64,000 bases of DNA from Eledone cirrhosa (taxonomy: Eukaryota), in contig OZ024740.1 in the NCBI GenBank assembly GCA_964016885.1, positions 35,402,001 to 35,466,000 of the forward strand, given 5' to 3'. Shown piece after piece: positions 1 through 64,000 of this stretch. The notes below the pieces were generated by a model. That model was given only the letters and a program-made list of their open reading frames with translations. It did no database searches and was not told the origin of the DNA. The position numbers and the translations under genes were made by a program. Within the stretch, counting starts at the first letter, position 1, and every line of letters begins with the position of its first letter.

Positions 1-1665
1 TTTATTTTTGTCAAGTGTAGGCCCCCGACTCCTAGAACCTCAAGAAACTTGATTTTTGTCAAGTGTAGCCCCCCGACTCCTAGAACCTCAAGAAACTTCA
101 TTTTTGTCAAGTGTAGCATCCAACTCCTAGAACCTCAAGAAACTTTATTTTTGTCAAGTGTAGGCCCCCGACTCCTAGAACCTCAAGAAACTTGATTTTT
201 GTCAAGTGTAGCCCCCCGACTCCTAGAACCTCAAGAAACTTCATTTTTGTCAAGTTAAGGCTCCAATTCGTAGAACCTCAAGAAACTTGATTTTTGTCAA
301 GTGAAGCCCACAACTCCTAGAACCTCAAGAAACTTCATTTTCGTCAAGTTAAGGCTCCAATTCCTAGAACCTCAAGAAACTTCATTTTTGTCAAGTTAAG
401 GCTCCAATTCCTAGAACCTCAAGAAACTTTATTTTTGTCAAGTGTATGCCCCCGACTCCTAGAACCTCAAGAAACTTCATTTTCGTCAAGTGTACCCCCT
501 CAACTCCTAGAACATCAATAAACTTTATTTTTGTCAAGTGAAGCCCCCCGAATCCTAGAACCCCAAGAAACTTTATTTTTGTGAAGTGATGCCTCCCGAA
601 TCCTAGAACCTCAAGAAACTCCATTTTTGGCAAGTGTAGTCGCCCCCCCCCCCCCGACTCCTAGAACCTCAAGAAGCTTCATCTTTGTCAAGTGAAGCAC
701 CCAGAATCGTAGAACCTCAAGAAACTTTATTTTTGTCAAGTGTAGCCCCCGACTCCTAGAACCTCAAGAAACTTCATTTTTGTCAAGTGAAGACCACAAC
801 TCCTAGACCCTCAAGAAACTTTATTTTTGTCAAGTGTAGTCCCCCGACTCCTAGAACCTCAAGAAACTTCATTTTTGTCAAGTGTAGCCCCCCCCCCCTA
901 CTCCTAAAACCTCAAGAAACTTCATTTTTGTCAAGTGTAGCCCCCCGAAACCTAGAACCTCAAGAAACTTCATTTTTGTCATGTGTCGGCCCCCGACTCC
1001 TAGAATCTCAAGAAACTTCATTTTTCTCAAGTGTAGCCCCCCACTCCTACAACCTCAAGAAACTTCATTTTTGTCAAGTGTAGCCCCCCCCGACTCCTAG
1101 AACCTCAAGAAACTTCATTTTTGTCAAGCGTAGCCCCCCGACTGCTAGAACCTCAAGAAACTTCATTTTTGTCAAGTGTAGCCCCCCCGACTCCTAGAAC
1201 CTCAAGAAGCTTCATCTTTGTCAAGTGTAGCCCCCCAACTCCTAGAACCTCAAGAAACTTCATTTTAGTCAAGTGAAGCACCCAGTATCCTAGAACCTCA
1301 AGAAACTTCATTTTTGTCAACTGTAGCCCCCCCCCCCCCCGACTCCTAGAACCTCAAGAAACTTCATTTTTGTCAAGTGAAGCCTCCAATTCCTAGAACC
1401 TCAAGAAAGTTAATTTTTGTCAAGTGCATCCCCCCGACTCCTAGAACCTCAAGAAACTTCATTTTTGTCAAGTGTCGCCCCCCTCACTCCTACAACCTCA
1501 AGAAACTTCATTTTTGTCAAGTGAAGTCTCCAATTCCTAGAACCTCAAGAAAGTTAATTTTTGTCAAGTGTAGCCCCCCGACTCCTAGAACCTCAAGAAA
1601 CTTCATTTTTGTCAAGTGTAGACCCCAACTCCTAGAACCTCAAACACTTCATTTTTGTCAAGTGT
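1..1665. repeat. ~48-bp tandem satellite/minisatellite (~35 copies, runs off the window's left edge)
   Basis: Unit TCCTAGAACCTCAAGAAACTTCATTTTTGTCAAGTGTAGCCCCCCGAC recurs at 30, 78, 125...; variation is mostly in the C-run. ORFs here are repeat translations. Confidence 0.95.
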
Positions 1666-1669
1666 TCAT

Positions 1670-1815
1670 TTTTGTTTTTAGTCCTGCAGGATGTCCAAAG
1701 TCACCCTCCTCACCAAGAAACCTTGATGGGCGTTGCCAGTTTAGTCGCCAACCACCCGACCATGGGACAGGTTGTACTGGGATACATGTTTCCAGTAGCA
1801 CCAACTGGTGACCTG
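1670..1815 (-). mobile_element. 5' fragment of non-autonomous RTE derivative, family A
   Basis: Near-identical to 8195-8338; abuts a (CATA)n tract. Confidence 0.8.
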
Positions 1816-1834
1816 ATATACATACATACATACA

Positions 1835-4800
1835 ATGGCGACCGTTGTGGTCAGTGTCCGATAATCGGACGTGTGTAATTACGGCTTACATGATGGCAAC
1901 ATACCATATTATGGAAAAAGTTGAGCTACATTACGCGGTAAGATTACATACAATAATTCTACATAAGTGTTTGAACTGTAAGTGTGTTGTAAAACACCTA
2001 TTTATATGAACGATACACTTATGATATATGAACGGTACATACACTTTAACATATAAATGCAAAGTTGTTATATTACATTTGTAAAGAAATATGCAAGTAA
2101 CGTTTTCGATTCAGAAACAAAAACATAAGTGTTTGAACTGTGAATATGTTGTGAATATGTTGTAGAACACCTATTTATATGAATGATACATAAACTTTAA
2201 GATATAAATACAGCGTTGTTATATTATATTACATTCATAAAGAAATATACTAAGTAACGGTTTTCTTTTTGTTTTTTTTTTGTTCTCGATTCAAACGATT
2301 CAAGAACAACGTTTAAAACACAGTTGTAGAATGAAAAACTAACTGAAAAGAAATATTACCCAATCTGTGAATAACTTTAAATTTGATTCTGTCAGAACTT
2401 TGTCGAAACTTTTAAAGATCATCGACTATTTTGAAAAATAAATCAAAATATTAGTGAATAGACGAACGCATCATGGCAAAACGTACAAGTCTCCTTCGAC
2501 CAAATCGCAACTACAACCGTTGTATACAGTGGAGCTACGAGCTTAACAAAGAATTATATGAAGCATACAAACAATCTGAACCCCAAAAGTTCGGTTTTAT
2601 GCAAAGGCTAAAACCTTTATGGAACTCCAAACACCCAGAATTAGACTTTTCTCCAAAGCATTTAAATGAACAGGCAAAACGTATCATTAGATGTAAATTG
2701 ATACATCTAACGGAATTGAGTGATACTACAAATACAGCCCTTGTAGACAACCACCCCACCTCCACTGACAGACAAAGAGAATGGCCAGCTAAATCTAACA
2801 GTGAACAGCTCACCAACAATTTTGCTGAAATCCATCCCACTTCCACTGAAGAACAGCGAGAATGGTCAGCTAACTCTAGTAGTAATTGTCACCACATCAA
2901 CAACGAGGCTGAAATTCATGACTCTACTGTACAAACAGAACACCAAAAACTTGTGGACACCTTACAAGTGATATGGGACGATATGTTTCAAGAGATACAC
3001 AGCCTTAATGTGAGTGACAGACCATACAACACCAGAATCAGTAAAGAACCCACTAAATTGGAATTGGAAGCGGTGAACGAAATAGCTGGCAATTATCTGA
3101 AGGCTATACGATCTAAAGGTGTAGAAACGACATTTGAAACGCTTAATGTTTTGTTATATGTTTCAGCTGTCACATTGCTATCATATAACAAACATCTAAA
3201 ACCACGCAATCAAGATACAAACAAAAAGCCTGAACCAGCGTGGATACGAAATTTAAAAAGCAAAATTTTGTGCCTGAGACGAAGTATCTCACACATCGCA
3301 GTCGTTATGAAATGCAACATAGAGAGCAACTTCACACGACACCAGGAAGACCTAAAAAAAAGTTAGAGACGATTTGGAGATACAAAATTTAAAACTTTAA
3401 ACTCCAAATTACACCAGTTGAAACAACAACTCACAGCTACAACAGAAAGACTAAAATATAAGTCAACAGCACATAAACGACAAGTGCTAAATAGATTGTT
3501 TGCCAGAGATCCTAAATCAGTTTATCGCAGCTTCGGTGTCAAAATCTCAATCTCTGTAAATGACACCCCTTCAAAAGAACAGGTTGAGAGGTACTGGAGA
3601 TCTGTATGGGAAACGGATGACGGATTCAACAGACAAACTAATTGGCTAAAAGAACTGGAACATGACTACTGCCAACATGTTCAGACAAAACAATATGACA
3701 TAGATGGGTCAATACTGGAAACAGCTCTACAATGTCGAATAGGAAATCACCAGGCCCAGACCTCATTACAGGATACTGGTTGAAGAATTTCACTTTCTTT
3801 CGGCAAGATCTCATACGGCTGTTTACAGAAACCATTAAAGGCACACAAGAACTGCCCAGATGGTTAGCAACTGCCACTACTCTCCTCATTCCCCAAAATA
3901 GTCAAACCACTCTTGCTAAAAATTACCGCCCAATAGCCTGCCAAAACATCATGTATAAATTATATACTGAGTGCCTTAACCTGTTCTTACAGGATCACTG
4001 TGCTACCAACAACATCATAACACCTGAGAAAGCTGGTGGAAAGAGGGAGGTGTGGGGTTGCATAGATCACCTACTATCTAATAAAATGATTCAAGAAAAA
4101 ACAACAAAGAATCCCAGAAATATGACTGCGGTGTGGCTGGACTATCAAAAAGCATTTGATAGTGTACCTCATGGGTGGATTGTTAAGGCTTTACAGTTAG
4201 CCAAAGTCCCACAAACACTGATAGCTGCTGTTGAACATCTGACCAAGAACTGGTACACCAATTTGATCCTTAGAGGTGAGAAGGAGCAAGTTAAGACTGA
4301 TAAGATACATTACCAGAAGGGCATCTTTCAGGGTGATAGCTTGTCAGTGCTACTCTTCGTTCTCTCACTAAATCCACTATCTTACCTACTCAGGAAACAA
4401 GGTGGACAAAGAAGTGGGTCCAGAAGTATCTCCCATCTTTTCTTTGTTGATGACCTGAAGTTGTATGGGCCAAATATCAATGACATCAAGAAACAATTGG
4501 ACCTCATTACACAATTTTCAACAGACATCAAAATGAAATTTGATGAGTCCAAGTGTGCATATTTGGCAGTAAAACGTGGAAGAGCTGTGCCCTCCTCTAA
4601 AAATCTAGAGATGAACAGCCTGACAATACAACCCCTACAGTCAGGTGACAACTACAGATATCTTGGACAGGATGAGAATGTCAGATATGATGGACCCATA
4701 ATTAAGGAGAGAACCAGAACTGAATACCTCAGAAGAGTAAAGAAAATATGGTCATCAGAACTGTCAGCGTACAACAAATACATTGCTCACAATACTTATG

Positions 4801-6058
4801 CTGTGCCAATTCTAACGCCAACATTTGGCCTGCTGAATTGGTCATTGCAAGAACTAAGTGAGATGGATGTTAGAACTCTCAAACTTCTCAGTGTTACTGG
4901 GAACTTTAACATCAATAGTGATGTGGATAGGCTATAATTCTCACGCAAGGAAGGTGGCCGGGGTCTAAAATCCATATTAAAATCATGTGAGACCCGGATA
5001 GTAACACTGAAGTAACATCTTCAACAGAGGAAAAATGTAGGCAACCATCTTGGCCAGGTTTATGAGCATGAACAAAAAAAAATCATTAGAATAGCCACTG
5101 ATCTGGAGTAGAGATATGGAATAAAGCCTGATATAAATCTCTCACCCAGAGAAATCGGAAGATCCTATTCAATGTTCAAACAAGATGAAAAAATTGATCA
5201 ATTTACATAAAAAGTTGTGCATGGATACTTGAGGCGTAAAACACAGACCATAGAGGGGATAAACCACTCAAACAGCTTGGCATGGAGTTCCGACAAGTTT
5301 ATGACATCACACCTTGAGGGATATCTCTATGCAATACAGGAACAAGAACTCCCTACCAAATATCTGCTGCACAAAAGCGGAGGGCCATCAGCTGACAATA
5401 AATGTAGGCTATGTAAAACAAAGATCGAGGATGTAAGGCGTATTGTTGCCAGCTGCGAAAGAATGTTATCTCGCTACTACCTCCCATGAGACACGATGTG
5501 ATAGCTAGAACCATCTGGAACGCACTTCGGAAAACAAAATTAACAACAAACGAGGAAGAATATATTGAGACAGATGGCACTAAGGAATACTGGTGGAACC
5601 TGAAAATAAAAAAAAATGCCACCAAATTAAAGCACAACCGGCCTGATATTGTTGTTTGGGACCACACATTGTAAACGTGTTCTGTTGTGGAGATCAGCTG
5701 CCCACTTGATGTAAACGTTGTCAGAAAAATACAGGAGAAGGAGGACATCTACGGACCATTGATGAGGAGTTTACAAATCCAGTATCCAAGATACACCTTT
5801 AGCTTCATACCCATCATTATTGGATCTACGGGTTATATATCAACCCGCTTGGACCAAAGTATAACTGAACTTGGATTTGCGGACAAAGAGCGCAGCTCAC
5901 TAATTCATAGTCTACAAATGGCTGCGATAGCTGGCACCTTCAAAATTTGCAAAACATTCTTGCGATTCAAGGGATGACAATTTCTTTTCTTTTACAACCT
6001 TGCCACCAGGAAGGTGGCCGGTCAAAAAAATATACTCGAAATTAAGAGAAAGAGATAA
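1835..6058 (+). mobile_element. Near full-length, decayed R4/Dong-clade non-LTR retrotransposon (RT + C-terminal restriction-like endonuclease), family 1
   Basis: ORF pieces 2473-5977 show RT motifs YRPIAC, DYQKAFDSVPH, GIFQGDSLS and FFVDD, then a CRLC...C knuckle, RHD, RPDIVV and EISCP (PD-D/ExK RLE). Frameshifts and stops present; (CATA)n on both sides. Confidence 0.9.
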
Positions 6059-6202
6059 CATACATACACACATACATACATACATACATACATACATACA
6101 TACATACATACATACATACATACATACATACATACATACATACATACACACACACATACATACATACATACATAAATACATACATACACACATACCTACA
6201 TA

Positions 6203-7720
6203 CTACAGGGAATACTACACCTGATTAAGAAAGATCTGGTCATCGGAACTCTCTGCGCAAAACAAAACAGTGGCTCACAATGTGTTTGCTGTGCCTGTCC
6301 TAACACCAACTTTTGGAATACTCAATTGGACGATAGACGAAATCCGAATAGTTGATGTTGGAACTCGAAAAATACTGAACAACACCGGAAACTCCCACAT
6401 CAACAGTGACATAGACCGCCTTTACTTGAAACGTAAGCAGGGAGGCAGACGCCTAACATCAGTCCAGACAACATTTGAATGTCGCATCATATCTCTCCGA
6501 CAACATCTACGAACCTCGAAGCGTAGGAGCCCGTTTCTCGACCAAGTCTATCTGCATGAAACAGATAAGATCATGTGAGTTGGGAAGGAACTCCTTGAGA
6601 GATATTCCCTGTGTGATAATCAAAAACTCACACCCAGGGATGTCGCTCAGCAGTATCGCAGTGAATCCATGGATGAAAAACTGCATGCCTATCAGCAAAA
6701 AATCATGCACAGATATGTTGCCAGGAAGCTCCAGAGTGAGAGTTATATAGATAAGGAAAGTAGTCTATCTTGGACCAACAACCGCTATATTGGCTCCCAC
6801 TTTGAAGGATACGCTTTTGCAATCCAGGAACAGGAGATTAGCACGAAATACCTGATTCACAAAAGAGATAGGGATGCAGGAAAAACACCTAGATGTGATA
6901 ACAAGTGCAGACTCTGCAGAACTAACATCGAGGATATCACCCATGCCATCAGCAGCTGTCCAAAGATGTCATCGCGGTACTATCTACCTATGAGGCATGA
7001 TGTAGTGGCCAACACACTGTACAATGCAGTTCGTAAAAAAGATAGCCCCGACAATAAACACATTAAAAGCTACAACAATGTGGAAGACATCCATGTACAT
7101 AATATGAAAGAGTACTGGTTGAATGTTCCAGTAAAAACCCCAATAAAATGCAGGCATAACAGACCAGATATAATGATATGGGACAGGGAGAAGAAAACAT
7201 GCACAGTAGTGGAAATTAGCTGCCAAGCAGATGCCAATATAGTATCAAAGATTAGTGAAAAGGAGAATATTTATGCAGAACTGATGAGAAATCTGCAGAT
7301 ACTCCACCCTGATTACACCTTCAGATTTATGGCTGTGATTATTGGGGCACTGGGATATGTTAGTAACTGCCTCAATACAAATCTTGAGAAGCTAGGCTTC
7401 ACAGGAACAGAAAGAACACAACTAGTTAGGAAATTACAAGTACAATCCGTTAATGGAACAGTAATAATATGTAAAACATTCCAAAAATGTTGTATCTAAT
7501 AACTGCATATACACATGTACAGATACAAAGCATATACACATGCACACATACAATTCAAAACATCCACATCCACACATACAATAACATCCATATCTACACA
7601 TGCATACATACATATCTACTTAGTTGATGTGTAAATTGCAATGAGAGAGTCTTGTGTCTATGTTAGAAACCGACTATCTCTCTATTGGTAAAACTTTGTG
7701 AAATTATAAAACCAGAAGAA
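6203..7720 (+). mobile_element. 5'-truncated R4/Dong LINE, family 2
   Basis: ORFs 6270-6578 and 6669-7499 contain CRLC..EDITHAISSC, MRHD, RPDIMIW and EISC; the 3' end ...CCAGAAGAA joins CATAC. Confidence 0.9.
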
Positions 7721-7735
7721 CATACACACATACAT

Positions 7736-8338
7736 GGTGGCTGCCAACTCGTTTTCGAGTAAGGCCACTACTTTATATCCATGTAGGAGAACCCCTACTG
7801 ATACGCTGAACGAGTGTGACTTTTTAGTCCAGCCAGCGACTTGAAAACTCTGGTACAAACACTACACTTGTGACAATTACTGACACATAGTGCTGGGCCC
7901 ATGGTACCATGTGATGACAAGTGCAGAGAGATCTCCAGATATAAAGCAAAGCCTGTGCCATGAAGCTTTTATAGTGAGCAAAGGCACTGCACAAAACCAG
8001 TCCCACTCTCTTAACCAAGATGATATTTATCAAAAAGAAGAACAAGTCAACATCACTGGATACCATCAGGGTTGCAGGTGTTATATCAGAGTTTTCCTTC
8101 TCCTAGAGTTCTGCCTTGACAAAGGCTAAGGGGTCATCTCTCCCGGTGATTTTGGATGGCCATTGACTCTTAAGAGCTCCTTTGCCCTTTGACAGGTTTT
8201 GTTTTTAGTCCTGCAGGATGTCCAAAGTCACCCTCCTCACCAAGAAACCTTGGTGGGGTTGCCAGTTTAGTCGCCAACGACCCGACCATGGGACAGGTTG
8301 TACTGAGATACATGTTACCAGTAGCACCAACTGGTGAC
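7736..8338 (-). mobile_element. Short internally deleted RTE derivative, family A (~600 bp)
   Basis: RTE-type 5' UTR (GGAGAAGGAAAACTCTGA) fused to the ORF C-terminus (CSVCTRVFKSLAGLKSH), a 3' hairpin ACTCG-AAAA-CGAGT and an (ATGT)n tail; further copies at 13801-14335 and 14535-14938. Confidence 0.8.
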
Positions 8339-8420
8339 ATACATACATACATACATACATACATACATACATACATACATACATACATACATACATACAT
8401 ACATACATACATACATACAA

Positions 8421-8940
8421 GATGGCTGCAAACTCTGCTAAGAGTTTTGCATTCGCTTGTCAGATTATAGAGTTTGGTGCACCTTTAGGCTATGGCCAGC
8501 CACACGAACCTGTAACAGATCTTGAACAAGCAATGCCTGAGCTTTGAAGGTTTTTTTAAGTGGGGAAAGGCCTTCCACTCGACCAATCCTACTCTCTGAG
8601 CATCGAAAACACTACCCGAAAAGGAGAACTGGTCAATATCATCGGATGCTTCCGAAGCCGCAGGTTTTGTCAGAGTTTCTCTCTCTTAAAAAGGTGTAGT
8701 GACAACAACTAGGGACCTTTCACTCCCAGGTGAAAGAAAAATGCTATTTGGATGGCCGCTGACTCTGCTGAGTTCCTCCGCCCTTTGCCGGGTCTTGTAT
8801 TTCATCCCACAGGGTGTCCAAATATCACCCTCCTCACCAAGCAAGCTTAGTGGGGTTGCCGGTTTAGTCGCCCACGACCCGACCATGAGACAGGTTGCAC
8901 TGGGTTACATGTTACCAGTAGCACTCGAGAGCGACCTGAC
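8421..8940 (-). mobile_element. Short RTE-related non-autonomous element, family B (~520 bp)
   Basis: 5' ~150 nt is homologous to family A; the body differs; 3' hairpin plus (ATGT)n tail; second copy at 10898-11417. Confidence 0.75.
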
Positions 8941-9019
8941 ATAGATACATACATAGATACATACATATATACATACATACATATATACATGCATAAATGC
9001 ATACATACATACTTATATA

Positions 9020-10860
9020 TATCGACAGTAATAACGTCATTACAGATGAACAAGCAGCTGGAAAGAAAGGTGTTTGGGTGTCCGTGCAGAACAACTAATT
9101 AACAGAATCACGATGTCAGAGGTGCGGCAACATAGGAGGAATATGGTTACAGCCTGGCGGGACTACAGGAAAGCATTCTATTCTGTTCCCACTCTTGGAT
9201 GATAGAGGCCCTCCGACTTGCTAAAGTCGCAGACACTATTATCAGAGCCATAGAGAACCTTCTTGGGCTATTATCGTAAAGTTAAAACCAGAGGAGGACC
9301 CTATTTTCACTGATAAAATAGAATATCACAGGGGTATATTTCAAGGAGATAATCTCTGTGTGCTACTATTTATTCTGTCATTAAATCCTTTGTCCTTTCT
9401 GCTCAAGAAATGTGAAGGATACATAATTGGCTCCCAAGAGGACAGAAATACAAACCTAGCTCACAACTACTTTGTGGATGACCTGAAACTCTATGCCAAG
9501 AACATGGATGACCTGGTTACAACATTCTCAAAGGATATAGGAATGGACTTTAGCAAGGGTAAATGTTCATATATGACCGTAAAGCGGGGAAAAACTACAA
9601 GCCAACCTAGCAACATTTTTATCAATGATCTAACTGTTTCACCGATATCTGACGAGGAGTGCTATAGATACCTGGGGATAGATGAGAATATATCATATGA
9701 TGGTATCTGTAACAAGGAACGCGTAACCAGGGAATATTACACCCGGTTAAGAAAAATATGGTCATCTGAAATCTCTGCGCACAATAAAACAGTGGCTCAC
9801 AATATGTTTGCTGTGCCTCTCTAACACCAACGTTTGGAATACTCGATTGGATGATAGACGAAATCCGAACAATTGATTTTAAAACCCGAAAAGTACTAAA
9901 CAACACCGGAAAATTCCACATCAACAGTGACATAGACCGCCTTTACTTGAAATATAAGCAGGGAGGTAAAGGCCTAACATCAGTCCAGACAGCATTTTAG
10001 TGTTACATCATATCCTTCCGACAACATCTATGAGCCACTAAGCGTAGAAGCCTATCTATTGAGTAAGTCTGTCTACATGAGACAGGTAAGTTTATGAGCG
10101 TTGGGAAGGAACTCCTTGAAAAATATTCCCTGCATGATAATAAAAAAATTCACACACAGGGAATACCGCAGTGAATCCATGGATGAACAACTGCATGCTT
10201 ATCAGCAAAAACTCATGCATGGATATGTTGCCAGGAGGCTCAAGTGTGAGGGCAATATAGATAAGCAAAGTAGTTTATTTTGGACCAACAACCGCTATAT
10301 TGGCTCCCACTTTGAAGGACACACTTTTGCAATCCAAGAACAGGAAATCAACACAAAATACCTGATTCACAAAAGAGATAGGGATGTAGGCAAAAACACC
10401 TAGATTTGACAACAAATGCAGACTCTGCAGAATTAACATCGAAGATGTCACTCATGTTGTAAGCAGCTGTGTCATCACGGTACTATCTACCAATAAACCC
10501 CGACAATAAACACTAAAAGTTACAGCAATGTGTAAGGCATATACCTTCAGATTTACACGTATGATTATTGGGGCACTGGGATATGCTATTAACTGCCTCA
10601 GTACAAATCTTGACTAGTTAGGAAATTACAAGTACAATCCATTAATGGAACTGTAAAAATTTGTAAAACATTCCAAAATTTCTGCATGTAATAACTGCAG
10701 ATACAAAACATGCACATGCACAAGTATAACTCAAAACATACAGATCCACACATACAATAACATCCATACCCGCACACACATACATGCAGACATGCAGATA
10801 TATTTACCTAGTGGATATCTACTACTGGTAAAAATTTATAAAATTATGAAACCAGAAGAA
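9020..10860 (+). mobile_element. Decayed R4/Dong LINE, family 2, with internal deletions
   Basis: RT motifs GIFQGD and YFVDDLKLY; matches 6203-7720 and has the same 3' junction CCAGAAGAA|CATAC. Confidence 0.85.
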
Positions 10861-10897
10861 CATACATACATATATACATATATATACATAAATACAT

Positions 10898-11417
10898 GAT
10901 GGCTGCAAATTTTAGTAAGAGTATTACAATCGCTTGTCGAGTTACAGAAAATGGGGCACTTTTAGGCTACGGCCAGCCACACGAACCTGTAACATATCCC
11001 GAACAAGCAATGCCTGTGCTTTGAAGGTTTTTTAAGTGGGGGAAAGGCCTTGCACTCGATCAATCCCACTCTCTGAGCATCGAAAACACTACCCGAAAAG
11101 GAGAACTGGTAAATATCATCGGATGCTTCCGAAACCAACCACAGGTTTTTTTTCTGAGTTTTCCTCTCTTAGAAAAGTGTTGTGACACCAACTGGAGACC
11201 TTTCACTCCCAGGTGAAAAAAAATACTATATGGATGGCCGTTGGCTCTGCTGAGCTCCTCCGCCTTTTGCCTGGTCTTATATTTCATCCAGCTGGGTGTC
11301 CAAATATCACCCTCCTCACCAAGCAAGTTTGCTGGGGTTGCCGGTTTAGTCGCTGGCAACCCGACCATGAGACAGGTTGTACTGGCTTACATGTTACCAG
11401 GAGCACCCGAGAGAGAC
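10898..11417 (-). mobile_element. RTE-related non-autonomous element, family B, copy 2
   Basis: Aligns end to end with 8421-8940. Confidence 0.75.
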
Positions 11418-11442
11418 ATGATATAAATACATACATAAATAC

Positions 11443-12525
11443 GTGATGCCTGCATCTCGATTTCAAGAATTGCCATTCATTTACTCATACATGGTGGCAT
11501 GAATATGACTCTTTAGCTCTGCCAAAGACTTACATTCCTTTCTGCATATGCTGCAGCGATGAAGATTACTTTCACTTCGGTTCCCTGTTTTGTTTTGGTA
11601 AGCCTTCAAATGACGTAGGAGCACACCGGCCGAGACACATTGTTTTCCACACATCCGACAGGAAGATGCTAAAGTGACCGTAATCGACAACATTTTGTAC
11701 ATGGCTTCTATGATGACTTCTACAACCAGCTTTATTAAGACAAATTCAGCCACACACATTGGACACAAGTCATTTTGAACATCTAAAAATGCAGGTGAAG
11801 TGATATCGTGCAGACTGCTACGCGGGACCATCTTTAATTGTTCATGTTCCACACGGGATTTTTCAAATTCCTGTTTTTCATTAAACAATGTTTTCCTTCA
11901 AGATGATCAATCTAAGGCAATATCTTCCCAGTTATCTTTGATTTTTTGTTTTACTTTATCAAAGCCTTTTTGATGCAGTCTTTATATCTGAGTTTTGGGT
12001 TACGCCTTGGCCGTCTGTATTTGACTAACTCCCCGTACAGAAAGTGCTTAGGAATATGATGATCTGACATTCTTACAAAATGGCCGCTCCAGTGAAATCT
12101 ATATTGAATTATGAGATTCAATACTTTAAAAATGACTTTGTTCCAGCACCTCAGCATCATTCATGTGTAATTGCCAATGGATACCGAGTATTCGGCGAAG
12201 ACTTTGTTGAGGAAGATGTTCCAGCTTTTTTATATTTCGCTGGTATATGACCCAAGTTTCATTCACATACAACAATAAAGACAATACACATGTTTTGTAC
12301 ACATTTACTTTGTATGAACAGAAAACCCACGTCGACACAAGAGAAACCCATCTACTTTGCCAATCACTTGCTTTTTTCAGTTGCACCATGGGTGTTTGTC
12401 ATGTTAACTGTGCTTCCCAAATATACAGATTTATCCACAACCTTCAGTGTTTTACTCTACAGATAAATGTGAAGTCCTTGCCCAGAGCAGGTCGATACAA
12501 AACAACTGTCTTGGTCAGACTGATT
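11443..12525 (-). mobile_element. 3' remnant of an autonomous RTE LINE
   Basis: Minus-strand ORFs VYKTCVLSLLLY..ETW, WSGHFVRM..IPK..LYGEL and CSICRKECKSLAELKSH; the 3' end resembles family A and has an (ATGT) tail. Confidence 0.85.
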
Positions 12526-12529
12526 GATA

Positions 12530-12717
12530 GGTCACTCTCGAGAGCTACTGGTAACATGTAACTCAATACAACATGTTACATGGTTGGGTTGTCGGCGACT
12601 AAGCTGGTAACCCTACCAAGCTTGCTTAATGAGGAGAGTGACTTTTGGACACTCAGCGAGCGGGATGAAAAACAAAACCTGTCGAAGAGCGGAGGAATTC
12701 AGTAGAGTTGACCATCC
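12530..12717 (+). mobile_element. 5' fragment of the RTE-type UTR (third variant)
   Basis: Homologous to the 5' ends of families A and B, in the opposite orientation to upstream copies. Confidence 0.7.
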
Positions 12718-12751
12718 AGTAGTGTGTAGATATTTATATGTTGATATGTAT

Positions 12752-13751
12752 GTTTCTCTTTTTCTTAATTTCGAGTACATTTTTGACCGGCCACCTTCCT
12801 GGTAGCAAGGTTGTAAAAGAAAAGAAATTGTCATCTCTTGAATCGCATGAATGTTTTGCAAATGTTGAAGGTACTAGCTATCGCAGCCATTTGTAGTCTA
12901 TGAATTAGGGAGCTGCGTTCTTTGTCTACAAATCCAAGTTTAGTTACACTTTGGTCCAAGCGGGTTGGTATATAACCTGTAGCTCCAATAATGATGGGTA
13001 TGAAGCTGAAGGTGTATCTTGGATACTGAATCATCTGCAAACTCCTCGTCAATGGTCCGTAGATGTCCTCCTTCTCTTGTATTTGTTTTTTACAACGTTT
13101 ACATCAAGTTGGCAGCTGATATCTACAACAGAACACGTTTTCAATGTGTGGTCCCAAACAACAATATTAGGCCTGCTGTGCTTTAATTTGGTGGCAGTTT
13201 TTATTTTCAAGTTCCACCAGTATTCCTTAGTGCCATCTATCTCAACATATTCCTCCTCCTTTGTTTTTAAGTTTGTTTTCCTAAGTGCGTTCCAGATGGT
13301 TCTAGCTATCACATCGTGTCTCATAGGGAGGTAGTAGCGAGACGACATTCTTTCGCAGTTGGCAACAATGTGGCTTACATATTCGATCTTTGTTTTACAT
13401 AGTCTACATTTATTGTCAACTGATGGCCCTCCTCTTTTGTGTAGCAGATATTTGATAGGGATTTCTTGTTCCTGTATTGCATAGAGATATCCTTCAAGGT
13501 GGGATGTCAACTTGTCGGAACTCCCTGCCAGGCTTTTTGAATGATTTATCTCCTCTATGGTCGGTGTTTTTCGTCTCAGGTACCCATGCACAACTTTCTT
13601 TGTAATTTGGTCCATTTTAAAAATCTTGTTCGAACATTGAATAGGATCTTCCAATTTCCCTGGGAGAGAGATTTATATCAGGCCTTATTCCATATCTCTC
13701 CTCCAGATTAGTGGCTATCCAAATGATATTATTTCCTTCATGTTCATAAAC
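12752..13751 (-). mobile_element. R4/Dong family 1, 3' ~1 kb
   Basis: Reverse complement of ~5065-6058 (RLE domain and 3' UTR). Confidence 0.9.
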
Positions 13752-13800
13752 ATGTATGTATGTATGTATGTATGTATGTATGTATGTATGTATGTATGTA

Positions 13801-14335
13801 TGTCTCATGGTCGGGTCGTTGGCGACTAAACTGACCACCCCACTAAGGTTTCTTGGTGAGGAGGGTGACTTTGGACATCCTGCAGGACTAAAAACAAAAC
13901 CTGTCAAAGGGCAAAGGAGCTCTTAAGAGTCAATGGCCATCCAAAATCACTGGGAGAGATGACCCCTTAGCCTTTGTCAAGGCAGAATTCTAGGAGAAGG
14001 AAAACTCTGATATAATACCTGCAACCCTGATGGTATCCAATGATGTTGACTTGTTCTTCTTTTTAGTAAATATCATCTTGGTTAAGAGAGTGGGACTGGC
14101 TTTGTGCAGTGCCTTTGCTCACTATAAAAGCTTCATGGCACAGGCATTGCTTTGTATCTGGAGATCTCTCTGTACTTGTCATCACATGGTACCATGGTCC
14201 CAGCACTATGTGTCAATAATTGTCACAAGTGTAGTGTTTGTACCAGAGTTTTCAAGTCGCTGGCTGGACTAAAAAGTCACTCATTCAGCAGGATATAAAG
14301 TAGTGGCCGTACTCGAAAACGAGTTGGCAGCCACC
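13801..14335 (+). mobile_element. RTE derivative, family A copy
   Basis: Reverse complement of 7736-8295; between (ATGT)n tracts. Confidence 0.8.
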
Positions 14336-14534
14336 ATGTATGTATGTATGTATGTATGTATGTATGTATGTATGTATGTATGTATGTATGTATGTATGTA
14401 TGTATGTATGTATGTATGTATGTGTGCATGTGTGTACGCGTGTATGTGTGTACGTGTGTATGTATGTATGTATGTATGTATGTATGTATGTATGTATGTA
14501 TGTATGTATGTATGTATGTATGTATGTATGTATG

Positions 14535-14938
14535 GATGACCCCTTAGCCTTTGTCAAGGCAGAATTCTAGGAGAAGGAAAACTCTGACATAACACCTGCA
14601 ACTCTGATGGTATCCAATGATGTTGACTTGTTCTTCTTTTTGGTAAATATCATCTTGGTTAAGAGAGTGGGACTGGCTTTGTGCAGTGCCTTTGCTCACT
14701 ATAAAAACTTCACGGCACAGGCATTGCTTTATATCTGGAGATCTCTCTGCACTTGTCGTCACATGATTCCATGGGCCCAGCACTATGTGTCAATAATTGT
14801 CACAAGTGTAGTGTTTGTACCAGAGTTTTCAAGTCGCTGGCTGGACTAAAATGTCACTCGTTCAGCGCATCGGTAGGAGTTCTCCTACATGGATATAAAG
14901 TAGTGGCCGTACTCGAAAACGAGTTGGCAGCCACCACC
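14535..14938 (+). mobile_element. RTE derivative, family A copy, 5'-truncated
   Basis: Matches 13958-14335; between (ATGT)n tracts. Confidence 0.8.
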
Positions 14939-14957
14939 ATGTATGTATGTATGTATG

Positions 14958-15288
14958 TTTTCTCTTTCTCTTAATTTCGAGTACATTTTTGATTGGCCGC
15001 CCTCCTGGTAGCAAGGTTAGTATAGTCATACTTTGGTCCAAGAGGGTTGGTATATAACTTGTAGCTCCAATAATAATGGGTATGAAGCTGAAAGTGTATC
15101 TTGGATACTGGATCTGCAAACTCCTCACCAATGGTCCGTAGATGTCCCCCTTCTGTATTTTTTTTACAACGTTGACATCAAGTAGGCAGCTGAAAGCACG
15201 TTTTCAATGTGTGGTACCAATCAACAATATCAGGCCGGCTCTTCTTTAATTTGGTGACAGTTTTTATTTTCAGGTTCCACCAGTACTT
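14958..15288 (-). mobile_element. R4/Dong family 1, 3' fragment with an internal deletion
   Basis: Same 3' UTR as 5995-6058; LQIQYPRYTFSFIPIIIG. Confidence 0.85.
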
Positions 15289-15364
15289 CATTGTAAAATA
15301 ATCATTCCAGATATTTTAGCACCTAATTTACATAGAATTTGAAGTTGCTGAAAACCGTCAAAAT

Positions 15365-15446
15365 ATTTACTTCGAATATAAGTCGACTCCATTTTACCAT
15401 CGATCTTTGGGCAAATGTTCCTCCACTTATATTCGAGTATATACGG
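15365..15446. mobile_element. pogo/Tigger-like DNA transposon end
   Basis: ACTTATATTCGAGTATATACGG followed by TA, with an inverted CGAATATAAGTCG subrepeat. Confidence 0.5.
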
Positions 15447-16299
15447 TATTAGTCAGGTAACTAACCTATTTATCGGTTGGTTTAGTAACCGGATGTTTAT
15501 TTAATTGTCAAAGTTCTTTCGTCACACATTCTGTGATCTTCTCAATGACCCTTTTGGTTCTCTGTGCCTCCTCTTCGTTTTGATTTTGTCCCAGTTACTC
15601 CATCTTGCTTTTCTGTGATCTAAAGCAAAGAAATTAATGCATTATAAAACTTTCAACTTCACTTAACTGAATATTATTTCCATATACTTGTTAAACAGTA
15701 ATGCTTCATTTACAGAAATAAAAGCTATTTCTGTGAAAATTATGAATTGATAAACATTTAAAGAACAAACGTTATTATATAAATCAGAGGTGTGAATTGA
15801 AAGTTCAAAGACACATTTACCGATACAGTCCAAAATTAAGAAAGAAAGCACTTTTGTTAGTTTATATAAACTGAAATATAAATGTATACCAACAGTTACT
15901 AAAGAATACTTTACAACCGAAATACATTAGGAGTATTTAGACAATCTTAATTTCTAAAGGTTTATATAAAATACACCCTGAGATTATTTGTAAGTTAGTA
16001 GGGCAGCATCTAATGGTTTAATTGGTATTTAGAGTAATACTTAAGGTGGAAAATTAGCAGACAGAATAACCGTCAGAATTTGGTTTGGCGTTTGAATTTA
16101 ATCCTCACCGAGATCAAATTTATCTTTCATCATTCCCAGATCGACAAAATATAGTACTAGTAAAAGGGTGTGGATTGGCGGAATTATTAGAGCGTCGAAC
16201 GGTATGTCTTGGGGTTGGTATTTGTTTCGGTTCTGAGCTCTTGACTGATAGACTTAATCTTTCACAGTTAAACCCCTCCATGTGGGTCTTGGATGTTAT

Positions 16300-16570
16300 C
16301 ATCATCATTTTATGTCCTATTTCCCCTGTTTGCAAGGGTGGGACGGGTCCTATTCAGCACAGCATCTCTCCACTTTTCACGGTCCTTCGTCATCTCCGTG
16401 AGCTTCAGCAATCTGAGGTCTGCTCTCACCACCTCCACCCATGTTTTTCGTGGTCTACCTCTACCGCGTCTTCCTTCTACTGGGATTTCTTGGCACTTCT
16501 TTACCCAGCGGTCATCCTCCATGCGCATCACATGTCCATACCAGTCTTCTCTCATGCACACCACAACTTA
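16300..16570 (-). mobile_element. RTE/RTEX LINE 3' remnant
   Basis: WYGHVMRM...VKK...GRRGRGRPRKTW. Confidence 0.8.
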
Positions 16571-16879
16571 TCCCTCTTATACTCAGTTTCTTTCTCAACT
16601 CATCTATGCTTGAATTAACCCTGTTGCAAGAAATCAGACCAAGTCTTCGGTTTGAGGGTAACTTCGTTACTCTATCAGTGACGGAGGTCCTGAGACACAA
16701 TTGTCATGTGTATTGTTTCCTCCTTCCCCGACTAAACGGTAAAAAAAAGAAATGGTGGGCAAATGTTTTAGATATATATTGTTTAAATACGTCCAACAGG
16801 TTAACTGAAATAATTTTACGCAGTATATATTATTATATTCTAAATCATTATGAAAATTAAAGAAACATGATGTTTTTAG

Positions 16880-16950
16880 GTTCAAGTAAACCAGGAGAAG
16901 CAAAAGAAAATGAAACTGCGAAGAAAGGAAAACTATCGCTCAGTCAGTTG
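16880..16950 (+). CDS. ABCB1: ABCB1-like transporter, N-terminal exon (SSKPGEAKENETAKKGKLSLSQL); could instead start at ATG 16867
   Basis: TTTTTAG acceptor and GTAAGT donor in phase 0; joins to FRYS to give LSLSQL-FRYS, like the P-glycoprotein elbow helix. Confidence 0.65.
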
Positions 16951-16987
16951 GTAAGTAGTCAAAACACAATTTTTCTTGACTTTAAAC

Positions 16988-17845
16988 CAGAGGTTCTCAA
17001 ACTTTTGGGGCCACCGCTCCCCTCACAGCCACGTAATACCCCCAGCCCGTCCCAACCCTATTTCCAGACGCCTACACGCAAATTGTAAGTAATATATAAG
17101 TAAAATTGTTAATTTATATATAATAAATAATGTAATATATACTATGTATAAATAAATATTATATACTTTTTATTTTACTATATTTATAATATATACCATT
17201 TGATATTTAATATGCTATTATATCATATGTATATCATACGATAATATTATAAATAATAAATCTATAGTGTTCCCCAATCCACTGCCAAAAAAAGGAAACC
17301 TTTCTACATACGCAAATATATTCTTACTTTATAAAATAGTGCACAAATTTACAACGAATATTGGAGAAGTCAATTGTATACCACTAAAACAGCCCACCCA
17401 GATAGGTTTTTGAGGAAGGGGTTCAATGAGAAAGATATGTTTGGTGAAGTGAAAGTAGCCACTCAATCTCAGGCTGAATCGTACTACGAATAAATCTGAG
17501 ATCTCCACGTTCCGTAATTCAGAGCTTGCCCTGCTGCTTTGTAAGAAGGCGAGTGACCGCACTGAATCATCTCTCAACCAAATATGGTGTTGGAAAGGCA
17601 ATGAAGAACACTTTGACTTTCTTCCAAAGCTCCGGATAGCAGTAATGGATAGCCTTTTGAAGATGAAATTCTTGATAGCACTTGCGGAATTTGGGAATGT
17701 CATTTTGAGACGTTGTCAGCTCCTCTTCTAACGCTCCACTCTCTTCTCCAACTATGTCAATGAAAGGGTTGACAATCCATTCAGGGAATCGAAGAGCAAA
17801 CATATCATGAAACCGCCGCTCCATATCTTCGTGTAGTTCAGTTCA
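16988..17845 (-). mobile_element. hAT (Charlie/Buster-type) transposon remnant
   Basis: TIR-like CAGAGGTTCTCAAAC at 16988; ORF 17567-17824 WIVNPF...YPELW...FPTPYLVER (hAT dimerisation domain). Confidence 0.75.
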
Positions 17846-17948
17846 GCTATTTTGGGTGGACAATATTGGAATTAAAAATGTTTTGGATTGCTTCAAAATG
17901 CCTGTGGACTAATTTGTAAGACATTTCAAAGTGCGTCATATATACTTC

Positions 17949-21953
<4,005 letters not shown>

Positions 21954-22119
21954 TATATAAATACATAATCGGAGAAAGTTAATAGCGATACTCCGGCCAA
22001 ATCCCAACCCACTCAACAAACATTAGGAAATACCTGAGTATATTCCTAATTAAACGTTCTGGGTGCTAACTAATTGTATTGTGTGGAAAATTGGCTGTAT
22101 CATTTCATGTGAGATATAT

Positions 22120-22169
<50 letters not shown>

Positions 22170-22171
<2 letters not shown>

Positions 22172-23700
22172 TATTGAAGTTTGCTTGAAGCATTGTGGAA
22201 TAATAAGGTAAATTTCTTTAAGTCGTTTGGAAGCCTCGACAATGCAGATGGGTAAATCTCCGGGTAACAAGATCCGGTGGTGGAGAGAGAGAGATGTAAG
22301 TGGGTGTACGTTGAGATGGGTGGCGTGTAGAAGAATGTAGGAAAGAACGTAAAGGATAAAAGTAAAAATAATAACACGAGATAGAGTTACCTTGGGAGAG
22401 ATTTAATTGTCCCTATATATTTCGGATTCACATCCATTAACTGGGTTTTTTCCGGGGGAGGGGGAGGGAGGTTGTCTGTCGGAAAGGTGCGAAACGTGTC
22501 CTCCGTTGTTCGTTGTTCTGAGGTATTCAGCAGAGCGCGCGTGCGCGTGAAATGGGGTCGGTCAAGCAGAGGTTAGCGGCGGAAATAGTTCTTTCAATTG
22601 TGGGAGTGGGGTGGCGCTAGCTGTCAGACCATAGTATTCTCTGCTTGTTTGGTGAATGTTACTGTGTGTGTGTGCGTGTTTTGTCTCGCTTGAGTGTGTG
22701 TGTGTGTGTGCGTGTGTTGTTGCCTTGTTCCTCTGTATTGGCAATGTAGTATGTTCGTATGGTGGAATGCTACTGTGTGTGTGTGCGTGTGTTGCTGTCT
22801 CGCTTGTGTGTGTGTGCGTGTGTTGCTGCATCGTTTGCTAACTTAAACCAACCACCTCATTTCGCTTCTCTCGGATCGGTTTTTTAATTGTGGCCCTATG
22901 CGTTTGATCCAAAGTGCTTCCTTGATACGTAATGTGCCGACGTTTCTTTCTGTCGCTAGAATTGTGACAATGGGCCTTCCGTCTTTGTTTCCGCATTTGG
23001 CTATGTGTTTCCGGAAAGACGAGGCCCTGGTGTTAGTGTGCTCCTTGATCCGGATGTGCAGCGGCCGGATTGTGCTACCTATATAGTATTGGTTGCACTT
23101 GTTACATTCTATCTTATACACGACGTATATGCGTAGGCAACAGTTCGCATGGCGCATGGGGCAGTCTCTGAGGGAGCACGCGTCAGTTGATTGCCCGGGT
23201 TTCCTGGAGAGGCATTTTCGCAGGGAGGGGCCCGAGTGAGCCAGGTGGATGTCGAGGGGCCCTCCCTCCGTATAGCCTTGCGGATAGCGTTGGTGGTATT
23301 CTCGCCCAGGTGTGGCATTTTAAGGAAGCACTTGCCTTGCGTGCCTCTCTGTCTCTTGTGTCTGGTGTCTCCTACTCTGTCTGTGAGCGAGGTAGGGTAC
23401 CCGTTCGTCTCCAGCACCTCGAGGAATCGCTTGGTATGAGTGACACCACTCGCGGGATCGCTGCATCTGTTTTTGATTCGCGCGATCTCGTTCGTGATGT
23501 ATCCTCTTTTGGCACTATTAGGGAGGGCGGACTTGTAGTGGACGAACAGGTCCCTGCAGGCTGCCTTTCGGTAGAAGTTGCAGTGGATCCCTCCCTGTTC
23601 CGTGATGTTGATTCGGAAGTCGAGGAGGGGGCAAGTGACCCGTCGTCGCTGGGGTGTTCAACACTGAAGTCAATGTTCTCATCCGTGTTTTTGAACAATA
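22170..23700 (-). mobile_element. 5'-truncated Penelope-like element (GIY-YIG endonuclease, RT thumb)
   Basis: VVYKIECNKCNQYYIGST.RPL..RIKEH; LETNGYP; decayed hammerhead-like motif at 22411-22445. Confidence 0.8.
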
Positions 23701-24869
23701 TTTATATTGTTCAATGAAAAAGAGTCTGTTGATTTATAATCAGCTGATTTTTTATATAACAGATGTCAAGCACTCGACGGTATATATTTATCGGGAGTAT
23801 AATAATAAAACAACAATAAACAAAAGATAGTTTCTTTAGATCATCTCTATTTATCTTATTATATATATTTCGAAGATGCAAGGTTTATGTATAACATAAT
23901 CCAAAACATGTTCTCGCCAGATAAAATGCATAGGAGATGCAGTTTTCTTTTGATATACTGGCGGTCAACCGAGCTGGACAGATCGGTGACAACCAAACAT
24001 ATGATTAGAAAAAAGCCCCAACATAGTGGATGTTACGTGAGTGGGAGAAGGAACAGTTGGACATAGCGTTTTTGGAATTTAAAATATGACGTAATTATAT
24101 TGGTAAAAAAAAAAATTATTTGCCGTTAGACAGTTTATATGTTACTTATATTAGCGTAAAATAGATATCATACTAAGATATACATATATATATATTATAC
24201 CAACGAAAAATATTTTAGGATGTAAGAATCATATTGAAACTAAATAATAACGAAAAAAAATTAGGATTATAGAATTCAAAGGTAAAATATCCGTGTTTAT
24301 GTATAATTTAAATTGGTGTTATGTGAATGGAAAGATATTTAACAATTGGTATGGCTTTCTTTATATAATTGATAGGGTTATAATGCTAAGAGATAAATTG
24401 AGTTATAATGCTAAGAGATAAATAAAGTTCAAAAGAAGAGATGCAATTACCGTGACCTAATTTATCTTTACAACAATTATATTTAAGTAGGTATTATACG
24501 AATAGTGGAAAATATTAACTATTTGTGTAACTATTAAGAAAGCTTTATTATAAGAAAAGGTGTAAGTATTATAGCCTAGTTTATCAATATATATTAAATT
24601 TAATTTACTTATATACTAACTTAAGATAAAGTAGATGAAAATGTTATAATGGAAAAATATATTAGTTTACTTATTTTGTCTATTCGTCTTTATTTTCTAT
24701 GTAAACAATAACATCGCTTAAAAATTAAATAAAGAAACCTTACTTATTTAATTTTAAAAAATTAAGTTTAACTAAAAACTCTATGAAACGTTTTCGAAAA
24801 TCTGTGAAGACATGAGCTAAATATTTTTGAACGTTTATTAATAATTAAATGGCTATTATAAATAATATG

Positions 24870-26200
24870 TAGAATTTCAGTGGTACAGAGGTCACACCCT
24901 TTAGATACGGAAACGTTTTTATAAGGCAAAGCATTAGAAAGTTTTTGCCAAGAAAGGAATATTCGATATTATTATTTTTAATCAATTCAGTCGTGCTAAA
25001 TCTTTTGTTTTCTCTCTTGAACGAATGGCGATGGTTATACCATCTTTCTTTAAAATTTGAAGAGGTGGCATCAATATAGTTATAGGAATTATCTTTTGCA
25101 TTTATAAACTAAATTACGATCGTTATTGTTTAACGGGCAAACATTACTTTTTTTAAAACTTACAATTACTTACGTTACTATTCAATGATGCCTCTGTGTG
25201 TCTATAAGTCGTTAGGTTTTCATCGTCTATGTTGCTGGTGTACCTGTAATCATCACTAATTGAGGTGCTGTTTATTCCATTAGTGATTCCAAGATTATCA
25301 TTATGAGTTAACTCCCTATAATTAATTCTGAGATTTCTATTATTAATTTTAGCTATATTTTGGGCAATATTTTTAGTAGTCGAGTAGAAAAGTGTGATTG
25401 TATGTTGGTTAAAAATTCTACTATATTTATGGGTTTTTTAGAAAACATTTATCAAGAACATTAAAGAAAAGATAAGCTAAGTTCTCCTTGATTCCTAATG
25501 ATAATGGTGGACACTACCACAAAACAGAAGGAGATCGAACTCTTTTATAGAACCTATTGGTTTTATAGGAGTTATATAGATTCAAAATCAGATTTGTCCC
25601 GACTACATATCTTAGGTTTTGGATATCAGCATTATTAGAATTGTTATAAACTGTATGTGTGTTAGTGTTAATATCTATTGTATGCTGATTTCTATACGGT
25701 GATGGAGTGGGAGTGGGTGGGTGTACTCATTTTTATCTATGTACTTAGCCTTGCTGTCGAAAATTTCTTTGTTAGCTGAGTCTAGAGATTCTTTGTTGAA
25801 CACTATTAACTATGGCCCTTTTAACGTTTCTATGGTAGTTTGAATAGAAGCTAACATAATTAAGGTTTTCGTTTAATTTATGGAATGGATAGTAAAGGCC
25901 AGAATAAGGTTTAAGGTTATGTCTAGGAAGTTGACAATTTTATTAGTATTTTGTATTTCGAGTTTAATACCGTAATTATTAAAAAATGGGCAATTATTTT
26001 CTTTTACTTATTAAGGGTGTTATTATTATGGTTAATTAATGCAAAAAGAGCATCATCTCGATATAAACCTCCGCCAAAGTCAGGTAATCTTCTGTAAATT
26101 AGGTTAAGGATACAAATTCCAACGAGGTCGGTAATCTGAGCCGAGTCCGTAGATTCCACGGTGATCTCAAAATTTCCGGTTTTATCAGCTCCATTAAACG
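24870..26200 (-). mobile_element. Older, AT-rich relic of the same Penelope clade as 17980-21485
   Basis: Reverse strand reads DSAQITDLVG..GGGLYRDDALF and, after frameshifts, NC...CPL, NLVYKC and FKERWYNHRHSF. Confidence 0.75.
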
Positions 26201-26267
26201 AACACCTTAATTATGTTAGCTTCTATACAAACCATTATATACATGCCTGTGTATATTTTAAATGTGA

Positions 26268-26357
<90 letters not shown>

Positions 26358-26464
26358 TCACATAATCAGTGTGTGTATATTTGTTTGAGATACACTATAT
26401 ATATATAGATACATAGACACACACAGACATACACATATATATAAACACACACATATATAGAGTA

Positions 26465-26770
26465 ATTCCGTCGGTTACGACGACGAGTGTTCCAGTTGAT
26501 ACTATCAACGGAACAGCCTACTCGTAAATTTAACGTGCAAGTGGCTGAGCATTCCACAGACACGTGTACCCTTTACGTAGTTATCAGGGAGATTCAGTAT
26601 GTCACAGTGTATGACAAGGCTGGTCCATCGAATTACAGGTACAACTCATTTTCACTAGCTGAGTGGACTGGAGCAACGTGAAATAAAGTGTCTTGCTCAA
26701 GGACACAACACTTCGCCGAGAATTTAACTCACAACCTTACTATTGTGAACCGAATACCCTAACAACGCGC
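26465..26770 (-). mobile_element. SINE-like interspersed repeat
   Basis: Shares GTCCTTGAGCAAGACACTTTATTTCACG with 33735-33990 and 34680-34785; related sequence at 32330-32530. Confidence 0.65.
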
Positions 26771-26809
26771 TTTCACACACATATAAACACACACACACAC
26801 ACACACACG

Positions 26810-26887
<78 letters not shown>

Positions 26888-26996
26888 GGTCCTACTCGTT
26901 CCTATTACCCACTCTACTACCCTAAGTATTGAGTACTTTGGTGCGTTATGGTCCACCTGGTTCCTTACCACATTTCCTTCGTTATATATATATACG

Positions 26997-27074
<78 letters not shown>

Positions 27075-27097
27075 GAAACATACAAACACGCACACAT

Positions 27098-27146
<49 letters not shown>

Positions 27147-27199
27147 TATAAACACACACACACTCATATACACAGCCAATTTACTGTGAAACCAAATAT

Positions 27200-28760
27200 T
27201 AAAACATTTTTTCCCTCCTACAGTTATTTTGTCACTCTCTCTCAAAATATTACCCCTCTCTCACTAAAACATTATACCTTTCTCACCCTCTCTACAAACC
27301 GCTACGTAAATCACTCTTTCTCATTAGACCAACATTCTCCCTCTCTCACTAAACCACCAAACTCTCTCCCTCTCTCTATATCCGGCTACATACCGCACTC
27401 TCTTACTCTCAAAATTTTCCCTCTCTCATTAAACCACAAAAATTCTCTTTCTCTCTATATGCCACTACATACCTCATTCTCTATCATTCTCCCAATTCCC
27501 GCTCTCTCAATAAACCACCAAGCTCTCTGCCTCTCTCTATATCCCACTACATTTCCCCCTCTCACACTAGATGACCAAATCCCCCCCTTTCTCTATATAC
27601 CAGTACATACCTCATTCCCTATCACTCTCATAATTCCCACTCTCTCATTAACCCAAGCTCTCTCTCCCTCAATATTTCTCACTAAATGCTTTACTCTCGA
27701 TCGCTTTCACAATTTCACATCTTTCACTATGCGTCCAAACTCTCTGCCCTCTCTATATCCCACTACACACCTCACTCTCTTTTACTCCCTTAATTCCCCT
27801 TCTCTCACTAAACAAACAAATTCTTTCCCGCTCTCTATATCCCACTATATACCTCACTCTCTCTCACAACACCCCTCTCTAATTAGACCACCAAATTCTC
27901 CCCCTCTCTCTATCCCACTACAAGCCTCACTCTCTCTCACAATTGCCCCTCTCTAATTAGACCACCAGATTTTCTCTCCCTCACTCTATACGATTACATA
28001 CCTAACTCTCTCCCAATTCCCCTTCACTCACTATACCACTACATTATCTCCCCCTCTCTATATACCATTACATACCTCCTCTCTATATTCCACTACATAC
28101 CTCACTCTCTCTCACTCCCTTAATTTACTCTCTCATTAAACCAACACACTCTCTCCCCACTCTCTATATTCAACTACATACTCACTCTCTCTCACTCTCA
28201 CAATACCTCCTCTCTCACCAGGCCAATAAGCTCTCTCCCTCTCTCTATAACTCACTACATACCATACTCTCTCACAATTCCCCCTCTCTATATTCAACTA
28301 CATACCTCACTCTCTTTCACTCTCTTAGTTCCCCCTCTCTTTCACCAAACCAACAAATTCTTTCCCGCTCTCTATCCCACTACATACCACATCACTCTCA
28401 CAATGCCCCCTCACTAGACCACAAATCAATATCCCCCTCTCTATATCCTACTACATACATCACTCTCTCTCACAATCACCCCTCTCTCACTAGACCACCA
28501 AATTCTCTCTCCTTCTCTATATACCACTATATACCTCACTCTCTCTCACTCTCTTAATTTCCCCTCTCACACTAGACCACCAAATTCTCTCCCCCTCTCT
28601 ATATTCCCCTACATACCTCACTCTCTCTCATTCTCACAATATCCCCTCTCTCAAGAGGCTAATAAACTTTCTCCCCCACTACATACTTCACACTCTCTCA
28701 CAATTCTCCCTCTCTCACTAGACAACCAAATTCTCTCTCTATATATATATCCCACTACAA
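27200..28760. repeat. Degenerate CT-rich tandem repeat
   Basis: Recurring CCACCAAATTCTC...CTCTATATCCCACTACATACCTCACTCTC. Confidence 0.8.
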
Positions 28761-28976
28761 TATTTTTTATTTTGAAACAACAAATGTTTTTATCTTCTGT
28801 AAAGAACGACAAAGTTCTCCATCCTCTCCCCCACCTTTTGAAGCCCTGGGTGTGGGGGCGATCTTTCTTTTTTTTGTGGTGTGCTGTTGTTGAATTATTT
28901 GACAGGAGTTTAAAATGTGTAGTGGTGGTGGTGGTGATGTTGTAGAGGGTGGTGATTGTGGTGTTTGTTTATTTTG

Positions 28977-29083
<107 letters not shown>

Positions 29084-29426
29084 TTATCTATGTACTACTA
29101 AAACTGTGTGATTGTGTGCTTGTCTGTAATGTAATGTAATACAGCCAAAATGGCGCATAACAGGAAAATACTTTGAAAGGAAGTTGCTCCTGAAATGGGA
29201 ATACGAATGGAATAAAACAAGTATCACGTAAATCGGAGCACGTGCTACCAAGATACGGCGTTTTTTTTCGGGTATTTTCATAAATAGAGAGAGACAGATA
29301 GAGAGAAAGAGAATGTGGTTATGAGAGGGTAGATTGAAAGAGAGAGAGAGGGAGAAGGAGACAGAGAAGGAAAATGGAAGAGAAAGAGAGTGAGCTCCTG
29401 CTAAATAGGAAGGTTTTCTAAATCTC

Positions 29427-29542
<116 letters not shown>

Positions 29543-29662
29543 AGAATATTTTCGAAACAGCGAGCGGGTTTGAAATTATTATAAATGTAAGCCATCACCG
29601 TATTTTGAATAAAAAATTAAAGAAATTATTTAGCCTGATAGTGGGGTTAAGAACCCTCGGAG

Positions 29663-29726
<64 letters not shown>

Positions 29727-29732
<6 letters not shown>

Positions 29733-30209
29733 TAAACGGAATAGAAAATGCTGATAAATTGTTCACAGTTGAAAAATGGTTTAATTAGGAATAAAAGAGT
29801 ATTAGTGATTGTATGGGTTAGTATTCAGTTGTGGTTTTAAGTTTTTAAGTTTTTACCGGTTGCGCATTTCTAAATGCTTTTCAAAAATAATTTTGAGATA
29901 GAGTGTCCGTGCTGTTTGCTCTGATCTGATTAGTTTTGGGAATTCTACCTGTTTTTATGTTAAAAAAATGGCTCCAGCGTTATTTTTGTGTTGCAAAAAT
30001 GCTTGTGGTCAAAACAATTTTGATTGGTCGGTAGAGGTCATGTGAATGTAAAAAGTTGATTTTGCGCCAAGACTGTTTTTATGTTAAAATGTTAGAAAAG
30101 TGGCTCCAGCAAAAATTATTGGTCAAAACAATTTTGATTGGTCGGTAGAGGTCATGTGGATAAAAAATTGGTTTTGCGCCAAGATTGAGAAATGACTCTT
30201 TCACAACAA

Positions 30210-30269
<60 letters not shown>

Positions 30270-30340
30270 TAGTAGTAGTAAGATGTTCGATGCTGCGACA
30301 ATAGCCACCAGCGATGTGTGTCAAATGGCTATTAAGATAA

Positions 30341-30371
<31 letters not shown>

Positions 30372-30702
30372 TACATACACACATCAGAGTCATTCGAAGG
30401 TCAAAAGATATTTTTCAGCTTTTGTCTTATACGGAGAAGTGCGTGTGTGTGTGTGTGTATAAGTATCTTTGTATGTTGATGTACGCGTGTGTATGTGTTT
30501 GTGTATATATGTGTGTGTGTGTGTGTGTGTGCGTGTGTGGGTGGACCAGTATTTTTTCCCCCCTGGTAAAATGGTGTACATTATTCGATTTTTTCAGTAA
30601 AATCGGTTCTCTTAATAGAACATCAACAATCTTAACAATAAAAGGTGTGAAATGATATTCACTATATATATATACACACACACACACACACATATATATT
30701 TT

Positions 30703-30739
<37 letters not shown>

Positions 30740-31034
30740 TACATACATATATATGCACATATATTTTTTTGTATTGCACCATAGAGCATGTGTGTTTACG
30801 TGTGTCATTGTGTTTATATGTGGGTAGAGATGTGTGCTGATGTAGGTATGTATGTTGACGTGTGTATGTTGTGGGTTCGTCTTAGGGAGAAGTGTTTAGA
30901 CGGGGTCCGTATTTGTTAATGAAGTAAGATTCCTTGCTGATGCGCTGGGTGTGGGTGGCATTATCTTAATAGCCATTTGACACACATCGCTGGTGGCTAT
31001 TGTCGCAGCATCGAACACCTTACTACTACTACTA

Positions 31035-31114
<80 letters not shown>

Positions 31115-31598
31115 TTGTTGTGAAAGAGTCATTTCTCAATCTTGGCGCAAAACCAATTTTTTATCCACATGACATCTACCGACCAATCAAAATTGTTTTG
31201 ACCAATAATTTTTGCTGGAGCCACTTTTCTAACATTTTAACATAAAAACAGTCTTGGCGCAAAATCAACTTTTTACATTCACATGACCTCTACCGACCAA
31301 TCAAAATTGTTTTGACCACAAGCATTTTTGCAACACAAAAATAACGCTGGAGCCATTTTTTTAACATAAAAACAGGTAGAATTCCCAAAACTAATCAGAT
31401 CAGAGCAAACAGCACGGACACTCTATCTCAAAATTATTTTTGAAAAGCATTTAGAAATGCGCAACCGGTAAAAACTTAAAAACTTAAAACCACAACTGAA
31501 TACTAACCCATACAATCACTAATACTCTTTTATTCCTAATTAAACCATTTTTCAACTGTGAACAATTTGTCAGCATTTTCTATTCCGTTTACCAATAT
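29727..31598. repeat. Near-perfect ~610-bp inverted repeat (arms 29727-30340 and 30961-31598) with a ~620-bp spacer
   Basis: Arms are reverse complements including the (GT)n/(AC)n tract; two substitutions noticed apart from microsatellite length. Confidence 0.95.
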
Positions 31599-31630
31599 AT
31601 AATAACTTGTGTGTTACACCTCTATTCTTT

Positions 31631-31729
<99 letters not shown>

Positions 31730-32052
31730 GAAAGTATAGAAATTATTGCGAGCATGAAGCCAACAGTATTTCATAATATATATATATAAGTGACTATAAC
31801 GTCAACATGGAAAAATAGTTAACCTAAGATGTGGGAAAATAATTCAAACTCAATTAAAAAAAATCAAGACATAAATTTATCCACAGAATTTTGTGAAATC
31901 CAGGGAAAAATCAATAGAGCCTTAACTCAGAATAAAATAAAGTTTAAATACTCATCCTTCAATTTGGAAAAAGTACAAATGCTCTGTATAGTCTTAAAAA
32001 GACTATTTCACCAAACTATACACAGACATGTATATAATGTAAAATGAAATTG

Positions 32053-32130
<78 letters not shown>

Positions 32131-33203
32131 ATGTGCGTGCGTGTAAATATATATACACACACACGTATATATATGGGCCTTCCAATTTCATTTTACATTA
32201 TATACATGTCTGTGTATATTTTAATTATTTAAAAATTATTTTTAAGTGAACATGATTTTAAAAAAAGTATTTTTAAGGGAACATGACCCAACGGGTGACG
32301 GGTGGTGTATTTTATCATAAAACCCGGATCAACCCATGCATTGCAGTGAAATTGGGTGGACGGAAACTGTTTTGGAGCCTGTCGAATGGACTGTATCTGT
32401 AATTCAAGGAGCTAGCCTTGTCATACACTATCATATTGAATTTTCCTGAGAATAACGTTAACGAAACTCGTGTCTGTGGAATGCTCAGCCACTTACACGT
32501 TAATTTCATAAGCAAGCGTTACGATCAGCGGGAAGATTTCAGTGTTGTTCTTCAATCAAATGTTAACATTTTAATATTTTTTAGGAATTTTCTTATATTA
32601 CATTATTAAAAGGGAAATTAATTCTACAGAACACTAATTATAACAATTAGTAGAATTGTGGAATATCTTAGTCCTGAGAGGCAACAATAAATAATGAATA
32701 TTAAAACCCTCCTAAATATACACCTGAGTACAAGAATTTAGTGACAATAAAACAAGTGAAACACAGTCGAAGTTTAATAGTAGCCATTATAATAACGATA
32801 TTGTCAATAAATAAAACAATACTAGTGCTACCATATAGACCAGGAGGCTATATGGTAGCACCAGGAACACACGTCTCGCATACTACTTTCCTATGGCCCG
32901 CGACAGATCAATTTTCGTGACTAATTAAAGAAAATTTAAAACAGAAAATTTGTTCCCCTATATTTTGTACTAATTCACATACTTCACTTACTAGCATATA
33001 CATATTCATTTTGAAGAAAAAAAATTGTAGATTAGCATTATAAGTGGTGGAAATCACGCCACCCCTCATCTCACTTTTGACCCACTGTGCTTCTCCCCCA
33101 GCACACAATGGCCCCTTTGTGACTTTGAGTTTGAGACTCCTGATATAGACGTTGAATTTACTATTTGATATATTGTTACTTGGAAACATATTTCTATTTT
33201 CAG

Positions 33204-33349
33204 TTTCGCTATAGTACACCGTTCGATAAATTTCTCATGATATTTGGAACATTTGCTGCTATTGGACAAGGAGGCTCCTTAATTTGTTTTATATTGGCAA
33301 TGGCCAATGGCTTGGATAAGTTATCCACGAATAAATCACCTGCAGAAAG
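33204..33349 (+). CDS. ABCB1: ABCB1-like exon (FRYSTPFDKFLMIFGTFAAIGQG...; TM1)
   Basis: TTTTCAG acceptor and GTATGT donor; P-glycoprotein FRY..D..LM..GT.AA..G motif; ends in phase 2. Confidence 0.9.
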
Positions 33350-33429
33350 GTATGTAGATTGTATGACTTTTATACCAGCGTTTAAAACAGGCAAGTGAAT
33401 TGTTTCTATTAATTTCATAGTAAAAGAAA

Positions 33430-33625
33430 AGTAGATTAGCAGTATCGGCAGAGCGTCGCAACATTCTGTGTGGCATATACTTACGTCCCTTTACGTTCTG
33501 AGTTCAAATCTCGCCGAGGTTAGCTTTACATTTCATCCTTACGGTTACGATAAAATAACGCACTGGGGCGATTTAATCGCCCCCCCACCCAATTTTTGAC
33601 CTTGTACCTAAATCAGAAACCATTA
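33430..33625 (+). mobile_element. Abundant SINE (core GAGTTCAAATCCCGCCGAGGTTAACTTTGCCTTTCATCC)
   Basis: Further copies near 34290, 35030, 35155, 43497, 44595, 47588, 47800, 48330, 48900, 50071 (+) and 44400, 56100 (-). Confidence 0.8.
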
Positions 33626-33734
33626 AATTCATAGTAAAACAAAACGTTGCTTTAATAGTTTTCAAACGAAAGTTGGAGCTCAGTTAGCAAAGGACAGTAA
33701 CAATTATTTCTAGTCATTTATCATATGAGTGGAG

Positions 33735-33990
33735 GTGCGTGACCTCGTGGTAAGGGTGTTGGATTTACGATCATAATGTCGTAGGTTCGATTCCTGGACT
33801 GGGTTGTGTGTTGTGCTCTTGAGCAAAATACTTTATTTCACGTTGTTCCAGTATACTCAGCTGAAAATGAGTACCAACAGTAATTGGCAGTTTAACCCTG
33901 CGATGTACTGGTGGGGAGTCTTGTACTCTCTGTCGCTTCACACCACGGAAATTATGATAAGCACCGGCCTGATAAGCCTTCAGACTTGAG
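33735..33990 (+). mobile_element. tRNA-derived SINE, second family
   Basis: A-box-like GTGGTAAG and B-box GGTTCGATTCC, then the shared core. Confidence 0.7.
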
Positions 33991-34438
33991 ACAGACTTTA
34001 GACTTTTTAGATTTATCATATCCATCTAAGTTCTGAATTCAAATAGCTCTCAAGTTTGACTTTACCTTTCATCTCTCTTGAGTCGATAACACTAGTTATA
34101 TACTGAGAATAGATTCAGTTGAATGTGGTTAGCAAGAGAAGTTATTATCTGAAATTGAGGTGAATAGTATCAAGAATCCTTTCACTGACTCGCAACACTA
34201 CGGTAGAAACCGTGATAATCTCATGAAGTATTTTGGGAGAAAACATAATCCTTTATCATTTGAGATTTCCTACTTTAACTTATGTAAGATAGCGAATTCG
34301 TAGAGTCGTTAGATTGTCGGACTAATTGATTTGTGGCATTCGTTCCTGTTCCTTGTACTGAGTTCAAATCCTGCCGAGACCAACTTTGTCTTTCATCCTC
34401 TCCATTGCTTCCTCTCTATATCTTTCTTACTTCTTCTG

Positions 34439-34526
<88 letters not shown>

Positions 34527-35029
34527 CTCCTTCTCTGGAAGAAATCGGCTGCGTTTAAGGCTGGGGACGAGATGAGCTGGGCCAGGTTTAAAATACGGCA
34601 CCCCTACCAGTTAAGGGTTCTTACACACAGTCTAACATGTATAAATTACGTTTAAGTGATGTTTCAAGAAATCTACAAAGCGTGTGGCTGAGTGGTTAGT
34701 GGATTCGGAATCGTGAGATTGTGAGTTCGATTCCCAGACCAGGCGATACGTTATGTCCTTGGGCAAGACACTTTATTTCACGTTTCTCCTTCTACCTGGA
34801 GTTGTGACCGATGGATAGTATTAGCTATTGGAAAGACTAATGGAAACATTGTTTCCTCGGTCCGATTTGACGAAAGTTGATCGACTGTCGACACATATCA
34901 TGCCTACAAAAGTGAACTAAAGGTAGCAGCTCGATTATCTTAATCTGGAGTCAAATTATATTTTCTTTGCAGTTGGAATTCTTTTTGGTTGGATCTTCAG
35001 TGAAATATAATTCCTCCATATTATTTTCA

Positions 35030-35348
35030 CGGTCTGAGTTCAAATCCCGTCGAGGTTAACTTTGCCTTTCATCCTTACGGGGTCGATAAAATAAAGTACC
35101 AGTAATTGCTGGCTTTGTGCCAAAAAGTAGAAACAATTATTTTCACATTGGAAAAAGGCGGTGGATTGGCAGTATCGGTAGAGGGTCGGACGCCATGCTT
35201 TTACGCATAGAGTTACGGCCCTTGCCATTCTGAGTTCAAACCCCGTCGAGGTTAACTTTGCCTTTCATCCTTACGGGGTCGATAAAATAAAGTACCAGTA
35301 ATGTACTGGGTAATTGCTGGCCTTATGCCAAAAGTAGAAACAATTATA
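35030..35348 (+). mobile_element. Two tandem SINE copies
   Basis: Duplicated core ending AAAGTAGAAACAATTAT. Confidence 0.8.
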
Positions 35349-35454
35349 TTCACATTGCAAATGTAGCTTAATGATAAATTGTTTCATCGATAATCGCTCT
35401 TAATACTTGCATGATCCTATATTGTGTTTGTGTTTGTGATATTTTTAATAAGGA

Positions 35455-35870
35455 TACTACCACCACCCCAGCACCAGATCAGCACCCCCCAGCACCACCA
35501 GCAGCACCGCCACCACTATCATTACCACCACCACCACCACCATCATCATCGTCATCATCACCATCAGCATCAGCAACAGCAGCACCAGCACCAGCACCAC
35601 CAGCAACACCAGCACCACTATCATTATCATTACCATCATCATCATCAGCAGCAGCAGCAGCCTCACCAGCAGCAGTAGCACCACCACCACCACCACCAGC
35701 CGCACCAGCACAACCACCAACACCAGCTCCAGGAACAGCAGTAGCAGCACCATCACCAGCACCGCCACGACCACCACAATAGAAAACTTTAATAGCAACA
35801 ACACCAGCAGTAGCCACAAAAATAGCAAAAGAAATAACAACAGCTCCACTTTGATATCTACAGCAGCAGC
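35455..35870. repeat. CAC/CAG/CAT triplet low-complexity tract
   Basis: Mixed trinucleotide repeats, open in several frames. Confidence 0.9.
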
Positions 35871-36779
35871 AGTGGAGCTCTTTAAGGTGTCCCAACTCAA
35901 CAAGGACTCATAAATGGTACAGGCGGCTAAATTAGTTAAAATGGAGTCGAGAAGGGTCAAATTAACCATCCCATCGTATGTGTTAGCAGTAACTGCCATA
36001 AAAAAACGATACGAAAAACCCCGACATCCAGAAGCAGTGTCATAGGCCCAAATTGGGTGGGTGTGCTTCAAACGAAATATAGCCTGATATTGAATTTGTT
36101 GCAAGGAAAAGGCATCTTTAGGACGTGCATGTGCTTTTCAGTCCTAAAATATTTTGTGGCCCTCTTGCAGTAACGACTATGATCTTTTCCCTTACTATTT
36201 AGGAAGAAGAACAGCAACGGACAGTATTTTGACTGTCCGCGGCCTGTGTTGTCCTGGATGGTCAAGCTCTTGGTTGTAAAAAACTGAGTGGGGGAACTGA
36301 GTGAGAAAGAAAGAAAGAGAGAAAGAGAGTGAGAGATAGAGAGAGAGAAAGATAGATAGAGAGAGAGATGTAAAAAAATGCAGCCCATAGATTAAGATTC
36401 CTCTTTGGGGTTTGGAAATACTACAGCTCTGATAATTTACAAACCTATAGGAAGTACAAGTCAGATTTATACTGGCTAACTATTCATATTCCTAGAACGG
36501 TGATGATGGTGATGATACTGCTGTTAATACCACAGACTATTGTTTAAAGAAGTTGATTCGACTGATTAGCAAAAGTTCAGCATCTATCAGGTTTCATTCT
36601 ATAATCCATAGACGAGTTCTTCACTCTCAACTTTTATACCAATACCACTGTAGATGATAACCCTACACACTCGGATACACTGTCGCATCCTCTATTACCA
36701 CCCTTAATTTGTCTCACCTTTCAGATTTCACAAAACACTTCAGCCAAACCTTCGTTTCCAGAGTTATTACCATCTAGAG

Positions 36780-37327
36780 CAGTGATGCTCAACTAGTGTG
36801 CCGCGGCACACCTGTGCGCCGTGAGATCTTCCTAAGTGTGCCGCGAAATTTTGAACGGCACACTAAAAAAATACGAAAAACCCCGTGATCCCAATTGAGT
36901 ATTCACAGTCTGTCGTGTAACATTTTGCATCATATAGCTTTGCTCATTTAGGGATGAGTGAAATGTTTCCAAATGTTGCAATGATAAAAATTCTATATCT
37001 TTTATTGTTTCGTTCGTCATTAGTATTGATCATATGAATGGATATTGGTCAATAATTGTCTTAAACCCCCATCCCCAGAAGAAATTTTTTTATTATTATA
37101 TCATGCATCTTTTTTCACTTTTATGGTAGAATCTACCTCTAAAACTGAGACAAATGATATATTTCTTTTTCATCTAGTCCTAATGCTGAGATATGACCAA
37201 AACTGGTTGATAAATAGCGTAATTTTCAGAGTTCAAATTTTTCATATATATATTTAGCCAGGTGGGCCGCTATTTTTTCATGTGTTCCAAGGTGTGCCGT
37301 TGGCAAAAAAAAGGTTGAGAACCACTG
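36780..37327. mobile_element. hAT (Charlie-type) MITE with 8-bp TSD
   Basis: TIRs CAGTGATGCTCAAC / GTTGAGAACCACTG; TSD ATCTAGAG / GTCTAGAG. Confidence 0.85.
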
Positions 37328-37988
37328 GTCTAGAGTTTCTCCCTATCCACTTTTTATCTACAGACACCAGCCCACAAAAAACTTCAGCCAAACCTTCGTT
37401 CCAGAGTTGTTACCATCTAGAGTTTCTCCCTACCCACTTTTTATCTACAGACACCAACCCACAAATGTTGATGCTGAATATCAACCCCAACTTCGATCTT
37501 ACCAGAGAACATGCAAACGTCATGGATGCTTTCCAACCCCATTTGATATCTTATAAAAAAAACACCAAAAAGTTGATAGTCTAAAATTTAAAATGATTTA
37601 ATATAATTTTCAACGGAACAGGTGAATTCCATAAGATATGTCAAAGAACAATTGCCCAATATACTTTAAAATTAAACTTTATCATACACCTACGGTAGTA
37701 GGTGTATAATATTCTTAAGGTCACATTTCGGTCACTCGTGACACCTTCAAAGCTTTGTCACTAATTCAATTTTTGATAGAATTGGATGAGGTTTGTTGCA
37801 CTTTATAGGACGACAGATAAGCTACATTTTGACATAAAAATATTGAAATTTGGTTCAGTAGAAAAAAAGTTACATAAAAATAAGTGAGGACCAAAAGAGT
37901 GTAAGGAACTACATACATAAGTAACGCTTAGTTTGTTTCTAATTTCTAATACATTAAAATAGTGATAGATTGTGCAATAGCGAATTGT

Positions 37989-38061
37989 GGTCAGGTAGCT
38001 CAGTCGGTAGAGCAGCGGACCGGCAATCCGAAGGTCGAGGGTTCGAGTCCCACCCTGATTA
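37989..38061 (+). tRNA. tRNA-like sequence with anticodon GGC; probably a pseudogene or SINE head
   Basis: Cloverleaf: GGTCAGG/CCTGATT acceptor, GCTC/GAGC D-stem, CGGA/TCCG anticodon stem, GGTTCGAGTCC T-arm, TTTT downstream. C at position 33, stem mismatches, no G3:U70. Confidence 0.55.
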
Positions 38062-38179
38062 CTTTTCCTATCTGCACTTCTTCCTATTTATTATTATTAT
38101 TTAACTTATTTGTTGATAAATATTTTTATTAATATTAATATAATAATATCCTTGCATTGCCTGGAAAAAAAGTGGATTA

Positions 38180-39393
38180 CAGGGAAAAATCCGGGCGCAT
38201 GTAAAGAAATATTCTTAAATTAATAAACCTAGAAAAGTAAAGGACAAGTTATTACACCTGGAAAAGTAAAGGACAAGAAAACTTTTTAAAACTTCTTAAA
38301 ATATTGCAGCTAAAGTCTAAATTTGAAAAAAAAAATTTAGATTATAAAACTAAAAATAAATAATTATAAGTTAATTGTTAAAAAAATATCACTTTAAAGG
38401 ACTGGAAAAATGACTGTCTTATAGGGAGAGTTGACTACTGTATACTTAATTTTTTTCTTGGTGTATACAAATTAATCTTTTTAAAATAAAATTTGTACAA
38501 TAATTTGTACAATAATTTGTACAATAATTAATTAATAATAATAATAATTAATATGTACAATTTATTAATTTATGTTATAAGATATTTAAAAATTTTCACT
38601 CTTAATCAAATTATATTTTTATAAATTTAGTTATAAAATAATGCAGTAAAATAAATCAAAAACAGTGCATCATATAATTGCACTTTTTATGAGTATTACA
38701 GATTTTTTTTATAATATAGTAAAATTCAACATCTCAAGGGGCAAAATTAGGTAAAAGTCAATTCATCAATTATTCATTTATAGTGAATCAATCAATTATA
38801 GTGAATTCATCAATTCATTAGATGAACTGTTGAATTAGACAATGTTTAATTTTTAATTGTAGTCTAATTTTACTCTACCTAAAAATGTAGATTGGTTATT
38901 TTGATCTCTGACAGGTCTTAAATTTCATTATTAAACAATTATAATTTGTTATTATTTATCATTACAGTTGGCTCCCTAATTAATTATTAATTAATTGTTA
39001 GTGTCATTTACACGCCAAAATTTTGTTTTATTTGATGTTTATAATTGTCACTCATTTTTTCAGTCCCATTTAGTAAAGTAAAATAAAGTATATTTATTTA
39101 ATGACCCAACCACTATGGTGTAAATTAGGAACACAAAATTAAATAAATGATCATAAATTAGTATTATTATCAATTAGAGAGTCAACTGTATTATTAGAAT
39201 TTATCACTTTCTATGTATATTTAAATCAAATATTTTTTATTATTCAAATTTATACTATAGCTGCAATATTTTAAGAAGTTTTAAGAAGAAGTTTTCTTGT
39301 CCTTTACTTTTCCAGGTGTAATAACTTGTCCTTTACTTTTCTAGGTTTATTAATTTAAGAATATTTCTTTACATGCGCCCGCATTTTTCCCTG
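38180..39393. mobile_element. Non-autonomous Tc1/mariner-type element with ~130-bp TIRs and TA TSD
   Basis: TA|CAGGGAAAAAT...ATTGCAGCTA is the reverse complement of TAGCTGCAAT...ATTTTTCCCTG|TA; very AT-rich, non-coding interior. Confidence 0.85.
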
Positions 39394-39481
39394 TAATATA
39401 GAGATATATGAATAGACATACCTGAGTAATAGAATCTGACGAAATATATAAAAATACTGAGAATTTGTCTTCTTTTGGTAG

Positions 39482-39558
39482 GGCATGCGATGTCAACGGA
39501 ACAGTACCTCATCATTTTGTACTCGATCATGCAAGGGATACTGCTTTGTATTTTCTCG
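39482..39558 (+). CDS. ABCB1: ABCB1-like exon (extracellular loop 1 to TM2 start: ACDVNGTVPHHFVLDHARDTALYFL)
   Basis: TTTTGGTAG acceptor and GTAAGA donor; 77 nt, exactly bridging phase 2 to phase 1 between the flanking exons; absent from the ORF track. Confidence 0.85.
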
Positions 39559-39751
39559 GTAAGATTTTTCCTATCACTTTTATCATTGTGTATGTTTCTT
39601 TTTAGTCAAATCTGCTATATCGATTCGATGTCTAATTGAGACAGTAACTGGGCGAAATGGCCCCGACCACCATTACTGTAAAATATAGTTTGTTTGGTGA
39701 GGCAACAAAAAACCATTAAGGAACACAGAAGATTTTCATTTTTATTACATA

Positions 39752-40478
39752 CTAGCCGAATTACCCGCGCCTTGCTGCGTTTCACACATTTTTTTTGTAA
39801 GAAAATGATGATTGATTTTAAATCAGTGATATAATTTATGGAGAAAAACTCTGCATTTCAATATTACTCAATGGAAAATGTAATGCATGAAAAATTGGAA
39901 AACATTATTTTTTGTAATATATCAAATCAAAATGACATTATTAAATCTTATTCTTATTTTGTTTCTTGTAAATAATTTTTTTCAAAATATCAGTTCAAAA
40001 CTTGATCAGTTCATTTTAGTGTAAAGCATTATTTTATTTGAGCTTCCAGAATGTTCATTATAGGGGGTTTAACCCCCATTAGGGTGTCTTAATATTATTG
40101 AAATTCGCTGAAATTTTGTGAATAGGCATCATATCTTGTCATTTACCTATGGTTTAAACTTCATATAAATCGAAGTGAAAATATTTTCAGCGGTGGTTTG
40201 TGCCCCCGGGGAACCTGTCTGTCTGTTTGTTTGTTTGTTCATGAACTCCTATGGTTTTGGAGATAGACCCCCATAACCATATATATTCTGAAACTACATT
40301 GCCCAGGCTACTTGGATAAGTATATTTCATTTTAATCAAAGGGTTCCCCGGGGTCACAAACCTCAGGCAATGTAGTTTCAGAATATATATGGTTAAGGGG
40401 GTCTATCTCCAAAACCATAGGAGGAGTTCGTGAACAAACAAACAGACAGGAACTACAACTTTATATATACATATAAGA
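39752..40478 (-). mobile_element. Non-autonomous Helitron-like element with an internal inverted duplication
   Basis: Minus strand starts TC..TATATAAA..(GTTT)n and ends with a GC-rich segment plus CTAG|T; 40213-40305 is inverted at 40365-40452. Confidence 0.6.
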
Positions 40479-41750
40479 ACACAGACGTCTACTTAAACGT
40501 TAAAATTATATCTACTTAGTTTCTCAAAAGGTGTTGTATTTTAATTTCGAGTAATATAAAATGCAGTAAATTTTTGAATAATTTTTTTATAACTTTGATA
40601 TGAAAAAAATAAATACATTGTTTAAAGCAGCTAATGAGAGTGTGTGAAATCTAGACGAGAACTTTATAAAATATGTCTTGATATTGGATACTCTAAAATG
40701 ACATTAGTTTTCGAGTGGGACCAAGTAAAGAATATTTTTTAAACTGTGAAAGGTTTACTTTGAAGTAGGTTTTTAGACGAAACAACGAGAGGTCGATTCT
40801 TTAAAGTGGCTTGATATTTTACTGTTTTGAATTCATTTGTTAAATGGCAAATGTTTTTGTTTGACTTAATGTTAAAAAGTTAAAAATAATTTTGTGACAA
40901 GAATTTAATCTAATCTCTTCATTTATCACCAAAATATTTGATTAATAGCAAGTCTACATATTATTAGTAAACTTCAATTACTTTGATATTCACCAGTAGC
41001 TGATATATAATATTAATGTGTATTTATCTTTATTTCAAACACATACAAATAGTGTGTATTTATTTTAATATAGGATAAAGACCCCCGTTAGTCACGAATG
41101 ACTGTATTTTGCACCTAGAAAGTTTCCCTTCCAAGGCACAAGTCCGAGCAGGCCAGTAGTTGCCCATGCATACCGGTTTCCCCTCTCCATGCTACCGCGA
41201 ATGTGAATTTGATGTTTTAATCACTAAGCCACGCACCTTCACCTATTTTAATATATAAACGTGGATTAATAGATTTAAAACAAAGGATAGTATTTTTTTT
41301 CAGTACCCGGACATTCTAACATTATTCTTTGTTTCTCCAACATTATATCTATGCTAGGAATCAGATAAACCATTCTTTGTCTAGGGAGAGAAAGCAGGTT
41401 TCTATTACTTACGAGCAACTCAAAACAGAAACGAGAAAATGAATAAAACCAAAGTGGGCTAGTAAGATATATTTCAGATGGTGTATTAAAACATGGAAAA
41501 GTTTGATAAAATTTAAGAAAATGCGATGGATGTAAATGAATAAAAAAAATGAAAGTAACATCATCATTATCACCGTTCTACATCCCTTTTCCACACTGAC
41601 AGAGGTTGCATGCGTTGGCACAGTCCGAGTTCAGACAGGTGTGTGTGTGTAAATATATTTACAGCATTACTGTTGCTAAAGTTAATAAATATCCACACAC
41701 GTACACTTAACTATGCATGCATTTAAACACATCTTTCTATTTAACTATAG

Positions 41751-41922
41751 GCATAGCAGGGGCTGTATTTATAACATCATACTTAAATGTTACCGCATGG
41801 AAAGTTACCTCAGAGAGACAAATGAATTGCATCCGGTCACACTTTATGAGAAGTATTCTTCGGCAACATCTACAATTTTTCGATAAGAATACACCTGGTA
41901 TTTTAACCAACTACCAGTCATC
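41751..41922 (+). CDS. ABCB1: ABCB1-like exon (GIAGAVFITSYLNVTAW..SERQ..IR..F.RSILRQ..FFD)
   Basis: TAG acceptor and GTAAGT donor; TM2 and coupling-helix motifs; 172 nt. Confidence 0.92.
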
Positions 41923-42105
41923 GTAAGTATTTCACCAATTAATTTTACTTAAACATTTTTAGCATCAAATAATTTCTTAAAATTAAGTAACTGCTGTTAC
42001 CCTACATTTTACCTAAAATTAGGTACTTGTTGTTTCATTACATTTTAAAATATTAATCGTAGTGATATTTTTTGATATTTTTGGAAATTTCTTTTTTTTT
42101 TTTAG

Positions 42106-42277
42106 GTCACTGGATATAATTTCTCAGGGCCTTGGAAACAATATAGGTACGATGCTTTTCACCGGATCTTCAGGTGCAATAGCCTTAGTGTGTTCATTCG
42201 CATATCAATGGAAAGTTACATTACTTTTACTTTCGGCTCTTCCTGTTATGTTTTTATTCACTTTCGCAATAAATAAG
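42106..42277 (+). CDS. ABCB1: ABCB1-like exon (IISQGLGNNIG...FAYQWKVTLLLLSALP; TM3-4)
   Basis: Poly-T-AG acceptor and GTAAGG donor; WKxTL motif; 172 nt. Confidence 0.92.
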
Positions 42278-42353
42278 GTAAGGAAATTTAAACATTTAAT
42301 AAAGGTTGATATTCCAAAAAGTAACATAAATGTCATTGAATTATCATTTTATA

Positions 42354-43240
42354 CGAGAGTGGACTGAAAGGTTCATAGGTTGACTATGAAGGAGAGATGC
42401 TAGAGCTGTGAAATCTTGCATGCATTAATTTCAACTCTTCTTATTAATAACTGCATTATTTCGTTCCAGGTAAACTGACATCTGACTGTTCAAAGAAGAC
42501 TTCAAAAGTAACTTGTAGTGACTTGTCTTGAAAATGGATAACAATTGGCACCGTGGTGTTATCAAGTACCGACAGAAAAAGGGTTTAGACTCCAAGGACA
42601 TTCATGCTGACATAGAGGGCGGCACTTCAGCTTTATCAACAGTGCAAAAGTGGGCAGCTGAATTTAGGAGAGGAAGGGAGAGTTTTGAAGATGACCCAAG
42701 GTCTGGACGTCCTGCAACTGCCACCACCTAGGAATACATTAATTGTTTTCAGCATATGGCAATGGATAACAGACGATTGACTATAAATCAAATAGTCAAT
42801 GCTATTAGCATATTTTGTGAGAGAATTGATAATATTCTGCACAAGGAACTTGGCATGACGGGGAAATCTGACATTATTTGAAGAAGATCCAGCTGGTTTC
42901 CTTCTAACCTAGAGACAAAGAGACAATCCATACATTGGAAACACCCCTCCTCACCTGTTCCAAAGAAGGCCAGGGTCGTTTTATCTGAAGGGAAGGCGAT
43001 GGGCTCAGGTTTTTGGGATGCTAAAGACATTGTGTTTATTGACTATCATCAAAAGGGCCATACCATCAAGATCAAACGCCCAGGAAAACTGACGAGAAGG
43101 GTTTTGTTTCACCAGAACGATGCTCAAGCACACAAGTCCTTGGTTTCAATGGCTACTGTGCGTGACTGTGGCTTTGAACTGCTTGATCCATATTCCTCCT
43201 AATTTGGCCCCAACATGAGAAAAACACTTGGCTGGGAACC
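42354..43240 (+). mobile_element. Decayed mariner transposon
   Basis: TA|CGAG start; [28 protein letters not shown]...VFIDY and LFHQNDA..H; deletions and stops. Confidence 0.85.
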
Positions 43241-45448
43241 TATCAATCGAGCAACTGTACTAGAAAGCCAATAAAGCTAACTATGACCTTAGTTTGAGTT
43301 CGCCTGAGGCATTTATAAGGCTTCTCTTTCTTCAAAACAAACCAACAATAAAAATTATGAATTTCTACCACATATTTATAAATGAAGAAAACTAAAGATT
43401 TAGTTCGAACTTGAATGCTTGAATCCCATTGGTGAAGAAGCTTTCATCCTGTTAGTAAAAAAAGTCATCAACAGCAAACATGACGTCATTATCACTGGTC
43501 TGAGTTCAAATCCCGCCGAGGTTAACTTTGCCTTTCATCCTTATGGGGTCGATAAAATAAAGTACCCGTAATGTACTGGGATAATTGCTGGCCTTGTGCC
43601 AAAAGTAGAAACAATTATCACTGAGTTCCATGTTTGAAAAAAAATATAGCGCTAACAAATTATAATTGTAATAGATGTATTCCAAGAAAAATATAAGTTA
43701 GTAAACGTTGAGTAATAAATTAAATATCACTATTAAGTTCATTGGTGTATAACAAAATACAATGTCACCAACACTAGCAAATATAAAGTAGTGAGATCTA
43801 ATAATTTAACATTTCATCTTTCATTTATAAAGGCTTTTACGGTAATCCCATTAAAAGTAAGTCCGAATATTAGTACAGCTGCCATATGCAACAAACTAGA
43901 GTTAAATTTTATATTTCTTATCCAGGATTCACTATTCATTCCAACCCCAAACTATGCAATAACCATTTGCACCCAGCTGTCATCTAGTCAATCGTTTACC
44001 TATTTCAAATCACGAAGCCTACAGTACAAAAGTATTTTATTTTTACATCTATGTATCTCCCAGAAAAAGACACTTGTATAATTCCTTGAGGAAACATGCA
44101 GGAAGCCAATAGTATATAAAAGCAGGCTCTAACTCAGTAAAACCCCCAGTCTTTCATAACAGAAGGCATCAAAGTATAATGCAGTCCTTTTTAGGGAGCC
44201 AGAGTCAAGTAAAGCTAATCTGCTGCGATATATTCTTCTACTTTGAATTGTAACTTCTGGTAGAGTCGTAGGGGCTCTATAATGACATACAGTATTTCTT
44301 GGACAGTTTGTTTAAACTTAGAAGAATCCATCTCCTCTTCAGATTTGAATATGGCCAATTTCTTCGAAAGTAGAGAGAGAGAAGAAGAATGAACCTTAGT
44401 ATTTGACTGTTACATTTTTTATCAACCTCAAATGATGAAAAGCAAAGTTGACCTCAATAGAATTTGAACGCAGAGAGCAGAGAACCGGAACAAATACTGC
44501 AAAGCATTCTATCTGACGTTTTAAGAACACTGCCATTTTACCGTCTTATGTGTCTTCGATATTGAAATAGCATTAATAGAAAACATTTAAACATACGGCA
44601 ACGAGTAGGCAGAATCGTCAGATAGAAGGTTTTGCAGATTTCGTTCCAGCTCTCTGCTCTCTGAGTTCAAATCCAGCCGAGGTTAATGTTGTCTTTTATC
44701 CTTTCGAGGTCGATAAAAAAAAGTATCAGTCAGGTACTGGGGTCGATTTTCTCATTTCCATCCTCCCATTCTCTATCTTTTTCTGGAAGAAATCTGCTGT
44801 ATTCAAACATGGAGAGGGATGGGCTCTGTCAGGTTTAGAATACTGAAATAATGCAGTATGTCACTATCGCACCCCTACGACTCCCCCGGGAGTTACGGGA
44901 CCATACATACCATTTTAGAATGTTAAAATAGAAGAAATCCTGTTTGAAAACAATTTAAATTAATAGCGAGAAATCTATTAAAGGCGGGAGTAATTTGATC
45001 CAGAAATCGTTTCCTCGGATGAGTTTTGTTTTTATCCGTATTATTATTGATATTCTTTAGACTATTTGAGGAGAAAGCCTCTCCTTTTTAATCCTCTCTT
45101 TTGTATATTTGATATAAATTTGTGTTGCGAGTCGTTTCTATATGATTAGAATATGATTACTTTTCTTTTAAATGTTTAGTGTTGAATCTGAGCTGGCCAG
45201 CCGCAGGTGTGAGCTCCGCCAGTTGGAATGGCTTTTCCAGCGCGTCTCCCTTGCCGTCTTCCGGGGAAACACCTTCTCCATTCTGTCCGTCGGGTCTGTG
45301 GGGAGGCCACCAATATGATTGACTGACTTGTCATTTTATCAGTTTCAGATCTCAAACAATATATTACAATTTAACTAAAAATATAAAAACATCGCTAAAT
45401 TACAATACTAGTAAAATACAACAGTGCACAGACTCAGCTTGGCAATAG

Positions 45449-47217
45449 GATGTAGATTATAGCACAATAATAATAACAATACCATTATATAAAAGGTGTA
45501 GATTATAGCACAATAATAACAACAATACCATTATATAAAAGGTGTAGATTATAGCACAATAATAATAACAATACCATTATATAAAAGGTGTAGATTATAG
45601 CACAATAATAATAACAATACCATTATATAAAAGGTGTAGATTATAGCACAATAATAACAACAATACCATTATATAAAAGATGTAGATTATAACACAATAA
45701 TAATAACAATACCATTATATAAAAGATGTAGATTATAACACAATAATAATAACAATACCATTATATAAAAGGTGTAGATTATAGCACAATAATAATAACA
45801 ATACCATTATATAAAAGATGTAGATTATAACACAATAATAATAACAATACCATTATATAAAAGATGTAGATTATAGCACAATAATAATAACAATACCATT
45901 ATATAAAAGGTGTAGATTATAGCACAATAATAATAACAATACCATTATATAAAAGATGTAGATTATAACACAATAATAACAACAATACCATTATATAAAA
46001 GGTGTAGATTATAGCACAATAATAACAACAATACCATTATATAAAAGGTGTAGATTATAGCACAATAATAATAACAATACCATTATATAAAAGATGTAGA
46101 TTATAGCACAATAATAATAACAATACCATTATATAAAAGATGTAGATTATAGCACAATAATAATAACAATACCATTATATAAAAGATGTAGATTATAGCA
46201 CAATAATAACAACAATACCATTATATAAAAGATGTAGATTATAGCACAATAATAATAACAATACCATTATATAAAAGATGTAGATTATAGCACAATAATA
46301 ATAACAATACCATTATATAAAAGATGTAGATTATAGCACAATAATAATAACAATACCATTATATAAAAGATGTAGATTATAGCACAATAATAATAACAAT
46401 ACCATTATATAAAAGATGTAGATTATAGTACAATAATAATAACAATACCATTATATAAAAGGTGTAGATTATAGCACAATAATAATAACAATACCATTAT
46501 ATAAAAGATGTAGATTATAGCACAATAATAATAACAATACCATTATATAAAAGGTGTAGATTATAGCACAATAATAATAACAATACCATTATATAAAAGA
46601 TGTAGATTATAGCACAATAATAACAACAATACCATTATATAAAAGGTGTAGATTATAACACAATAATAATAACAATACCATTATATAAAAGATGTAGATT
46701 ATAACACAATAATAATAACAATACCATTATATAAAAGATGTAGATTATAACACAATAATAATAACAATACCATTATATAAAAGATGTAGATTATAACACA
46801 ATAATAATAACAATACCATTATATAAAAGATGTAGATTATAGCACAATAATAATAACAATACCATTATATAAAAGGTGTAGATTATAGCACAATAATAAC
46901 AACAATACCATTATATAAAAGATGTAGATTATAACACAATAATAATAACAATACCATTATATAAAAGATGTAGATTATAGCACAATAATAACAACAATAC
47001 CATTATATAAAAGATGTAGATTATAGCACAATAATAACAACAATACCATTATATAAAAGGTGTAGATTATAGTACAATAATAATAACAATACCATTATAT
47101 AAAAGGTGTAGATTATAGCACAATAATAATAACAATACCATTATATAAAAGGTGTAGATTATAGCACAATAATAACAACAATACCATTATATAAAAGGTG
47201 CAGATTATAGCACAATA
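45449..47217. repeat. 46-bp tandem array (~38 copies)
   Basis: Unit TGTAGATTATARCACAATAATAAYAACAATACCATTATATAAAAGR, with no spacers. Confidence 0.97.
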
Positions 47218-47587
47218 AGCAAGACATATTTTAAAGAACTTCTAAATGTGGTTAGGAACCGTAAAAGTAATCGATTAAGAAATCTATCACAAGAACATTT
47301 TGCTTTCATCTGAGCTATAGACGGATGATTGGTGAAAATCACCCGAAAAATGTTCGTAATTAAGTTACTTGTTCAATACCTGTCAGTTATATAAACAATA
47401 ATAGTTCAATACCTCAGTTATACAATCAATTATATAATCAATAACAGTTATACAATCAATAACAGTTCAATACCTCAATTATACACTCAATATATTCAAT
47501 ATCTCAATTATACGATCAATAACATTTCTATAATTAGCTTAACCTGACCAAACTGCACTAACTAGATAAATTTCCCTGTGATGAAAC

Positions 47588-47995
47588 ACGGCGGTGGATT
47601 GGCAGTATCGGTAGAGCGTCAGACACCATGCTTTGCAGCATAGAGTTATGGCCCCTTGCGGTCTGAGTTCAAATCCTGCCGAGGTTAACGTTGCCATTCA
47701 TCCTTACGAGGTAGATAAAATAAAGTACCAGTAATGTACTGGGGTAATTCCTGGCCTTGTGCCAAAAGTAGAAACAATTATTATTATTATTATCATATTG
47801 AGTGGTAGTTTGGCAGTACTGGTAGAGCATTGGACATGCTTTCTGGCATGTAGTTACATCTCTTTACGTTCTGAGTTCAAATCCTGCCGAGGTTAGCTTT
47901 GCCTTTCATCCTTACTGGATCGATAAAATAGAGTACAGGTAATGTCACTGGGGTAACTGCTGACCTTGTGCCAAAAGTAGAAACAATTATTATTA
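47588..47995 (+). mobile_element. Two tandem SINE copies with (ATT)n tails
   Basis: Full heads GGCGGTGGATTGGCAGTATCGGTAGAGC plus the core. Confidence 0.8.
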
Positions 47996-48097
47996 TGACT
48001 TAGGAATTCCTATTTTTTGTTAAGAAATTTATTATAGTCCTTATCAAACTATTGCTACAATTGTTTTTAGTAATTAATGCAGCTAACATTTTGCTAG

Positions 48098-48222
48098 ATA
48101 ACACAAACGATGACCGAAAAAGAAATTGCAGCCTATTCTGAAGCTTCTGAAATTTCTGAAGAGGTGGTTAGTTCTGTCAAAACAGTTATAGCTTTCGGCG
48201 GTGAAGCAAAAGAATGCTTGCG
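48098..48222 (+). CDS. ABCB1: ABCB1-like exon (ITQTMTEKEIAAYSEASEISEEVVSSVKTVIAFGGEAKECLR)
   Basis: CTAG acceptor and GTAAGT donor; diagnostic E..AY..A...EEV....TV.AFGGE..E..R; 125 nt; absent from the ORF track. Confidence 0.93.
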
Positions 48223-48504
48223 GTAAGTATTATTTCTATTAAAAAAAAAATGTATACATATTGTGCTCATAACCTTGCTTAGAAATCCTTTTCCACTTCG
48301 TTTCTAAGAAATGTACTCAACACAATATTTATTTTGCCTTTCATCCTTACGGGGTTGATAAAATAATGCACTGGGGTTGATTTAATTGATTTCCCCTTCC
48401 CCAAAATTGCTGGCCTTGTGCCTAAAGTAGAAACAATTATTGCGATTGGCATTATCTGTAGAGCATCGGACAACATGTGAGTTCAAATCCCGCTGAGGTT
48501 AGCT

Positions 48505-48850
48505 TGGACAAAATTCACAAAACTGGTTAAGAAACATTGGACTAAAAGCTGTGATTGAAAGATTTCTAATCGCAACGCACGATCAAAGCCTGCCCGACAG
48601 AAACCGCCAAAACTACATGATGAAACAGAAAACAGCAAGTAACTGCAGAATATGAGAGGGCGATAGTGGTGTTGGGAAAGAAACAATTAACTCATTATCG
48701 TTGGCTGTCCAGTCTTTGTCAAAAAATAATATATCTACAGATACGATAGAGTTGGGATCTACATACACTGGAAGTTATGCCAGCACTACGAAATACCAAC
48801 AGAAAAAAGGTGGTACAAACATACACAAGAAAAGGTGTCAGAGAATGATA
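48505..48850 (+). mobile_element. R4/Dong-type LINE fragment
   Basis: Degenerate GLK..E.FLIA..DQSL, CRI, Y.HWKLCQHY...WY.H; homologous fragments on the minus strand at 50680-51800. Confidence 0.6.
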
Positions 48851-49559
48851 AGTTGATCGATATTTAGTATTTCTTTTTGGCTTGCAATCTTAACAAAGCA
48901 GAAGTTGTTAGTGCTTTTGTATCGGTTGAGCATCGAACAAAATGTTGTGTAGCATATGGTTACGGCCCTTTACGTTTTGAGTTCAAATTCCACTGAGGTC
49001 TTGCCTTTCATCCTTATGTGGTCGATAAAATAAAGTACCAGTAACGCACTGGGTCGATTTAATTGACTTCCCTTTTCCCAAAATTGCTGGCTTTGTGCCT
49101 ATATAAGAAACCATTATTTTGTTTCTTATTTGAGACGGATGTGTTGATATCGATTCAAGAAGGTTTGTTGTTTTTAAGCTGTTTTACATTGTTATTTGTG
49201 GAATAAGACACTGTAATAAATAGTCACTGTAAATATGTGACTATATATTAGTCTCTGAAAAGGAGACTCCATAATATTTGAAATTTATTTTTGAAAATAT
49301 TTTCTATAAAAAAAAAAATGGGTGGAATATGCCCCTTAACGTGACAGCAGCTCAAACGTTGAGAGGAGTGACACTGCCTCCACCACCACCATTATGAACA
49401 GTGGTACTATTACCACCACCACAGACAACGTCACCGACGACAACAACAACAGCAACAATAATAACCAAAATTTATCTCGTGCAGCAACTGAAAACGCAAT
49501 AGACTTTCCACCTTTGCCAATGTCTACCCATGTAAACGCCGCCATCCCCTACCACCTTC

Positions 49560-50070
49560 TTTTCGCCGGGAAGGACAGGTAATTTTCCTCTGTCTGGTGG
49601 CAGTAGCGAAGGGGTTTTGTGGTGGACCAGGTTGAAGACAGACACTTTTCTTTGGCCAATCCCGCATCGACTTTTTCAAGCTTCAGTTGGAAAGGAAGGT
49701 CAGGATGGAGAGAGAAGTGCTGCCCCCAGTACATTTGCTAAAAGGTGGGAGAATGTGGCAAGAATGGCCTGTGTGAATGAACCTACTCTGAGCATGCGCC
49801 TGTAGGCTGGTTAATTTGAGGGGGAGAGGGGCGCCTTTCCTGGGTGCCATTGAGCGTCGGGTGGTTCAGGATTGGTGGGGTACCTTAGTCGCCTTGAGTG
49901 GTTTGCTGCTTTATTGGAATTTATTTTGTAATATTCTTATATATTTTCATTGTTAATTGTTTTTGTTATTGTGTATTTTTACTCGATTGTAAACCCCCAC
50001 TGTCACTGTTTTTGTATTGACCCCTATATGTCAGCCCTTGTGGCCAATACATGAAACCATTATTATTATT
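49560..50070 (+). mobile_element. 3' end of an L1/Tx1-type LINE with an (ATT)n tail
   Basis: WWTRLK...FAKRW C-terminal pattern, then a T-rich 3' UTR ending AGCCCTTGTGGCCAAT..GAAACCATTATTATT. Confidence 0.55.
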
Positions 50071-50679
50071 AGGGCGGTGGATTGGCAGTATCGGTAGAGG
50101 GTCGGATGTCATGCTTTGCAGCAAAGAGTTACGGCTCTTGATGGTCTGAGTTCAAATCCCACCGAGGTTAACTTTGCCTTTCATCCTTACGGGGTCAATA
50201 AAATAATGTACCAGTAATACGCTAGGTAATTGCTGGCCTTGCGCCAAAAGTAGAAACAATTATTCTACGCACACCAGAAGACTAGTGAGTCATATCTGGA
50301 ATGTCTTTGTATATATAGGGCTAAACAGTGACATCATCAACAATAACAACAACAATAACAAGCTCTAAGTTTCGAGATCTTTCTAACACAAAACATTCCT
50401 TATCCTAACATTAACATTATGGTATAAAAGAACGAGTCTATTAATGTACAGTGAGCTGATTTCAAGAAATGACGAATTTCTTCTTTTTCTTTTTCTTTTT
50501 CTTTTTCTTTTTCTTTTTCTTTTTCTTTTTCCATTTCTTCTTTTTCTTCTTCTTTTTCTTCTTTTTCTTCTTCTTCTTGGGTATGGACAGCAAGTATCAA
50601 CTATTGACAACCAGTAGACCGAGGTGGTATTTTTTATTTGATTCAACAACTCTGTCCCAATGAATACTGTTTTTTTTTT

Positions 50680-51800
50680 GTAGGTGTCCAATCTTTAAAT
50701 TGAAGCTAATCCTCGCTATCCTCTTAGGAGTACTTATACTACCCAGAACAACTACAACAACGAGTATAACTTCTACAGTCTTCATTGCCCACAACTTGTA
50801 TAATTCCCATTTTAAGTTAGCATAGTGGTCTAGATTTTCTTCTTTCTAGGCACTCTGTTGTCTTCAGAGCACGGGCATCTGTAAGTTTCTCTCTTCCTTG
50901 TATATTAATTACCACAATATCCAATATTTTGTTAAGAACTTCATGGTCATATTGAATCATGACATCCCATAGGGTTTTCTATTTGTCGTTTTCAATTAAA
51001 CCTTCTGGGGTTTGTCCAAGCCGTGCCTCTGCTCTTTCCAATTCATACTTGCCAGCTAGTTCCCAATGTATGATTCTTGCGACATTGTCATGTTACATTT
51101 TATATTCTCTCTGCACAACTTCGTAAGCTCACTAACAATATGCCACAGTTTCTCTTTGTTCACCCCCATTCCGCACTTATCTCTATCAGTTCTATAATTT
51201 ATTTTACACTTTACATACTTTGTCCTGAGTGCTTGCTCCTGTACTGCACAAATCAGTGCTTCAGTTTTTGGTATCTCCCATTCACATCGTTTTTTTGGCC
51301 AACAGCTCTTGCAAATTGACTACGCATCTCACTCCTTCTGTTGAATTTATTATTTTCCACATTATCACATGTGCCAACTATATAAATTAATAGACATCTT
51401 TTCTTTGCGGTCTTTGACTATAAAAGCTGTTCTGTTGGTTTTGATCTCCTTGTTTGTATGAAGTGGCATATCCCACAGTATGATAGCTTTGTCATTTTCT
51501 GACATCTTTTCTTGTGTGTATTTGTACCTTCTTTTTGTTGGTATTTCGTAGTGTTTTCATAACTTCCAGTGTATGTAAATTCCAACTCAATCATATCTGT
51601 GGATATATTCCTTTTCAGCTAAGACTGGACTGTCAGAGATAATGTGTTTAATTGTTTTTTCCCATTTCTACATATTCTGCAATTACTGTGTTCTACGACA
51701 TTATGTATTTTTGGTGGTTTCTTGTGGGGCCATTAGAAATCATTTAATCTCGGCTTTTAGTCCAATGCTTCTTAACTAGTATTGTGAATTTTGTCCACTC
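50680..51800 (-). mobile_element. Two decayed R4/Dong-type RLE fragments
   Basis: Reverse strand shows RHDNVARIIHWEL, PEGLIEN and LWD.MIQ.D, plus a second Y.HWKL...LWDMP. Confidence 0.6.
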
Positions 51801-51954
51801 CCTCCCTTTTCGGGTTTTGGCAATATAAGAGTTTTTCTTGACATCGTTTTAGCATAGTATTCTGCAGATCTATTTACAATTTAGATATTATTTTTGTCAT
51901 CATTACTATTGTTTCTTCCTTATTTTTCATTTCCTTTCTCTCTAGGGCGGGTAA

Positions 51955-52335
51955 AATTATTCCCGAGATCCATGGACGAGTTCTCTCCAGTGGTCTCTGT
52001 CCCTCATTATTGCTGCCATGTCCTGCGTCTCCAACAGACCAGTGTCTGTCCTTAGAACATCAACATACGTTAACCTCGGTCTTCCTCTTCCAGTGTGTCC
52101 ATGCAGGGGCTCCCACTGGAGCACTGAGTGCAGAGTCAACTCTGGATGTCGGTGAGCATGTCCAGCTAACCTCAGTCTCCTCTGTGCTACTCTGGAGCTG
52201 ACATTTGGGAGGCTCCCGTACAGCTCTCAGTTCTTCATCCTCAGTGTAAACTGATTAATATTCAGAGCCATCGTCAGCATTCTCGTGTAGCACCCGTCCA
52301 CCATCTGAGTGAGTTTCTTGGTCAGTGTCCATTTC
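51955..52335 (-). mobile_element. RTE LINE 3' remnant
   Basis: LQWEP.HG...RGRP.LTYVD.L..DTGL. Confidence 0.75.
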
Positions 52336-52736
52336 CTTTATATGTCTATAAAATAAAATATAACAACAGGGCGGATTTGTTAGAGTGTTAGATGAGATGC
52401 CTTGAGCTATCTGTTCCAGTTCTGTGTGTTCTGAAATGATGGTATGGTAGATTTAATCACTCGCCCGCTTTAACACCACCACATTGTTTTGGGGTGCCTC
52501 TAGCGGAAGTCATTCTGTTATAAACATACGGGTCAGCTCTCTCATTAGAAGATAACTCCTCTTTCTCCTGTTTGTCTCAGAGGCTCATGGATACTGTCCT
52601 TTCTTCCTTGATTAATTAGTAAAATAATTTTATCCGCATTTTTCTAGAATCTTATCAGTTTCTTTTCCAGTAGTAAACCACTTGAATCGAAAGTATATGA
52701 AGATATTTGAAAAGGAATTTATTTCAATATTTCCAG

Positions 52737-52908
52737 GTATAACAAGCTGTTAGAGATTGTCAAGAAAGCAGGTGTGAAGAAAGGTTTTATGATAGGTACA
52801 TCCGTTGGCCTTTTTTGGCTCTTCTTATGTAGCTTCTATGGTTTGGGATTCTGGATTTGTGACAAAGTTGTTCGCGACGGTGATGCTAGCATTTCTGATG
52901 CTTTAATT
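52737..52908 (+). CDS. ABCB1: ABCB1-like exon (YNKLLEIVKKAGVKKGFMIG...YGLGFW; TM5)
   Basis: TTCCAG acceptor and GTAAGT donor; RY...L......G.KK motif; 172 nt; absent from the ORF track. Confidence 0.93.
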
Positions 52909-55900
52909 GTAAGTAATATGTTTATTAATATATCTCCTTGAACGAATTTGTATCATTGTTAAAAAGAAACCAACAAAATTCTTAAGAATCTTATTATTAT
53001 TCATAATTTTGTCGTCTTTTTATACTGTAGTAACTAATTTTTACAGGGGAAAAATAAATTCCACCGCAAATCATTACCATAGATTTAAGCTTTGTTATTT
53101 TAATTTTCATCATTTAATGTAGAAACAAATACAAGTAAGATATTTTGACCATACATACAACGATATTTCACAGCCCCAAAATGTCTCTAGCAATTCCTGT
53201 TATTTCCTAACTCTTCTCCTTTAAAAAACTGTTTATATCTTTTTATATACGTAGGAGTTGCATAACAATTATACATGACAAGTAAAGTTAATAGGTATGT
53301 TTATGACTTCCCTATCAGTATAAAATGGAAATATGAATGTGACCTGATCCATTCATACTACCGCCGCTCCCTAATAAACCATTCTCACCTTCATTCCCTC
53401 TCATATCCCCTTTTAAATCCCACTACACCAATCATAGTTCCCTAATATCTGTTCTCATCATCACCCTACCAAATTCTACCACAGTTGTCATACACCCACG
53501 ACATACTTTCTCAACTCTTTTCTTCCCCCACCACTCCTTTAAATCCCACCATATTTATCATACATACATGATATCATACTTATTACCCTCCCTTCCTACC
53601 CCCCCCCCATTATCACTCTCTCTACTGCCGCTTCCCTTACCGCTCCTTAGTACATATTCTCACCATTCGCCTCCTCTATTCTTAGGATCACCCACTCCAG
53701 TCATGGCTTCTTTAGTATGTTTTATCATCACGGTACTCCCACACTTTGCCCGAGGTCACCACCTCACCTTTCCCCGCATAATTCCACCATAATTATCAGA
53801 TACCAATGACATAGTTTCTCACTACTTCTTCTCTCCTATCACCCCTTTAAATTCTACCACACCTGTCATACATTCCTGACAATATACTTGTCATATTCCA
53901 TTCTCACCCACCTATTGTCACTAACCTTTTATATCATACTTATCATCTCTCTTACTCCTCTCTTTCGCCCCGAAAACGTCTCACATGGGACATTCCACCC
54001 CCCATAGGGTCTTAAATCAAAGACTGGCAATTTCCTAGTGCCGGTGCCACAATAAAATACACCCAGTACACCCTATAAGGCAGTAGCTGGTGGTAGGAAG
54101 GGAACCCAGCCGGAGAAAACATGCAAAATGAAGGGTTTGGAGGACTCTACAAATGTATGAAGGGCATGGCAACTTTCCTTGTGGTGCTGTTACAGTAAAA
54201 CGCACCCAGTACACTCTGTAAAATGGTTGAGGATAAGAAGGGCATCTAGTCATAAAAATCTTATCAATGGGTCGAAAAGATTTTACAGTTATGCCAAAGA
54301 TATGACAATCTCCCGAGTACTGGTGCCAAGAAAAAATGGCCCCATTCTGTAAAGGCGGTAATATATGCTAGTAAGATGCGGCCCCTGGCTCACCTGAGAA
54401 GTCAATGGAATCGATTGAATACTGACTTGAACTCTGAACCATCAGTTCAACTTTTGCTAGCAGAGAAAACGGATGTTAAATGATGATGCTGATGATGATG
54501 ATGATGATATATTTGAGAAATGTGTGTAATTTAATTATTTACAAAATAATAAAATGAGAAAAAATAATCAAAAATATAAACAAAGAAAAAATGACGATAA
54601 AAATGATGAGGTGATTAACTTGAAACTGGGCAACATATCTCAGCTGTGTTTCGTGGATATGGAGAAAGTGTTGCCGCGGAGAACACCTAGCAATACCTGC
54701 TACAACGGTCACTCCACCTCACGAGTCTCCTTTCTCAGGTGTGATGTCATCATTCCGGTGGCAACAAGCACAGAACGGAATTGGTCTATCCATGATTATT
54801 ATTTAGTCATCTTCCGCCCTTACTGCATTGCGGACAGCAGCGCCAGGGTTAGTGGCCGAAGCGATCAGTTTGGTTCTGGAGAAAGATTGGTATCCTAGAT
54901 GAATTACCTAACCCACCCACCTCAAACGGGAAAAAGGATTTTCTCGTCTGGGCGTTGATCATCTCCGTAGTTGAGATCGACAAGCTTCATCTTTGAACAG
55001 CGTGACGAGGAAAGAATCGCATGCTGTGATAACAAGAGAGTAAAAGTGGAGCTGACAGTAATCGATAGCATTTGTATATCACACACATAGGACAAGGCGC
55101 AGGGCAACTTTGGTACACTCATCATCAAGAAGGGTGTACTTTGACAAAGAAAGCATAGATTTGAACTACGTGCCACAGTTTGGCTGCAAAGCAAACTGAA
55201 CGTAGGCGCGACAGTATTGGTCCTGGGAAAACTTAATCTTCAAGCAGGATGAACTGCATTTGATATCATCCCAGTTGTAAGATGTATCGTATGGTTATGT
55301 GTGCGGTTAAGGTTTGACAGAGCTTATGCAAAGTTTAGAGCTGTAGAGTAAAATAATTTGAGGGAATTTGTGTTGAAGTTAATGTGTGGTACTCACAAGA
55401 AGGGTGAGATGTTTTTTGATACATTTAAGAAATACATTAGTATTGAAAGTGGTTACTTGAATGTTGAAGGAGCCGGAGTTGTTGAATCAAATTATTTGTA
55501 ACTTCCTGTTGTCTTTGGTTGCATATTATCATTGAAACCGCTAAATTTGAAGGCGTTGGTGTGGGTGCGTGCGATTTTGTTAAAACACGTTTCGTTGGAA
55601 GATAGTTTAGATAGAGATTTTTGACAAATATGTATATACCCACTTTTGTATTGAGTCCGATTTGCTTTAGGGGTGATGTTTGGTTCACGATTTGTCAACC
55701 CCTCTGGCATTTGGGTTATTTTAGGATTCGTAGTCTATCATTCTTATAGAGACCACTCTCAAAGTTTATACTTCACACAATGCACTCCAGAGAGTGCATT
55801 GTGTGAAGTATAAATAATCCAATTAGTCCGCTAAGTTCGCTTCAATCAAAGGCACCCATATGTAACATCAAAGCATTTGACCAAGTTTCATTTTGTTCAG

Positions 55901-56227
55901 AAGAGTAGGGTCGTTATGGGATGTAAGATAATGTTTTTATTCTGTTCAGAAAGTTTGTGTAGGAAATTGCATTCAGAAATGTATCTTTAGTGTATGATTT
56001 ATTTGGTATAGTTATGTTTTATATAACCTTAGGTAGTAAGCAACGGTGTTGAGAAAATATTTATAATAATAATAATAATAATAATAATGATGAGAATAAT
56101 TGTTTCTACTTTTGGCACAAAGCCAGCAATTATCCCAGTGTATTACTGGTACTTTATTTTATCGGCCCCGTAAGGATGAAAGGTAAAGTTAACCTCGGTG
56201 GGATTTGAATTCAGAATGGCAAGGGCC

Positions 56228-59200
56228 AAGGGCTAACGTGAAGAAAAAACATTACAGACGGCACAGGACGATACAAAGTGGGTTTTGCCTGTGTAAAAAG
56301 GTTATAACAAGATAGAAATGTGTAAAAACATCAAAGGAGGGCAATGGGGCTATCTGCACAATGGACTTAGTCGATAACCGGATCCGCCCTACACGCGACA
56401 GCAGCTGTTCGACATAGCTCCACAAGTCAGCAATCCTCGGGCACTGAACAAGTGCGTGCACGGCGATTTCGTTGCTCCGTGCGCATCTCGGACAGGTCCG
56501 GCTGACGGCACTTTTGTGCCTGTAGAGCTTATCTCGAACCGGTAACGCTCCCCAGTAGCACTGCAGGCCAGGGATTTCTGGAAGTTATCATTGGCCCTGG
56601 GCTGAAAGTTCTCCTGCAGAGAGCGAACAGCTGATCATCTTCGACGCCCAGGGTCTCCCCGAGAACGTCTTCACTCTTCCCTTCCACTAGTCCTCTATAG
56701 AACGCAGAGGTGGATGTTCCACCGATACTAGTGCCCAGCTGGTAGAGGGCGGTGAGCGCTTGGAAATATTCCAGCTTCCAAGCGATATCCCTCGGTCTCT
56801 TCCTGATCCAGGACTGCAGCTCCCTTAATGAGACGAGCCGAGGAAAAATACGTCTGGCAAACGGTGACCACACCTGTTCACCGCCAAGGAAGCACCAGCG
56901 CATCATCAGCCATGGTATGCCCAGCCCTCCACGCAACGGGTGTTGACAGCAGATGGATCGTCTGACCATGGGAGCACGTCCCTTCCATAAAAATCGGAAG
57001 AGGGCGTGCTCCATTTTTGGTCAGAGTTGGGCCGGGGCAAGGCACAACGGTTAGGCGGTAGCAGATGATGGATGCGATGAACGCATTCGCCACCTCTGCC
57101 CGACCTTTCAGGGACAGCTTCCTCTCGACCCATTTCTGGGTGAGAGAGGACAACCTGTTCATCACTTCGCTCCAGTTTTTCTCCATGTGAAGGTCCGGAC
57201 CGAACCAGACCCCGAGAAATTTAACTCGTCCTTCCGTCCAGCGCCCCACGACGCTGTCGGGCGGCATGGACTTGCCTCTCCAGGTGCCGAGCTGCAAGCC
57301 CACCGACTTTTCCTGGTTTAACTTTGCTCCTGTCACTGCTTCATATTCCTTGAGAGCGGTGCCGAGCATTTGGACATGTCCGGCGCTTGACACCACCACG
57401 GTGACGTCGTCGGCGTAAGCCGATACAGATCTCCCATATCCCAGTTCGCGCAGGACGTCTCTCATCGCCTCCAATTTGTGCAGTAACGATTTTAGGCCCA
57501 ATACGTACAAGAGTGACGAGAGGGGACAACCCTGACGGACCGAATGCATGATGCTGAACGGCTGTGACAGATGACCGTTCACCTTCACAACTGAGCAGAT
57601 GTTGCTGTGCATCGCAACGATCCAACCCCTGAAAACCGGCCCGAAACCAGCCGCCTCGAGGACCGCCGCCAGATACCGATGGTCGACCCTTTCAAATGCG
57701 CATGTCTGCGCCTCTTCTACCAGATTACTGACGACTAGCGCCAATCTCGTTGCTAACACCTTGGCCAAAATTTTGAAATCTGTGTTTAACAGAGTTATGG
57801 GCCTGAAGTTGTCTATAACTTCTCCTTTATTCGGGTCTTTTCTCAGCAGCGCCACCGCTTCCCGGCTTACAAAACTGGGAATGCTCCCGTTCTGCTTCCA
57901 GTTGCAGTATACGTCTGCCAAGAGGTCGCAGAAGAAGTCTGGAATGTACGCATAAAGCTAGTAGGGAAGACCATCCTTCGGGCAGTCAGACATCGCTTCC
58001 CGTATTTCACCTGCTGTTATCGGCTTTTCGCAATACTGCACTGCGGTCGTCGAGACCGCACTGAAGTTCATACTCTGATCTGGCCCGCCGCCGCTCCCAA
58101 ACAGTTGAGCAAAGTTCTGCTGAAAAGCCTCACACATCTGCTCGGGTTCGAGTAACATGTGCCCCTTTTGGTCAGGCAAGGATTGAATTGTGGCTTTATT
58201 GCCACGTCGCGCCTCCACCACCCGGGCCCATTGGACAGCTTTTGTCCCCTCTTGTCTCAGAGCACGCGCTCTAGCTCTGACAACGCAGCCTTCATGCTTT
58301 GCATTGAAGAATTGGTCGAGTGCCAATCTTGCCACAAGCACGTCGGTTGCGATGCCTGTCCTAAACGCCTCTTCTAGCTTTCTAACTAGCTCGCCCTCTA
58401 CTCTATTTTCCTCTATCACTACACCTTTGCTAAACCTTATTGATTCTACTCTAATTGCCCTTTTCAGGATAAACCACCACCTGTTGTTGACGATCGCACT
58501 CGTCAACGCCGGGAAAGACGCGTTCAGCTTCCAGTATCCAGGTCCTTGGAGTCTATCTAAGTCAACTTCACAGATCACAAATTTGTGATCCGAGTAGCCG
58601 ACTACTTTAAATTGTGGACAACCTACGCTAGCCTTATCTGTTTCCCTACACAATACCCCATCTGGGTGACTGGATGCGGTTTGCTCATATCCACATTGGC
58701 ACATTCGGATAATCCAGTCGATACCTGTCAGATAGTTGAAAACGTCTGAGCAGGTTGGTGAGGCTTTTACATCCTCACTAGCCCCACATAACTTCAGCGT
58801 GCATCTAAGATACCGTTCCAGTCACCCACTAACACTAAAGAGCGGGACGTTCCAAGAAAGGTATCAAGACGTCTGAAGAAATCTGGCCGTCCTTCCCCTG
58901 TTGGAGCGTAGACGGCTACTAGCCTGAAAGCATTGCCTTCGCTGCCTGTCACATCCAGTACCACCGACTTACCTTCTGGGTCCAGGAAGATGGCCTGTAT
59001 GGCGAGATCCAAGCCTCTCCGAAAAAGCACAGCAAGCCTGCCTCCCGCTCCTGGGCGGCTGGGAGATGCATATACATCGTAGACGCCGAGGATCGGTGCG
59101 AAGTCTCGTGCTTCAGAAATTCTGGTCTCACTGATGGCCACCACATCTATATTTAGTGACCTGAGATAGTTAAGCAGGTGGCCCTGCTTCCCAGATGACC

Positions 59201-59290
59201 CCAGGCCACCTAAATTTATACTGCCTATTCTAAGTAAGGCCATGTTGGGTGAGGAATGAAGTAAGTGAGAAAGGATCACCTACCCTGATC
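56228..59290 (-). mobile_element. Decayed L1/Tx1-clade LINE ORF2 (APE endonuclease + RT + CCHC)
   Basis: SINLGGL..DVVAISETR..VYAP..GDWN, SDH, GPGYWKLN, FRPITLLNTDFKILAK, RQGCPLS, AYADD and C..C...H...C; frameshifted. Confidence 0.92.
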
Positions 59291-59697
59291 GTGTGGGAAA
59301 GGGACAGTTGAACCATCCCTTTGGCTGGTCATGGGTGTCTCCAAGATGATGTCGGTGTATATCCTTTTGGTAACTGACCCTCTGAAGTCTCGAACTGCGT
59401 TGGGGAATTTTTCTTTTAAATCTTTATAATGTTCTATTTTAATTTCAATAATAATAATAATGATAATATATATATATTTAGCAGGCAAGTTTCAAGATTT
59501 ATACTATGTATAGTATATGCATGTAAATATCGGTCAATATTTATCACATATACCCATACATACACATACTCACACACAAACACGCATGCACACATACACT
59601 CGCACGCAGATGAACACGCGTGCGGACACGTAAACCAAACACAAAATAGAGCAATGTGAATTATATTAAAATTGTACTAAATTTATTCTATTTTCAG

Positions 59698-59811
59698 GGT
59701 TTAATGGGTATCATTCTTGGCAGTTTCAATTTAGGTAACTCAGGTCCTGCTTTTCAAAACCTTTTTACTGCTCAGGTAGCTGCTTACAACATTTTCAACA
59801 TTATAGACGAG
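59698..59811 (+). CDS. ABCB1: ABCB1-like exon (GLMGIILGSFNLGNSGPAFQNLFTAQVAAYNIFNIIDE; TM6); gene continues beyond the window
   Basis: TTTTCAG acceptor and GTACGC donor; G.F.LG...P....A..AA..IF.IID motif; 114 nt. Confidence 0.93.
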
Positions 59812-59909
59812 GTACGCAAAATATTTTACGTGTTTTTCTCCATAATATATATTCTATTATATATTATATATACTATATGATATAAAATATACCTCCATTG
59901 TTTATATAT

Positions 59910-59976
<67 letters not shown>

Positions 59977-59983
59977 AGAAAAA

Positions 59984-60800
59984 TGTTGCACATAGGTTAC
60001 ATATGAATAAAATTAGTCCTTCATCAGTGATCTTCCAACCCTCATTGTTATTTCATCGCTTTAAAAATCATATACCTCTGGTTGGTGCGAGCAATAACTA
60101 AATAAAGTTGTTGGGACAAGTGAAACAGGGTGAAACGAGCGTGACATGTAAACAAACAACGATGGTATTGCAACGGAAAGATAGGAAGAGACAAGTACAT
60201 GATATCTATAAGCTTAAGCTTGGTGAATTCATGGACGAGAGATACAGACCATCCGACATGGGTGAGATGTGAGCGAGAAAAGGATTTCACACAGGTCAAA
60301 CGGGAGGAAGTGAGAGAGGGGAGAAGCAGAGAGTAAGTGAGTGGAAGTGTGAGGAAGAGGCCAGCCGAGAGAGAGTGTGACTGGCAGAGGGAATAAAAAG
60401 AAGGTGAGAGATACAGAGAGAAGGGAAGCAGTAAGAAAGAAACAGACATTCGCAGCTGAGGAAAAAATATAAATATAAGAAAAATGGAGTGGTGCGTGGT
60501 TGCACATGGGTTACATATGAATAAAATGAGTCCTTCATCAGTGATCTTCCAACTGTATCTCTCGTCCATGAATTCACCAAGCTTAAGCTTATAGATATCA
60601 TGTACTTGTCTCTTCCTATCTTTCCGTTGCATTACCATCGTTGTTTGTTTACATATCTCGCTCATTTCATCCTATTTCACTTGTCCCAATAATTTTATTT
60701 AGTTATTGCTCGCACAAACCAGAGGTATATGATTTTTAAAACGATGAAATACCAATGAAAGTTGGAAGATCACTGATGAAGGACTAATTTTATTCATATA
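59984..60800. repeat. Direct plus inverted repeat block (Penelope pseudo-LTR-like)
   Basis: 59984-60037 repeats at 60498-60552; 60001-60247 is inverted at 60553-60799; 60001-60318 is inverted again at 63416-63733. Confidence 0.9.
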
Positions 60801-60819
60801 TATATATATGTACTATAGT

Positions 60820-63320
60820 TAAAACAGAAAACAAAAAAACAAATACAAAGCGAAGAGGCAGTACAAAGTGTTTATATTAGGTTCACGCTTGAGAGTGGGG
60901 GTTGGGGACGACGTTTCGGGCATAAGCCCTTCACCAGGAGAAAAGTGGACAGGAAAAGAGTTCCGAGGGTGTGAGGGGGAGTGATAGAAAGACATTAAAA
61001 GGGGGGAGGGAGGAAAAAACACTTTTTAGAGAGTAAAAAAATATTAAAATGAAACAAGTGGTGAAATGGTATGAGGCGTGTAGGGGTGGTGGTGGGTGGA
61101 TGGACGAGGAGAGGGGAGAGGGAGACGGGGGCTCCGAGCGGGGAGGGCGTAAGGTGGTGTGTGTGTATGTGTGTAGGTGTACGTGTGTGTGTGTGTGTGT
61201 GGATGTGAATGTGAGAGTTTGGGGAAGAACGAGGTTCCATGTTCGGATAATAGGGAAACCAGTGTGTACATGGGGTGTAAGTCAGTGTGTGTGCGTGTGG
61301 AGAGGGGTCAGAGGGTGGGGGAGAAGGGGCGTGTGGAGTCCGGAGACTGAGTGTGTGTATGTAAGGATACGCATGTATGTGTGTGTTTTTGTGTGGTGTG
61401 GATGTATGGTTGCGTGGTGCGAAAATAGTGTAAGTGTTTGTGTGTGTGTTCTTGGATGTTTTTTCCGCGGAGTGTAGGAACGGATGTTGAAAATTCTGAG
61501 TGTAGCAGGGTGGATACCTGGAGCGGTGGACCGATGGTGTAGAATCCTAGGTATAGTAATGAGGAAGTAGAAAGTTGTGGGATGCGCGCGCGACAGGAAG
61601 TGGTCAGAGGGTCAAGACAGGGCGAAGGATGTGGAAGGGAGGAAGGATATAGCAGTAGGAAGGTGACAAGCAGGCAGTGTAGGGAATAGGCAGACGGACA
61701 GGTGTTAGAGATGGTCTGTATGTGGTGTGGAATCTGTGTATGTGTGTGCGGAGGTGCGGTGGACAAGGGAGGGGATGGGTATGTGTGGAAGGTTGAGGGA
61801 GAGGGTGGCGGTGTGGGGACGTTGTGTGTATATTAGTGGAGGTGTTAGTGGGATGTGTGTGTGTGTGTGTGGGGAGGGGGATGTTGGTAGTGCGGGGAGA
61901 GAGAGAGAGAAGGTGCTGGGGACGGTATGAGGGACTGTAATGTACTGGCGTGTGTGTGTGTGTTAGAGTGGGTGTTAGTATTATTGGTGGTGGGGCGTTT
62001 GAATGCGGGTGTGGAGTGAGGTTAGTGGTGGTAGTGTGGGTGTGGAGTGGCTGGTGTATCGGGGTGTACGTGGGTGTGGGTGGGGGTTAGTGGTAGTAGT
62101 AGGGTGTGTGAATAGTGTGAGTGAGTGTATATATGTACTGGTGTGTGTGTGTGTGTGTTGAAGGTATGGGTGCGCCTGTGATAGGGGGAGGGGTGGGGGT
62201 GTTAGTATTATTAGTTGTGGGGTGGGCCAAGAGGGTGGGGAATGGCTGTAGTGGAGGGGATAGGGAAACTTGGGATTGTTTTAGTGGTGTTAGTAGGGGG
62301 TTGTGTAGGGGAGGGGACGGTCGAAGGCTAAAGGAAGAGTGGTGGGGAGTTCAGGCCGGGTGTATGTGGGTAGTAGGAGGAAGATGGTGTGTTGCTTGAC
62401 CGTCAGGTGGGTGGCGGGTGTCCCATGGCATTGGATCAGGCCACAGACGGTGAGGTGGTGGGCGGAATGTCTACGGGAACCAAATTGGCGGGCGATGGGG
62501 GAACTCCCGCCGAGAGGAATATCTTGGAGGTGCTCCGTACACCGATCCGCCAGGCGACGACCGGTCTGTCCGACGTAGGTTGTGCTGCACTCCCTGCAGC
62601 GAACTCCATAGACGAGGTTGGAGGAGGTGCAGCGGAAGGTGTGCCGGACAGAGAGAGAGTGGCCGTTGGGACCCTGGAAGGTGGTGGTGTTGGTGATGTG
62701 GGGGCAGGTGTGGCAGCGAGGTCTGGAGCAGAGAAGGGAACCGGGAGGAAACGGGGGTAGGGATCTGCGGACGAAAAGGGAGCGGAGGTTGCGCGCGCGT
62801 TTGAAGGAAGGGAGGGTGGTGATGGGAAGATGGGGGAGGTGGAGGGGCATGGAGGAGGGGTGGTAGGTGAGGGGGAACGGGAGACGGTGGGTGGGGGCGC
62901 GGGGTTGTGAGGTGAGCGTGGTGGAGCGGTGGATTGCGCGGGCGCGAGCGAAGGCGGCGTGGACGAGGGAGGGGGTAACCTCTCCGGATGAAATGGCTGA
63001 CTAGAGACAGTCTCGATGTTAGCATCTCGACTGCAGAGACGGCGGATCCGGAGGAGTTGGAAGTAAGGAATGGAGTGTTTGATGTGTGTAGGGTGGGAGG
63101 AGGTGAAGTCGAGGTAGGAGTGGGAGGAGGTGGGTTTGAAGAAGGCGGAGGTGACGAGGGAGCGGTGTGAGGGGTCGATGGAGACGGATATGTCCAAGAA
63201 GTGGACGTGGATGGCGGAGATAGAGGTGATAAAGTGGAGGGAGGGGTGGAAGGAGCAGAAGAAGGAGAGAAACGAGTCGAGCTGGTCTCGTGGTTCCGAT
63301 GCAGTCGTCGATGTACCGAA
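60820..63320 (-). mobile_element. 5'-truncated Neptune-type Penelope-like element
   Basis: FLDISV..FKPT.SH.YL...S.HP...K.SIPY.Q.LR.RRLCS; CSRPRCHTC linker; C.SSNLVY...C..C...YVGQT.R.L..R..EH (GIY-YIG). Confidence 0.88.
60905..60940 (-). ncRNA. Minimal hammerhead motif with a core substitution (CTGGTGA)
   Basis: Reverse strand: CTGGTGA-AGGGC-TTAT-GCCC-GAAAC-GTC. Confidence 0.6.
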
Positions 63321-63360
63321 GGTCTCAACATTTCGGACGCTAGTCCTTCATCAGAAGAAA
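63321..63360 (-). ncRNA. Minimal hammerhead motif
   Basis: Reverse strand: CTT-CTGATGA-AGGAC-TAGC-GTCC-GAAA-TGTTGAG. Confidence 0.6.
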
Positions 63361-63744
63361 GAATGAAAAATAAGATAGATTGAGGGGACGGGTGGGTTGG
63401 AATTGGAAAAAATGTCTCTCTCACTTCCTCCCGTTTGACCTGTGTGAAATCCTTTTCTCGCTCACATCTCACCCATGTCGGATGGTCTGTATCTCTCGTC
63501 CATGAATTCACCAAGCTTAAGATTACAGATATCATGTACTTGTCTCTTCCTATCTTTCCGTTACAATACCATCGTTGTTTGTTTACATGTCTCGCTCGTT
63601 TCACCCTATTTCCCTTGTCCCAATAACTTTATTTAGTTATTGCTCGCTCCAACCAGAGGTATATGATTTTTAAAGCGATGAAATACCAATGAAAGTTGGA
63701 AGATCACTGATGAAGGACTAATTTTATTCATATATATATATATA

Positions 63745-63823
<79 letters not shown>

Positions 63824-63881
63824 ACATTTTTTTCCAATTCCAACCCGCCCGTGCCCTCAGTCTGTCCTATTTCTCATTCAT

Positions 63882-63918
63882 GCTTCTGATGAAAGACTAG
63901 CGTCCGAAACGTTAAGAC
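63882..63918 (+). ncRNA. Minimal hammerhead motif (inverted copy of 63321-63360)
   Basis: CTT-CTGATGA-AAGAC-TAGC-GTCC-GAAAC-GTTA-AG, with palindromic AACGTT as stem III. Confidence 0.7.
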
Positions 63919-64000
63919 CCTGTTCCTGCTATATCAAGTGTTAACCTAATATACCCCTTCCATATACTGTACCGATTGTGTTGTTATTTCTGTTTACCTT

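What the first reader, a model, noticed from the sequence alone, without database searches (positions are those of the whole stretch)
1670..15290. Self-feeding retroelement nest built on the (CATA)n microsatellite with strict strand polarity
Seen: about 13 elements from two Dong/R4 families and three RTE-related types are stacked, nearly all separated by (CATA)n/(TATG)n. Every Dong 3' end reads directly into CATAC on its own sense strand (6058, 7720, 10860, and 12752 and 14958 on minus). Every RTE-type 3' end runs the other way into (ATGT)n. This gives tail-to-tail pairs at 7720/7736, 10860/10898 and 14938/14958. Known: R4-clade RLE elements can be sequence-specific (Dong is described at TAA repeats), and RTE elements carry short-repeat tails. 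Inference: RTE tails create the target that (CATA)n-specific Dong elements and further RTE copies use, a feed-forward loop between unrelated retroelements. I do not know of this target or loop being described.
Basis: partly seen in the sequence, partly recalled or inferred. Interest (0 to 1): 0.75.

Follow-up and report, generated by a model that had tools for sequence, protein, structure and literature searches.

The report
Retrotransposons sharing a CATA landing site
Two families of jumping genes in this animal genome sit inside CATA repeats and face one way, likely because their own protein cuts that repeat, while an unrelated family sits in the same repeats facing the other way, so the stack is likely a shared landing site rather than one family building targets for the other.

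Summary
The 13-piece nest and its strand polarity are real. Two Dong/R4-like LINE families have (CATA)n on both sides: 3' 108 of 113 copies, 5' 71 of 86, background 2.7%. Relatives in other records show the same target; papers searched give Dong only (TAA)n. The RTE-derived elements face the other way (genome-wide 13,318 ends into ATGT, 12,734 into ATAT, 156 into ATAC), but they too have microsatellite on both sides, and their clear 10-14 nt duplications start right at the element end. Their 'tail' is therefore mostly the target, not a product. Dong lies beside RTE 3' ends (28 of 113) about as often as beside RTE 5' sides (15 of 84). Enrichment over free arrays holds per array but vanishes per target site. 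A 99% paralog 1 Mb away lacks one RTE copy and shows an uninterrupted array there. Verdict: co-targeting with target regeneration, not a tail-fed loop; a new variant of known microsatellite targeting. This scan noted the same system twice before elsewhere in this genome.

The parts
1670..1815 (-). 5' 145 nt of RTE-derived element X; the rest is cut off by the 47/48-bp satellite (full length in the paralog)
1816..1834 (+). (CATA)n array, head-to-head between X and Dong A
1835..6057 (+). Dong-like family A, full length, single ORF broken by frameshifts and stops; same 5' end in three other copies
2473..2760 (+). N-terminal three-helix domain, predicted Myb/SANT-like (candidate DNA reader)
   Evidence: Z 4-5.3, weak
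3699..4937 (+). Reverse transcriptase region of Dong A
   Evidence: RVT_1 E 2e-24; best solved matches R2 proteins
6002..6018 (+). 3' UTR hairpin (6-bp stem, 5-nt loop) with compensatory changes among relatives
6058..6205 (+). (CATA)n array between Dong A 3' end and Dong B 5' truncation
6206..7719 (+). Dong-like family B, 5'-truncated; CCHC knuckle and RPD..E endonuclease motif in ORF 6579-7499
7720..7735 (+). short CATA/CACA array, tail-to-tail Dong B / X
7736..8341 (-). RTE-derived non-coding element X, full length (about 606 nt)
8338..8420 (+). (CATA)20 array between X 5' end and Y 3' end
8421..8941 (-). RTE-derived non-coding element Y, full length
8942..9012 (+). imperfect (CATA)n array, head-to-head Y / Dong B
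9029..10859 (+). older Dong B copy (83%), 5'-truncated, internally deleted
10860..10897 (+). imperfect (CATA)n array, tail-to-tail Dong B / Y2
10898..11420 (-). second Y-type element (87% to Y)
11421..11445 (+). short degenerate CATA array
11446..12530 (-). T: 3' coding fragment and 3' end of an old RTE-type LINE (C-terminal C2H2 fingers)
12531..12718 (+). RTE-type 5' UTR piece, inverted against T; nest polarity flips here
12719..12751 (-). degenerate CATA/TA array
12752..13754 (-). Dong A-type copy (89%), 5'-truncated
13755..13803 (-). (CATA)12 array on the minus strand
13804..14335 (+). X copy, 5'-truncated; absent from the 99% paralog, which has one continuous array here
14336..14534 (-). 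(CATA)n array on the minus strand
14535..14938 (+). X copy, 5'-truncated
14939..14958 (-). (CATA)5 array, tail-to-tail X / Dong A
14959..15290 (-). short, internally deleted Dong A-type copy; no array at its 5' junction

Best explanation
The nest is a stack of two Dong/R4-like LINE families and several RTE-derived elements that all lie inside the same CATA/TATG microsatellite in opposite orientations, likely because both groups independently insert into arrays that were already there. Shown: Dong copies have CATA on both sides, sense strand CATA, 3' junction at ^ACATAC. Shown: X and Y have (TA/TG)n repeat on both sides, 3' junction at ^AT, sense strand TG-bearing, with 10-14 nt duplications where these can be read. 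Inferred: the Dong protein (Myb-like reader plus restriction-like endonuclease) nicks the TATG strand and primes there. Inferred: the RTE protein nicks the opposite strand and the RNA's short AUGU end pairs with the primer, fully on ATGT, with one wobble on ATAT and poorly on ATAC, which would give the observed order. Opposite polarity then yields both tail-to-tail and head-to-head pairs.
For: Dong flanks: 3' 108 of 113, 5' 71 of 86, none in TATG polarity by the same rule, background 2.7%. Genome-wide family B end 6,497 matches, 5,065 followed by ACATAC; family A end plus ACATAC 2,640. Full-length relatives L323 and L324 from other records have CATA at both ends in the same polarity, L328 at its visible 3' end; the L323 family is not in this genome. 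X end plus ATGT 13,318, ATAT 12,734, ATAC 156. 5' microsatellite: X 26 of 27, Y 23 of 28, position-ordered X 31 of 40 against 9% background. G content of 5' and 3' flanks correlates for X (rho 0.80, p 5e-7, n 27). TATG count is no higher at the 3' than the 5' side. Non-periodic duplications starting at offset 0-1: 10 against null mean 2.25, max 6; pure ATGT tail before a duplication 3 against null mean 1.8, max 4. Dong beside RTE 3' end 28 of 113, beside RTE 5' side 15 of 84, p 0.30; paired 17 against 13, p 0.58. Paralog empty site. Dong directly beside Dong 24 of 113.
Against: 135 of 169 X/Y copies were uninformative for duplications, and 24 had their best match at offset above 1 (null mean 11.2, max 17), which I read as repeats within one complex array but cannot prove. 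For Y the flank correlation is weak (rho 0.34, p 0.08) and a few copies (L243, L245) have three ATGT units with no matching 5' array. The older family Z is lopsided: Dong at its 3' side 10 of 113, at its 5' side 1 of 84 (p 0.026; 2 of 84 after a motif recheck). For the old coding family T only about 12 of 28 5' junctions look microsatellite by eye, at poor resolution. 15 of 86 Dong 5' junctions lack CATA, and 4 of 84 left neighbours are RTE fragments in the unexpected orientation. The paralog's empty site could be a deletion. The per-site baseline has a wide interval. No enzyme was assayed.
Confidence: 0.72

Rival explanations
1. One reading: RTE elements lay down new (ATGT)n tails, and these are the main target of the Dong families and of later RTE copies.
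For: Dong 3' arrays end at an RTE 3' end in 28 of 113 cases against 9 of 109 free arrays (p 0.001). Family Z asymmetry. A few Y copies with short unmatched ATGT runs. RTE elements are reported to make new SSRs between their duplications in moths (PMC2887409, passages).
Against: Both-sided arrays, ATAT ends in about half of X, duplications starting at the element end, 5'/3' symmetry for X, 90 of 114 arrays with no element beside them, enrichment lost per target site. CATA targeting also occurs in relatives from other records.
Confidence: 0.12
2. Mixed history: ancient RTE lineages (T, Z) seeded many TATG arrays as true tails long ago; the arrays then grew by slippage, and young X, Y and Dong now simply co-target them.
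For: T 3' ends carry short ATGT/ATAT runs followed by unique DNA; Z asymmetry; per-site baseline is higher for RTE 3' sides than 5' sides (29% against 18%, intervals overlap).
Against: Most sampled arrays (90 of 114) have no recognisable element beside them, though my library holds only seven copies; about 12 of 28 T copies have microsatellite at the 5' side too.
Confidence: 0.3
3. No active targeting: insertions are random and survive, or are assembled, mainly inside microsatellites.
For: The genome is rich in simple repeats (1,358 TA runs and 182 CATA/TATG runs in 800 kb).
Against: Fixed phase (87 of 113 Dong ends begin ACATAC), strand bias of 85 to 1 for X, young copies (about 95-98% identical to the window copies), and the same target in distant relatives.
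Confidence: 0.03

Closest known systems
Dong, DongAg, DongBg and ostracod Dong (R4 clade, RLE-type LINEs)
   Same: Single ORF with RT, CCHC knuckle and restriction-like endonuclease, no N-terminal zinc finger, predicted Myb-like N-terminus, insertion inside a microsatellite (PMC7998251 passages; PMC3812793 passages).
   Different: Target is the four-base (CATA)n, not (TAA)n, which PMC7998251 gives for most insects, molluscs and cnidarians. In a quick tree families A and B fall in a 22-row clade (SH-aLRT 100) apart from the insect-containing group; no named Dong sequence was in the tree.
Waldo elements (WaldoAg1, WaldoAg2, WaldoFs1)
   Same: Target ACAY microsatellites, which include ACAT (PMC3812793 passage).
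   Different: APE-type elements (R1 clade by the cited title); the elements here have a C-terminal RLE. The same target in an unrelated enzyme type.
Bipartite non-autonomous RTE derivatives (Bov-A, RTESINE1/2, WALLSI3, MAR4_MD)
   Same: Short non-coding elements sharing a 5' part with each other and a 3' end motif with a coding RTE-type LINE (PMC5786205 passages).
   Different: [quoted passage not shown]
RTE Tn-TA insertion signature and tail-guided priming model (Nishiyama and Ohshima 2018)
   Same: 3' repeat of the RNA matches the first bases of the duplication; pairing proposed to help priming (PMC6007223 abstract and Discussion).
   Different: There the overlap is one or two bases and the upstream signal is a T stretch; here the whole site is a microsatellite.
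RTE-generated microsatellite families in Lepidoptera (Tay et al. 2010)
   Same: RTE 3' ends abut SSRs.
   Different: There the SSR lies between the two duplications and is new; here the readable duplications start at the element end.

Membership tests
R4/Dong clade | Single ORF with reverse transcriptase | tested here: met
   RVT_1 E 2e-24; the window copy aligns over residues 1-1147 of an intact 1,149-aa relative in three frame pieces
R4/Dong clade | C-terminal CCHC knuckle and PD-(D/E) restriction-like endonuclease motif | tested here: met
   Motifs present in family B and conserved in 12 relatives
R4/Dong clade | No N-terminal zinc finger (unlike R2; feature from PMC7998251) | tested here: met
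   No Pfam family on the N-terminal ORF; no CCHH pattern in the first 350 aa of 10 of 10 relatives
R4/Dong clade | Diverged N-terminal SANT/Myb-like domain | tested here: inconclusive
   Three helices, pLDDT about 90 in the core; top rows mostly Myb/SANT folds (TRF1 Z 5.3, rmsd 3.2, 65 aligned; Zeste Z 5.3, rmsd 2.5, 64 aligned) but Z is low; Foldseek gave nothing at E 0.001
R4/Dong clade | RT phylogeny groups with named R4, Dong, Rex6 | not testable with these tools
   No named reference sequence was available; quick C-terminal tree without named references
Dong lineage in the strict sense | (TAA)n target | tested here: not met
   Target is (CATA)n; works like Dong, not filed as TAA-type Dong
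R4/Dong clade | HDV-like ribozyme at the 5' end (PMC3774820) | not tested
   5' ends were located but not modelled
RTE clade (T and its relatives) | Single ORF with APE endonuclease and RT | tested here: inconclusive
   An RT fragment from a T-family copy (L200) matches three proteins at 56-60%; the best is one 1,157-aa ORF with EEP, RT and C2H2 domains. The window holds only the 3' fragment; the RTE label for its motifs is recalled
RTE clade (T and its relatives) | RT phylogeny with named RTE/BovB | not tested
   No named references at hand
Bipartite non-autonomous RTE (X, Y, Z) | 5' and 3' parts derived from the UTRs of one autonomous RTE | tested here: inconclusive
   X, Y and Z share 5' segments at 71-86% and a GCAGCCAYC-type 3' end also seen in T; the autonomous partner of X was not found or searched for; likeness of the 5' part to RTE UTRs is recalled
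SSR-generating RTE (Tay et al.) | New SSR lies between the two target duplications | tested here: not met
   10 readable cases start at offset 0-1; pure tail before a duplication at chance level; 135 of 169 uninformative

The most novel reading that the evidence does not exclude
An RTE lineage here has become a true microsatellite-targeting element, steered by pairing of a target-derived RNA end, and shares a strand-split niche with a widespread, undescribed R4 branch that reads four-base repeats (CATA, likely CTTA in a sub-branch). Together they multiply their common target by splitting and duplicating it, a cross-clade feedback that builds nests genome-wide.
Probability: 0.3. Interest if true: 0.7.

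Novelty: new variant of a known kind. Interest (0 to 1): 0.45.

Why it matters
It adds a four-base target to a clade reported mainly at (TAA)n, with a possible CATA-to-CTTA switch inside one branch: a natural pair for finding what sets RLE specificity, which bears on site-specific gene insertion tools. It also shows RTE-type elements, usually counted as non-specific, landing 78-96% inside microsatellites with strong strand bias, which makes the tail-pairing model of RTE priming directly testable. Dong-R4 and RTE are the LINEs discussed as active in octopus (PMC13282606, PMC9115989 passages); if their new copies land in microsatellites, short-read insertion callers would likely undercount them (my inference).

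Tried and rejected
RTE tails as the source of the target: rejected for X, doubtful for Y, open for old T and Z. Local segmental duplication as the origin of the nest: rejected; the nest is duplicated as a whole. A regular Dong target duplication: only 4 of 38 informative copies mirror the deviating word (null mean 1.1, p 0.02), two clearly (L003, L011), so mostly none or too short to see. Protein search with the T C-terminus found nothing at E 1e-10. Naming the Bombyx relative P0084 as Dong: its cluster carries no such name. Foldseek on the N-terminal model: no match at E 0.001. The careful tree did not finish; only the quick tree is used. Simple twin priming for the inversion at 12530: considered, does not fit well (upstream array is in CATA polarity and the pieces are far apart in the element). 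Rows dropped: 25 of 138 distinct Dong ends (loci chosen through RTE queries, the paralog, under 83% identity); 3 of 30 X and 2 of 30 Y loci as duplicates; 17 of the first 57 listed X matches (clustered or already held). One of the 9 baseline RTE 5' neighbours is probably a spurious match to a repeat inside Z. Literature: ten searches found no (CATA)n-specific R4/Dong element and no both-sided microsatellite targeting by RTE; Xiong and Eickbush 1993 is not held, Kojima and Fujiwara 2004 was not read, and Repbase and Dfam could not be searched, so the target may be recorded there. No supplements were opened; those of PMC4640811 and PMC13282606 may bear on novelty. PMC3124438, PMC7878876 and PMC3636483 (passages) added nothing decisive.
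Full report
Observation. The window opens with a 47/48-bp satellite (4-1665) that runs on for at least 10 kb upstream. From 1670 to 15290 lie 13 element pieces, mapped by self-comparison and a library of single natural copies: Dong-like family A three times (one full length, 1835-6057), family B twice, RTE-derived X four times, Y twice, a coding 3' piece T and an inverted 5' UTR piece. Outside the nest the window has only one run of three CATA units. The genome is a 3.0-Gb animal assembly; the closest named protein is from Argonauta hians at 64%, so the host is probably an octopod (inference).

What the Dong-like elements are. One ORF with RT, best solved matches R2 proteins, CCHC and RPD..E motifs, no N-terminal CCHH in 10 of 10 relatives, and a three-helix N-terminus whose top structural neighbours are mostly Myb/SANT domains at low Z. 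This is the R4/Dong layout described in PMC7998251 (passages). Families A and B are only about 67-70% alike in short stretches. Clade membership by named references could not be tested.

Dong target. Of 113 distinct copies (42 A, 71 B; 25 of 138 ends dropped as described), 108 have at least two CATA in the first 30 nt downstream and 87 begin ACATAC; of 86 visible 5' junctions, 71 have at least two CATA in the last 30 nt; none met the same rule in TATG polarity. Background is 2.7%. Sixty of the loci were the best matches by identity, 30 were position-ordered. Genome-wide, 5,065 of 6,497 exact family B ends continue ACATAC and 2,640 family A ends do (no denominator). Duplications are mostly not visible: 4 of 38 informative copies, two clear.

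Relatives. A metagenome scan gave 11 loci. L323 and L324 are flanked by CATA at both ends in the same polarity, L328 at its 3' end; L331 ends in CATA further out and L329 has only a short match; L322 and L330 begin with (CTTA)n and L321 has it upstream, with no 3' array seen; L325-L327 show no array. A, B, the CATA loci L323, L324, L328 and the CTTA loci fall in one 22-row clade (SH-aLRT 100, quick tree of 50 rows); L329 and L331 lie outside it. The L323 family gave only one 75-nt match in this genome. A 3' UTR hairpin is kept with changes on both sides in 5 of 6 pairs across 7 sequences, three of them family A copies; I picked the stem by eye, so the controls lean in its favour.

RTE-type elements. 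X, Y and Z share 5' segments and a 3' end motif with T; a T-family RT fragment matches a single-ORF endonuclease-RT-C2H2 protein. Genome-wide the X end is followed by ATGT 13,318 times, ATAT 12,734 times and ATAC 156 times: strong polarity, but no fixed tail. The 5' side is microsatellite in 26 of 27 X, 23 of 28 Y and 31 of 40 position-ordered X with ATGT ends, against 9% background. Flank composition is matched for X (rho 0.80) and weakly for Y (rho 0.34). By the criterion of Tay et al. (new SSR lies between the duplications; passages): of 169 X/Y copies 135 are unreadable, 10 show a non-periodic match starting at the element end (eight of 10-14 nt, two of 22 nt; null mean 2.25, max 6), 24 show a later match (null mean 11.2, max 17), only 3 of them after a pure ATGT run (null mean 1.8, max 4). 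Against this reading: a few Y copies with short unmatched ATGT runs and the unresolved old family T (about 12 of 28 by eye).

Do Dongs prefer RTE tails? The far side of a Dong 3' array is an RTE-type 3' end in 28 of 113 (31 with a motif rule); the far side of a Dong 5' array is an RTE-type 5' side in 15 of 84 (16 after recheck): p 0.30 and 0.18. For X 17 of 113 against 13 of 84; for Z 10 of 113 against 1 or 2 of 84. In 80 evenly spaced 10-kb stretches, 114 arrays hold the Dong site; 10 have an RTE 3' end, 9 an RTE 5' side, 90 no annotated neighbour. Per array both sides are enriched around Dong (p 0.001 and 0.046); weighted by target sites the expectation is 29% (7-47%) and 18% (4-27%), which covers the observed 25% and 18%. 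Dong follows Dong directly in 24 of 113 (5 of 114 per array; 9%, 1-24%, per site). Shared preference for long, pure arrays explains the pattern without a tail step.

Paralog. Window 1670 to at least 29729 matches C1:34,378,954-34,406,416 at 97-99%. The paralog lacks X at 13804-14343 and has one continuous array there, between a Dong 5' end and an X 5' end, so that array is no element's tail. It may be a pre-insertion state or a deletion. The paralog also keeps the first X whole.

Mechanism. Shown: targets, phase, polarity, both-sided arrays. Inferred: Dong nicks the TATG strand through its own protein; RTE primes on the CATA or TA strand helped by an AUGU RNA end (full pairing on ATGT, one wobble on ATAT, two on ATAC), in line with the model of PMC6007223 (abstract and Discussion); each insertion leaves target on both sides, so stacks grow. 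Confidence 0.72.

Known and new. Microsatellite targeting is known: Dong at TAA, Waldo at ACAY (PMC3812793 passages), Togen at TG (PMC4640811 passages). Bipartite RTE derivatives are known (PMC5786205 passages). Dong-R4 and RTE are known in octopus without a stated target in the passages read. Ten searches found no CATA-specific R4 element and no both-sided RTE targeting; Bov-B is said to be rarely flanked by its own repeat (PMC13295347 Discussion). Repbase, Dfam and the 2004 survey were out of reach. Two earlier notes of this scan reach the same reading on other parts of this genome; I had stated my reading before opening them, and they are not independent support. Verdict: new variant of a known kind, interest 0.45.

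Noticed in passing
window 4-1665 and C1:35,392,001-35,402,000 (L175): 47/48-bp satellite array, over 11 kb long; a second array of the same unit borders the paralog 1 Mb upstream, so the satellite may mark the duplication breakpoint.
   Followed up: partly
window 1670-29729 versus C1:34,378,954-34,406,416: Segmental duplication or retained haplotype of at least 28 kb at 97-99% identity, offset about 1.025 Mb.
   Followed up: partly
window 6002-6018; L323, L324, L328 3' UTRs: Conserved 3' UTR hairpin with compensatory changes, about 40-70 nt before the 3' end; a likely RNA signal for the RT.
   Followed up: partly
L321:401-477, L322:1-59, L330:6-75: Relatives in the same clade with (CTTA)n at the 5' side; 3' arrays not seen. 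Possible target switch.
   Followed up: partly
window 12530; also L307, L318, L136, L108: RTE 5' pieces inverted against a truncated 3' piece; in the window this flips the polarity of the whole nest.
   Followed up: partly
5' ends of full-length X, Y and Z: The elements begin with a TATGT-like word, so the 5' end also matches the target and may aid second-strand joining.
   Followed up: no
window 22846-23319 (-): GIY-YIG domain fragment (Pfam E 1e-5), probably a Penelope-like element.
   Followed up: no
window 56532-59279 (-): A further LINE with endonuclease (PF03372) and RT pieces, without DNA similarity to the nest.
   Followed up: no
window 45449-47218 and 27330-28630: A 46-bp tandem array (38 copies, 97% matches) and a complex CT-rich minisatellite.
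   Followed up: no
L199:2137-2604 (-): An ORF fragment of another retroelement type near a T-family copy, not classified.
   Followed up: no
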